DNA from: Macrostomum lignano
Lineage: Eukaryota
Assembly: GCA_002269645.1 (NCBI GenBank)
Contig: NIVC01000237.1
Location: 434,001 to 498,000, forward strand
Direction: 5' to 3'
DNA length: 64,000 bases
A program made the position numbers and the translations under genes. Each line of letters begins with the position of its first letter. The stretch's first letter is position 1. The notes beneath the pieces were generated by a model. That model was given only the letters and a program-made list of their open reading frames with translations. It had not been told where the DNA came from and made no database searches. Of this stretch, positions 1 through 64,000 are shown in pieces.

Positions 1-1340
1 GCTAATTGAGGTGACAGTCACATCAGGTGGCTAATTGAGGTGACAGTCACATCAGGTGGCTAATTGAGGTGACAGTCACATCAGGTGGCTAATTGAGGTG
101 ACAGTCACATCAGGTGGCTAATTGAGGTGAAAGTCACATCAGGTGGCTAATTGAGGTGACAGTCACATCAGGTGGCTAATTGAGGTGGCAGTCACTGCAG
201 GTCACTAATTGAGAGGCGACAGTCACATCAGGTGGCTAATTGAGGTGACAGTCACATCAGGTGGCTAATTGAGGTGGCAGTCACTGCAGGTCACTAATTG
301 AGAGGCGACAGTCACATCAGGTGGCTAATTGAGGTGCAGTCACTGCAGGTGGCTAATTGAGGTGCAGTCACTGCAGGTGGCTAATTGAGGCGACAGTCAC
401 ATCAGGTGGCTAATTGAGGTGACAGTCACATCAGGTGGCTAATTGAGGTGCAGTCACTGCAGGTGGCTAATTGAGGCGACAGTCACATCAGGTGGCTAAT
501 TGAGGTGCAGTCACTGCAGGTGGCTAATTGAGGCGACAGTCACATCAGGTGGCTAATTGAGGTGCAGTCACTGCAGGTGGCTAATTGAGGCGACAGTCAC
601 ATCAGGTGACTAATTGAGGCGACAGTCACATCAGGTGACTAATTGAGGTGACAGTCACATCAGGTGACTAATTGAGGCGACAGTCACATCAGGTGGCTAA
701 TTGAGGTGACAGTCACATCAGGTGGCTAATTGAGGTGACAGTCACATCAGGTGGCTAATTGAGGTGCAGTCACTGCAGGTGGCTAATTGAGGCGACAGTC
801 ACATCAGGTGGCTAATTGAGGTGCAGTCACTGCAGGTGGCTAATTGAGGCGACAGTCACATCAGGTGGCTAATTGAGGTGGCAGTCACTGCAGGTCACTA
901 ATTGAGAGGCGACAGTCACATCAGGTGGCTAATTGAGGTGCAGTCACTGCAGGTGACTAATTGAGGTGACAGTCACATCAGGTGGCTAATTGAGGTGACA
1001 GTCACATCAGGTGGCTAAATGAGGTGACAGTCACATCAGGTGGCTAATTGAGGTGACAGTCACATCAGGTGGCTAATTGAGGTGAGTCACATCAGGTGGC
1101 TAATTGAGGTGACAGTCACATCAGGTGGCTAATTGAGGTGACAGTCACTGCAGGTGGCTAATTGAGGTGACAGTCACATCAGGTGGCTAATTGAGGTGAC
1201 AGTCACATCAGGTGGCTAATTGAGGTGACAGTCACATCAGGTGGCTAATTGAGGTGACAGTCACATCAGGTGGCTAATTGAGGTGACAGTCACATCAGGT
1301 GGCTAATTGAGGTGACAGTCACATCAGGTGGCTAATTGAG
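1..1340. repeat. Tandem satellite, 29-bp unit GGTGGCTAATTGAGGTGACAGTCACATCA (runs off the window start; in SMNDC1 intron)
   Basis: GCTAATT recurs at 1, 30, 59 and onward; variant units are interspersed. Confidence 0.98.
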
Positions 1341-2151
1341 TTAATGGTCACATCAGGTGACCAATAAGGGGCAGAGGTGATGGTCACACCAGGTGACCAA
1401 TAAAGGACAGAGGTGATGGTCACATCAGGTGACCAATAAGGGGCAGAGGTGATGGTCACACCAGGTGACCAATAAAGGACAGAGGTGATGGTCACATCAG
1501 GTGACTAATAAGGGGCAGAGGTGATGGTCACACCAGGTGACCAATAAAGGACAGAGGTGATTATCACACCAGGTGACCAATAAAGAGCAGAGATGATGGT
1601 CACAGCAGGTGACCAATAAAGGACAGAGGTGATTATCACACCAGGTGACCAATAAAGAGCAGAGATGATGGTCACAGCAGGTGACCAATAAAGGACAGAG
1701 GTGATGGTCACATCAGGTGACCAATAAGGGGCAGAGGTGATGGTCACACCAGATGACCAATAAAGGACAGAGGTGATTATCACACCAGGTGACCAATAAA
1801 GAGCAGAGATGATGGTCACACCAGGTGACCAATAAAGGACAGAGGTGATTATCACACCAGGTGATCAATAAAGAGCAGAGATGATGGTCACAGCAGGTGA
1901 CCAATAAAGGACAGAGGTGATTATCACACCAGGTGACCAATAAAGGACAGAGGTGATTATCACACCAGGTGACCAATAAAGAGCAGAGATGATGGTCACA
2001 GCAGGTGACCAATAAAGGACAGAGGTGATGGTCACAGCAGGTGACCAATAAAGGACAGAGGTGATGGTCACAGCAGGTGACCAATAAAGGACAGAGGTGA
2101 TGGTCACAGCAGGTGACCAATAAAGGACAGAGGTGATGGTCACAGCAGGTA
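1341..2151. repeat. Tandem satellite, 36-bp unit GGTGACCAATAAAGGACAGAGGTGATGGTCACACCA, related to the adjacent 29-mer
   Basis: TGGTCACA recurs at 1381 and 1417 (period 36). The repeat explains the CCDHHLCPLLVT-type ORFs. Confidence 0.97.
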
Positions 2152-2180
2152 AAGTGAATTGTAGAACCCAGAAAAATTAC

Positions 2181-2465
2181 CTGGCACTGCTCAGCGTGGC
2201 TGTCAGACGGCAGGTGGGCAAAGGACACAAAGCAGGTGCCATCCCGGCGAACCTCGGTGATTACAGCCGGATAATACAGGCGGTCGCGGGCCCACAGGGC
2301 GGAGCAGTGGTCGCCGACCTTCCAACCGAACGCTTCGCCAACTTCGACGGCTTCGCTGGGATCCCGACCGAGCAGCTGCAGCGTCAGGCCGATGATCTCG
2401 TCCAGTTCGGTCTTCAGAGCCAGCAGCTCGGCGTTGTCCTTGTCCAGCTCCAGAGCCGCCTTCAC
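2181..2465 (-). CDS. SMNDC1: SMNDC1/SPF30 (Tudor-domain splicing factor), coding exon 2; the gene continues beyond the window start
   Basis: VKAALELDKDNAELLALKTELDEIIGLTLQLL followed by Tudor WKVGDHCSALWARDRLYYPAVI matches the SPF30 architecture. Acceptor CCCAG ends at 2466; donor GTAATT starts at 2180. Confidence 0.88.
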
Positions 2466-4683
2466 CTGGGTGTGTCAAGGATGTCAGGAGCTGGTCTGTC
2501 ATCATGTCATGCTACCGTGGGACTTTGGCCTGAGGCTCAGTGCAATCCTTGGTTATTATTGCCAACCCCAAGGCACAATGTGTACATATTCAGAGGCGAG
2601 TGGAATGAGCATAATGTAGGATAATGCCACGTAGGATACCACGTAGATGGGTCAATTCCAGAGAATAGGGGTAGCTTTGTTGCAATCTCAGGCTACCCAA
2701 GCTACTAATATGCTATTCAGAAATGCCTATAGCCAAGATGCAATAAGTAATCTAGCTGCCAATGCTTTTAAAAGACACTTAATACTTGGCTTTTGCAAGA
2801 TGATAAAAACCATAGCAGCCCTAATAACCACTAGCATAGCATCCAGGATGGCTGGTAGCTCATAACACCTTTATTAGCTTATTATGACCTAATATACTAA
2901 CTTTAACAAATATGCAATGAGTAGTGGAAGAATTTTATAGCTTAGAACAATACTTGCTTATTAGACTTATTGGATACAATACTAATAAGCCTAGCCAATG
3001 TTCTACTATTTGAAGAATTGCACTAATACCCAATAAGGTAACTGCAATGGTTTGATACAATGCTAAGACTAGAAGCTTTATATAGTTGCCCAATATTGAG
3101 ATTTATTGGATTCTCATAGTTTGACAAGCTAACCTTTTGAGATATACCTACTCTGTATAAATTTTAAATTTAATATACATGAAATTACTTTGCATTTAAT
3201 ATTAATATTAATTTTGTAGTTTATCTTCTTTCAATTACTAAATTTTCCTACACTTTTAAAGAGTTAAATTATAATTTTTTATTTGAAAACAATTGTGACA
3301 TTGACATGAAATGTTGGAAAATGATAAAAATAGGTCAACAAGACCTTTCTAATACCCAGAAAAATGAGATATACAATTCAAAATTGTGCCAAAATGAGGC
3401 AGAAGTGATATGAACTTATTACAACTTTCTATGGTTGAAACTGTAAGGCTCAAAAGGGATTGGGAATGATACTTGTAAGAGTAAATAGCTTCTATACCTA
3501 AGGCCACTTCTAAGTCAATTCAGCTAAGCTCTTCAACTGCAACACCTAGCACTGGCTAGCAGCACCTATATTTATTGTACCTCCTGGGGAAATGCATCCT
3601 ATATTTGAGCTATGCAACCTTCATTTTACTATGTGGGAGCTCATTACCACAGCAATATCTCAAGACAGTTAACTAGATAACAACTTAGCATCTTATTGCA
3701 AACCAACAGTTATGCTCAATATACTCTCTAAGTAACTGATAGATGGCAAGCATATATATAGCTTCAGAATCATGATATTGTCAACCATTAGCTTGCCTTT
3801 ATCAATCTTCAAGATCCAACTATATACATATAAACCTCATTGAAAAGACATGGGCACATTATAAGGTAAAGTAATGAGCTATGCATACTACAAGTCAAGC
3901 CTTGTTTGAGTTGCATCTTGCATAGGCATAGGAACAGGGGGGACAGTAAGGCCATCATACATGCACAACCTCCAAAATTTGGTTGGCCATGCAACTTAGT
4001 TTTAACCAAAAATGTGACTTACATGTAAAAGAAACCCTAAACAAAATTAATGCAACTTTGGGTAAATAGCAGGAGTAACTATGACTTTTTTATTAAGGCA
4101 AAATTCCTCATTATCTACTTAGTACTACTGGGGTATTTATTCGGGTGGGCATTTTGCCATTTTTGAAACTTACCTTGGTTGGCTGCCAAATTGGTCAGCT
4201 GGATTGGCTGACTTGGCAGACTGTTGCGTGTGTATGAAGGTCATTGCAATAATAGTATCTGGCCTCTCCATGTTTTAAATGCAAAATATAGACTTTTTGC
4301 TTCTTTTTTACTCTTGGCATAGCATGGCATGGCATAGCATAATGAGGCAACAAGAGGTGACAGGAGGTGCGGCACAGCATGGCAAGGCAGTGGGAGGTGC
4401 AGTGCAACATGGCAAAGCAATAAGAGGCTAAAAAGCACAAAGCACTCTCTCCCATATCTATTATATTATTATAATGCAGTTAAGGTAGACACCTGATGCA
4501 CCTAAGCTATACACTGCAAGAAGGGATAATGAGGCCATAGCCTTCCACTTTTTGAATTGTTCTTATGCCTATGGTATCTCAAAGAGTTTATATAGTATAA
4601 TATATATTCTTAGAATGTTTTTGGTAATAGGGCCTATCCTTTTCTGGATTTTGCACATCTCTTCTAACTGACTTGAGCTGAAT

Positions 4684-5540
4684 GGCTACTAGTCACTTTG
4701 GCGACAAGTCACTTCAGTGACAGATACTTTGATGACAATTTTAGGACAAATGAATTTTTTGGCAACAGTAATTGCCAAATTGGCGACAAAGAGTAAGACA
4801 TTTTAGCAAAAGCTGAATATGAATATAAGGTTAAGAATAAAGTATTTCAAAAGTATCCCATAAAAATTAATAAAGACACTGAATATGGAAACCTTAAATA
4901 CAAACATTGAAAAGGGGGGAATACCAAACAATAATATTACTAACCAAAAGTAATAATGTAATTTTGTTCTTTAAAAAATAAAATAAGTTTTTATATATTT
5001 TTTCATTTATTCTGAGGGTAAAATGGACTATATAAATAAGCTTATTTAATATATAAATAAGCCATGACCAAGCACTTTGTTAAATACTTTATTAAAACAG
5101 TTGAAAAATGTATTGATTGCAAATTCAATAAGTCATTATAAAATACAATATAATAAAGAAGCTATAAAGTAATCTGACTATTTAAGTATCAAGTAGTAGC
5201 AGCTTCTTTATTTTGTTAAATGTTGAAGAATTCTGCAAACTAATTTATGGACTTGTATTACATAGACTAGGAACCAAACCAATATCCAATTTAGAACTTT
5301 TATTATTGATTTTAACACTAAATTTGAAGTTTGCTTCAAGTCTATAAAATGGGAATCCATTCCATAAATTAGCAAATATCAAAATTACATTACTTCAGGT
5401 CTAAGTCCAAGTCTGAGTCCATAAATTAGTTATACCAGAGAATTTGCTGAAATGGCCTAACATTGTTGCCAAAGTGACTGTTACCAAAACATCTTGTCGC
5501 TGGATGCTAAAATGTCTTGTTGCCAAAGTGACTAATAGCC
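4684..5540. mobile_element. Non-autonomous DNA transposon (MITE), Mutator-like
   Basis: Inverted termini GGCTA(C/T)TAGTCACTTTGGC(G/A)ACAAG; flanks GAGCTGAAT (4675-4683) and AAGCTGAAT (5541-5549) look like a 9-bp TSD with one mismatch. Confidence 0.65.
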
Positions 5541-5885
5541 AAGCTGAATTACATGAGTTACACTAAACTTTAAAATTGGAACTCTAAGTTGTTTACTTTA
5601 AATTCTATTGCTCTCTCAATTTAAGCCTTATACTATAGTTTTAACTATAGGCTATATAGATAGTTGTTCTGAGTTCTAAGTTGCTCCAAGTTTTTAGAGT
5701 GTTAGGAAAGTTGCAAGTTTTTCCTTTTATTATGTTCAATAACTTCATGTCAAAACTGTTTTATTTCAAATAAAAAAATCAATAAAGAAAAGAGTAAAAT
5801 TGCCAAATTGTCTTATTTATTAAAGAATAAAAAAGTAAACTAATTTATGTATTAAATAAATGAAAAAATGTTTACTAGCTCAAAT

Positions 5886-6237
5886 CAGTGGCGGCGCAGG
5901 GGGGACAGGGGGGGGCAGGCTGCCCCCGGGTGACCACCCCTCACCACCCTCAGGGGTTGACCACCCAGGGGGTGACCACCCACTTAAAAAAATTGGTACT
6001 TTACCATATTTTTTCAAGTGTGGTCACCCCATGGGGCATGGGGGTAGTCACCTGAGACCTCAGGGGGGTGGTCACCCGGTAGGGCCTGTAGGCTGTAAGG
6101 GTGGTCACCTTTTTTTGATAATTTTTTCTGGGGGTGACCACCCAGCCGGGGGGGCGGGGGTGACCACCCAGCCGGGGGGCGGGGTGACCACCCAACCACC
6201 GCCCCCCCCCCCAGCTGGAGGTCCTGCGCTGCAACTG
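5886..6237. mobile_element. hAT-family MITE with GGTGACCACCC subterminal repeats
   Basis: Termini CAGTGGCGGCGCAGG / CCTGCGCTGCAACTG; exact 8-bp TSD GCTCAAAT at 5878-5885 and 6238-6245. Confidence 0.9.
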
Positions 6238-6429
6238 GCTCAAATACTTAAAGCATATAAGCTGTATATTATATAGTCTAGAGGCTTAAGGACAAGGTCA
6301 AGAAGTATAAAATAGGCCTAGTATAGCTAGGCCATTATCAAGTCCCAATAAAAATTCTATAAGCTTGATGCAAAGGGCCTAATAGCCTAATCAATGTAAT
6401 GGGGTAATGGCCAATGCAAAATTATTTAC

Positions 6430-6483
6430 CTGTTGCAACTGTAGCTTATAGTTGAGAAGGTTTTGTTCATTGTCATCACTCAT
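6430..6483 (-). CDS. SMNDC1: SMNDC1/SPF30 coding exon 1 (MSDDNEQNLLNYKLQLQQ)
   Basis: ATG at 6483; 54 nt, phase 0; donor GTAAAT at 6429. Joins exon 2 as YKLQLQQ|VKAAL, matching the SPF30 N-terminus (YKAQLQQVEAAL). Confidence 0.88.
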
Positions 6484-7706
6484 TTTAGTATATTAAGCCT
6501 GTGCTTATTGTTTAGTGTGCTTTTAAAGCTTGTAAAGTTATAATTATTTATTAATTATTATAATTTTACACAACAATATTTAGACTTAGACTAGAGTGCG
6601 AAGCCGCTCGGCGACTAAACTAAAGTAAAGAAATACCAAAAAACTTTATAACGCAGTTTTCGATACAATTGAGGTCTTCCAACCAGCAATCTCTATACCG
6701 TTTATCGTCGTCCTAAATTTTAATAGCTCAGGTCAGGCGTTCCGCTCGCTGTGAAATTTGCGCTACTACAGCATTTTGATTGTACGCCATTTAGAGTTTT
6801 TCTTAGAAAACTAACGGAAATTTATCTCGTTAATTTGGATGCTTTCCTAATAACTTTATCAACCGTAGTGCCAGGCTGAGGCTACCCATCCAAAAATGAA
6901 TCATGATGATTAGTTAAATCTCCTGAAAAAATTGAGGGATCATGGCCCACTGGGGAAACGGAAAATCCCAAGTCACAATTAGAAATTAGCAATTATCTAG
7001 TTCCTGGCCAAAAAGTAAAGCATGTCTTGAAACACGTTTTAAATTTTCTCACAGCTAAAGAGCTAGGGGATCAGTTGAACCCCCCCCCTGAAAAAAAATT
7101 ACCGGATCCGCCGGTAACAAGAAAACAAGAAAATTTAGGATGATCAGTGTTTTAATACAAGTCATTGCATTGCATAACATGAAGATGCGTGAATATTTTG
7201 CACACAAATTTTGTGCTGTTGTGTGATAAAAACAAATGCAAGCACAATGCGAAATTCCGTTTATTCGCTTAGTTGAAACAAGAATTTTACAGCAAAGAAG
7301 CGATTGCAGCAAAAACTGCAAGCTGACAGAGCAACAGAGCAACTAGCTTTCGCGAAAAAAAGACCTGGTGTTATACGCTGACACATGTACGTATTGCATT
7401 AGTTTACCTAAAACCGGTTTTAAATCCATCTGATACGAACAATGGACAACTCAGGAACTACTTAGTGTAAGAAGCGTACTTGTCTTAGTTTCATATTGGG
7501 AATTAGGAAATGTCTGACAAAAGCTTGGTTCATGTCACTAACCAGCTATACGCCTTCGGTATTCGAATTCCAAAGCGCGTTTTGGACTGCACTGTATAGG
7601 AGCTAGTACAGCTAGTGACAAATTGTACAGTATGAAATAAAAATAATTTGGACTGACTTCTATATCAGCAGTCCACCTTTCTGATGCATGCAAACCATCG
7701 CCCGAA

Positions 7707-8073
7707 TCACGTCCTCTCGTGCCCAGCCAAGTGCGCCTTCAAGTCCGGCATGTTTTTGGCCACACGGGCGCACTGGTTGCACTTGAGCTCGCCAGCCTTG
7801 GTCAGACTGGAGAACCAGGCCCTGTCTATGGCTAAACTGGCGGAGGGGCCGCTGCCGCGAATGCCGAGTCGACCGCTGCTGATCAAGTGCTGCTGAGGAT
7901 GCTGCCGCGGCTCCTCCACAGTTGAAGCCACCTGACTGCTGTCTGCGGATTCCAGCAGCTGTAGCAGCAGACTACAGTCTAAGAAAAAGTCTGTAGTGAA
8001 TGACAGCCAGTGCTTCTTGGTCTTCAGACAGGTTGACACAAAGTCCTGACTGACGACGTGCATGTGAAGCTGG
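7707..8073 (-). CDS. APTX: Aprataxin, last coding exon (HIT motif end plus C2H2 zinc finger)
   Basis: QLHMHVVSQDFVSTCLKTKKHWLSF...CNQCARVAKNMPDLKAHLAGH. Acceptor CCCGCAG ends at 8074, phase 2; stop TGA at 7707-7709. Confidence 0.92.
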
Positions 8074-8624
8074 CTGCGGGTGTTGGAGCAAGATAATTAG
8101 AAGGTTTAGATATTCTACATGTCGGTGAGAACTCACCATGGGTATTCTAACTACTTGGCCACCTACCGGACTTTTCTGCCCGTCCCTGACATGCACACTT
8201 CGAATGTACAGCCAATCCTTAGCTAATTGAATGGTAATTTTTTGTTTGAGCCTAATTAATTCATAAAACTTAAAGAAACTGTCAATCGCCCTGAAGAGGA
8301 CTAATGTAGTCGAAAACGGCTCGGAAATAAAATGTTGATAACACAATTCATCGTTCTACTGCTTTTAAAAAGAGCTTCTCTTCTTCAATTGCAGAGACCA
8401 TTCAAAGGTGCGAATTAATCACGCACCCTAGACTTATTTTTGTGTTACAATGTGCGTCACCACACATCAATTTTAATTGTGGCATCCTGAATTCGGACTC
8501 AGGATGCCGAGCTGGATACATAACATAGTGTTAGGTTTTATTTTGAATTTTCTATAATTGTTATTTAAATATCAATTATCAATAATTACATAAGAAATAA
8601 GGAACTATCTACTCTATAAATAAT

Positions 8625-8852
8625 AATTGATTACACCTGCCCTAATCGGCAGATGTGCAACCAACAGCTCAGCCGCAGCTATTGCGCGGCGCATCTGAAG
8701 GCTGCGAACGGCTGTTCAGTTCAAGGACTGGGGGGTCGCCATGCAGAGTTAAGCGTTTTGCTCAAGGACACAATTGTTCCGAGAGGGATCAGGAATCGAA
8801 CCCCCAACCTTCAAGTCGTGAGTCCGACGCTCTAAACCACTAGGCTGCAACC
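8625..8852 (-). mobile_element. tRNA-derived SINE, internally deleted copy
   Basis: Minus-strand head GCAGCCTAGTGGTTTAGAGCGTCGGACT...GGTTCGATTCC (A and B boxes); body shared with the copies at 27018 and 29042. Confidence 0.8.
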
Positions 8853-8994
8853 CCCCTAAAATAAAGACGATGGACTATAACATTTCACGAATAAAATTAT
8901 TAAAGAAAACAAATTTGTTTTAATTTTGTACTGATTGAGTGAAGTTTAAATCCTGAATTTGGACCCAGCCTTACACCCCCTACCCAGCTCTCAC

Positions 8995-9052
8995 CTCATA
9001 CTTGGGACCGCATGAAATCCGAAACGAAAGCTTTTTGGCAGCAGATTCTTTT
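8995..9052 (-). CDS. APTX: Aprataxin coding exon 3 (EKNLLPKSFRFGFHAVPSMS)
   Basis: TTTCAG acceptor ends at 9053; GTGAG donor at 8994. The 58 nt keep phase between neighbouring exons; corresponds to the RLGYHAIPSM motif. Confidence 0.9.
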
Positions 9053-9166
9053 CTGAAATGGCCATGCAGAGGTGTCGAAAATATACAGAAAAAGCATACC
9101 GTTGTTCTTAGAGCTGTAATTACAAGCAAAAAGCAGAAAACCACTTGCACTACGAGTTCGGCTTAC

Positions 9167-9284
9167 CGGCAATGAAACTCTCAGCCGCAGCGAGCATGCG
9201 CTTCAGCATTGACGCATCCGAGCGTTGAAGCTGCGCCAGCGAATCAATTTGCCGCTTGGGCAACACCAGGTAGTGATGACGAGC
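9167..9284 (-). CDS. APTX: Aprataxin coding exon 2 (ARHHYLVLPKRQIDSL...)
   Basis: Continues DKYPK|ARHHYLVLP as in aprataxin HIT domains. TTTCAG acceptor; GTAAGC donor at 9166. Confidence 0.92.
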
Positions 9285-9454
9285 CTGAAAACACAAGTGA
9301 AGCGGAGAGTTGGATGGTCGAAGCATCTTTTTGGGGTTCGTTTTCACGAGCAAATTAAATTTTCACTCGCCATGGATTTTATGGTGAGAGGACAAAGCCA
9401 AGAATTCTACATGTACATTATTTTGAGAATCGGTGTTGTCAGCGCTCATTTATG

Positions 9455-9620
9455 CACCGCAGGCACTTATTTTAGCGCCGCAGGCACTTAATTTAGCGCC
9501 ACAGGCACTCATTTTAGCGCCACAGGAACTCATTTTAGCGCCACAGGCACTCATTTTAGCGCCGCAGGCACTCATTTTAGCGCCACAGGCACTCATTTTA
9601 GCGCCACAGGCACTCATTTT
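9455..9620. repeat. Minisatellite, 21-bp unit GGCACTCATTTTAGCGCCACA, about 8 copies
   Basis: Direct tandem copies; explains the APQALIL repeat ORF. Confidence 0.93.
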
Positions 9621-9770
9621 GTCGCCTTGAAGTAAAATTAGTAATTTCCACGACGGGTCACATGGAGGTGTGGGGGGGGGGGCAAAGCATCGGCATGTCC
9701 CTCCTATAGCTTTTACCGGAGGAAATGTCCCCCCTGTCGGGTGGCGATGTCCCTGTTCACATCGACAAAT

Positions 9771-12700
9771 CTAGCTAGAAATTGTCACTCCTGCTATCTA
9801 GAAATTGTCACTCCTGCTAACTAGAAATTGTCACTCCTGCTATCTAGAAATTGTCACTCCTGCTATCTAGAAATTGTCACTCCTGCTATCTAGAAATTGT
9901 CACTCCTGCTATCTAGAAATTGTCACTCCTGCTATCTAAAAATTGTCACATTTGCTAGCTAGAAATTGTCACTCCTGCTATCTAGAAATTGTCACTCCTG
10001 CTATCTAGAAATTGTCACTCCTGCTATCTAAAAATTGTCACATTTGCTAGCTAGAAATTGTCACTCCTGCTATCTAGAAATTGTCACTCCTGCTATCTAG
10101 AAATTGTCACTCCTGCTAGCTAGAAATTGTCACTCCTGCTATCTAAAAATTGTCACATTTGCTATCTAGAAATTGTCACTCCTGCTATCTAGAAATTGTC
10201 ACTCCTGCTATCTAGAAATTGTCACTTCTGCTATCTAGAAATTGTCACTCCTGCTATCTAGAAATTGTCACTCCTACTATCTAGAAATTGTCACTTCTGC
10301 TATCTAGAAATTGTCACTCCTGCTATCTAGAAATTGTCACTTCTGCTATCTAGAAATTGTCACTCCTGCTATCTAGAAATTGTCACTTCTGCTATCTAGA
10401 AATTGTCACTCCTGCTATCTAGAAATTGTCACTCCTGCTATCTAAAAATTGTCACATTTGCTAGCTAGAAATTGTCACTCCTGCTAGCTAGAAATTGTCA
10501 CTCCTGCTATCTAGAAATTGTCACTCCTGCTAGCTAGAAATTGTCACTCCTGCTATCTAAAAATTGTCACATTTGCTATCTAGAAATTGTCACTCCTGCT
10601 ATCTAGAAATTGTCACTCCTGCTATCTAGAAATTGTCACTCCTGCTATCTAGAAATTGTCACTCCTGCTATCTAGAAATCGTCACTCCTACTATCTAGAA
10701 ATTGTCACTTCTGCTATCTAGAAATTGTCACTCCTGCTATCTAGAAATTGTCACTCCTGCTATCTAAAAATTGTCACATTTGCTAGCTAGAAATTGTCAC
10801 TCCTGCTATCTAGAAATTGTCACTCCTGCTATCTAGAAATTGTCACTCCTGCTATCTAAAAATTGTCACATTTGCTAGCTAGAAATTGTCACTCCTGCTA
10901 TCTAGAAATTGTCACTCCTGCTATCTAGAAATTGTCACTCCTGCTAGCTAGAAATTGTCACTCCTGCTATCTAAAAATTGTCACATTTGCTATCTAGAAA
11001 TTGTCACTCCTGCTATCTAGAAATTGTCACTCCTGCTATCTAGAAATTGTCACTCCTGCTATCTAGAAATTGTCACTCCTGCTATCTAGAAATTGTCACT
11101 CCTACTATCTAGAAATTGTCACTTCTGCTATCTAGAAATTGTCACTCCTGCTATCTAGAAATTGTCACTCCTACTATCTAGAAATTGTCACTTCTGCTAT
11201 CTAGAAATTGTCACTCCTGCTATCTAGAAATTGTCACTCCTGCTATCTAAAAATTGTCACATTTGCTAGCTAGAAATTGTCACTCCTGCTAGCTAGAAAT
11301 TGTCACTCCTGCTATCTAGAAATTGTCACTCCTGCTATCTAAAAATTGTCACATTTGCTAGCTAGAAATTGTCACTCCTGCTATCTAGAAATTGTCACTC
11401 CTGCTATCTAGAAATTGTCACTCCTGCTAGCTAGAAATTGTCACTCCTGCTATCTAAAAATTGTCACATTTGCTATCTAGAAATTGTCACTCCTGCTATC
11501 TAGAAATTGTCACTCCTGCTATCTAGAAATTGTCACTCCTGCTATCTAGAAATTGTCACTCCTGCTATCTAGAAATTGTCACTCCTACTATCTAGAAATT
11601 GTCACTTCTGCTATCTAGAAATTGTCACTCCTGCTATCTAGAAATTGTCACTTCTGCTATCTAGAAATTGTCACTCCTGCTATCTAGAAATTGTCACTTC
11701 TGCTATCTAGAAATTGTCACTCCTGCTATCTAGAAATTGTCACTCCTGCTATCTAGAAATTGTCACTCCTGCTATCTAAAAATTGTCACATTTGCTAGCT
11801 AGAAATTGTCACTCCTGCTAGCTAGAAATTGTCACTCCTGCTAGCTAGAAATTGTCACTCCTGCTAGCTAGAAATTGTCACTCCTGCTATCTAGAAATTG
11901 TCACTCCTGCTAGCTAGAAATTGTCACTCCTGCTATCTAAAAATTGTCACATTTGCTATCTAGAAATTGTCACTCCTGCTATCTAGAAATTGTCACTCCT
12001 GCTATCTAGAAATTGTCACTCCTGCTATCTAGAAATTGTCACTCCTGCTATCTAGAAATTGTCACTCCTACTATCTAGAAATTGTCACTTCTGCTATCTA
12101 GAAATTGTCACTCCTGCTATCTAGAAATTGTCACTCCTGCTATCTAAAAATTGTCACATTTGCTAGCTAGAAATTGTCACTCCTGCTATCTAGAAATTGT
12201 CACTCCTGCTATCTAGAAATTGTCACTCCTGCTATCTAAAAATTGTCACATTTGCTAGCTAGAAATTGTCACTCCTGCTATCTAGAAATTGTCACTCCTG
12301 CTATCTAGAAATTGTCACTCCTGCTAGCTAGAAATTGTCACTCCTGCTATCTAAAAATTGTCACATTTGCTATCTAGAAATTGTCACTCCTGCTATCTAG
12401 AAATTGTCACTCCTGCTATCTAGAAATTGTCACTCCTGCTATCTAGAAATTGTCACTCCTGCTATCTAGAAATTGTCACTCCTACTATCTAGAAATTGTC
12501 ACTTCTGCTATCTAGAAATTGTCACTCCTGCTATCTAGAAATTGTCACTCCTACTATCTAGAAATTGTCACTTCTGCTATCTAGAAATTGTCACTCCTGC
12601 TATCTAGAAATTGTCACTCCTGCTATCTAAAAATTGTCACATTTGCTAGCTAGAAATTGTCACTCCTGCTAGCTAGAAATTGTCACTCCTGCTATCTAGA

Positions 12701-13277
12701 AATTGTCACTCCTGCTATCTAAAAATTGTCACATTTGCTAGCTAGAAATTGTCACTCCTGCTATCTAGAAATTGTCACTCCTGCTATCTAGAAATTGTCA
12801 CTCCTGCTAGCTAGAAATTGTCACTCCTGCTATCTAAAAATTGTCACATTTGCTATCTAGAAATTGTCACTCCTGCTATCTAGAAATTGTCACTCCTGCT
12901 ATCTAGAAATTGTCACTCCTGCTATCTAGAAATTGTCACTCCTGCTATCTAGAAATTGTCACTCCTACTATCTAGAAATTGTCACTTCTGCTATCTAGAA
13001 ATTGTCACTCCTGCTATCTAGAAATTGTCACTTCTGCTATCTAGAAATTGTCACTCCTGCTATCTAGAAATTGTCACTTCTGCTATCTAGAAATTGTCAC
13101 TCCTGCTATCTAGAAATTGTCACTCCTGCTATCTAGAAATTGTCACTCCTGCTATCTAAAAATTGTCACATTTGCTAGCTAGAAATTGTCACTCCTGCTA
13201 GCTAGAAATTGTCACTCCTGCTAGCTAGAAATTGTCACTCCTGCTAGCTAGAAATTGTCACTCCTGCTATCTAGAAA
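9771..13277. repeat. Tandem satellite, 23-bp unit ATCTAGAAATTGTCACTCCTGCT, about 150 copies, in aprataxin intron 1
   Basis: ATTGTCA recurs at 9781 and 9804 (period 23); several recurring variant monomers. Confidence 0.99.
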
Positions 13278-13699
13278 CAACCGCTAAAAAGACTGTCGTA
13301 TATAATGAAAGTAAGTGCAAAAATTTTAGCGGTTGTGAATTTTCCCGTTTGTGAAACCCACCCGATCTCAATGCACCAACCAGCTCTGCGCCCCAGTGCG
13401 GCTTTGTCAAGCCTCCAAATTTTATCATTACGTCGACTACACTATGTGTCTGCAAGTGATCAACAAGTTTTACCCAGGCGGAGCTTGCGGACATTCAACA
13501 GATGGGACCAGGTCACTATGGACACCCTGTTGCCGAGTTCACTGCTCAAGCCTCGTTATTTGGCAAAGCTCAACTCATTGACATCATCAACTGGCCTCTC
13601 AAACAATCAGGCATCATCCTGATGACGTCATTATCATCAGTTACTTTCAATTATCAGATACTGATAATTGAGTACTTTATCAGTACTCAATGGTCAAAA

Positions 13700-14441
13700 C
13701 CATGGGCTTTGGAGCAACCAATTTAATAATCCGAGCACCATCTCTTAGTCATTTCCAATGTTACTTGTGTCGCATTGGCTGGATGCATTCAACATACACT
13801 GTAGTAGAAGACGGAGAAAGCTTTGTCACTGCTGATGAAGCGCTAGAAGAGCAAGATCATGCAGCACCATGGCTTCACTGTTGACGCTAAGAAATTTGCA
13901 GAACACCATGGTCTTGAGTGGTCTTGAGGGAAGCCACAATAAGCAAAAGCCTAGACAAGCAGTTAATCACTCTGAAGTGCCTGGGAAGAGATGCGGACGC
14001 TAGAGATGTGGTTTGGAACTTGCCAGAGAACATAGCACGGAGGCAGGAATTGGTCCAGTGGCTGACTGATCTGACTTTACAATGTCATCTGATCTATGTT
14101 GATGAAAATCATCCAGGAGGTTTCACCGGATCTTGGCCTGGTTCACCATAAGATCGTGAGCCAAACACTGACTGCCGACCTATTCCAGGTGTTCATCGAG
14201 GAGCTGCTAAACTCGGTCAATAATCTGAAGGCGTCAACAGTGGAGCCACGGTGCTGCATGATTTTGCTCTCCTCAGCAGTGACAAAGACCGTCTTCTTCC
14301 AAAAGCTCGCTGGCTTCCCCATCTTCTACCATGTTGAATTTCTACCATTGGCGTCTATTTGCAGCCAATGCGACACAAGTAACATTGGAAATGACTAAAT
14401 GGGTGCTCGGATTATTAAATTGGTTGCTCCAAAGCCCATGG
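13700..14441 (+). mobile_element. Internally deleted IS630/Tc1/mariner-like transposon remnant between long inverted repeats
   Basis: 13700-13887 is the imperfect reverse complement of 14231-14441. The spacer translates in broken frames to EATISKSLDKQLITLK, NLPENIARRQELVQWL...LIYVDE and SPDLGLVHHKIVSQTLTADLFQVFIEEL, which resemble DDE transposase segments. No clear TSD. Confidence 0.6.
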
Positions 14442-14596
14442 AACTGAGAAATCTATCATTTAGCCCTGGGTTTCCCCACTGATTATTAAATTGCTTGCTC
14501 TTAATATCAAATGGCTTGCAAAAAGATATATACCTTGCCAATTCTAATGCTAATTATTATTATTTACTAATATAAAACTAAAAATAAGAAAATTAC

Positions 14597-14863
14597 CTTC
14601 GGATATTTGTCTGCTATTATAACGCAGACATCGTCCGAGAACAGCGCTTGTCTGTCCGCCTGCATGGCTGACTTCAGCCCGTTCTGCCAACCAAACTGAA
14701 CTGGGCCTTTGCTGGCAGCCGTCGCAGCAGTCATAGCCGGCTTGGAAGTCTTGATGGCTGGCTCGGCAGGCTCTGCAGGTGAAGTTGAAGATGATGAAGA
14801 TGACGACGATACTAGAGCGGCATCGCTGAGCTTTCGCTTCCCTGACGATCTTTTGTCGTTCAT
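14597..14863 (-). CDS. APTX: Aprataxin coding exon 1 (MNDKRSS...GWQNGLKSAMQ...VIIADKYPK)
   Basis: Matches aprataxin GHWSQGLKISM...VVIKDKYPK. Donor GTAATT at 14596; acceptor TTTTCAG ends at 14900. The start codon at 14863 is inferred. Confidence 0.82.
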
Positions 14864-16240
14864 TAAAAGCCTCCAGTAACCGCGATAGGGTAGTTTTTGC
14901 TGAAAATGGAATATTAAACTGAATGAAGAGCAAAGAACAAAGATACATGTATACTTACCCAAGCTACTTGTCTTATCAACAGTTGTATGTGATATAGATT
15001 CCTCAACACTTACAATACCAAGAGCGCAGAATTACAATTTAATCAACAAAATGATTTGAGCATTTATCTACATGAATTTGCTGATATTTCTAGTGATTTG
15101 TTCAGCCAGAGGATTAGACTAGACTTAGCATTTTAAAGATCGGCATCACATTCCATTGAAGTTCAGAAATTCCCGGATTAGTAGTCCTTGAATTTTCTAT
15201 GACCAAAACATAAAAAATGAAGTTTTAATTTAGAGGGTTAATTAATACACCAGCATAGAAGCAAGAGGAGGCTGTGACGGTGTCACTTTGGTCGTTATCC
15301 TATTTGGGGGTTAATCACTTATTGCTTTCTGTAATCTTTGGAGCATCTAATAAAATATGTAATTTAAAATCTTCTTGTGTTGCTTAAGAAAAGTTTGTAA
15401 GTAGCGTAGTAACTTGGCTGAAATTTGTTTTACCAAAGGTTGCGTTTTATATAAAATACAATTTGAATCGGGTTTCTTTGCAAGCGTGCACAGAGCGAGT
15501 GGCCGTTGCCTATTGCACTCCATAAATTAGACTTGATAGATCGATAGGAACTTCATATATCTGCGTAGGTCACTGCGACTATTTATATGCATTGATAAGC
15601 TCATTAGAAGTTGGATTCAAACTCAATTTGCATTAATCTGAGTTCGCCTAGGATTCGGGTGCTACCGCGCCACACGATCGCTGGAAGTTCCCATAGTCAC
15701 ATCAAGCTAATAGCGTTAACTCTCAACCCAATCGCGCCTTTATCTGGCTTTGTTATTTGGTATTATTCGTCAAAAGGCATACTTAAATATAAACAAAACC
15801 AAATAATTCAAACTTTTCTGTCAATACTCGTACGACAAATAATTTTTTAAATTCAAAGCGTATCGAAAGCTTGTGACTATTATTATTTTCTATATAATAC
15901 ATTTATTAGCGTTACCCTAATTAATTACTAATAACTTAGTGCTTCAATTTTTTATCGGAAGACAGAACACAGGTTTGATAGACAGTTGAACAAATTTTAC
16001 AGCTGCTAGGTCAGAAAGCATGACGGACTATGACAGATTTTCATGCCATGCAGCTCAAACCGTGCTTTGAGACGCTTTTTGGCGAATGAAAGCCACAAAA
16101 AAACAAAATACGAGAGTGCAATCTCGCAACTAAAAATTACAAGGTTCGAATGTTTCAATGAGCACAGAGGCACTTGAACGTTTTCAAAGCATACAGAAAA
16201 TTCTTAAGAGACTAACTTACATCTCAATCAAAGCAAGGAA

Positions 16241-16707
16241 AAGAGGATGTGAACCTGGAGTCAAAATGGAACCCGAAACACTCGGTCCCGATTTCTCCAC
16301 GCCAATCTCTTCATTCGGAGCCAAATAGCTCCCGTTATGCCTAAAACCGACCACTTTAGAAACTGGGGATCTCTATGGGGAGAAATTGGATAAATGGGGA
16401 TTTTACTATATGTGCGAAAATGATGTTTACCACCATCCGTCTGGAAACGTCGAGTTAACCTCCACTTCGACGAGGTAGAAATCGTCTGTCTAAAATGTGT
16501 GATACAAACCGCCCCCCTTGACGCTATTTATGTCTCCATCAAGGTGGGGAAACTCAACAAGAGCTAGCATGGGGGATAACACAAAGAGAGTTTATCGTGG
16601 TCATCTCGTCATTTAAGCACTTGAAGCTCAAATGAAGGAATTGGCGTAGATAAATCGGGACCCAATGTTTCGGGCTCCATTTTGACTCTTAAGTTCACAT
16701 CCCCTTT
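16241..16707. mobile_element. MITE-like element with about 75-bp terminal inverted repeats
   Basis: AAAGAGGATGTGAACCTGGAGTCAAAATGGAACCCGAAACA... is mirrored at about 16630-16707. No TSD recognised. Confidence 0.72.
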
Positions 16708-16926
16708 GTCGACAGTTATTAGTAGTTACAATTAGTCGATACTCGGAGATACGTCTAAATGGCGAATTACTGTTCAGATAAATAAATACTTAGTCAATAG
16801 CTGAAGAGGTTTCAATTATTTCATGAACTGACTACTGAAGGCTTCTTTTACAAAAGCACAGATAATATAATTACTAGAATGATGCAAAATAAAAAACACT
16901 ATAGTAACAAGAATTTCTAAAAAAAA

Positions 16927-18105
16927 CTAAAGCCTTCTCAAACACCGAAGACAGGCCTCCTTGTTGGGAATTTCTTCCGTCACAGCCAGATCAAGCGGTG
17001 TCTTGTAGTCATCCAGACCCTCACATTCGCTGTCACGAAATTTAGGATTGGCGCCATGCTTCATCAGCAGAGAAATCAGCTCAGGGTTTCCCGCTCTCAC
17101 CGCAAAGTGCAGAGCTGTCAGACAGGTCGAGTGCTGCTTGAAGTGAACATCAACTGACCCGTTCTCAAGCAGCCACTTGCACACCTCAAAGTGCCCATTC
17201 TGCACGCCCAGCATCAACGGAGTCAATAAGTTGCTGCTTTTAAAACACGCATCAAAATTTAGCTGCAATCGTGGCTTGGCATTACGACAGAAATTATGCA
17301 GGATAGCAAACATTTTAACCTTTCCAGCAGATGAAATGTAATGAAGCGGTGTGTACTTCTTCCTATCAGTCATTTCGAATGCCTCTTTAATTTGAGACAA
17401 GTCTATTCGTTGGGAATTTCTTTGAAAATGATTCATCACGGAAAAAATTATTTCAAGGGACTCATCAAATCTGAGCTCCGTGCACCTGTGAAACACACTT
17501 TTGCCTTCATTGTCGAAGCAGCGATAAATTGTTGCCGGATCGAAGCTCAGGAGTCGCTCAAATACGTCAGCAAAGTCGCGACTGTTCAGATGCACTGCCA
17601 GCATCATCAACGTGTGCCCATACCGAGCATTTCTGTATCCAAGCAGTCTGTCCAGAGACCCAAATCGCTCAGCCTCATTCAGCATCATTCTCGCTGCAGC
17701 TCCATTGCCTGATTCCAGTGCTGCTTCGATCGGAATGTACCCAGTTCGATCAGTCCTAAACAGCATGGACGGAATCTGGCTAACAATCCACTCTACTGTG
17801 CTGCTAGCGTCACCTGACTCGGCATACTTTTCAAGGCCGAGCTTCACAATGCTAGGGTACTCCGCGAACTCTTTCTGCACATTAGGTGGCATCTTACAGA
17901 ATGTCTGCAGCACTTGGCCAGCTGATTGATCAGACAGTTTATCCCGAGGTCCCGAGTCACCTTGCTGAGAAGGCCACGAGTCGATCCTGCTGAAGACATC
18001 AAGCGCTTCTAGAGAGGAAAAGTCGAAAAAAGGTCGGTCTGACTTATCTGCCGACATGCAAGAGAATTTGTAGCTGTTAAATCTGAAAGCCGTTTTAGAT
18101 GACAT
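16927..18105 (-). CDS. Intronless ankyrin-repeat protein, array copy 1 (392 aa; homologous start may be ATG 18057)
   Basis: About 7 ANK repeats, including YTPLHY, LTPLMLGVQNGHFEVCKWLL and LTALHFAVRAGNPELISLLMKHGA; uninterrupted ORF. Confidence 0.9.
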   Translation of the reverse strand: MSSKTAFRFNSYKFSCMSADKSDRPFFDFSSLEALDVFSRIDSWPSQQGDSGPRDKLSDQSAGQVLQTFCKMPPNVQKEFAEYPSIVKLGLEKYAESGDASSTVEWIVSQIPSMLFRTDRTGYIPIEAALESGNGAAARMMLNEAERFGSLDRLLGYRNARYGHTLMMLAVHLNSRDFADVFERLLSFDPATIYRCFDNEGKSVFHRCTELRFDESLEIIFSVMNHFQRNSQRIDLSQIKEAFEMTDRKKYTPLHYISSAGKVKMFAILHNFCRNAKPRLQLNFDACFKSSNLLTPLMLGVQNGHFEVCKWLLENGSVDVHFKQHSTCLTALHFAVRAGNPELISLLMKHGANPKFRDSECEGLDDYKTPLDLAVTEEIPNKEACLRCLRRL

Positions 18106-18572
18106 CGATTTTTCAGGTTTTTCAATTGGAGATCATGGCGATTTCAGCGCTGAAATGTGAAGAATTCGTTTTCACTTGATTTTGAGGGCTGACACAGTCT
18201 GTAACTACGATTTTTTATGACTCGTTTGATCGCAGTGTGAACAATATTTTATGCACCATCGCTGCTTTTTCTAAACTTGGAAACGAAGTTTTTTAGAAAC
18301 TGAAGGAAATTATTATTGCAGAGAGACAGTTCGCACAAGCTACTTTGATTTCACGTGGACGATATATTTATAAAGCAGCGTATAATCACACGCTTGCATA
18401 CGTTTCAGTTTAAAAACTGACTTGTATTAATAAGCTTTTGGAATTGGGAATTCAACGAATTAGACAATGTTATTTGAGCAACTTTGAAAGGGATTAAAGG
18501 TATGTACGCAAAAAGAAAGGAGAAACTATTCTTAGGAGGAGTAAAACCAAATGGGATCTATTACTTAAGAAT

Positions 18573-20210
18573 CAGTGCTGGGCGTTAACTAGTTAATTGT
18601 TTAACTAGTTAATTAACTAGTTAAATTTTTAAAAAAATCGTTAAATTTTCGTTAAATTTTTTATGTATTAACTAGTTAACAAAAATCGTTAATTTTTTTC
18701 TGAAGTTAAAGTTAAATGACAAAAGTTAATAATTCCGGGAAATGGAGTTCCCCGGGTTCAAAATCCGCGGGTTTCAATAGCTTGTATGCCATTAAAAAGT
18801 AAAATTAATACATACATAAAATAACTTCGCCTTTCTAAGCATTATTTAACGCGTCACAAACTACTATTACATGTATATATTTCAGTTACAAGTTATAATG
18901 TATAGAATATTCGGAAGATTCTGGAATCTTCAACTATTATCTATTGATATTCTACCCAAGCACTACTATAAGTTATCGTTGTACATAGGGATGTCGATTC
19001 CCCGGGGAATTTTCTTATCGGGGACCCGGGGAATTTACTGTCATTCCCCGGGGACCCCGGGAAAAAAAATAAGTAAAAAACGGCGGATAACTTAGATCTT
19101 TATAAGTCACTAAGTGGCATTTTTTAAACTTTGATTAAAGCTTTGGATGGACTACATGTTCAAGGCGCAAGGGTAAAAACTTTAAGCAATGTTTGTTTAA
19201 AACTGTATTTGACAACATGGCATCACCAAATCGTGTGCGCACCTTTATCAGAAAGGGTCCAGACTCCGGAGGCGGAAAATGCATACTCAGCAGCTGCACT
19301 CGTGGGAGGATAATTAATGAATGAGACTGTTTTTGTAATCGGAATTTTAATTTCTTGCAGATACATGTAAATCACCATTTTGTCCTGTCTAATACGGAGT
19401 ATTTTGTTATTGTATGATATACCCCCCTATGCGTCAGTGACTGACGCAGGATATGGCGCTGTGCCTGCGTCAAATGTGTCAAGCCGTCAACGCAGACCAA
19501 CACAATAGTCAGTAAGGCTTCTTTTTCCTGATGGGTTTCTACGCTCGTACGTTCAATTTGCTTGATTGAAAGACTCATAGTGAAAAAAACATTCAAACGG
19601 GTCGCTAATTTCATAAGACCGAAATTTCACAACGCCAAAAATTCTGCATGCAATACAATCCTTATTGTAAAGTTTTCTACGATGTGAAATTTCGGTCTTA
19701 TGAAGTTTCGGTCTTGTGAAGTATGGTGTTTCGGCGTTGTGAATTTCGGTCTTATGAACCCCCCCCCATTCAAACGTGTGTTGTGTTTGAAATAATACAT
19801 TGAAATAAGCAGTTTTGCGGTAAAAAAGCATAGACAGAGTTTCAATCAGCTTTCTGTGAATAATTTTCTTATTTAAATGGCAAAAATTTAGTTAAAAATG
19901 CTTTTTTTCTCCCCGGGTCCCCGGTCTAATTCCCAGGGGAGTATTCCCCGACAAGCTCCCCAGGGCGCCGCGACCTGGCCACAGCCGCGCCGCGCCGACC
20001 TGAAATTTAAAAAAACGCGCCGAACACATGTCCGGGAAAATGTCACTTTTTCCGTTAGGGAATTATTAACTTTAACTTTTAACTTTTCAGAAGTTAAATT
20101 TTGGGCAAAAGTTAAATAATTAACTAGTTACAGTTAATTTTTTTGGAGCAATTAAATTAACTTTTTAACTTTTAACGAGTTAAAAAAATTGATTAACTTG
20201 CCCAGCACTG
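18573..20210. mobile_element. Non-autonomous hAT transposon with GTTAA-rich subterminal repeats and nested inverted-repeat remnants
   Basis: TIR CAGTGCTGGGC / GCCCAGCACTG; exact 8-bp TSD TTAAGAAT at 18565-18572 and 20211-20218; no transposase ORF. Confidence 0.9.
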
Positions 20211-20598
20211 TTAAGAATGTTAAAGATTTTCAATTTCAACCAAAGGCACATTAGTAGTACCTTATAACATACACAGACTATGTTGTTAGGTTTTACAGCA
20301 AATTTTCTGATGGGTTGCATTCAGGATACAATTTTGTTTTTCTGCAATAATCCGCTGAAAAATTATAGAAAAGCTACTCAGCAGTCTCAGCTGTAAGCTA
20401 TTCTAGCAATGTCGGGACACGAAACTCTTGCTCGTATAAACAATGCACTGTCAACAGCGCTTACATAAGGACGACATTTTTACAAACAAAAATCCGGCTT
20501 GCTCGTACAAATTGAATCAGCAGGTTATATAAAAGTAAGCTCCTTAACTGAAACAAATTGCGTAGTTAAATGTATGAGCTTTATACAAACATTTCTCA

Positions 20599-21735
20599 TT
20601 ATATATCAGAAGTTCTTAAGCTCTTGACACAGGCCAGCTTATTTGGGACGTCCTCCGTCTCTGCCATAACAAGCGGTGTCTTGTAGCAACAGAGAAGATC
20701 GCACTCGCTGTCACAAAACCCAGGATCTGCGTTGTGTTCCATCAGCAGAGAAATCAGCTCAGGGTTTCCCGCTCTCACCGCAAAGTGCAGAGCTGTCAGA
20801 CATGTCGAGTGCTGCTTGTAGTTAACATCAACTGACCCGTTCTCAAGCAGCCACTTGCACACCTCAAACTGGCCCTTCTGCACAGCCAGCATTAGTGGAG
20901 TGAAAGCCGAGCTGCTTTGGTGGCAAGCATCAAAGTTCAGTACGATTTGCATCTGTGTCAGAAATATATCAAGATCTGTTAACATTGCTATATTTCCTGA
21001 GGAAGAAATATAGTGAATAGGTGTTTTCTCCCGATTGTCTGCTACCTCCAGCGCTGCCTTTGCTTCAGTAGCGATTCGATCCTTGTGCACGCTAGGGAAT
21101 CTCTTCAAAATGGTAAGAATCATGCGAAAGGATTCACAGTAGTCAAACTCTGTGCACCTATGAAGCACATTTCTACCCTCATTGTCGCAAATTCTATGCA
21201 GCCCTGCTGGATCGAATTCAATTAATTTTCGAAGGATGTCCTCGCATTCTCGACTGTTCAGCTTCACTGCAAGCATAATCAAAGAGTGTCCATATAATTG
21301 ATTTCTGTAAGCAAGCAGCCGTTGCAGTGTACCCGCATGCTTTGCAATGTCCAGCATCACTCTTGCAGCAGGCCCATTGCCCGACGCAAATGCCGCCTCA
21401 ATGGGAATGTAACCGCTTTGATCCGTTCTAAACAGCATTTCAGGAATCCGATAGATAAACCACTTCACTGTGCGTCTCGGATCGCCAGACTCTGCGTACT
21501 TTCTGAACGCCTGCTGCGCCATTCCCGGGTACTGGGCGAGCTCTTCTTGAACAGAAGAAAGCAATTTTCTAAAAGTATTCACCTCACTCCCAGGTGAAAC
21601 AACCGATATTTCATTTTGTTTGTAAGAATGACCCCGAAGAGACGGCCAAGATTCTATGCTGTTTAGAGCCTCCAAAGCTGCATCGTCAGCTGGAGCCTGA
21701 AGAAACGGTTCATCAGAATGATCTTCAGTTGACAT
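20599..21735 (-). CDS. Intronless ankyrin-repeat protein, array copy 2 (378 aa, divergent N-terminal half)
   Basis: Same repeat layout as copy 1; shares HSTCLTALHFAVRAGNPELISLLM. Confidence 0.9.
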   Translation of the reverse strand: MSTEDHSDEPFLQAPADDAALEALNSIESWPSLRGHSYKQNEISVVSPGSEVNTFRKLLSSVQEELAQYPGMAQQAFRKYAESGDPRRTVKWFIYRIPEMLFRTDQSGYIPIEAAFASGNGPAARVMLDIAKHAGTLQRLLAYRNQLYGHSLIMLAVKLNSRECEDILRKLIEFDPAGLHRICDNEGRNVLHRCTEFDYCESFRMILTILKRFPSVHKDRIATEAKAALEVADNREKTPIHYISSSGNIAMLTDLDIFLTQMQIVLNFDACHQSSSAFTPLMLAVQKGQFEVCKWLLENGSVDVNYKQHSTCLTALHFAVRAGNPELISLLMEHNADPGFCDSECDLLCCYKTPLVMAETEDVPNKLACVKSLRTSDI

Positions 21736-23085
21736 TTAACGGATTTATAAGGAGTTAGTTTAACGGCTGGCAGGTATTAGTGACACTTTTGTCATTTATC
21801 TCTTCCGTGGTAGCCTCAGTCAATTTTGATTCATCATTTCGCTGAAAATGAAGGGTAAATTGCTAAGCTAGTTAATTATCTATCGATAAACCAATAAAAA
21901 TATTAAATGTAACATTACACAGGACTCCTAATTGAACCACGTACCTGGCTAATATCCATTATTATCAATTATCAATAAATCTACCAGTGCATTTTAAAGT
22001 CACACTAAGAAAACTTATGAGGCGTCACACTGGCGCGCTTGGATGGAAACTACGAAGCTCGCATACTTTGCACGATATTCAAAACTGCCGGTAACCGTCG
22101 CAATTTTGGTGAAGAATCAACAAATTTACATGTTACAATTTATATGCTAATTTACTTTAGAAGTTACGAACTACTCTTTTAAAAGCAAACAAGCACAAGT
22201 GGAAGTAAAGCAAAAGTGAATCCCAATATATAACAGAGGACCTGATATCCCAAACAAATTTGTAATTTAATTTGACGAAATAAATTAAGCGATACGATAC
22301 CTTTTTGCAAGTAGTAGGGTGAACATTTAGAGCAAGGTTTTACCACTCAGTGACAAAAAACCGCTCTAGTAACAAACTGAAAGCAGAGTAATAGCAAAAA
22401 CGAAGTAAATGTCCATTAAATGGACACTCGCTAGGGTACAAGATATGGATTATTTGTATGGAAATTCATAAACTAGCAGAAAATATACTCATAAATAAAG
22501 ACACTGTTCCAGAGCAATTACAAGGACCGCTAGAAGTTACCTTTACCATTGTACAACGGTAATTTCTAGTGGTACTTGTGTAATTAGTAAAAGGGAAAGG
22601 ATCCTTAACAAAAGGCAGTGTAAATATATGATTTAGGTGTACAGTGGCTCAATAGTAAAAGCTCAAGTTGAGTAACTATAGGCTTAAAATGAGAAGGCGA
22701 AATGAGTTTTTAAACAAAAATTTACCTGTAGTTATTAAGTCTTATTTACACTGTCAAAACGTTACAAAAAATGAGCATTCACTTCGAGCATAATCAAAGT
22801 CTTATTCAAACCAATCTTCAAATCATGCTCAAACTCTTGAGCATGGACTCGAGCCCAGAAACTGCTCACACTCAAGAGTCTGAGCTAAGACTCTTGGGTT
22901 GAATGCAATGCAGTTGCTCTCTTGACTCAAATGTATATTGTCTAACAGACTTCCTTGCAGCGATTAGCTCGTAAAAAGCAAAAAATTACCAGATGTCATT
23001 AGCTTTGTGACATACAGTACGAGTGTATCAAGTTCCTTGAACGAACGCACGCGTCTTGAACAAACGCAACCTTGAACGAAGGTTG

Positions 23086-24207
23086 TCATGAACGCGTCAA
23101 TATTTTGATGCAAGCCTGCTTGTTTGGTATATCCTCCGTCTGTGCCATCCCCAGCGGTGTCTTGTAGTCAGCCACACCATCACAGTCGTCGTCGTTATAC
23201 TCAGGATCAGCGCCATGCTTCATCAGCAGAGAAATCAGCTCAGGGTTTCCCGCTCTCACCGCAAAGTGCAGAGCTGTCAGACAGGTCGAGTGCTGCTTGA
23301 AGTGAACATCAACTGACCCATTCACTAGCAGCCATTTGCACACATCAAAGTGGCCATTCTGCACTCCGATCATCAACGGGGTTAAAGACATGCTGCTCTT
23401 AAAGCAGGCGTCAAAGTTTATTTTGATATTTTTATGACGCAGGAATCGCTGAAGACTCTCGAGCATTTCAACATTCCCATCTAACGCGATGTAATGTAAT
23501 GGAGTGTACTTCTTTGAGTCAGTCATTTCAAGTGCATCCTTTAAGTGGCGAGTTTCATCTTTTAAAAACACACTAGAAAGATTTATTAAAAGACCAAAAA
23601 TTATCTGCAATGAGGTACAAGACTTTGACTTTGTGCACCTGTGAAACACATTACATCCGTCCAAATCGTAGCAACGATGTACCGACGTGGGGTCGAAATT
23701 CAGGAGTCGCTCAAATACGTCAGCAAAGTCGCGACTGTTCAGATGCACTGCCAGCATCATCAAAGTGTGCTCATACCGAGGATTTCTGTATCCAAGCAGT
23801 TTGTCCAGAGACCCAACTCGCTCAGCATCATTCAGCATCATTCTCGCTGCAGCTCCATTGCCTGATTCCAGTGCTGCTTCGATCGGAATGTACCCAGTTC
23901 GATCAGTCCTAAACAGCATTGACGGAATCTGGCTAACAATCCACTCTACTGTGCTGCTAGCGTCACCTGACTCGGCATACTTTTCAAGGCCGAGCTTCAC
24001 AATGCTAGGGTACTCCGCGAACTCTTTCTGTACATTAGGTGGCATCTTACAGAATGTCTGCAGCACTTGGCCGGCCGACTGAACAGCCAACTGGTCCTGC
24101 GGGTCTGGACCATTCAGAAGAGACGGCCACGTGTCAATGCTGTTGAAGGCATTCAGGGCATCTCCCTTGTCAATTGGAGCCACTAAGAACACTGTCTCTG
24201 TTGCCAT
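23086..24207 (-). CDS. Intronless ankyrin-repeat protein, array copy 3 (373 aa)
   Basis: Paralog of copy 1; uninterrupted ORF. Confidence 0.9.
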   Translation of the reverse strand: MATETVFLVAPIDKGDALNAFNSIDTWPSLLNGPDPQDQLAVQSAGQVLQTFCKMPPNVQKEFAEYPSIVKLGLEKYAESGDASSTVEWIVSQIPSMLFRTDRTGYIPIEAALESGNGAAARMMLNDAERVGSLDKLLGYRNPRYEHTLMMLAVHLNSRDFADVFERLLNFDPTSVHRCYDLDGCNVFHRCTKSKSCTSLQIIFGLLINLSSVFLKDETRHLKDALEMTDSKKYTPLHYIALDGNVEMLESLQRFLRHKNIKINFDACFKSSMSLTPLMIGVQNGHFDVCKWLLVNGSVDVHFKQHSTCLTALHFAVRAGNPELISLLMKHGADPEYNDDDCDGVADYKTPLGMAQTEDIPNKQACIKILTRS

Positions 24208-25599
24208 TCACTGCTCTGCGAAACGGATTGAATCTGGAATTTTTGAAAGGCCTCAATTGGTGAGCTTCGATGTGTATCCAAACGCTAAAAAACTTAATCG
24301 TCGGTAGGCAAATGAAAAGCTACAGCTTAGAGTAGTCTTGTGACCTAGTTTGAACGAATTAATGAACGGCGCAGTTTAATTTTAGTCGGAGAGCTACTGA
24401 AAACTCTGCAGGTATTAAAATTATACATTTTACTAATGAAATTAACAGACGAATTTGTCCTTTTGGTAAGGTGAACAATTAAATTACATTGTCTGTTAAA
24501 TTCAATAAATAACTCACTGAATCTATGACGTATCTGTAGTTGAAGACAAAATATATGCTTTAATAGGTGGTACAGCAAAAGAAGAGAAGTAAATTTACCT
24601 TCTGCTATATATTAGCAGAACACATAGACGCACTTAGAGCGAATTTACAAGTACCTGTTTCGGTGTTTTCGAGAACAATGCTATATAGACCATAAAACTA
24701 GTTTGTCAGAGATCGTCTACTAATAAGTAGAAAGTGTGGAGTGTGTAGCGGAAAGCTTGCTAGGCGAGAGTGCAGAGTATAAAAAGAGGTTCTGCTCAGC
24801 CTAGCTATTGGGTGGAGTCTAGCATTGGGCAGGCCGGCTGAGGGTCGAGGAACTCTCTAGGGACAGAAACCAGTCCTTGCAGCATCAGCCGGGTTCGATT
24901 CCAATTTTATCTAGGTGGTGTACACTATTTCACGCTAATAGCTTTCTAGAGTATTATATACATCAGAACTCTTATAACTTCCTTGAGAAGGTATGATATA
25001 ACTCAAGGTCAAATTTATATTGGCCTAAAACGTTTGATAGAAGCAAAAGTGATTGTTCTGAGAGAAGAGTGCCAAAAAACAATCAGGAAACTTTGGCAGT
25101 GTTGGCGCTTTAACAAAATATTACTGTCAGGAAATTTTGAGCACATACTCGCTTTACTAGAGGCTTACGCATTTTCAAATGAAACAAAAAACAACAGGAA
25201 AAGTTAACAATTCAATTGTCGAACATGCATAGCAAAAATCAAAAGAGGCATTTAAAGACCAGCCTGAAATACACCAATAATTTCATCTCTGACCATGACA
25301 GACGTTTCTTGCCAAACTCGAGTCTAAATAAACGCCGATCGTACGTGGCACGTTTTTGAGCCATGTCAGTCGGCAACGGGGGTATTAAATTCTGCAATCT
25401 ACGATTGCCCTAGACACTAAGATTCGGTTCCGTCAATAACTATGATTACTTTATGGCACGAAATCGTGCCATCCGTCTTCTGCCGGTTAATACAGCAGGC
25501 TGCAGGACTGGACAATTGGCTGGTCATCCAAATGTCTTGAAGGTCTGATTCTGTTTGTTTCAAGGATCGCAGAGAATGGCTGGACTTAATAAAAACTGC

Positions 25600-26718
25600 T
25601 TAAGCTCTGCGAAGACATTGAATACAAGCCTGCTTGTTCGGAATGTGTTCCGCTTCTGCTACAGCCAACGGTGTCCTGTAGCCCTCAACACCATCACACT
25701 CGCTGTCGATATACTCAGGATCAGCTCCATGCTCCATTAACAGAGAAATCAGCTCGGGGTTTCCCGCTCTCACCGCAAAGTGCAGAGCCGTCAGACAGGT
25801 CGAGTGCTGCTTGAAGTCAACATCAACTGACCCGTTCTCCAGCAACAACTTGCAAAACTCGAAGCGGCCCATCTGAACGCCCAGCATCAACGGAGTCAAC
25901 AATCTGCTGTCTTTAAAGCAGGCATCAAAATTTAGCTTCAATCGAACATGACTTGAAAATTTCAGTAGGTTTTCAAACATTTCGACTTTTCCACATGATA
26001 GAATGTAGTGGAGTGGTGTGTTCTTCTTTTTATCTGTCATTTCAAGAGCATCTTTTATTTGTGAAATCACAATATCGGAACGCTTTATCAACAATCCAAA
26101 TAAAATCTGCCAGGAGACACCAAATCCATGTTTCGTGCACCTGTGAAACACATTACATCCGTCCAAATCGTAGCAACGATGTACCGACGTGGGGTCGAAG
26201 CTCAGGAGTCGCTCAAATACGTCAGCAAAGTCGCGACTGTTCAGATGCACTGCCAGCATCATCAACGTGTGCCCATACCGAGGATTTCTGTATCCAAGCA
26301 GTTTGTCCAGAGATCCAACTCGCTCAGCCTCATTCAGCATCATTTTCGCTGCAGCCCCATTGCCTGATTCCAGTGCTGCTTCGATCGGAATGTACCCAGT
26401 TCGATCAGGCCTAAACAGCATTGACGGGATCTGTCTGACAATCCACTCTACTGTGCTGCTAGCGTCACCTGACTCGGCATACTTTTCAAGGCCGAGCTTC
26501 ACAATGCCAGGGTACTCCGCGAACTCTTTCTGCACATTAGGTGGCATCTTACAGAATGTCTGCAGCACTTGGCCGGCCGACTGAACAGCCAACTGGTCCT
26601 GCGGGTTTGGGCCACTTTGAAGAGACGGCCACGTGTCAATGCTGTTGAAGACTCTCAACGCTGTTAAATCCTCCGTCGGCGCCTCAAGAAACGGTTGCCC
26701 GCCGAGTTTACTTGTCAT
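25600..26718 (-). CDS. Intronless ankyrin-repeat protein, array copy 4 (start probably ATG 26718, MTSKLGGQPF)
   Basis: Paralogous ORF. ATG 26718 aligns with the starts of copies 2 and 6; a strong acceptor-like TTTTTGTGTTCCAG lies just upstream. Confidence 0.88.
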   Translation of the reverse strand: MTSKLGGQPFLEAPTEDLTALRVFNSIDTWPSLQSGPNPQDQLAVQSAGQVLQTFCKMPPNVQKEFAEYPGIVKLGLEKYAESGDASSTVEWIVRQIPSMLFRPDRTGYIPIEAALESGNGAAAKMMLNEAERVGSLDKLLGYRNPRYGHTLMMLAVHLNSRDFADVFERLLSFDPTSVHRCYDLDGCNVFHRCTKHGFGVSWQILFGLLIKRSDIVISQIKDALEMTDKKKNTPLHYILSCGKVEMFENLLKFSSHVRLKLNFDACFKDSRLLTPLMLGVQMGRFEFCKLLLENGSVDVDFKQHSTCLTALHFAVRAGNPELISLLMEHGADPEYIDSECDGVEGYRTPLAVAEAEHIPNKQACIQCLRRA

Positions 26719-27017
26719 GATTCTGTTTAAAATTGTTTGGACACTCTGGAACACAAAAATTTTATTAAGGTTTCTATGGAGTATTTGATGACTCTACACA
26801 TGATTTTTACTAAGTTGATAATTATCTTTTGAAGCTTCTCTAGAGACTAAGAAAGGCTTGCATAAATTTTATTGCTGCTTTTTATAGATCGGTATTCTTA
26901 TATTTACATACCAAAATATTAAATTTCATAAAGTATTTTTTCAGAAATTTTTCTTAGAACGAAAAAAACATTCCTAAACATTCTAGGCATTAAGAATATT
27001 CCTAATAATAAAAATAT

Positions 27018-27236
27018 TTGATTAAACCTGCACTAATGGACAGTTGTGCAACTGACAGCTCAGCCACAGCTCTTGCGCAGGCACCACAGCTAATGCTGGC
27101 ACCCATTTTACAGCTGGGTGAACTGAAGCAATGCAGAGTTAAGTGCCTTGCTCAAGGACACAAATTGTGCCGGTTAAATCGGGAATCGAACCCCCGAACT
27201 TCAAGTCGTGAGTCTGACACTTTAACCACTAGGCTA
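27018..27236 (-). mobile_element. tRNA-derived SINE, internally deleted copy
   Basis: Same head and TGTGTCCTTGAGCAAG...AAAATGGGTGCCAGC core as the full copy at 29042. Confidence 0.8.
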
Positions 27237-27667
27237 GAAGACGCCTGCACTTGTGAATTACGAGTACCTGTTTAGCGCTCGAATTCAGCCTGTTAATCTA
27301 AATAGAACTCAAAAATGAGTCAAATGACAGCTTCAAATTACAAAATAGAGTGAAATTTTCTAACATGAAAACTTAATTTGTAAAAACAGAATGGAACTTA
27401 ATCGAAACGTATGGCAACTTCAAGGATATAACTTATTGGAAGACAATGATTAAAACTAATTAATAACAAGCTGTCCAAAGTACAAAAAATGGATGCGACA
27501 AATGCAGTAGTTAAGAGATGCGTTAGACAAATCAATCACGAGTTAGCTGGCAAGCCAAAGCAGCGTTGATAGTTTCAGTACAAAAATCTCTTAATCTATA
27601 TTTAATAATTATCTGGATAGTCTAGCCATATACATTACAAATATATTATATTACTATTCTCATTACA

Positions 27668-28108
27668 TTACCTCAAGCAGTGAAGGCAGGCTAATCCGTT
27701 AGGGATCTCTTCAGTCAAAGCCTTGTCCAGAGGTGTCTTGTAATCAGTTAAGTTCTCGCATTCGCTGTCCCGAAAGTCGAAATCAGCGCCGTGCTCCATC
27801 AGCAGAGAAATCAGCTCAGGGTTTCCCGCTCTCACCGCAAAGTGCAGAGCTGTCAGACAGGTCGAGCGCTGCTTGAAGTGAACATCAACTGACCCGTGCT
27901 TTAGCAGCCACTTGCACACCTCAAACTGGCCCTTCTGCACTCCGATCATCAGAGGTGTCACACTTCTACTGCTTTCAAAACGCGAATCAAAATGGACAGA
28001 GATTTACGGCAGACAAAAAGTATAGTAAGCTTTTGAACATGCTAGCATTGCCTGACTTGGTGATGTAGTGCACTGCCGTCCATTTATTTTTGGAATCAGT
28101 CATTTCCA
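27668..28108 (-). pseudogene. 5'-truncated, frameshifted ankyrin copy 5 (3' part closely matches copy 6)
   Basis: LEMTDSKNKWTAVHYITKSG... then a 1-nt deletion near 28000 relative to copy 6; no N-terminal half upstream. Confidence 0.85.
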
Positions 28109-29041
28109 GAATTTGAACTTTTACGTTTTACGAGTATAATTTTGCATTTTTTTATATTTTAAAACCTTGCATTTTTTATCATCCTAGCTTTTACTTTTAT
28201 ATTCTGCAGACAATTTCTGCTTTTTAGAAAGAAAAATAACCAAGGCTGTCAATTTGATTGGGACATCCTCTTTTATGCAATTTTGAGCAGACAAATATAA
28301 GGCAGTCTATCAATAGCTTTTTCTTAACACCATATTCTGTAAGCCTGACATTCTTATAGATTTACACCCAAAATAAAGTAGTTCAATGATTTTTTGATAG
28401 CATCATCGGCAGAAATTACGAGATATATCGAATAAACCGGCTCATTTATCCGGTTCCACACGAACTAGATATTGTATTGAAATGAGGCTAAACGCCAAAC
28501 GTAAAACCACAGACACTAAAATTGTTTGGATGTTTCAAAGCACAAAGTTAAACATCAAAATAGCGTGGTATGACACTATAAGGAACCTCCCCTAAACCTT
28601 GACTTTAGTTAACACTTTAAGTCTTGACTTTTCAACAACATACATTGAGTCTCAGCTTTATTAAAAACTAAAGCAGATACAAAAAACACACTAAGGCGAC
28701 ACTAAACCAATATGTAATGTTAGCTTCTAATCTCTAATTTACAGGATGACAAAGACCTCCATGAAAAAACGAACACAACATAATCAGCTGGTATTGATAC
28801 GAATGTTTCCGTTTTGCTCTTCCTAAGCCGAGAACTAAGCAAATTTTAAACACGGGCTAGGAAGCTGTTCTCTTTTATCTGATTGACTGTGGCATAATCA
28901 AAAATGCGAGCCAGGAGTCGCCATCACAAATCCCAAATATCACAAACCCGAAAGTGCTAGCAACACCCAACCCTATTTTGGTTTTCGGAGTTATGATATT
29001 TCGGGCTTGTGAAATTTCGGGTTTATGGGAAGTGGGAAGTG

Positions 29042-29359
29042 AGGGAGTTGTAGCCTAGTGGTCGAAGCGTCGGACTCACGACTTGGAAGGTTGGGGTTCG
29101 ATTTCCTACTTCTACTGGAACAATTTGTGTCCTTGAGCAAGACACAACTCTGCATTGCTTCAGTTCACCCAGCTTTAAAATGGGTGCCAGCATTAGCTGG
29201 GGTAATTGAGGGTGTGTCGACCCCCCTCCCCCAGACCTTGGACTGAACAGCCGTACGCAGCCTTCAGATGCGCCGCGCAATAGCTGCGGCTGAGCTGTCG
29301 GTTGTACATCTGCCCATTAGGGCAGGTGTAATCAATTAGCATTTTTTGTATTATTACGA
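29042..29359 (+). mobile_element. Full-length tRNA-derived SINE with a conserved central core (resembles the Meta/MER6-type domain)
   Basis: A box TAGCCTAGTGG and B box GGTTCGATTTCC; core TGTGTCCTTGAGCAAGACAC...CACCCAGCTTTAAAATGGGTGCCAGC; TAT-rich tail; TSD TGGGAAGTG at 29033-29041 and 29360-29368. The core family name is from memory, not from a search. Confidence 0.82.
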
Positions 29360-30272
29360 TGGGAAGTGCTTATGGTGTTGTGATATTTCAGCTTTTGATG
29401 CCCCCGCAGCCACAGGGAGCATATATAGGTAGGCAACTAACAGCACAAAATTCCTCTATACTATTTCGGACCCGTTCTAGCTAGCGTCCTAAACTTGAGA
29501 CAAGTGCGAATAGTCGCACGCACAGTGCACAATTATGCACAATTTAAGCGGCACAAAATACCCATAACAAACGACTAAAATCTAGCTATCAGACGAATTA
29601 AATGTGACTCATTGCTACTGTTTCTATTCTGCTTGTTCAAACTTAATTGTTAGGCAGGGAAGCCAAAAATAATAAAAACTACTAAAGAGTAAAGCAGATA
29701 TTATAAAAGCATGCTCATAAATATACTTACACATTGTATTTGGACTTACGAACTCTGAAAAGCTGTTTTAATATTAACAGATTAGTATTAATTATGAACG
29801 TATGTAACCTACATATATATTACTCATGTATTTTACGGAGAGCTAACATAAACCAGCAAAGTATCAAGGATTGAAGAGTTCCTACCTGTTCAATATAAAA
29901 TCATAATGTAAGTATTTACAATGCGCTTAAAAAAACTTAAACTGATATATTATTCGCAAGAAAATGGGTTTTTTTAATGTCAATATTAAGAATGCTAGTG
30001 ACAGGATTAACTTGTAAAAATTAACTGAGATGTCAGCGAATAAATTCAGAACAAGCATTCGATCGCATCATACAGAACACTAATAAGCAATAATACGAGC
30101 TACAATCAGCAGAGAAATATACGCGACGGAATAAATTGACAACTGACAAGTTCGACGATGCTAAATAAACTCTCTCTGAGGCAAGGAAATCAACCGAAGT
30201 ACGTTTGTTTCCAGCAATACAATTGAAATAATCACGCCAATCAGTTCTGCAGCCGGGATGTATACACTGGAG

Positions 30273-31469
30273 TTACGACCTAACACAATTTGTCAGATCT
30301 CCAAACGCTCCGGGAGGCTGACATGGCTCAGCAACACTGGCTGACGAGCTTGCAGACCTCAAGCATTGAAGGCAGGCCAATCTGTTAGGGATCTCTTCAG
30401 TCAGAGCCATGTCCAGAGGTGTCTTGTAATCAGTTAAGTTCTCGCATTCGCTGTCCCGAAAGTCGAAATCAGCGCCGTGCTCCATCAGCAGAGAAATCAG
30501 CTCAGGGATTCCCGCTCTCACCGCAAAGTGCAGAGCTGTCAGACAGGTCGAGCGCTGCTTGAATTGAACATCAACTGACCCGTGCTCTAGCAGCCACTTG
30601 CACACCTCAAACTGGCCCTTCTGCACTCCGATCATCAGAGGTGTCACACTTCTACTGCTTTCAAAACGCGAATCAAAATCGACAGAAAGGTTTACGGTAG
30701 ACAAAAAAATGTTTAGGCTTTTCAACATGCCAACATTGCCCGAGTTGGCGATGAAGTGCAATGGCGTCCATTTATTTTTGGAATCAGTCATTTCCAGAGC
30801 CTTTTTAACTTCGCTGATACGAAAGTCCGGTTTCTTAACACTGATCAATAAACCAAAAATTATCTGAAGAGATACGGAAAACCCGAACTCCGTGCACCTG
30901 TGAAACACATTTCTTCCGTCAGTGTCGTAGCAGCGATATATTTGAGCCGGATCGAAGCTCAGGAGTCGCTCAAATACGTCAGCAAAGTCGCGACTGTTCA
31001 GATGCACTGCCAGCATCATCAACGTGTGCCCATACCGAGGACTTCTGTGTCCAAGCAGTCTGTCCAGAGACCCAACTCGCTCAGCCTCATTCAGCATCAT
31101 TCTCGCTGCAGCCCCTTTGCCTGATTCCAGTGCTGCTTCGATCGGAATGTACCCAGTTCGATCAGGCCTAAACAGCATTGACGGGATCTGTCTGACAATC
31201 CACTCTACTGTGCTGCTAGCGTCACCTGACTCGGCATACTTTTCAAGGCCGAGCTTCACAATGCCAGGGTACTCCGCGAACTCTTTCTGTACACTACGTG
31301 GCATCGCGCGAAACGTCTGCAGCACTTGGCCGGCCGACTGAACAGCCAATTCGTCGTGCGGGTCCGGGCCATTCAGAAGAGACGGCCACGTGTCAATGCT
31401 GTTGAAGGAATCCAGGGCGTCATCAGTTGGAGCCCTAAAAAATGGCTGCTCGCTGGGCTCCGAGGCCAT
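30273..31469 (-). CDS. Intronless ankyrin-repeat protein, array copy 6 (398 aa, short Ser-rich tail)
   Basis: Paralogous uninterrupted ORF. Confidence 0.9.
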   Translation of the reverse strand: MASEPSEQPFFRAPTDDALDSFNSIDTWPSLLNGPDPHDELAVQSAGQVLQTFRAMPRSVQKEFAEYPGIVKLGLEKYAESGDASSTVEWIVRQIPSMLFRPDRTGYIPIEAALESGKGAAARMMLNEAERVGSLDRLLGHRSPRYGHTLMMLAVHLNSRDFADVFERLLSFDPAQIYRCYDTDGRNVFHRCTEFGFSVSLQIIFGLLISVKKPDFRISEVKKALEMTDSKNKWTPLHFIANSGNVGMLKSLNIFLSTVNLSVDFDSRFESSRSVTPLMIGVQKGQFEVCKWLLEHGSVDVQFKQRSTCLTALHFAVRAGIPELISLLMEHGADFDFRDSECENLTDYKTPLDMALTEEIPNRLACLQCLRSASSSASVAEPCQPPGAFGDLTNCVRS

Positions 31470-32845
31470 CGCGACTTTCTGAAGCAGTCAATCAGCAAAT
31501 AAATTTGCAGCCTGTCTGGAACATGAACAGTTTTGCCGTAATGCCAACAATGAGCAGTCTTTGAGTACATTATTAGGTAAGAAGCTTAATCTAGGTATAT
31601 AGACTACTCTTTGGAATATATACAACAGTATTTTTTCCGGTTAAATATCTGGTTAATTATTATACGCCTAGGAAGGCAGTCAAATCTGGATCTGCAATCT
31701 GTTTAAGTCGAGCGGTTATTTGTTAGGTATATAGATTAAACTGAGTTGTTAGTACTTACTACACGGCGAGACGCCCAGACCTTACAGGGGGGACAGAAAG
31801 ACACAGGTAGATTGATTTACTCCGTTAACACGGGATTTACATCTGATATGGGGTATTCTTTGGGTTAAGCATCTGTTGTGTTTTACTTTGAAATAACAAA
31901 GTTTAATCTGGAGCTGGATCTAGTTCTTTAGACGGAGCTAGTTTCGGTTTTAAAACTATTTCTGAGAAGCCAATAGTCAATAACAAGCAAACTGATTTAC
32001 AAGCCAGCTCTCAAACGCACTGGCACCTCGGGAGGAAACTTGAAAAATGCAATGCGCGTGTATTTTATTTCAAGCAGTCTTCGCCATCCAACCCAAATCA
32101 TGAGGATTGAGTAGATGAGCAAATTCATCAGAGGATATGCAATTACTATTGACGTACGTACGGGTCCACCAGTGCAGGACAAAACAGGTCGTGTAATCAG
32201 CTACTGAAGCAACAATGAATATTGCTATTGAATGATACATGCTTTTAATGTTTCTACAAGGTAAAGTTAAACAAAGGTACTCTTACAATAGCTTGAATCA
32301 ATAAATCAAGTATACTGTGATAAGAAAGGAAAAATTAAATTCAGCATCTCAGCACCCTGTCAACAAGCCTTGTGTCATAAGGACCCCCTTCGAGTCTCCT
32401 ACTTTACTACGATAAAATCGACCCAGCGACGACCGAAGTTTTAAGGTGCATTTGGTGATGATAAGTAATAACATTAGATATTGTAGCAGAATACATCAAC
32501 GCGACTACACATAAATACAGTGCCGTGTGACTGTGTGAACAGGTTGAACTCTATTGAGGTCCTGTTGCCACAGAATTAAGAGTATTTAATCTTCACAAGA
32601 ATCAACACGTATAGATCAGGAAATCTAAACAAATAGAGCTAGGTACATGCAATGTACATGATAGACATTCAAAGCGCGTTTACATACAATACAATAGTTC
32701 AAGCTGCCTGATAATCACAACACACAAACGCACAAGCGTTGGGCAATTATAAACAAAACAGCTTGTTCTAACTTGTACTTTAGAACCTTTCACATTCACT
32801 ACTTGTAAGTAGTCTAGAATAGCAATTCAACAACTTCGCTACTCA

Positions 32846-34531
32846 TCAGGAGGTAGTGGCGGGAATAACAAGCTCCACGAGCTCGCCAGCTTCGATATCC
32901 AGTAGCACCTGCTTGATGACGCACCTGGAAGCATGGTCAGAGTCTGACAGAAGAGATATGGCCAGGAATACAGGGTCAGGTTCAGAATGAATGTAGCCTT
33001 CATCGGCCTTCAGATCTGGCGCGTACTGAATCAGCCGGCTGACGAACTGCTCAGACTTGGCCTTTTTGCCCAGCTGCTTGGAGAGCTCTTCGCGCCTTTC
33101 GGTGCCAAACAGTTGGAGGTCTTTGACAATCTTTTTATCTCTGAAGAATTCTGCGGGATCGCATTGCTGTTGTTGTTGCGGGATTGCTGGGTGGGGTAGT
33201 GACGAGGAAGAGGAGGCTGAGGCTGCATTGCCAGATGCAGACGCAGCGGAAGCAGGCAATGCAGGAGTTTGCGCTGGCACAGCTCTCGGCATTGAGTCCA
33301 CTGTATAGTTGTAGCTGCAGGCCAATGCACTGGGGTTAAGCGTGAGGTACTCAATACATTTATTTTTGTTTGGGATCACTTCTGTTTTGGCAATCTGCAG
33401 CGGCGTCTTGTAGCCCTCAAGCCTCTCGCAGTCCTCATCATAAAACTCTGCATCGGCTCCATGAGATCTGAGCAGGCCGATGAGGTCGTAAGAGCCCTGT
33501 TTGACTGCGAAATGCAGCGCAGTGAAGCAGGACACGGGCTGCTTTGCCGACACGTCTGCGCTGCCCTTCTCAAGCAGCCACTTGCAGGCGTCGTAGCGAC
33601 ATGATTCAACCGCAATCATCAGCGGCGTCTTGCTGTCGCTGGTCAGGAAGCGAGCATCGTAGTCAACTTGGAGAGCCTTACTTCTTGCGAACGAATCTAA
33701 AACGTTGAACATCTCGATGTCGCCAGCCTCGGCCATGTAGTGAATTGGAGTCTTATAGAACCGATCGGTCATGTCTAGCGCCTCTTTGATACTATGCTTA
33801 CTGATCTCCATGGAGTCCATCTCCAGAACAGCGTCTAGAATGATGCGGAAGGAGGTGGCATATTTGTCAACAGCGCAGCAGTGGAAGACATTGCGGCCGT
33901 GCGTGTCGTAGAACTGATAGATCTGAGTTGGGAAACTCTGCAGCAGATTAATGAGGATGTCCCTGCAGTTGGCGCTGTCAAAGTCAATTGCCAGCATTAG
34001 GAGAGTGTGCGCAGCCGAATTCCGGTGAGACAGGACAAATTTCTTCTGCGGTCCACTGCTGGCCAGCTCGATAAAGAATCTGCTGGCGTGTTGGTTCTTT
34101 TTGAGCAAGGCCCTGCCAAGCGGACTGTCCCGATAAGTTTGATTATCAACAGTTAACAGGTACTCTGGCGCCTCCCACATCAGCGACTCTATGGAACGAG
34201 TTGCACTGCCGCTGGACGCGTAGTTCAACAACAGAGCGCTGATTTTATCCTCGTAGCTAAACAGAGACTTCTGAATATTCGGTGGAAGAGCGCGGAACTT
34301 CCTAAGCTCGTCGGCGTGCTCCATAGTTGCGGGGGCATTGCTGGGAGCGGCTCTGGATGCCGGCGCTGCCCGACCATTGGCGGTGGCTGCACTTGGACGG
34401 GTCGACATGATGACACGAAAAGGTTCCGCCCGGTGTGTATCAGTACTGCTGGTTATCTTCCAGGACTGGGAAAGATTGCTGCTGCTGCCTGGACTGGGGG
34501 ATACTGCTGCTGCTGCTGCTTGGGCCTGCAT
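32846..34531 (-). CDS. Intronless ankyrin-repeat protein, copy 7, with Ala/Ser/Gln linker and putative C-terminal death-fold domain (561 aa)
   Basis: The ANK region is homologous to copies 1-6 (confident). The C-terminal ~95 aa has a helical pattern EELSKQLG...DPVFLAISLL...SRCVIKQVLLDIEAGELVELV resembling a death domain (tentative). Confidence 0.8.
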   Translation of the reverse strand: MQAQAAAAAVSPSPGSSSNLSQSWKITSSTDTHRAEPFRVIMSTRPSAATANGRAAPASRAAPSNAPATMEHADELRKFRALPPNIQKSLFSYEDKISALLLNYASSGSATRSIESLMWEAPEYLLTVDNQTYRDSPLGRALLKKNQHASRFFIELASSGPQKKFVLSHRNSAAHTLLMLAIDFDSANCRDILINLLQSFPTQIYQFYDTHGRNVFHCCAVDKYATSFRIILDAVLEMDSMEISKHSIKEALDMTDRFYKTPIHYMAEAGDIEMFNVLDSFARSKALQVDYDARFLTSDSKTPLMIAVESCRYDACKWLLEKGSADVSAKQPVSCFTALHFAVKQGSYDLIGLLRSHGADAEFYDEDCERLEGYKTPLQIAKTEVIPNKNKCIEYLTLNPSALACSYNYTVDSMPRAVPAQTPALPASAASASGNAASASSSSSLPHPAIPQQQQQCDPAEFFRDKKIVKDLQLFGTERREELSKQLGKKAKSEQFVSRLIQYAPDLKADEGYIHSEPDPVFLAISLLSDSDHASRCVIKQVLLDIEAGELVELVIPATTS

Positions 34532-36253
34532 TGCAGGCGGTTCATTGCATCAATGCCAATCAAATCGCTTGCCCAGTTAAACAATAAAGCGCAGAAATTT
34601 TACGACTTAAAGATCTGCATAATAGGCATCTAGTCTTAGCAAAATAGCAAATATTGTAGATACAGTAAGTACTACAAGCATAATAAATCATGTAAATAGC
34701 CATTAACAGCCTATAGACATAGTTAGGCCTATAAAAGATCCCTATGCATGATGCAGATTAGTCTTTCAGTTGCATAATATTACCTAAGGTGAGTTTTTAT
34801 CAAAAAAAGCTATGTTTTTTTTAAATAAAAATCATTCAATGTATGAGGGGTGTTGCAAAAGTTAAAAATTTCTTTGGTACAGTTTTGCAATGCTCTTTGC
34901 AAGCTTTTGGCAGGCACATGGTATTGCTATAAAATTTTATGCTTCAAGAAAACAAATTTGAAAGAGAATGTAGGTAAAATAACTTGTTTCAACAATCCTG
35001 CTGTCCACAGCAAATACAGTCTGGAAACTTTTGCAACACATCTTCTACATATGTAATAAACATATATTTTAATATACGTGTTTTGATCTATTCTCTAATT
35101 TTTATGAAATTTTGGTTTATATAAACTTTTAGTGATTAAATGGCAAAGGTTCAAATTACCATTTTTCTATTATTAGGCCTATAGCTATGAGAGCATTTTT
35201 ATAAGCATATCTTATTTACTGAAAAATGCCATTTAGCTGGCATAAAAATGCCAAGAGATTTCATGCTATCATTGCTTCAATTATATTTTAATCAGAACGA
35301 ATATTGACTTAGTTGTGCAAAAAAATAAATAATAAAATAATGCATTTTTTTGGTGGTCATTTTGGTGACAAGTTGGATACTATAATAGACTATTTTACCT
35401 TGGTGAAAAATGGAACATTTGGTAAGTTGGATCATTTTAGTGGCAACAAGTACTTCATCATACCAGTTTGTAGCTATTTTTTTAAGATTTATGGTTTATA
35501 TATTTTAACAATTCTGTTGACAGATTGATATTTTTTGGGTCTAAGAAAAAACTCAATTGTCATATTGTTTTATTTTTGTATAGATTGCATTGAATTGGTG
35601 CAAAAATATTTAGACAAATAATTAATTATGGAGGATAATTCTCATAAAAAATGCCTACTAAAAGCATTCAGAATTTATATTCACCATCACTGAATTCAGA
35701 AAATGTTACAAATACAAAAGATTGCAACCTTGTAATAGTAAATAAACAAAGTAAATGAAATAACTCTTTACCATTTTAACAAACCTTTGAAATTTTAGGT
35801 TTCAGATTGCTTAAGATTGGCAAACAATTTTCTGCTAGAAACCACAATAGCTATTACCAAAAGAGGGTCTTTTTCTTTACACCAAAATGACTTTTGCTTG
35901 TCACCAAAATGTCTTATTATCAAAATGACTATAACCTAATACAACTTTGGTGACAATAGCAATAAGGTTTTAATAAGACAGAAGCAACCCTCCTAGAATA
36001 GTTTGGTATTTGCAGCAAGATCACTTTAAAAGATAGAACCATTAGCCCTATAACAACTAGATGGCACTATGGGATTAAATCATAATAAAGATCAATTTTA
36101 TAGCAACTTGGTGGCTTAACTGTGGGATTTTAAAAAGAAAAGCATTAATACTATTACATTAGTTAATAGTTGACAATTTATCCATTGAAACTTATCATAG
36201 CTAAACTTTTTAGCTAAACCTAAATATATATACAAATAAATTGTTTTTTATTA

Positions 36254-38674
36254 ATGCAGGGATTCCCCGAGCGATATTCAAGATCGATATTCGGAAATAA
36301 CAAAAATCTCTGCTTTTAAAGCACCAAACGCCATGATTTTTTACAGAAGAAACATCACCCACAAGATAAACCGACTTAAAAAAAATTACGGCTACAGATT
36401 GAAAGGATTTTTTACAATTTGCCAAAAACTGGTGCTTCTCTATCTCCACAATGCATTAGATTGATATTTGATTTCGAGTACTTCTGCTTGCTCTCTGTTG
36501 CTGAAAATTGACATGCAGGACTTCACCCAGACACTAAGCGATTATCATAACTCAAATCGAACTCAAGGCTTCATGCTCGAGAACTATTTGAGAAAAACTG
36601 ATGTTCCTATCTCCACAATGCATTAGATTGATATTTGATTTCGAGTACTTCTGCTTGCTCTCTGTTGCTGAAAATTGACCTGCAGGACTTTACCCAGACA
36701 CTATGCGATTATCATAACTCAAACCGAACTCAAAGCATTATGCTCGAGAACTATTCGAGAAAAACTGATGTTCCTATCTCCACAATGCATTAGATTGATA
36801 TTTGATTTCGAGTACTTCTGCTTGCTCTCTGTTGCTGAAAATTGACATGCAGGACTTCACCCAGACACTAAGCCATTATCATAACTCAAATCGAACTCAA
36901 GGCTTCATGCTCGATAACTATTTGAGAAAAACTGATGTTCCTATCTCCACAATGCATTAGATTGATATTTGATTTCGAGTACTTCTGCTTGCTCTCTGTT
37001 GCTGAAAATTGACCTGCAGGACTTTACCCAGACACTATGCGATTATCATAACTCAAACCGAACTCAAAGCATTATGCTCGAGAACTATTTGAGAAAAACT
37101 GATGTTTCTACATGTACATGTACATGTATCTCCACAGTGCATTAGACTGGGATAATAATTTTGTTCATTGTGTGAATGTATAGTATAAGATATTTGCATG
37201 CATGATGTACATATATTGGCTGATTCACAATAATTTTTTAAAAGATTCTCTACGAACTATAGTAAGCACTGACTCATTAGGTTCAATCAGTTAAATTGAT
37301 TTCATTAAGCCATGCAGCGCTATTAAACTTTTTTGCATTGTGTACACTGACCTGCCTACTTGGACTGTTTGTACAGTTTCATGCTGTGCAATCAAACATG
37401 GTATTTCATTTTTAGGAAGCCCGTTTGATTTTGGTTCCCATGTTTACTGGAAGCCATTTTACCTGGTAGCGATTAATGTATCAGCTAGAAATGTTTACCT
37501 CTTCGACTCCTCTACCAGTAATATCTGCCAGCAGAATGTGTTGCCCAGAATTGTAGAAAACTGGAAGTAAGAAGCTTTTCTCTTCAACCTTTGACTTCAG
37601 ATAAGACAATTATGAATGTAAGGATACACATCCATGTAAGCTTTTCCGAACACCAATTGTAGTGCTTTTCTACGTCTGGCACCAAAAGAAATCTACGAGT
37701 ATTTTTCACTCAAAGAAAATACTACTTTTTGCAGTGACAATGCCCCACACACTAAGCAAGACGATTCTTTTAGTTGTGGTGCCTTCGTCTACTTGTATGC
37801 CAGAAGCATAATTCTTGGTAGGGAGCTACAATATCAGAAAGCAAGCAAAGAATTTCTTGAGAAAGTGCATTGTTATATATGGAAAGTAATCAGTAACAAC
37901 TCCGTCGATAGCAACCAAGGTTCTTGTGCCATTTGTCAAGCAGAAGAGCCACCAAAAGCAGACGGTGCAGCAACAATTGATTGGGTGAGTTGTAAAATTC
38001 TTGTATGTATAAATACCTCTGTGCCAAATATCAATACACATATACTCACTTTACCTTTACTTCTTGTACATGCACTACTGGTAGATTGAGTGCTCATCCT
38101 GTCTTGACTGGATCCACTGCGTCTGTGCATCCACAATGGAAGAAGAGGAAAACTTCTGCTGCTCGACCTGCAGAAGTTCTTGAGCATGAAGCTTTGAGTT
38201 CAGTTTGAGTTATGATAATCGCTTAGTGTCTGGGTGAAGTCCTGCATGTCAATTTTCAGCAACAGAGAGCAAGCAGAAGTACTCGAAATCAAATATCAAT
38301 CTAATGCATTGTGGAGATAGGAACATCAGTTTTTCTCGAATAGTTCTCGAGCATGAAGCTTTGAGTTCAGTTTGAGTTATGATAATGGCTTAGTGTCTGG
38401 GTGAAGTCCTGCATGTCATTTTTTCAGCGACAAAGAGCAAGCAGAAGTACTCGAAATCGAATATCAATCTAATGCATTGTGGAGATAGGAAAGTATCAGT
38501 TTTTGGCAAATTGTAAAAAATCCTTTTAATCTGTAGCTGTAATTTTTTTTAAGTCAGTTTATCTTATGGGTGATGTTTCTTCTGTAAAAACTCATGGCGT
38601 TTGGTGCTTTAAAAGCAGAGATTTTTGTTATTTCCGAATATCAATCTTGAATATCGCTTGGGGAATCCCTGCAT
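36254..38674. mobile_element. Mutator/foldback-type element with long modular TIRs
   Basis: Ends ATGCAGGGATTCCCC / GGGGAATCCCTGCAT; exact 9-bp TSD TTTTTATTA at 36245-36253 and 38675-38683. The left arm has four 167-bp tandem units (36441, 36608, 36775, 36942); the right arm has about two inverted units. Confidence 0.92.
37416..38170 (+). pseudogene. Ulp1/SENP-like (C48) cysteine protease plus PHD finger fragment inside the Mutator element
   Basis: ILVPMFTGSHF(frameshift)YLVAINV...VYLFDS | intron 37567-37662 | ...TKQDDSFSCGAFVYLYA...CAICQ...IDW | intron 37985-38084 | IECSSCLDWIHCVC. The His, Asp, Gln and Cys catalytic order and the PHD Cys/His spacing are visible. Confidence 0.78.
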
Positions 38675-40503
38675 TTTTTATTAGGCCTATAGTAAAATAG
38701 TGCTTTTAAAATTAAATAATGGTTTGCTTAAAAATTAATAGATAAAACAAAACTTCAAGAAATTATTATTCAAGGGAATAAAAATTAGCTATCTTTTATT
38801 CTAATGCAAAGATTTCATTTTTAGCTTGTAAAGGTAAAATTTTTTTGTTAAAAATGAGGTTTTTTATAAAAAAATCTTATAAAAAAGTTATTTAAAATAC
38901 ATATAGTTCAATTTTTTGTAAAAATTTATATTTTTTAAATGCTATAAATATAATGCAATAAATTATTATAAAAATACTTCATATTCTTAATTATAAATGA
39001 GCCCAATTAGCATATTTTAGTGTCTTATAAAAGCTAATATTCTATATAGATTTACAATGCTAAATATTTCATTCATATTTTAAAATCCAAAAAGCTATTT
39101 TTAAACTAGGCCTAAAGTAAACTATTGCTCTAAGTTTTAATACCAAAATAGGTTTACTTCTATTAGAAATACATTGTTATTATGCCTTGCCTACAACTAA
39201 AAAACCTAGCTTAGATCAAATTTTAAAGTATACAAAAAATAAATTATTAGACCTACATTCTACAATTTTATCATACCTATAAAATGCATAAATGCATATA
39301 GGCATTGGAAAAAGTAGGGGGGCTGCTACTTCAATGATTTTAAATATCTCCATTATACCCTAATATAACCTAATAGGCCTAATTTAAATGAGGCAGATAC
39401 TGCAGAGTTAACCATTTTTTCAGTAAACAGATGTTAGTGTTGGGCTACCCCCTCCCCACCCCCCAGGTCATCAACAGTTGTCTGCCCCATCCACTTTTTA
39501 GAGCATTCCGACCCAACGCCTATGAAAATGCACATGGTACAACGTACAAGTTAGGTCCATGTGGTCCATTAGGTCCAAGTTAGGTCTAACTGGTCCATGT
39601 GTAAACACAGGTCCATTTGTAAACAAGTTACAAATCCAATCCAAATGGTGAATAAGATCTGACACCTGCTTAGGCGCTTTAGCCAAATTAAAACTCCTTT
39701 ATATGTCTTTAAAATATATATCTTGTTCTATTGAAAAGCGATATTTAATCGTGAGACTACGATCGATGTTAGTCGGTTGGTTCCTTGTAGAAACACAGTG
39801 AACTGCTTAAGTTTTTCCAAGACACAATTCTAGCATTTAAAATAAAAATGAATAAAATAATTATCATTTAAACAAATTAGTTCAATTTAAACCATTTTTC
39901 GCAAACTTTAATGCTGAAGGTTGATTTCAAATTTGATTCACTTTAGGCTAAAATGCTTTAAATAATTATAATTGACTAATTTAATTTCACCCAAGCCGAA
40001 GGTTTCGACATCGGATTTAAACAAGGATAATTTCATTTTTGACGCGTTTCTCTCGGCCTTATTCAACAGGCTTTGTCTCCTATATTCGTGACCGGCCTCG
40101 GCTTTTATATAGTACGAAATGATTAAACGATTGAGAGGCATGTAAAAACATTTTAATGGACAATTGCAAAGTTCCAAATTACTCTCTTTCCGTCTTTTTT
40201 CATCTCGACTGCTGCTGTCTCTTAGGTCGCCTTATCTCAATCGGCTGTCCGTCTTTCTCTTGTGTCTGATTCTCCTGTCATTCTTCTGTAGCTGTACGAG
40301 CTCGTATTAGATACATAAACAATGTGCAATTTCTGCAACAGCAGTGGAGCTATATATGGTACAGAAAAACGCAGTACATGTCTACAGGCGATCTTCCTAC
40401 ACTCCGTCGACATTATTTACGAGGTAGACAGGTTATGAGGTAGACAGGCTCGATCAGTGAGGTACACAGGCTCAGTCATGTCCACAAGCTTGAAAAGTCA
40501 GAT

Positions 40504-40686
40504 GCTCGAAAAATCACATCGTCGAAAAGTTTAGCAACCACAATCACAAGCTCGAAAAGGGTTACGGTTTGGGTTAGGTTAGGGTTAGGGTTAAGGCTTG
40601 TGCCTTAGGTTTAGGGTTAGAGCTTACCTTTTCGAGCTTGTGATGGTGATTGCTAAATCAGTTTTCGACGATGTGACTTTTCGAGC
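40504..40686. repeat. Imperfect palindrome (about 57-bp arms) enclosing telomere-like GGGTTA repeats
   Basis: 40504-40560 mirrors 40626-40686; the loop contains GGGTTAGGTTAGGGTTAGGGTTA and TTAGGTTTAGGGTTAG. Confidence 0.85.
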
Positions 40687-40902
40687 TTATGATGGCGACC
40701 CGCCTAAAGCTACCATGTACATTTCAGTGGACTTGCTAATTTAGATTACTGCAGAACCAATTAGCATGTTGTTTACTCCTGCAAGCTTGGGCTTCTAAGC
40801 TTATTAAAGTCATTGACACAGTCCAAGTACCACAAGCTTTTGAGTGGCAAAGCTCCCTCGCAGGATTTAAGACTTCACTTGATTAAAGCTTCGGTACATT
40901 AG

Positions 40903-43900
40903 TGTCATGCCGCAGCCCTGCACTCGCTTGTTTTTGCTAAACGGGGTGCCTAGCAGTGTGGAGTGCTCACGCACTGTACTTAGTTTGTGTACACTGTACC
41001 CCCGGCTTTCCTCCCCCCTTTTTATGCCTGTTATGCCTACGCGGCCGCACGTGATTGGTCGAGACCTAAAGCCAAAAAATATATATCGGCGCTCTCGCCC
41101 TACTTGGAGGCCAAGCGTTTTCGCACTGCAAAATTGAGACTGACTTCTGAGTCATTACATTGGCGTCGCAAGGCCGGACCATGGCCTTTCTACAATTGCC
41201 GCCCCCAGGAACATTCAGTCTCAGAGACGACCCTCACTCTGTGAGCAAGCGCTGGCAGGACTGGTCCGCCAACCTGCAGCGATACCTGGCGGCAACGGGC
41301 ATTACCGACGAAGCCCAGAAGCGACAAATTCTACTGTACACAGCTGGCAAAGAAGTGAGCGACCTGTACAACGAAATTTCTGCACAGACGCAGCCGACAA
41401 ACCAGTCCGACCAGGGCACTGCTCAGCAGCCAACGGTCGACCAGCTCATCCAGCAGTTCAGCAACCACTTCAAAGACCGAGACAACGTAGTTTTCATTCG
41501 CTACCAATTCCGACAGTGCCACCAGGACGAAGGAGAGCCCATAGACGCCTGGCACAGCCGGCTGTGGGGAGCCTCAGAAGCCTGCCAGTTCGAGGGCCTC
41601 CGCCAGTCACTCATCAGGGACCAAATCGTGGCCAGCTGCCGCAGCGAGTCGCTGAGAAAGAGACTGCTGAACGTGCCGAACATCAGCCTGGCGGACACTC
41701 TACAGCTGGCCAGAACGCACGAAGCCGCAGAGAAGCAGGCAGCCATCATGTCCAACACAGCGGCAATCCCGGAGAAGGTGGCACAGCTTCGACGCCAGCG
41801 CCATCCGCCAAAAAAAGCCACCACGCGACCCGCAGTCCACCTCCAAGTGCGTCCGTTGCGGTGAGCTGGGCCACCGAAGCTGCAGCAGAGCCCAAGGCAA
41901 ACGGTGCAGCAGCTGCGGCAAAATGAATCATCTGGCCAAGGCTTGCCTCAGCGGCCGCTCAAAGATCAACGCACTGCAGCCAGAGCAAGATCAGCCAGCC
42001 GACCAGTCGGTGAGCGAAGTGTTCTGCACCCTCAGCGCCAAAGATGACGGAGCCAAATTCAGCATCAACATCAACGGACAGCAAATCCGCACCCTTATTG
42101 ACAGCGGGGCAAGCTGCAACGTTCTGGACAAGGCGAAGTTCTGCAGAGTCTGCCGCCCTGGCACGCCGCTGACACCGTCCAACACCAGAGTCTTCGCACT
42201 CGGCGCCAGCGAACCGCTGGAGGTGGCGGGCCAGATCAAGCTACCAGTCAGCGCAAACCACCGCGAGTTGGAGGCCACCTTTATCATCATCAACAGCAGC
42301 TGCACTCCGATACTCGGCAGAGCGTCCAGCACCAAACTCGGCATGCTGAGGGTTGGTCCAGAGGTCGGAAAAGAATCTGCGATGGTGGCCAGCCTGGCCA
42401 AGCCAGCGGACTGCGAGGACCGTCATCTGCCCAAGCAACTGCAGCTCCAGAGCATCCTGGCAGGCTTCAGCGACCGCTTCCAAGGCATCGGATGCGTCAA
42501 GGGAGTCAGCGTCACCATCAAGCTGAGGCCAGATGCCAACCCAGTCTGCCAGCCACCGTCCCGCGTACCAGTCCACCTGAGGACAGCAGTTGTCAAGGAG
42601 CTCGAGGACCAACTGGCACAACGCATCGTCGAGCGCGTGCACGGCCCAACAGCCTGGTGCTCCAGGATGGTGGCGGTCCCGAAGGCCGAGCAGGGAGAGG
42701 TGCGCATCACCCAAGATCTACGCCAGGTCAACAAGTACGTGGTCCCGGAAAAAACAACCGATCCCGACATTCGAGGAGGTGACTGATGAGATGGCCGGGT
42801 CTGAGTACTTCTCAGAGCTTGACGTCGCCAAAGCCTTCCATCAAATTGAAGTCGCCGAGGAGTCCAGGGACCTGCTGACGTTCTCCACGCCCATCGGCCT
42901 CCTGCGACTGCGCCGTCTCTGCATGGGCTATACATCCGCCTCGGAGATCCTGCAGCGGGTGATGACCTCCGTCCTGAGCGGTCTCCCGGGCGTACGCTGG
43001 GTGCATGACGACATCCTGGTGTACGCGAAGGACATCAAGGAGCACAATCAGCGTCTTCGAGACTGCCTGGCTCGGCTAAAGGAGAGCAACATCACACTGA
43101 ATGCCAAGAAGTGTCGATTCGCCCAGCGGGAGGTCGACTTCCTTGCCATGCGCCTCACGGCCGCCGGCATCCACCCGAGCAAGGAGAAGGTGGAGGCCGT
43201 CCGCAGCTTCAAGCGGCCAACCAACGCGACCGAGGTCCGCTCCTTCCTGGGCCTCGTCACCTTCGTGGCCCGCTTCATCAGCAACCTGTCCGACAGAGCC
43301 CGGCCGTTGCGGGAGCTGACGAAGCGAGCCGCCGAGTGGACCTGGGGCGAGCAGCAGGAAGCCGCTTTCAACGACATCAAGCGCACGATCTCCAGCAGCC
43401 AGGCGCTGGCGTTCTTCAACAGCGAACTGCAGACCCAGCTGATCGTCGACGCCAGCCCGACCGGCGTCGGCGCCATCCTGGCCCAGGTGCAGCCTGACGG
43501 ATCGACACGGCCGGTGGCCTACGCCAGCCGCAGTCTGAGCCCGACGGAGCAGCGCTACTCCCAGACGGAGCGCGAGGCCCTGGCAGTGAAGTACGGCGGA
43601 CTGAAATTCCATCACTACCTCAGCGGCGGCGGAAAGTTCAAGGTCATCACCGACCACAAGCCGCTGATCTCGCTGTTCAGCCCGGGATCTCGTCCACCGC
43701 CAAGGATCGAGCGAATGGCACTGCGGCTGCAAGACCTCGTGTTCCAGGTGGTGTACCAGCCCGGTGCCAACAACCCGTCCGACGTTTTGAGCCGCCAGCC
43801 GCTGCCGATGCCGCCCAACAACGTTGGTGAGCAAGAAGACGCCATCTACGTGGCCACGGCAGTCCAAGCGGCAACGCCGGTGTCCATCAGCCTGGCGACC

Positions 43901-45571
43901 ATCAAAGCGGCCTCCGACCAAGATGCCACAGTCCAAGCTGCGCCCCATGGCATCCGCGGTCATCGCTGGGACAAGAGCGACCCGAACCTGAGGGGGCTGC
44001 ACGGCGTCGCCCACGAGTTTTCCGAGCTCGACGGCCTGCTGCTGCGTCAGGGCCAGATCTTCATGCCAACAGCACTGTGCTACCGATGCCTGCAGCTGGC
44101 GCATCAAGGCCACCAGGGCATCAGAAAGACGCTGGATCGCCTTCAAGCCAAGGTCTGGTGGCCCAGCATGCGAGCATCAGTCGAGTCTCACGTGGCGGCC
44201 TGCCTGAGCTGCCAGATCTGCACCCGCGAGACCACGCCGAAGGGGACGCCGCTCAAGCCGACCGAACTACCGGCGGCGCCCTGGCTAGAGCTCGGCATGG
44301 ACTTCCTCGGGCCCGTCAACGGCAAGTCGCTGCTCGTCTGCACGGACCACTTCTCGCGCTTCCCACTGGTCGAGGTCATGTCCAGCACCACCGCCGCCGC
44401 AGTCATTCGCGTGCTGCGGAATTGGTTCAGCATCTTCGGGCAGCCGATGAAAGTGACGACCGACAACGGCCCGCCCTTCGCGTCGGCCGAGTTCAGCAGC
44501 TTCCTGGCGGACCAAGGCGCCAGGCACCACCGAATCACTCCGCTGTACCCACAGGCCAACGGCGCTACGGAAAGGTGCAACCAGGGACTCAACAAGGCCA
44601 TCCGTGCGGCCGTGGCCGAAGGCAGGGACTGGACGGCAGCGATCGACGAGTACCTGGCCGCGTACAGACGCACTCCGCACAGCGCTACTGGGATCGCGCC
44701 CGCCAGCCTCCTGTTCGGGCGGCAGATCACCGACACGATTCCCAACCTCTAGCAATCGCAGCCGGTGGACGCGACGAGAGCAGCCATCAAGGACAAGGAC
44801 CAGCAGTCCAAGGAGAAGATGAAGCACTACGCCGACCAAAGGGCCAAGGCAGCAGACCACGACATTCGGCCAGGAGACCGCGTCCTGCGACGGCTGCAGT
44901 CCAGACAAAAGGCCGACGCCTTCTACGAGTCGACGCCGTGGGTCGTGTCCGAAGTGCTCGGCGACTCGCTGGTCATGCAGCGCGACGACACCACCTGCCG
45001 CAGGCACGCCACGCAGGTCAAGCGGCTGCCAGAACCACCAGACCAGCCAGCCGGGCCGGCGCCGCAGCCGCCTGGAATCCCAGGCAGCTCGGACGAGGTG
45101 GAGTCGCCGATCGCGGCTCGGCCGCACCCGCGCCAGGCCAAAGGCGGAGACAAGAACTATAAAGAAGCTGATTTGCGCATGCGCTAACTGACTGTTTGAT
45201 TTCTTTGCGAACTTTCGTGCGCGCTTCGCTATTTATTTCTGGCAATCATGTTGCCTCCAATATTCCTTTTTTTAGTCCAAATCCCTATTATTTTTATTCC
45301 ACTCGGGGAGAATTGTCATGCCGCAGCCCTGCACTCGCTTGCTTTTGCTAAACGGGGTGCCTAGCAGTGTGGGGTGCTCACGCACTGTACTTAGTTTGTG
45401 TACACTGTACCCCCGGCTTTCCTCCCCCCTTTTTATGCCTGTTATGCCTACGCGGCCGCACGTGATTGGTCGAGACCTAAAGCCAAAAAATATATATCGG
45501 CGCTCTCGCCCTACTTGGAGGGCCAAGCGTTTTCGCACTGCAAAATTGAGACTGACTTCTGAGTCAATACA
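40903..45571 (+). mobile_element. Full-length Ty3/Gypsy LTR retrotransposon (Mag-like)
   Basis: LTRs 40903-41159 and 45314-45571 (TG...CA, four visible differences); 5-bp TSD ATTAG; PBS-like TGGCGTCGC at 41161; PPT GGGGAGAAT before the 3' LTR; domain order gag-PR-RT-RH-IN. Confidence 0.96.
41181..45187 (+). pseudogene. Disrupted gag-pol of the LTR element
   Basis: Gag with two zinc-knuckle-like motifs, protease LIDSGAS, RT WVHDDILV, RNase H VDASPTG/TDHKPL, integrase HQGH...C..C and VTTDNG. Frameshifts near 41800-41890 and 42750; in-frame TAG at 44750-44752. Confidence 0.9.
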
Positions 45572-46394
45572 ATTAGTTGAATTGTCTAAGACTGAATTAA
45601 AACGAGTTTCTGGCACTGAGTCTACCGGGCAGTGACTACTCAGTTTCGTGAAACGGCAAAGTGAAACGATTTGATCAAAGTTTTTAACAGGAGAAAAATC
45701 ACATTAGTAAAACGACAATTGGTTTGACACTGGAAGCTTGTTATCTACATGTATCCAGCATATTCAGCTAGCTATGCAGCTATAACTACAAGTGAGAGTC
45801 CCTTGCTACAGACCTCCACTTTGCTGCAGATAAACAGTTCCAGCTCTGTACATAATCCCTTCAATTTATTATGTTCGTGTCCTTTCGGATTCTATTTTAC
45901 ACGACGTTTCCGTTTCATTCTACGAGCGTACATAAATCTACACGTTTCATTCTGCACGTTTCATTCTTTTCATTCAACCATCTGCTTATACTACGATTTT
46001 GTAACGAATTTATAAAGCGTTCTACGCGTTCCTTAATATACGACCGTAAGTATTCTATATTAAATTACAGGTACACAAAAGAAAACTCTTAACAATATGT
46101 ATCTGTTGAAAGCAGATTTGCTTTATTTGCCTAGAATGCAGCACATAGGAAAACAAAAAGTTCAATTAGTAAAATAATTTCAGTCTGTACAAGCCACCTG
46201 TTTATTACTAAATAAAGTACACTCTCTCAAAAAAACTGGATTTTGAAAAGAGTTGGCAAATATTTTCCTTACATGCATGAAGTTCTAACATCTACGGAAG
46301 TATAATGTCAAAATACAAGGTATCTAATTGAGCCTGTGTATCTGAACTCCTCTTAAAGTACAAGATCCCATTTCTCGTTCAGACCCAGAAAGCG

Positions 46395-46869
46395 TCAGAC
46401 TATGTACCCCGATGCGTGGTTTTTACCGCCGCACTTGTACGTACTGTCACCGAGACAGCTTATGTCGCAATTGGATTTGTCGCGCTTGGCATGATTCCGA
46501 AAAGCTTTGTTGCAATGGCAGGTGTCCTGTTGCATTATCACAAAGTTACTTTCATAGCCATTGTCCTTGCAGAACTGGCGACACTTTAACGGGTCGCCGT
46601 TCAAAATATCAACCGATGTGCCCGAGTCGGCGTTGATGAACATCCCCTCGGCATAGTAGCATCCAGGCTCTTCCACGGTGGCGTCAGGAGAGAATACATT
46701 CTCTAAAACGTTTCGAGGCAGGTTTATACCAAAGCAATTCACCACACCGCTGCCAACACTATTGGAACATTACTGAGAAATCATCAAACTTACTAAGACT
46801 CCTCGGGCAGGCTTCGGTAAAGCGAAGAATGCAAAACATGACAGTCAGAAAAACTAGAAACTTCTCCAT
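46395..46869 (-). CDS. Secreted single-WSC-domain protein A, join(46794..46869,46395..46702)
   Basis: Signal peptide MEKFLVFLTVMFCILRFTEA; phase-1 intron GTAAGT...TTTTAG; WSC Cys pattern GCYY...CRQFC...CHC...CDISCLG...CGG. Confidence 0.85.
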
Positions 46870-48376
46870 GCTTGTTTTTCTAAATCTATGCAGAGATGTT
46901 TGATGCGGAAAAAAATAACTGTTTTGCTTTAGAATAAAAGCATTAACCGGCGTATGCACGTAGTTGCTTCAATTTAGCTATCGATTAACAAAATTCGTCA
47001 CCGCATACAGGTCTTTAGTCTAGGGTACAACATAGTGAACTTTTTTGTAATCTCTTTTTAGCTAGGGCACTTCCCAGTCACTTACGCATCTTAAAGTCGT
47101 CTCTACCTCAATTACCGACCCCGGCACCCTCGAAGTTCTCCCGCCCGGTACCTGTGTAAATACCCGTTGATATGCACGTGTACACGTAGCTTAGATCCTT
47201 AATAATCAGTCTCCGAGTACTTGAAGTCGGTTATACTTCTTTAAGATGGACCACAGCATATTCGTTGCCCATTAGTACGAGCTACATTTTAGTCTTTAAG
47301 CCTTATTCTATCAATAGTACCGCACATGCAAGTATAACAACATGTTACTCGTAAAAATTATAAGCAAGCAAGAAGTTAAAACACAACCGACGTGTGACTA
47401 TAAAGTCTCTACTCACAGAAAGTGGTGCGTACCGTAACTAGAATCTAGTTTATCTAAGGTTTGTCTAAAGTTTCACCTGCTCCATATTTTGCGTATGATA
47501 AAAGTCCTACATGTATCTCTTATTTTCTTTATACTAGAAGCCATCATCTCTGATGGACAGTATAATGAGGCCATGGATATATTGAGCAGCGGATAGCCAA
47601 CTGCCGACCTTTTTGACGCTCCTGTCCCGCCTGGGATTCGTAAATCCCTTGAAAAGTCGTTAAGAAAAAGAGGTTGTCTCTCGGAACGAAACATTACTTG
47701 TAATGACAAAGTCGCCTTTAAAATGGCATAACAGGCAACATAAGTAAATGGTAGCTACCGGATGGCTAGTTGTCGCTAAGAAAGTTAGAGATAGAGACGA
47801 CTGTGTGGTTTTTTCTGTCTTTACCATCACATGCATCGCTTATTTATGTACTTCACTCCGTGACGGATCCCATGGAAGTCTGTCTGCACCAAGGGCTGGC
47901 CACCAGATATTCTAATCTAATTTATAAGAAAAGACGTTGCTTCTTTGTACCAAAAGACCCCAACTTGAATTTTTTGTCAGGGCTTGACCGTCTTTGTTTA
48001 GTGCATGCAAAATCAAGGTAAAAACTCTCGTACCGCTAAAATAGAAGTAGCTTATGCGACGCTTGTATTCTGGTAGTTGTTATAGTTATTTTGGACCGAC
48101 TGGATAAGGCGTTTTCAAAGAAAACTTGGTTCTCAAAGAGCACAAAATCTCTGGTCCCGTCTGCATGCATGGATGCTTTAATTATACGCTGCAAAAACTC
48201 AGTATCAGTTGAAATCGAAGTTTCTTTTTTGTGAGGAGCATTTGCAGGGGCAATTGACAATGCAGGTTTTGTGATTTCCGATCCCACATTAAAATTTTTG
48301 ATCGACGACGACGAGTTGAAGCTAATAGCTTTGAATTTGCCGACAGCCCGTAGATATAGTATATTTCTACTCGCAG

Positions 48377-48657
48377 CAGGTCAGAAGGCAGAAGGCTGGC
48401 CACGTCATCCGGTCGGAGGCCCGCTGTCCTGAGCCGCTACATGACGTGCTGCTGCTCAAGCTGCAGGGACCGCGGAGGCGAGGCCAAGGGCGAACGGTGC
48501 GATACCCTGACCGACTTTTGAGTGACGCTGGCGCCCCGGACCAAGCAGGGGGATGCGACTTCCTGAGGGCAATGGCCCAGAGACGCGCTTTCTGACTGCT
48601 CCCCCCTTTCTGGCTACTGCGTGGCCGGCGGGAGCAGTACCTTGTTGTTGTTGTTGT
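48377..48657 (+). mobile_element. 5'-truncated RTE-like non-LTR retrotransposon
   Basis: Translates to VRRQKAGHVIRS...VLLLKLQGPRRRGQGRTVRYPDRLLSDAG...MAQRR, like the RTE ORF C-terminus; (TTG)n tail; 15-bp TSD TATTTCTACTCGCAG at 48362-48376 and 48658-48672. Confidence 0.75.
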
Positions 48658-48763
48658 TATTTCTACTCGCAGATCATGTATCTACCTCAGCTCATTCGCT
48701 ACTCATGCATTCGATCACTCCTTCCATCGCCTCACCAGCGCACTCCAACTCGTTGCAACAGTG

Positions 48764-48877
48764 GATGATAAACACGCGCTGGTCCAGGGTGACACAGTTG
48801 GTCAGCAAGTTGTAGAAAGTTGAAACCACGGCAAGCTTCACGCGAAGCTCCTGCAGCTGAGGATTTATTGGACTGAA
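48764..48877 (-). pseudogene. Inverted 114-bp copy of formin coding sequence 53680-53793
   Basis: The reverse complement matches 53680-53793 with one mismatch (ATAAAT versus ATAGAT). Confidence 0.95.
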
Positions 48878-49335
48878 TTTGCTTCGTAGCATTCCATACC
48901 GGTGTTGAAGTAGTCCCTTCATTTTCACAGAAATTTTAGTGCCGCCGAAATCCTCAAAAAGTAAATGAATTCAGTCTCATTTTCAGCAGGAAGTAAATTT
49001 TGGCAAGAGTGAGTCAATGCTGAATGCTTTTAGGCACATTCAGGCACATTTTCGAAGACGAGAATCGCATGCGCCTTAAATTTACTAAATTAGAGTTTAA
49101 TATAATTAGATTACATAGCAATATGCGTTGAAAGCAAACTTTATTTATTTGCCTAGAATACAGCACATAAGAAAACAAAACTTTCGGGCATATATTGTAA
49201 AACTGTACTGTAAGTCTGTACAAGCTTTTAACAAATGTTAACATAAAAGGTATCTAAATGAGACTGGGTATCTGACCTCCTCTCAAAGTAAGATCCCATT
49301 TCTCATTAAGACCCGAAGTCGGTACTCGCGTTGTA

Positions 49336-49837
49336 CTAAGCGCTAGGACCTGGGACTATGTACGCCGATGCGTGGTTTTTACCGCCGCACTTATGCCTAC
49401 TGTCACCGAGACACCTTATGTCGCAAAAGGAATCGTCGCGCTTGGAACGTAGCCGAAAAGCTTTGTTGCAATGGCAGGTGTCCTGTTGAACTATCACAAA
49501 CTTAGTATGATAAAAACCATTGTCTATGCAGTATTGGCGACACTTTACCGGATCAGCGTTCAAAATATCAACCGAGGTGGCCGATTCGGCATTGATGAAC
49601 ATCCCCGAGGCGTAGTAGCATCCAGACTCGTCCGTGGTGTCGTCAGAAGAGAAGGAATTTTCTACAACGTTTAGAGGCAGGTTTATACGACTTCAAGTAT
49701 AGCTATTCACCCCACCACGGTCAACAGTATTGGAACATTATTGAGACATCATCAAACTTACTGATAGTCTTTGGGCAGGCTTCGGTAAAGCGAAGAATAC
49801 AAAACACGATTGCTAGACAACCTATAATTTTCGCCAT
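49336..49837 (-). CDS. Secreted single-WSC-domain protein B, join(49762..49837,49336..49661)
   Basis: Paralog of WSC-A with the same 76-nt first exon and the same phase-1 intron; the 3' flank is also homologous. Confidence 0.85.
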
Positions 49838-51290
49838 GCTTTTTGTTGAGATCTATGTGGATATTTTTTTAAGCTGAAAAATAATTGAAACTATATAGAC
49901 ACAATACTTCCCAATAAAAACAAGCTTATGATAAGCAATCATTATCAACTGTTTAATGATGCATGTCTAAATTTAGATGCAGTAAATGACCATAGACATA
50001 GAATCGAGTCGCAGATGTCACAGAATAGAATGTCTTACATGACACTTGGAGTGTTCAGTGCTGTAAATATGTCTGTTAGTTATCCTATCAACTGGCCGTT
50101 TTTGCCGGTTATGAGTCTCGACAACATAGACATCCAGCATACCGTCAAGACAATCACCGATATGATGGTCAGTTGGAGGATTTCATTAACTTCAAGATCT
50201 GAGGACCCTTTTGGCGTCGTTCTACATGATACCCCGTACTGAAGAGCAAGCTTCAGTTGCTACTGACACACTACCAAGGCTAGGTCGAGGTGGACTCACT
50301 ACCAAGCACGTCCAAAGAACAAATTTTTCACTATGACTACTTTGAAGCTCTGCCTATTGAAACCAAGGACAGTTCGCTCTTTCCGAGACCATTGGCTAAT
50401 CATGAAGGACGGCTGCAGTTTTGGAATAAGCAAGGTCCGCGGAATCAATTGGCTAGGATCATTCGTGACTCGACTAAGCACCCTGTGTAAGCTCACCTAA
50501 ACGTATACGAACCACTGCATTCGAGTAACTAGGGCTGTTGACCTACACGAAGCGGCCTACACGTTGTCCGACATCATGAGTATCACCGGACAACAAAATT
50601 AGTCGACCGTTATGCTCTACCTATCGTTGAAGCGTGATCACAAATCGCGAAAAATGGCTACGGCTGAGGAAGAAGCCTTACAACCAAATGGATCTCCTAT
50701 GGACGCGACAATGGCTAGGAAGGGTCAGCCATCTGAAGTTGAAATATCAACTCTTTCACAGGCGATGGATTTGGGTAGCTAAAACATTGTACAGTTAGTG
50801 GACAAAATGGGTTGATTATCTTCGCGGACTGCCACTTTACCAACTGCATCTTTGCTATGTCTTCTGCTTCTTTTATGACTGGGTAATTCCAGTCTGATAG
50901 ACTATAGTGCAGCATCTTCTAGATCGACGACATCAAAGTCGAAGTCCGTTATGTTTAATTGAAGCGAGTTACCAGCGTACTTTATACTTCATCCTGCAGC
51001 CGCGACTTGTTCCCTTCTTTCTCTTTTAGTCGCTGCTTTTCAAGAGCACTAAGGTCAAGCACGTAGACACCGAGCAGTTAGACCTTCATCGATTTAATTG
51101 ACCAGCTTCATTGAGAATCGAAAATTATAAAAATAAAATCCATGAAAACGCTTCTATTGTTGCTGCTATATGATGTTAAATGTTTATTTCGTAGTTGCCT
51201 AAAATAAACTCGCGTTTCGCTATAATCTACGATCCAAGCTGAAACAGGCTACAAACTGCGTTTGATAACGACTGAATTATACAACATGTG

Positions 51291-51600
51291 ATGAGAGAGA
51301 GAGTGACAATTTTATTGGAAAAATCTGCTTAGATGGAGAGAGAGGAGGGAGGGGGAGAGGTAGAGAGACATTGGGGTGCGAGAGAGAGAGGAGATGCAGA
51401 CAGGGGAGAGAAGGAGAGAAAGATAAGAGAGAGGGAGAAGAGATGAATAGGTGCAAGATAGAGAGGGGAGAAAGAGAGAGGGTGACAGAGAGATCGAGAG
51501 GGGATAGAGAGAACGGGAAAGGGACGGGGAGAGAGGGGTGCGAGAGGGGAGAGAAAGGAGGGAGAGAGAAGGAAGAGAGGAGAGAGAGCTGCTGGGGTAT
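51291..51600. repeat. GA-rich low-complexity tract
   Basis: Degenerate (GA)n purine run. Confidence 0.85.
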
Positions 51601-52623
51601 TCTGGCCGAGTAGGTTTTTGAGTACCAGAAAGTTTCACAAGTAGTCACTGAAGTCACTAGTAGAACCTATAGACATTTATCATGTGGTTCGATTTCGGCT
51701 GCCAAAGCTGCACAGCTAAGTTAAATGTTACAAATAGGTCCTTTATGTCGATATGTTGGGCCGTTGGGACATGTTGGGCCGGTGGGATCAGACGAGTATA
51801 GATGAGTCTTTCAAATCCAATCAGGACCTGCGATGTGAGCACTGATACGTATGAAAATTATCGCCGGGTCGGAACGGGTCGGACGAGAAGCGAGTGACTT
51901 CTCTGTGCGTTGGAGGCACTCCAGGTCTTCTAGCGTCTGGCAGCAAGTTCAAGTGCTCCCGAGTCACTAGGGTTCGTTAGTTAGAGGGTTAGTTAGATCG
52001 TTGTGAGTTCAACTTTCACAAGAAATGTGAGCAGCAGTCATGCATAAGATTCTGGCTGTTCCAGTCGACAGCTGCCCGTCCGACAGCTCGGTGATGTCCT
52101 CTGATGCAGCAGCAATACATTTTCTAGAAGTCCCTTTCCTGTGCGATTGTACTTTTTAAGGGGCTGCATGTCGAAAAAAAATAATTGAGCAGAAGCTTGA
52201 TAAGGATGAAAATGATCAATATAAGCTGTTATTACGTGTTGCATCCTCACATGTAAATAATAATTTATTGCATTTTTGCATTACTTTTTTAGAAACTAAG
52301 GCGTTGCCGCTGAAGTCTCGAGCTTAATGCTGATGCGTTTCCCACAGTATTGAATAGAAAATTTCTGCCTCCATTTTCCCACAGCAAGCTTCACGGGCAT
52401 TGCTAGCTGTGTTAGTACAGCAACGCCCAAGAAAGCAGTCACATAAAATACGAGGGAGTAAGCTGTGCTATTATTCTGCTCTGAGGCATGCATGCTAGCT
52501 TTTTCACACGCTTTCATAAAAAATTGTTGAAAAAGCGAATTTAAGCAGAGAAAATTCAAGAAGCGATAGCCTTAGAAAAGAAAAGAAGTCCGCAGAACTC
52601 CAGCAAACTAAAAGCAATGCGCG

Positions 52624-55485
52624 ATGGTCAATTCAAAAACAAAAGCCGAAGCAAAGGCAAAGCGGCAGCGGCAGCAACAGAAGCAGCACGAACAGCAACG
52701 CAGGCGGCATCGAAGCCGCACCTCGTCGGAGAACTCATCTGACACCACCGACACCGCCAACAATGACACTGACAGCGGAGTCGAAGCGCCACCGAGGCTC
52801 TTAGAACGGCACTCATCAACAACGTCGCTGAAACGAGATCTGCAGGACTTGAAACGCTCATCTGATGCGCATGACGTCTATGACAGCGTGCAAGCGGGCG
52901 CGTCTGGCTCTGATGATCCCATCGACTACGGCGTACCGGCGCTCTTTAACGACAGCGACCGTAAGGCCAACTGGGAGTCGGGTGGTAGCCCTCCAGAGGA
53001 GCGTCTGGTCATGGAGAAATACTTGATGCTACGGGAGCTTGAGTTCCCGGACGAAAAAAAGCTAGACAATGACTCACTACAAGAGCGCTGGAACGCGGTG
53101 CTTCAGGTGAAACGGGAGCGGTGCAAGCGGACTCCGGAGCATCACTTAAAAGCGCTGACTTCGCTGAACCAAAGCTTTCCAAAGAAGCCCCAGAAGAAGC
53201 AGCACGAAGCGCAGCGAAAGTTGGAATCAAGGTGTACCAAGGTATGCAGCGATCTTAAGTCTGATATGATCAAGGGCCATATATCCTATGTTAATGAGCT
53301 GCAGAAAGCTGGGGTCTTCGTCCAGTTGAAGACATTGTTGCAGAATCTCGCAGCGCTGGCAAAGTGCAGTACAACGCCAGTTATCTGTGCTCTGATTTGT
53401 TTGAAGAATGCCCTCTGCAGGTCTGAGAAGACCAGGAACAAAGCAATCACACTGGAAGTTTCAGCCGAGCTGGTTAAGCTTTTTAACTCTCGAACGGATA
53501 TAGAAGTTCAGCCGTGCATGTTTGACTGCTTCTCTCTCATTGCTTCATGCAGCATTGGGACCAACCAGCTTGTGAACTACCTCTTCACGCCTAACAAAGA
53601 GAAAATTAACCAGGTGTCTACAGCGACAAAGGTGCGCTCTGACGACGGTTTCGTACCTTTTATCGTCTGGTACCTGCTGTTCAGTCCAATAGATCCTCAG
53701 CTGCAGGAGCTTCGCGTGAAGCTTGCCGTGGTTTCAACTTTCTACAACTTGCTGACCAACTGTGTCACCCTGGACCAGCGCGTGTTTATCATCGAGCATC
53801 TGCGGGTTCATGGCTACAACTTTGATGCTTTCGAAAGGTGCCTTGAGAATGTGCAGGATACCACCGACCTTGAGGAGAAATACACCTTAAACAGTCTGGA
53901 CGAACTCATTGGAAAGATCAAGGTGTTGCACATTGATGTTCAACTGATTGCTGATCGAGCCTCCATAGCGGAGGCTCGCAACGAAGTTCTACGAGATGAG
54001 ATTAATCACCTGGAGAAGCAATTATCGCAAAGTGGTCAGAAGCTAAGTGACGCCATGGAAGAAATTGAAGGCTTGAAAACTAAGAAGTCGGCGCAGCCTC
54101 CGGTGGCTTCTGCACCCAGGCCGGTCACCGCCAGTAGCTCGCAGAATCAGAAAGTGCCAGCACCTTTACCGACACCTCCGCCGCCGCCACCGCCAGCACC
54201 TCCTCCGCCACCACCACCGTCAACTGTAGACGGAGGTGGGCGACCCGCACCCGAGAATCCGGAAATTGACTACTACGAATCAGTCTACGACAGACTCAAA
54301 GAAGACTACTCAGGGCTGATCAATAGCCGGACTCATCTGCCTGCCTGTCACTGGGATCCGTTGTACACTGTCAAAGGAACTGTCTTCGAGGCCGCTCAAC
54401 AAGAACAGGAAAACTTACTGAAAGACCTCGATTTAGGCGACTTCCAACGCAAGTTCAGCCACATGACACCGGCAACTCCTGGGCGTTTGTACAGGCCTGG
54501 ACCTGCGTCAAAAGAAACGGCGCCAGGTCCTAAGGGCCTCGCGGGTGGCCGTCAGCTGCACCAACCGCATCTTCCGCAGCAAAAGCAAGACCAGGACCAG
54601 AAGACCGTACTTCTAGATGAACGCACGGCACAGAATCTGGTGATCACGAAGCGTCGTTTCCGCGTGGAGGATGCGGAGATTTGTCGCGCAATCGAATCAA
54701 TCGACACCAATGTGATCAGCGGCGAAATGGCTGAGATTCTCCACAAGTTCCTACCTGCATCTCGCTCTGACATCAAACTAGTGGCCAAAAATTATAGTCG
54801 GTTGCATCAGCTTGGCGAGGCCGACCAATTTTATGTTCGTCTTGCCTGCATCGAGCGTGTGCCTACCAAGCTGCAGGTCATAGCGTTCTTGGACTCGTAT
54901 CGCGACCGCTGCAGCGATTGCAACCAGAAGATTGAGTGCCTCAGTCGCGCCTGCAGCCGCAGCCTGACGTGCCGGCCGATCCTGCAGAAGCTGCTCACCT
55001 ACTTTCTGGTGCTGGGCAACTTTATGAATTCCGGAAGGAAGCGCTACGCGCCGGGCTTCCGACTGACCTCTATCGAGACCATCGCTCGCATTCCGGACAG
55101 CTCCGGCCGCGAGACCGTGCTGGACTACGTTCGCAGAACTGCGCGCAGCAAACTGACGCCTGAGGAACTGACGCGTCTTCGCCAACAGTTTGACTATGAA
55201 GTGCCGAAGGTCTCGCTGCCGTCAGTTAGCCTGGAGCTTGAGCAGCTGCAGAAGGGCCTGATTCAGCTGAAAGAGGAGTGCGCGCACACCGAAGAACCGT
55301 CAGCGCGTCTGTCCTCCAGTCTCGAGCAGGCCTCCAAGGAAATCCCTGCTCTGGTGTCTCGACAGCAGTTGTCCTACAGCCTGTACCATCAGCTGTGCTC
55401 GCTAATGGGAGAAAATCCTACCGACACAGAGCCCGACAAACTGTTCACCACACTTTGCTTCCTGGTCAAGCAGCTAACCACATGA
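52624..55485 (+). CDS. Intronless formin, FMNL-like (GBD/FH3-like region, coiled coil, FH1, FH2), 953 aa
   Basis: Polyproline FH1; FH2 motifs CHWD...GTVF, RTAQNLVIT, EICRAI, LGNFMNS...GFRL and GENP, closest by eye to the FMNL subfamily. Confidence 0.9.
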   Translation: MVNSKTKAEAKAKRQRQQQKQHEQQRRRHRSRTSSENSSDTTDTANNDTDSGVEAPPRLLERHSSTTSLKRDLQDLKRSSDAHDVYDSVQAGASGSDDPIDYGVPALFNDSDRKANWESGGSPPEERLVMEKYLMLRELEFPDEKKLDNDSLQERWNAVLQVKRERCKRTPEHHLKALTSLNQSFPKKPQKKQHEAQRKLESRCTKVCSDLKSDMIKGHISYVNELQKAGVFVQLKTLLQNLAALAKCSTTPVICALICLKNALCRSEKTRNKAITLEVSAELVKLFNSRTDIEVQPCMFDCFSLIASCSIGTNQLVNYLFTPNKEKINQVSTATKVRSDDGFVPFIVWYLLFSPIDPQLQELRVKLAVVSTFYNLLTNCVTLDQRVFIIEHLRVHGYNFDAFERCLENVQDTTDLEEKYTLNSLDELIGKIKVLHIDVQLIADRASIAEARNEVLRDEINHLEKQLSQSGQKLSDAMEEIEGLKTKKSAQPPVASAPRPVTASSSQNQKVPAPLPTPPPPPPPAPPPPPPPSTVDGGGRPAPENPEIDYYESVYDRLKEDYSGLINSRTHLPACHWDPLYTVKGTVFEAAQQEQENLLKDLDLGDFQRKFSHMTPATPGRLYRPGPASKETAPGPKGLAGGRQLHQPHLPQQKQDQDQKTVLLDERTAQNLVITKRRFRVEDAEICRAIESIDTNVISGEMAEILHKFLPASRSDIKLVAKNYSRLHQLGEADQFYVRLACIERVPTKLQVIAFLDSYRDRCSDCNQKIECLSRACSRSLTCRPILQKLLTYFLVLGNFMNSGRKRYAPGFRLTSIETIARIPDSSGRETVLDYVRRTARSKLTPEELTRLRQQFDYEVPKVSLPSVSLELEQLQKGLIQLKEECAHTEEPSARLSSSLEQASKEIPALVSRQQLSYSLYHQLCSLMGENPTDTEPDKLFTTLCFLVKQLTT

Positions 55486-56319
55486 AGTAAATTTGATCTG
55501 CTTTGTATTCTTACTTGAACTGTTGTCGGACTTGCGATGGAATAAGTTCCCATAAAAACATATTTATCAAGTGCACCTATACAAAAAAGTTATATTATTT
55601 TGCTATTTAGTATTTATGCGCGTAGTAACAACTTGTTTTTACACTTTGGCTCATAAAAAGTAGTAGTGCTGAAACATATACGGTTGAAAACAAACTAATT
55701 TTAAGTTTAAACTCCAGCTATTTCTTCACGCTGTGTTCAAAGTTCGAAGGCCAAGAAATTTTTTTAATTGAATTTTTTACTCGTAGATTCGGTGACATCG
55801 ATCTAAGTGACTCAAGCGCGATCTGACGTGACTCAAGCGCAACAGATGCATGGATTCCGTAGTAAATGATTAGTACTACTGACGAGCCCAGACAGATCAG
55901 ATATGCTCAGATGAGCTGTTTCGAGACAAACAAGAAATGCCGAGAAATTATTAATGCCAGAAAATGTACGAACTTCTTGTCAATATGTGCAATGGGTCGG
56001 TGCCACTAGAAGATGCTATGAAAGATTTATTCCAAAACTCGCCTAGTACGCATGAGCATCATGGCAGGCCAGCCCATAAAATACATGTAGATAGGACCGA
56101 AAACATGCGAGCTAACTAGTTATGGGCCAAAACCTCACCTAAAATCACCCAAAATTACCCGATTACAACGCAGAACATAATTTACGACAGAGTGTAAATA
56201 GAAGGCCATCAGAGTTCGTGCCCCCACCCCAACATCACCTCTTGGATATATTAATACTCAGCTCAGATATGCAGAAATACCATTCCAAGACACGCAACTC
56301 AACATTTTCAACCGAAATC

Positions 56320-57111
56320 ATGCCTCTCTGGTTGATATTGCTCTGGGCACCTCTGCTGCTGCAGTTGAGCAAAGAGAGCGGGGCCGGAACTGTTGTGGAT
56401 GCTCTGTCCACGAGCCCCGGAAGCGGCTCAGAAGCTGCTGCAAGCTTATTCACAGTATCTGAAGAGTCTGACGCACCTCTGGTGCTGGGCGAATTGCCGC
56501 AGCTGCCGCCAAGCTCAGAGTACGAACTGCTGCACAGCTTTGGAGCTGACGGTACTGACGACGCTTTTGAAGTAGATAATTCAATAAACTCTCAGAGACT
56601 GATTCTCAAGAAGAGTCTCGACCGCGAGGCAGTCTGCTCACCATCTAGCGAGCAATGCAGCCATTGCATTCTGCACCTGTACTTGGTGGCGAGCTCTTGT
56701 GTCACTAGGGAGCCACTTCATCTGCTGACTGTCCAAGTGCGACTCATCGACGCGAATGACAACCGGCCGAGTTTTCCAGCGGTGCCGGACCGCCTCGAGC
56801 TGCAGTTCAGCGAGTCCGATCCGCCCGGCAGTCGACGCCCGCTGCCACAGGCCAGCGACCCGGACTGCGGCGAGTTCGGTCAAGTCTCGCACTCGCTGCT
56901 GGTCCTCCCGATTTCTAATGCAGCTGAGAATGGAGCGCCATTCAAGCTACAGAAAGAGTCAGAGTCGCTGTTCCTAACGCTGACTCGTAAGCTGGACAGG
57001 GAGCAGCAAAGTTTCTACGATGGCCTGACGTTGCTGGCAGTTGATGGCGGTAGGCTGGAAGCGAGACTGCATCTCGTCGTGCGTGTCATCGACGAGAATG
57101 ACTGCGCCCCC
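56320..57111 (+). CDS. Protocadherin-like gene, exon 1 (signal peptide, EC1-EC2)
   Basis: MPLWLILLWAPLLL signal; LDREAVC...C, DANDNRP, DENDCAP; donor GTAAGT at 57112. Confidence 0.88.
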
Positions 57112-57210
57112 GTAAGTGAATCGGTATCTTTATACGAGCTACCAGTATATAGCATGTACTGCTTCAGCTGCACGCAAAACGTGTCACAATACTAATAACC
57201 ATCCACAAAG

Positions 57211-57482
57211 GCATTCGACCGAGCGGCCTATTCGCTATCCATTGTCGAGAACTCACCAACTGGCTCGTTGCTGCCGCTGCGCCTGTCAGCTCTGGACTGC
57301 GATGCGGGCGCCGCAGGTCGAGTGCGCTACCAGCTGGCGCCAGGCACCCAGCCGATGGTGCGAAGCCTCGTGGCTGTTGAAGCGGACAGCGGCTGGCTTC
57401 GTCTGGTTGGGCACCTCGATCGGGAGTCAGTCCCGGAGTTGGGCTTCAGTGTCAGAGCATTGGACGGTGGAGACCCTGTCAG
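57211..57482 (+). CDS. Protocadherin-like gene, exon 2 (EC3)
   Basis: AFDRAAYSLSIVENSP...LDRE...ALDGGDP; AAG acceptor, GT donor at 57483; phases consistent. Confidence 0.85.
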
Positions 57483-57568
57483 GTATTGCAGTTTAGAACC
57501 ACCGAAGTTAAAGTTAAATAATCATTTTGATTTAAATATCATCATCCACCATCACACAAAATTAATAG

Positions 57569-58286
57569 ATCCGCCACTGCTGACGTGCACCTTCGAGTTC
57601 TCGACATGAACGACAACGCGCCACGATTGGAACTTCTCGGCATGGCATCGCATCTGGCTTCGCCAAGCATCCGTGAGAATCGGTTTCCTGGGGCCGTGGC
57701 CGCCGTTTTGAGCGTCCGGGATGAAGATGCTGGGGCGAATGGCACAGTCACTTGCCACCTGTTGGCGTCCTCTTCGTCGCGGATGTTCATACTACAGAGT
57801 TTTTCAACCCGGCTGCTGCAGCTTCGGACAGTGGCTGCACTAGATCGGGAATTATCGGACTCGCATGCCGCAACCATTCGCTGCGTGGATGGTGGCGGAT
57901 TGAAAAGCGAGGCAAGCTTCGCTGTCCAAGTGCTGGATGAAAATGACAATGCCCCAGTGTTCAACGCAATCGGCTTGTCGTCTCCAAACGGAACAATTTT
58001 GCTACGTCAGACTGAGACGCCTTCAACCAACTTATCAGCCATGGACGCAGCGGTGTTGGCAAATCTCAGCGCCACGGACGCCGACATGGGTGACAACGGC
58101 AGAGTGGACTATCGCCTGTTGGACGGAGCCGAGGACGGCGACTTCGCCATCGATACTGTCACTGGTCTGCTCAGGGCGACGAAGCCGCTGGACCGAGAGC
58201 GCCGATCGAGAGCGCGACTTCGAGTGGTTGCGAGCGATCAAGGTCGGCCACGACGACTGTCGACGACCGCCACTGTGGAGCTGGAG
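57569..58286 (+). CDS. Protocadherin-like gene, exon 3 (EC4-EC5)
   Basis: DMNDNAP, DENDNAP and LDRE motifs; TAG acceptor, GT donor at 58287. Confidence 0.88.
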
Positions 58287-58599
58287 GTGCGGGCTTTTTT
58301 AAATTTTGCGTGTACTTAAAATATCCTTCGATCTTCGGGCCTTGGAATAGTAGGCTTACTAGATAAAGGGGGGAAGTCGAGAACCACATCCGGAGCGTAA
58401 ACATGGCTTTAATAGCGCATTTGGGTTTTTGTGGCAGGGAGCTGTGTTTATTAAATACCAATGAGAATGCAGTAATTGATCGAGAAATGAAGTAAGGATA
58501 GGCGGAGAAATGCGTTACTTTGCTCGACCGGAGTATGAAAGCACCGAATCACCAGTGAGAAGCATCAGTGTCGAGAAAATAATGAATAAGTCTAGCCTA

Positions 58600-58930
58600 C
58601 AGAGTGAGAGATACTTTAGCAGCAGAAGGGGTCAGCGTAGAGTCAGTGAGGAAGGCCAGGGGCGCTGGGGGGTTAAGCACGCAAAGAGGGGGATGGGTTA
58701 GCTACGCAAAAGGAATAGAGGGGTGAAGTGAGAATAGGAGGCTAAAGAGGGACGAGGTGAGGACCAATCAGAGTGAAGAGAGGGTGAGAGAGAGAAGGCT
58801 AGACTGAATTGCACGAGAGAGTAGAAAACGAAGAGTGCAAGGTGAACTGAAGCAGTGAAGGCAGGAGTCGCTACAATCAGAAACAAGTTTTTAATGTCGA
58901 TTACCGTCAAAGACACGAGAAAAGAGACGA
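58600..58930. repeat. Purine-rich low-complexity intronic tract
   Basis: GA-biased degenerate sequence in protocadherin intron 3. Confidence 0.6.
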
Positions 58931-58993
58931 GTGACTGGCAAATCATTTCAAATCGCACTAACTATTGAACTCCATCTGTTTATTTCCACACAG

Positions 58994-59448
58994 ATTATGG
59001 ACATCAACGACGTGGCGCCACAGATGCCAAGAACGCTGGAGTTCGTGGTCGCGGAAAACTCCGCTCCGGGGCTGGCAGTCGGCCAAGTGCCTTGGACAGA
59101 CCCGGACGATGGACCCGGCGGCGAGGTTCAATTTGCTCTTTCCGACGAGCCGAGCTCGAACGTCGGAGAGGGTGCTGCTCAGAGTTTCCAAGTTTCTATG
59201 GAAGGCGTGATACGAACCAGCCGCAGCTTGGACCGCGAGGCTCAAGCCGATTATGCTTTCTGGCTTGTTGCAACCGACAACGGTCTGCCAACCCGTCTTA
59301 GTTCCAGTGCTGCAGTCTTTGTCAGAGTGCTGGATGTCAACGACTGCTCGCCGGTGTTTCAATTTCCCAGACCCAGTGCCGGCCATGGAAGTCACGCGGT
59401 TGCTGTTGGCGATGCGCCGGGCCACATCGTTTTGCAGGCGGCTGCCAG
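58994..59448 (+). CDS. Protocadherin-like gene, exon 4 (EC6, start of EC7)
   Basis: IMDINDVAP...LDRE...DVNDCSP; TTTCCACACAG acceptor, GT donor at 59449. Confidence 0.88.
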
Positions 59449-59540
59449 GTGCGATCCGTTTGCTCTGCTTAAATTCAAAGCGGATAATACGAGCTAACTC
59501 TTGGAGTTTTCTCCCCTGCATCCTCGAGGTCTGATCACTT

Positions 59541-60654
59541 GAATGACTGTCACTGTATTCTTAAAGGACTGTCAGACTGTCACTGTAATCTTGAAGGATT
59601 GTCACTGTGATCTTGAAGGACTGTCACTGTAGTCTTGAAGGACTGTCACTGTAGTCTTGAAGGACTGTTACTGTAGTCTTGAAGGATTGTCACTGTAGTC
59701 TTGAAGGACTGTCACTGTAGTCTTGAAGGATTGTCACTGTAGTCTTGAAGGACTGTCACTGTAGTCTTGAAGGACTGTCACTGTAGTCTTGAAGGACTGT
59801 CACTGTAGTCTTGAAGGATTGTCACTGTGATCTTGAAGGACTGTCACTGTAGTCTTGAAGGACTGTTACTGTAGTCTTGAAGGACTGTCACTGTAGTCTT
59901 GAAGGACTGTCACTGTAGTCTTGAAGGACTGTCACTGCAGTCTTGAAGGACTGTCACTGTAGTCTTGAAGGACTGTTACTGTAGTCTTGAAGGACTGTCA
60001 CTGCAGTCTTGAAGGACTGGCATTGTAGTCTGAAGGACTGTCACTGTAGTCTTGAAGGACTGTCACTGTAGTCTTGAAGGATTGTCACTGTAGTCTTGAA
60101 GGACTGTCACTGTAGTCTTGAAGGACTGTCACTGTAGTCTTGAAGGACTGGCATTGTAGTCTGAAGGACTGTCACTGTAGTCTTGAAGGACTGTCACTGT
60201 AGTCTTGAAGGATTGTCACTGTAGTCTTGAAGGACTGTCACTGTAGTCTTGAAGGACTGTCACTGTAGTCTTGAAGGACTGTCACTGTAGTCTTGAAGGA
60301 CTGTCACTGTAGTCTTGAAGGATTGTCACTGTAGTCTTGAAGGACTGTTACTGTAGTCTTGAAGGACTGTTACTGTAGTCTTGAAGGACTGTCACTGCAG
60401 TCTGGAAGGACTGTTACTGTAGTCTTGAAGGACTGTCACTGCAGTCTTGAAGGACTGTTACTGTAGTCTTGAAGGACTGTCACTGCAGTCTGGAAGGACT
60501 GTTACTGTAGTCTTGAAGGACTGTCACTGCAGTCTGGAAGGACTGTTACTGTAGTCTTGAAGGACTGTCACTGCAGTCTGGAAGGACTGTTACTGTAGTC
60601 TTGAAGGACTGTCACTGCAGTCTGGAAGGACTGTTACTGTGTAGTCTTGAAGGA
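59541..60654. repeat. Tandem satellite, 22-bp unit GAAGGACTGTCACTGTAGTCTT, about 50 copies, in protocadherin intron 4
   Basis: GACTGT recurs at 59641 and 59663 (period 22). Confidence 0.98.
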
Positions 60655-60935
60655 ACAACTTGAAGGAATATCTTGAAGGAATATCCACTAAAACAGACTT
60701 TCCTTTTTCTCCACTTTAGCTATTAGTTATGTTCTCAACATTTTTCCTTGCTGCAGCCCTGACTGAAGCCTTGAATTTTGGTAATGAAAAAAATATTGGA
60801 CCTTGAACAAATCAAGCAGCCAAGAAACACATAGTTATGTAAAGAAGAAAGAGGCTAAATCATAAATGTATTTATATTTTCCCTGGCACAAAATTTCGCT
60901 TTAACCTTGCTCAACTTCGCTTCGACACAAAAAAG

Positions 60936-61396
60936 CGACGCCGATGAAGCCGAGAACGGCCGCGTAGAGTTTTGGCTCGACGAAGCCGCCAGCAGTCGCG
61001 ACGTCGCGCTTAACTTCCGCTTCGAGCGTCGCAGCGGCCTGCTGCGTCTGCGCCGACGCCTGCCAAGACTTGGACAGCGCTGGCGACTCCGTCTGGTTGC
61101 CACCGACTGCGGCCGGCCACCGCTGACTGCGTCCGTCGATGTCGAAATTCAGTCAGTCGGTCGCTCTAGAAGAAATCGACCTTCTGCGTCCGTGGCGACA
61201 GCTTCGGCTGCGGCGCTGACCGGCCAGACGCTCGGCTGGGCTGCCGTCGGACTCATCGCCTGCGCGGCCTCGCTGCTAGCGGCCACGGTGGCTTTAGTTC
61301 TGCTGCGCTTGCCCTGTAGGCGTCAACTGCTTGGAAGACGAGACCCGGCCGCTGGAGCTGCCGCGGTGGCATCGAAGACATCAACGATGTCGGAAG
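60936..61396 (+). CDS. Protocadherin-like gene, exon 5 (EC7, transmembrane helix, start of tail); 3' end uncertain
   Basis: Phase-2 join gives AAS|DADEAENGRV; ATDCGRPPLTAS; TM LGWAAVGLIACAASLLAATVALVLL. The exon may end at the GT at 61397 or read on to the stop at 61443. Confidence 0.75.
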
Positions 61397-62644
61397 GTGC
61401 GCGCTTGCTGAATAATGATTCATTTACGGCCTGTTTATTATAACCGAGGATCTGACAGTCCTGACAGAAGTTTTGAAATCACGCAATTTTAACATTATTG
61501 AGTTAGTTGAAATCCTTCTACCGAAGAAATTTACATCCTTTCAGCCAGACTGAGCTACCAGTCGTCCGGTCCAGCCCCAGCGACAGTCGCCCTGATGGCC
61601 TGATGGCTCTCTATAATGGAGAATTAAGGCTAATGCTTCCGCGTACTCAAGGCTGTTCCATGGACAGGTGAAGTAGGTTTTCTTAGAAACGAGCTGGAGG
61701 CCGGTAAGGAACGCATGTCTGTCGTATGAGAGAGAGATCGGATTTTCCTCGACCGAATTTGTTTATGGCTATAGAGCCCACTAAATACTCCAGCGACACT
61801 AAAAATGCACGTCGTTCTTTGCCGACCTCCGGCCTACTTCGGTGTTTATTCGCTGTTTTTTATAACAGTCTTCTCTGTACACAAGGTTTAGATGCCTCGT
61901 GTCAATGAAATTTTTATTAAAGCTGAATCGGCTATGCAATTTGCACTACTAACAGTAGACGTCTGCAGAAAGCAAAGCTCTGGGTATTTAGAGTGCTCGA
62001 TGTTTTGTTGAGTGGCGGTTTGAACTCCTCAAGTCAAAATAGGAATCCGAAGCTGAGACTGGAAGCTTGCGCTGTCCAAGCGGCCTGTCCTCTCTCCTAT
62101 AAATACATTGCAGAGACCCCATTGTGGGTGGCCCAAAATACTATCGCAATACGCTGTGTTTGACTCATTTTGCAAGCGATTTTTCTAACTGAATTTGACA
62201 AACTGTAGCTTCAATAAGCATAACAGAGAAGCTCAAGCTGTTGCCATTCAGGAACCAGCTTCACTTTTTGACTCATTGTCAAAGTATGCTTGGATAGACT
62301 GTATGTGAACTGTATGAATACGGACTGAAAATGAGAAAATCTGTTAGCATGCTCGTGTGCATTCGTGCACCGGCTTTGCAGTCTACATGTACCTGCGGCA
62401 AGTGCTTACGTGTAGGTGAGAGCGTCATCACCATCAGTCCATAGTATTAATTAACTGGCTGGGTTAAGACTGCTGCAATTAATCAGGCCTTTGTGCCTGC
62501 AGGCGTACAGCTCTGAGCGTAAAACTACTGTGATTACGGGGGGCAGACTGCTTTATGAAAATTGAAACTCAAAGTAGGCTAAAAACTCAGCACGCGCATT
62601 TCTAATTAATTAAACAGCTGAGACTAAGCGCTGCTTGTTAAAAA

Positions 62645-63005
62645 AGCACGACTTGCGTCAGTGATGCTTGATCAGTCTCGGTGAGGCACACTATGTGTGT
62701 TTGCGTCATTGATGCTTGATCAGTCTCGGTGACGCACCCTATGTGTGTTTGCGTCAGTGATTCTTGATCAGTGTCAGTGCCGCACATTATGTGTGTTTGC
62801 GTCAGTGATGCTTGATCAGTCTCGGTGACGCACCCTATGTGTGTTTGCGTCAGTGATTCTTGATCAGTGTCAGTGCCGCACATTATGTGTGTTTGCGTCA
62901 GTGATGCTTGATCAGTGTCAGTGCCGCACATTATGTGTGTTTGCGTCAGTGATTCTTGATCAGTGTCAGTGCCGCACATTATGCGTGTTTGCGTCAGTGA
63001 TGCCT
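62645..63005. repeat. Minisatellite, 48-bp unit, about 7.5 copies
   Basis: TATGTGTGTTTGCGTCAGTGAT(T/G)CTTGATCAGT... in tandem; explains the 16-aa periodic ORF. Confidence 0.92.
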
Positions 63006-64000
63006 AACTATGTCGTCAGGGATGTTTAGTTTGCGTTAGTAACGCTTAATTAATCTGTCAACGACGCGGTAATGATTGAATCCTGTGTTTTGCGCCGTGG
63101 AATCTACATGTAAATTCGTAGTGGTTACAATTTACCAAAATTAAAATATTGAAAAACCCCCACCTCGCTACCTAGCAGCCTGCTAAAACTTAGAAACTTT
63201 GCTTTATTGCCGGTCTCTGGTCGCATTCCTTGAAGAAACGGCTTGATAAACTTGAGTACTACTTTGCAGAAAAGTTTCAGCGTCAGCGTCAGTGTAATAA
63301 TTGGAATCTCATGCTTGGTTCAACTAACCGAAACTTCTCATCGGAACCATGGATGGCCACTCAGGTACAGAAATATACAGTTACGGGAACTCTTAACTGG
63401 AAAATTCCATATTTCATCTTCTTTTCTTCTTTTCTTCTTTTCTATATTCGGAGAACCAGAAATGCCGGCTGCTCTGCTGCTCCCATCTCCATTTCTTCCG
63501 TTCGCTCCATCCGCACACCCCCAGGAAGCAGAGCGGCCCGGCCCAGGCCAGCATCCGCGGGGAATCCGAGAAGAGGTTCTGAGAAATAGTAATTAGTCTA
63601 CCGTCCGAACCTCTAGCGGGTCTGCAGCCGCCGCATAATCATTGCTGAGCAGTGCTCATTCACGGATTCTCAATTTCCTGCCAAGCTGGGACTATAGAAT
63701 TTCAGTTTCTCTCACCTGTATAAAGGTTTCTTGGAATATCCACAGTTGCTAGGCAAACCGGGCGGGCTGCGGGTACTTCGATTACACGATTTGAACGCTG
63801 CCGAGTCTGCTTATTTAGTGAGCAGTGCTCAAGGATTTGCGTAACATTAATTAACTTTTATAAATCTGTATATCTTCGGAGCCAGTTTATTCCACACCGG
63901 CTGCATTTTAGCTCCTGTCTAGAAGTAAAGGACATGCAGGCTGCCCGACCGCTAATGGACACAAATGCTTTGCAGTCCTGTGCTCCCATCCGCATCTGTT

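What the first reader, a model, noticed from the sequence alone, without database searches (positions are those of the whole stretch)
16927..34531. Tandem array of intronless ankyrin genes: homogenised framework around a hypervariable core
Seen in the sequence: seven same-strand paralogs with unrelated spacers. Copies 1 and 3 share 244 nt with two mismatches (17676-17919 versus 23829-24072) yet diverge abruptly on both sides. A 79-nt block encoding KQHSTCLTALHFAVRAGNPELISLLM is near-identical in copies 1-6, including copy 2 (20740-20818, one mismatch to 17062-17140), whose N-terminal half is very divergent. Between these blocks, ANK repeats 3-4 (HRCT to FDAC/FDSR) differ extensively and carry indels: ELRFDESLEIIFSVMNHFQRNSQRIDLSQ / KSKSCTSLQIIFGLLINLSSVFLKDETRH / KHGFGVSWQILFGLLIKRSDIVISQ / EFGFSVSLQIIFGLLISVKKPDFRISE. 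Established: ankyrin repeats are binding scaffolds, and a constant framework with a variable binding region typifies diversified recognition families. Inference: segmental gene conversion keeps the framework uniform while the core diversifies, giving a natural DARPin-like repertoire, possibly for innate immunity or allorecognition.
Basis: partly seen in the sequence, partly recalled or inferred. Interest (0 to 1): 0.8.

Follow-up and report, generated by a model that had tools for sequence, protein, structure and literature searches.

The report
Flatworm ankyrin gene cluster, patchwork conversion
A cluster of six intact ankyrin-repeat genes plus one fragment in the flatworm Macrostomum lignano has had two internal stretches repeatedly copied between neighbouring genes; this is ordinary concerted evolution, and nothing shows that the divergent middle is a fast-evolving recognition site.

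Summary
The window is Macrostomum lignano DNA. It carries six intact intronless ankyrin-repeat ORFs and one 3' fragment, all on the minus strand, with unrelated spacers. The quoted near-identical blocks are exact: 244 nt with 2 mismatches, and 79 nt with 1.

The mosaic exists at synonymous sites. Raw synonymous difference (pS) is 0.07-0.19 in segment A (alignment codon columns 70-228) among copies 1, 3, 4 and 5. It is 0.17-0.42 in segment C (columns 313-372) among copies 1-5. Everywhere else it is saturated (0.5-1.0). Protein constraint cannot produce this pattern, so segmental gene conversion is supported.

A second, collinear locus (GenBank NIVC01001350.1), probably the homeologous copy, adds three points:
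- Some conversion happened after the two loci split.
- One tract there overwrote the "core".
- Three of its five copies are disabled.

The "hypervariable, diversifying core" is not supported:
- Between the two loci the core changes no faster than the rest (pN 0.019 versus 0.026), with pN/pS about 0.4.
- Against the outgroup copy 6, segment A is as divergent as the core.
- The array holds only 5-7 copies, and the proteins show no signal peptide or membrane segment.

Best reading: old, lineage-restricted cytosolic ankyrin paralogs under moderate purifying selection, partly homogenised wherever identity still allows conversion. This is a new member of a known kind. Interest is low to moderate.

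The parts
16927..18105 (-). c1, intact intronless ankyrin-repeat ORF, 392 aa
   Evidence: ORF. Pfam Ank_2 1e-21. Its counterpart M1 in the second locus is 92% identical in protein but has lost its start codon and carries a nonsense codon.
20599..21735 (-). c2, intact ORF, 378 aa. It is the most divergent of the short copies, and only segment C is shared with the others.
   Evidence: pS to the other copies is 0.64-0.68 in segment A but 0.21-0.42 in segment C.
23086..24207 (-). c3, intact ORF, 373 aa
   Evidence: 93% identical to BOX15_Mlig001172g1. AlphaFold2 model has mean pLDDT 76 and shows an ankyrin solenoid over residues about 105-373.
25600..26754 (-). c4, intact ORF. The likely ATG start is at 26718, giving 372 aa.
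27668..28110 (-). cF, a truncated 3' partial duplicate of a c5-type gene (last ~110 codons readable in frame)
   Evidence: tblastn. 93.5% identical over 446 nt to c5 at 30356-30798.
30273..31469 (-). c5, intact ORF, 398 aa, with a short extra C-terminal tail
32846..34531 (-). c6, intact ORF, 561 aa. It is the outgroup copy, with a long disordered N-terminus and an extra ~160-residue C-terminal tail. It takes no part in conversion.
   Evidence: No Pfam or PDB sequence match for the tail.
17479..17949 (-). Segment A (alignment codon columns 70-228) in c1. The homogenised tract is shared with c3 (23632-24102), c4 (26134-26604) and c5 (30891-31361).
   Evidence: pS is 0.07-0.19 among c1, c3, c4 and c5, against 0.64-0.79 to c2 and c6. 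Coordinates.
17053..17232 (-). Segment C (columns 313-372, ANK repeats 5-6) in c1. The homogenised tract is shared with c2 (20731-20910), c3 (23212-23391), c4 (25726-25905), c5 (30474-30653) and cF. It contains the 79-nt block.
   Evidence: pS is 0.17-0.42 among c1-c5, against 0.72-0.89 to c6. Block mismatches.
17380..17478 (-). The 'core' divergence island (columns 229-262) in c1. It covers the turn, outer helix and inserted loop or helix of ANK repeat 3. Equivalent stretches: c2 21052-21150, c3 23533-23631, c4 26047-26133, c5 30798-30890, c6 33779-33871.
   Evidence: Nucleotide difference is 41-62% between all paralogs but 0-5% between the two loci. Secondary-structure mapping.
17233..17379 (-). 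Segment B (columns 263-312), a second divergence island covering ANK repeat 4 and the loop to repeat 5. Coordinates are for c1; other copies are listed.
   Evidence: pS is 0.59-1.09 in all pairs. A conservation minimum lies at columns 286-305.

Best explanation
This is an old tandem cluster of ankyrin-repeat genes, found so far only in Macrostomum lignano. The proteins are probably cytosolic.

The duplications are ancient: synonymous sites are saturated over most of each gene and the spacers are unalignable. Ectopic (interlocus) gene conversion between neighbouring copies has repeatedly overwritten two internal stretches. One is the N-terminal helical/ANK1-3 segment in copies 1, 3, 4 and 5. 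The other is the ANK5-6 segment in copies 1-5.

The stretches in between are the repeat-3 outer helix plus inserted loop, repeat 4 and its loop, the C-terminal cap and the N-terminus. They are too divergent and too full of indels to pair, so they persist as 'islands of divergence'. Unequal crossing-over also acts on the array. It left a partial duplicate (cF) here, and a c5/c4 fusion gene in the second locus.

The genes themselves are under moderate purifying selection and most likely act as intracellular protein-binding scaffolds.

What is shown: the mosaic at synonymous sites, the segment-wise incongruence, the post-split tracts, and purifying selection. What is inferred: that the islands persist mainly because divergence blocks conversion, and the biochemical role of the proteins.
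For: Organism and restriction. The best hit is M. lignano BOX15_Mlig001172g1. The only close relatives are the window's own copies and one other contig. A profile search of 1.84 billion representatives returned no other full-length match.

Ankyrin fold. Pfam, the AlphaFold2 model and Foldseek hits to AnkB, IkB-zeta, Bcl-3 and DARPins.

Mosaic at synonymous sites. Tables. Segments A+C against the rest give pS 0.16-0.21 against 0.59-0.77, Fisher p from 1e-9 to 5e-20. The permutation test of run lengths is significant for every c1-c5 pair and unconvincing for pairs with c6.

Incongruent relationships. Segment-wise distances.

Conversion after the locus split:
- In the 244-nt block c1-c3 differ at 3 sites, c1-M3 at 4 and c1-M1 at 13.
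- Seven sites show the 'concerted' pattern, all in segments A and C.
- In segment C, c3-M3 differ by 8.3% while M3-c1 differ by 2.8%.
- Divergence between the loci is raised in the converting copies (c1 4.3%, c3 4.4%) compared with c2 (1.5%) and c6 (2.3%). Published SNP divergence between subgenomes is 1.9-2.4% (PMC10733133).

GC-biased signature. GC3 is 0.53-0.70 in the tracts against 0.27-0.50 in the islands, and uniform in the non-converting c6.

Unequal crossover. M45 has c5's upstream flank and c4's downstream flank.

Purifying selection. Pooled pN/pS between the loci is 0.45, p = 1.4e-6. All six window ORFs are intact.

Cytosolic. A hydropathy scan shows no clear signal peptide or membrane segment.
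Against: - The segment boundaries were drawn after seeing the alignment, so the Fisher p-values are descriptive.
- The number of clearly post-split 'concerted' sites is small (7). M1 is a decaying pseudogene, which inflates the c1-M1 difference.
- The neutral explanation for why the islands persist was not separated from selection against homogenisation. The variable stretches lie in neighbouring inter-repeat loops of repeats 3-4 and 4-5, which could form one surface patch.
- No expression or interaction data were available for the window's copies.
- Only two loci from one inbred line were compared.
Confidence: 0.8

Rival explanations
1. The core and its neighbouring loops form a specificity-determining surface. 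Selection keeps them different, or drives them apart, while conversion keeps the scaffold uniform. The result is a small repertoire of binders used in immunity or allorecognition.
For: - The least conserved stretches (columns 236-264 and 286-305) are the loops and outer-helix ends of adjacent repeats 3-4 and 4-5, and they carry indels.
- Core pN among paralogs (0.35-0.59) is higher than in the other saturated segments B and C-cap (0.17-0.42).
- All six window copies, each with a different core, are intact.
Against: - Between the loci the core gives pN/pS of about 0.39, and its rate is no higher than the rest.
- Core pN never exceeds pS among paralogs.
- Segment A is as divergent as the core when compared with c6.
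- In the second locus the c3-type core was copied over another gene, the c4- and c5-type cores are missing, and 3 of 5 copies are disabled.
- There are only 5-7 copies, with no secretion or membrane signal.
- The inner helices, which form the canonical ankyrin binding face, are conserved.
Confidence: 0.12
2. There is no gene conversion. The near-identical blocks simply reflect very strong purifying selection on framework residues, or on an overlapping nucleotide-level element such as an antisense gene or an RNA structure.
For: The blocks encode well-conserved ANK framework motifs. Antisense ORFs of 105-153 aa overlap segment A in c1, c3, c4 and c5.
Against: - The conservation is at synonymous sites. 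c6 encodes a similar peptide with 33 of 79 nucleotide differences.
- c2 keeps the protein motifs of segment A but is saturated at synonymous sites.
- No antisense ORF of 100 aa or more is listed over the corresponding part of c2 or c6.
- No Rfam family matches.
- Which copy is closest changes from segment to segment, and sometimes between the two loci.
Confidence: 0.04
3. The mosaic is an assembly artefact (collapsed or chimeric reads in a repetitive polyploid genome), or the ORFs belong to a transposable-element family.
For: The published M. lignano assembly Mlig_3_7, to which the second locus belongs, is known to be redundant and partly chimeric between subgenomes (PMC10733133). The window's own assembly was not identified. 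A gypsy-like element lies at 41-45 kb.
Against: - The same tract boundaries recur in an independently assembled collinear contig, for example c1 and M1 share the column ~80 and ~205 boundaries.
- The blocks are short and internal to otherwise divergent genes with unique spacers.
- Copies occur only at these two syntenic loci.
- Pfam finds no transposon-type domain in the ORFs. Apart from one short inverted repeat flanking cF (27003-27239 / 29048-29353), the spacers share no repeats that could be element ends.
Confidence: 0.03

Closest known systems
Concerted evolution of tandem duplicates by segmental gene conversion with 'islands of divergence' (textbook cases from my own knowledge: human gamma-globin HBG1/HBG2, RHD/RHCE, red/green opsins; theory of Walsh 1987 and Teshima & Innan 2004)
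   Same: Same-strand tandem paralogs. Short internal tracts are near-identical even at synonymous sites and are flanked by old, saturated sequence. Relationships between copies change from segment to segment. Tracts are GC3-richer. Unequal crossover products accompany the conversions.
   Different: A different gene family and phylum. There are six members with two separate tracts whose membership differs: A has copies 1, 3, 4 and 5, while C has copies 1-5. Whether selection maintains the islands was not tested.
Designed ankyrin repeat proteins (DARPins): constant consensus framework with randomised beta-turn and inner-helix positions
   Same: The ankyrin solenoid fold, with Foldseek hits to DARPin structures at E of about 1e-7. 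Some surface positions equivalent to the randomised ones vary between paralogs.
   Different: The main variable stretches are the outer helix plus inserted loops, not the beta-turn and inner helix. The framework is not uniform, since the N-terminus, segment B and the C-cap are saturated. The internal repeats are only 1-11 of 33 residues identical to each other.
Fungal NLR-type allorecognition proteins with hypervariable ANK/WD/TPR repeats (HET-e/d type; from my own knowledge)
   Same: Repeat-protein genes in which recombination and conversion shape variability, which has been proposed to serve non-self recognition.
   Different: In those proteins the internal repeats of one protein are highly similar (more than 85%) and shuffle among themselves, positive selection acts at binding positions, and a NACHT/NB-ARC domain is present. 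Here the internal repeats are dissimilar, no NACHT domain is present, and no positive selection was detected.
IkappaB / NF-kappaB p105-type proteins (about 7 ANK repeats with inserts, followed in p105/p100 by a death domain)
   Same: About seven ANK repeats with an insertion between repeats. IkB-zeta and Bcl-3 are among the better structural matches (TM 0.65-0.77 normalised to the target). c6 has a C-terminal helical tail.
   Different: Sequence identity is only 18-25%, the generic ANK level. The c6 tail matches no Pfam or PDB death-domain sequence and is modelled at pLDDT below 50. There is no evidence of homology.

Membership tests
Ankyrin-repeat proteins (Pfam Ank clan) | Tandem ~33-residue helix-turn-helix repeats scoring above the Pfam gathering thresholds | tested here: met
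   All six ORFs score Ank_2 71-83 bits (cut-off 27.3) and Ank 52-71 bits (cut-off 21.1).
Ankyrin-repeat proteins (Pfam Ank clan) | Solenoid of stacked helix pairs in the three-dimensional structure | tested here: met
   The AlphaFold2 model of c3 shows seven helix pairs between residues ~105 and 373, mostly at pLDDT 80-97. Top Foldseek PDB hits are all ankyrin-repeat domains.
Tandem gene family under concerted evolution by gene conversion | Synonymous divergence strongly heterogeneous along the genes (tracts versus old background) | tested here: met
   pS is 0.16-0.21 in segments A+C against 0.59-0.77 elsewhere, Fisher p from 1e-9 to 5e-20.
Tandem gene family under concerted evolution by gene conversion | Relationships between copies differ between segments, and runs of shared sites are longer than chance | tested here: met
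   Segment-wise distance matrices. Permutation test p = 0.0005 for 8 of 10 c1-c5 pairs, 0.001 for c2-c5 and 0.0105 for c2-c4.
Tandem gene family under concerted evolution by gene conversion | Within a tract, paralogs in one locus are closer to each other than to their counterparts in a sister locus | tested here: met
   In the 244-nt block c1-c3 differ at 3 sites and c1-M1 at 13. In segment C, M3-M1 differ by 2.8% and M3-c3 by 8.3%. Seven concerted sites lie only in A and C. The counts are small. Most homogenisation of segment A predates the split (28 orthology-type sites).
Diversified recognition repertoire (constant framework, hypervariable binding surface) | Excess of non-synonymous change (dN/dS above 1) in the variable region | tested here: not met
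   Between the loci the core gives pN/pS 0.39 (6 non-synonymous, 4 synonymous changes), and its pN of 0.019 is no higher than the rest at 0.026. Paralog estimates are 0.25-0.79 with saturated dS. Power is low.
Diversified recognition repertoire (constant framework, hypervariable binding surface) | Variable residues lie on the canonical binding face (beta-turn/finger tips and inner helices) | tested here: inconclusive
   The inner helices are conserved. The variable stretches are outer-helix ends plus inserted inter-repeat loops of repeats 3-4 and 4-5.
Diversified recognition repertoire (constant framework, hypervariable binding surface) | Large and/or highly polymorphic copy number maintained by selection | tested here: not met
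   The window has 6 genes plus 1 fragment. The sister locus has 5 copies, of which 3 are disabled and one core type is duplicated. No other loci were found.
Diversified recognition repertoire (constant framework, hypervariable binding surface) | Expression or function linked to immunity or allorecognition | not testable with these tools
   No expression data were available. Literature searches for the locus tags and for M. lignano ankyrin genes found nothing relevant.
Transposable-element ORF family | Dispersed copies, transposon-type protein domains, terminal repeats | tested here: not met
   Copies occur only in this array and its syntenic sister locus. Only Ank domains are present. The spacers are unique.
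IkappaB / NF-kappaB p105-like (ANK plus death domain) | Recognisable death domain or family-specific sequence similarity | tested here: not met
   Pfam at E up to 10 finds nothing in the c6 tail. PDB sequence search gives only chance hits with E of 0.67 or worse.

The most novel reading that the evidence does not exclude
The divergence islands (the repeat-3 insert and the repeat-4 loop, adjacent in the solenoid) are specificity-determining. Selection protects them against homogenisation in the functional subgenome. The array would then encode six scaffold-sharing adaptors with distinct targets, possibly co-transcribed as one trans-spliced unit. This would be a small natural 'constant scaffold / variable patch' ankyrin repertoire in a flatworm.
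Probability: 0.13. Interest if true: 0.5.

Novelty: new member of a known kind. Interest (0 to 1): 0.27.

Why it matters
This is a clean, well-delimited example of mosaic concerted evolution in a neopolyploid flatworm. Conversion tracts, unequal crossover products and the decay of one homeologous copy can all be read in about 20 kb.

It shows how a 'constant framework, hypervariable core' pattern can arise simply from homogenised flanks around old sequence. That is a useful caution when such patterns are read as signs of recognition repertoires.

The family itself is uncharacterised and was found only in M. lignano. If the islands turned out to be protected by selection, it would be a natural analogue of designed ankyrin binders. 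The present evidence does not point that way.

Tried and rejected
- Rfam scan of the whole window: no match.
- Pfam at E up to 10 on the c6 C-terminal tail and on the N-terminal halves of c6 and c3: nothing beyond a weak Ank_2 hit.
- PDB sequence search with the c6 tail: only chance hits.
- AlphaFold2 on c6: the tail and N-terminus come out below pLDDT 50, so no fold search was attempted on it.
- Profile search of 1.84 billion representatives: the list is swamped by giant multi-ANK proteins, with a cut-off near 188 bits. It excludes close relatives but cannot exclude distant single-copy orthologs.
- Literature search for the locus tags Mlig001172 and Mlig013882, and for 'Macrostomum lignano' plus ankyrin: nothing on this family.
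- HGT or retrogene origin was considered. No supporting evidence was found and it was not pursued.
- Antisense ORFs over segment A were considered as a reason for nucleotide conservation. This was rejected because no antisense ORF of 100 aa or more is listed over the corresponding part of c2 or c6.
- A third homeologous locus was not found among the protein hits.
- dN/dS among paralogs in the core is unreliable because dS is saturated. The comparison between the two loci was used instead.

Full report
WHAT IS THERE

[quoted passage not shown] Copy 3 is 93% identical to GenBank protein BOX15_Mlig001172g1. The only other close relatives in 5.8 billion proteins are the window's own products and three more proteins, all encoded on that same contig, NIVC01001350.1.

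ORF listing and tblastn show seven copies, all on the minus strand:
- c1 16927-18105, 392 aa
- c2 20599-21735, 378 aa
- c3 23086-24207, 373 aa
- c4 25600-26754, with the likely ATG at 26718
- cF 27668-28003, a fragment holding only the last ~110 codons
- c5 30273-31469, 398 aa
- c6 32846-34531, 561 aa

All six full ORFs pass the Pfam ankyrin thresholds. An AlphaFold2 model of c3 (mean pLDDT 76) shows about 60 disordered N-terminal residues and some lower-confidence helices. Seven stacked helix pairs follow, from residue ~105 to the C-terminus. Foldseek returns only generic ankyrin domains: AnkB, IkB-zeta, Bcl-3, DARPins and FEM1B.

c6 has an extra C-terminal tail of about 160 residues. It matches nothing in Pfam or the PDB and is modelled with low confidence. 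A simple hydropathy scan shows no clear signal peptide or membrane segment, so the proteins are most likely cytosolic. The highest value, 1.81, falls on the outer helix of repeat 3 in c3.

The spacers share no similarity apart from one short inverted repeat.

Neighbours. Downstream of c1 lies an aprataxin-like (HIT/zf-C2HE) gene and then an SMN-Tudor gene. This is inferred from the gene calls on the collinear second locus and from the ORFs. Beyond c6 lie a gypsy-like retroelement, a formin-like ORF and cadherin exons. Those three labels are my reading of the translations and were not checked against Pfam.

CHECK OF THE OBSERVATION

Both quoted blocks are exact: 244 nt with 2 mismatches between c1 and c3, and 79 nt with 1 mismatch between c2 and c1. 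The 79-nt block differs at 0-4 positions among c1-c5 and cF, but at 33 positions in c6. The variable peptides and their indels are as quoted.

Two corrections apply. The 'seventh paralog' is a fragment. The c1/c3 block ends sharply only on its gene-5' side, while on the other side identity declines gradually.

IS IT GENE CONVERSION?

I built a codon alignment and split it into six segments (alignment codon columns): N-terminus 1-69, A 70-228, core 229-262, B 263-312, C 313-372 and C-cap 373-413.

The raw synonymous difference pS shows a sharp mosaic:
- Segment A: 0.07-0.19 among c1, c3, c4 and c5, but 0.64-0.79 to c2 and c6.
- Segment C: 0.17-0.42 among c1-c5, but 0.72-0.89 to c6.
- Core, B, C-cap and most of the N-terminus: saturated (0.5-1.0) in every pair.

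The contrast between A+C and the rest gives Fisher p from 1e-9 to 5e-20. These values are descriptive, because the boundaries were chosen after inspection.

Protein-level constraint cannot produce this pattern. c6 encodes a similar peptide in the 79-nt block with 33 nucleotide differences. c2 keeps the motifs of segment A while being saturated at silent sites.

A GENECONV-style permutation of polymorphic sites is significant for all ten c1-c5 pairs. Eight give p = 0.0005, c2-c5 gives 0.001 and c2-c4 gives 0.0105. No pair with c6 is convincing. Third-position GC is higher in the tracts (0.53-0.70) than in the islands (0.27-0.50). It is uniform in c6, as expected if conversion is GC-biased.

THE SECOND LOCUS

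NIVC01001350.1 positions 80422-106035 (here called M) is collinear with the window at about 93-95% identity, spacers included. It is most simply one of the homeologous subgenomes of this neopolyploid. Three subgenomes are described, with SNP divergence of 1.9-2.4% (PMC10733133).

M carries five copies:
- M6, M3, M2 and M1 are the counterparts of c6, c3, c2 and c1.
- M45 has c5's upstream flank and c4's downstream flank and C-cap. From the N-terminus through segment B it is almost identical to M3, and the core is 0 differences from M3.

M45 therefore records an unequal crossover that removed the c5-cF-c4 interval. It also records a conversion tract of roughly 900 nt that ran straight across the 'core'.

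Evidence for conversion after the loci split:
- In the 244-nt block c1 differs from c3 at 3 sites and from M3 at 4, but from its own counterpart M1 at 13.
- In segment C, M3 is 2.8% from c1 and M1 but 8.3% from c3.
- In the quartet c1, c3, M1, M3 the seven 'concerted' sites all lie in segments A and C. The other segments give only orthology-type sites.

The outer boundaries of c1's tract (columns ~80 and ~205) are shared by M1. Most of the homogenisation of segment A is therefore older than the split.

The copies that convert are more diverged between the loci (c1 4.3%, c3 4.4%) than those that do not (c2 1.5%, c6 2.3%).

IS THE CORE HYPERVARIABLE OR POSITIVELY SELECTED?

The evidence says no.
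- Between the two loci, the core of the four counterpart pairs has 6 non-synonymous and 4 synonymous changes. That gives pN/pS of 0.39. Its pN of 0.019 is no higher than the rest of the genes at 0.026.
- Among paralogs, core pN (0.35-0.59) stays below pS (0.63-0.85), with dS saturated.
- Against the outgroup c6, segment A has pN 0.51, about the same as the core (0.53-0.59). The striking contrast inside c1-c5 is therefore produced by homogenised flanks, not by an exceptional core.
- The 'framework' is not uniform either. The N-terminus, B and the C-cap are as old as the core.

Structurally, the least conserved stretches (columns 236-264 and 286-305) are the outer-helix ends and inserted loops joining repeats 3-4 and 4-5. 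The inner helices, which make the canonical ankyrin binding groove, are conserved. The two variable loops sit on adjacent repeats, so a specificity patch cannot be excluded. This is not the DARPin layout, however. The internal repeats are also dissimilar to each other (1-11 of 33 residues), unlike fungal hypervariable ANK repeats.

ARE THE GENES FUNCTIONAL?

Pooled pN/pS between the loci is 0.45, p = 1.4e-6. All six window ORFs are intact.

In M, three of the five copies are disabled:
- M1 has ATG changed to ATT and CAG changed to TAA.
- M2 has a 2-bp deletion.
- M6 has GAG changed to TAG.

The substitutions are unlikely to be long-read errors. One homeologous array is thus decaying while the other is kept.

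The GenBank gene models on M derive from transcripts (PMC5730564), so at least that locus is transcribed. M3 and M1 carry the same transcript prefix (Mlig001172, g1 and g4). Under that paper's naming scheme this suggests one transcriptional unit or one transcript cluster. That reading is an inference, not a demonstration.

VERDICT

The array is a textbook-type case of mosaic concerted evolution with divergence islands, in an uncharacterised ankyrin family found only in M. lignano.

The proposal of a diversifying, DARPin-like immune or allorecognition repertoire has no support from rates, copy number, localisation signals or the behaviour of the sister locus. It keeps a small residual probability because power is low and the variable loops are adjacent.

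Rival explanations are each contradicted by specific results. These rivals are pure purifying selection, an overlapping nucleotide-level element, an assembly artefact and a transposon family.

Novelty: new member of a known kind. Interest: low to moderate.

Noticed in passing
window 9771-13277 (also 9445-9620): A 23-bp satellite of about 152 copies (3.5 kb) lies in what appears to be an intron of the aprataxin-like gene downstream of c1. The homeologous locus aligns to it over only about 330 bp (about 14 units), so the satellite has expanded or contracted strongly between subgenomes.
   Followed up: partly
window 1-2150 and ORF 1713-2465 (-): 29-bp and 36-bp minisatellites run into an ORF whose N-terminus looks like an SMN-type Tudor domain. 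The 36-bp unit is read in frame as a 12-residue repeat (CCDHHLCPLLVT), so the repeat may be coding or may mark the end of an exon.
   Followed up: no
window 27003-27239 and 29048-29353: An inverted repeat of about 160-240 nt (82-87% identical) flanks the region holding the truncated copy cF. It could be the ends of a mobile element or a scar of the rearrangement that produced cF.
   Followed up: no
window 18572-20211: About 1.6 kb between c2 and c1 is absent from the homeologous locus, where the alignment blocks abut at M 13965-13972. It is an insertion here or a deletion there, and its content was not examined.
   Followed up: no
window 41160-45200 (+): A GC-rich (56-63%) stretch with long ORFs that read as gag, protease, reverse transcriptase, RNase H and integrase, that is a Ty3/gypsy-like LTR retrotransposon. 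The label comes from reading the translations, not from a Pfam scan. The reading frame is split between several ORFs.
   Followed up: no
window 36253-38675: A 167-bp tandem repeat (36417-37110, about 4 copies) has an inverted copy at 38175-38675 (93-95% identical), forming a large palindromic arrangement just upstream of c6's side of the array.
   Followed up: no
L001/L002 (NIVC01001350.1 80422-106035): The homeologous array has 5 copies instead of 7. Three are disabled, while every copy in the window is intact. This asymmetric decay of one subgenome copy fits early fractionation after the genome duplication.
   Followed up: yes
window 52624-55485 (+) and 56218-61443 (+): A 953-aa ORF with a polyproline stretch followed by what looks like a formin FH2-type region, and a series of cadherin-repeat exons interrupted by a 22-bp satellite (59538-60654). 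Both labels come from reading the translations.
   Followed up: no
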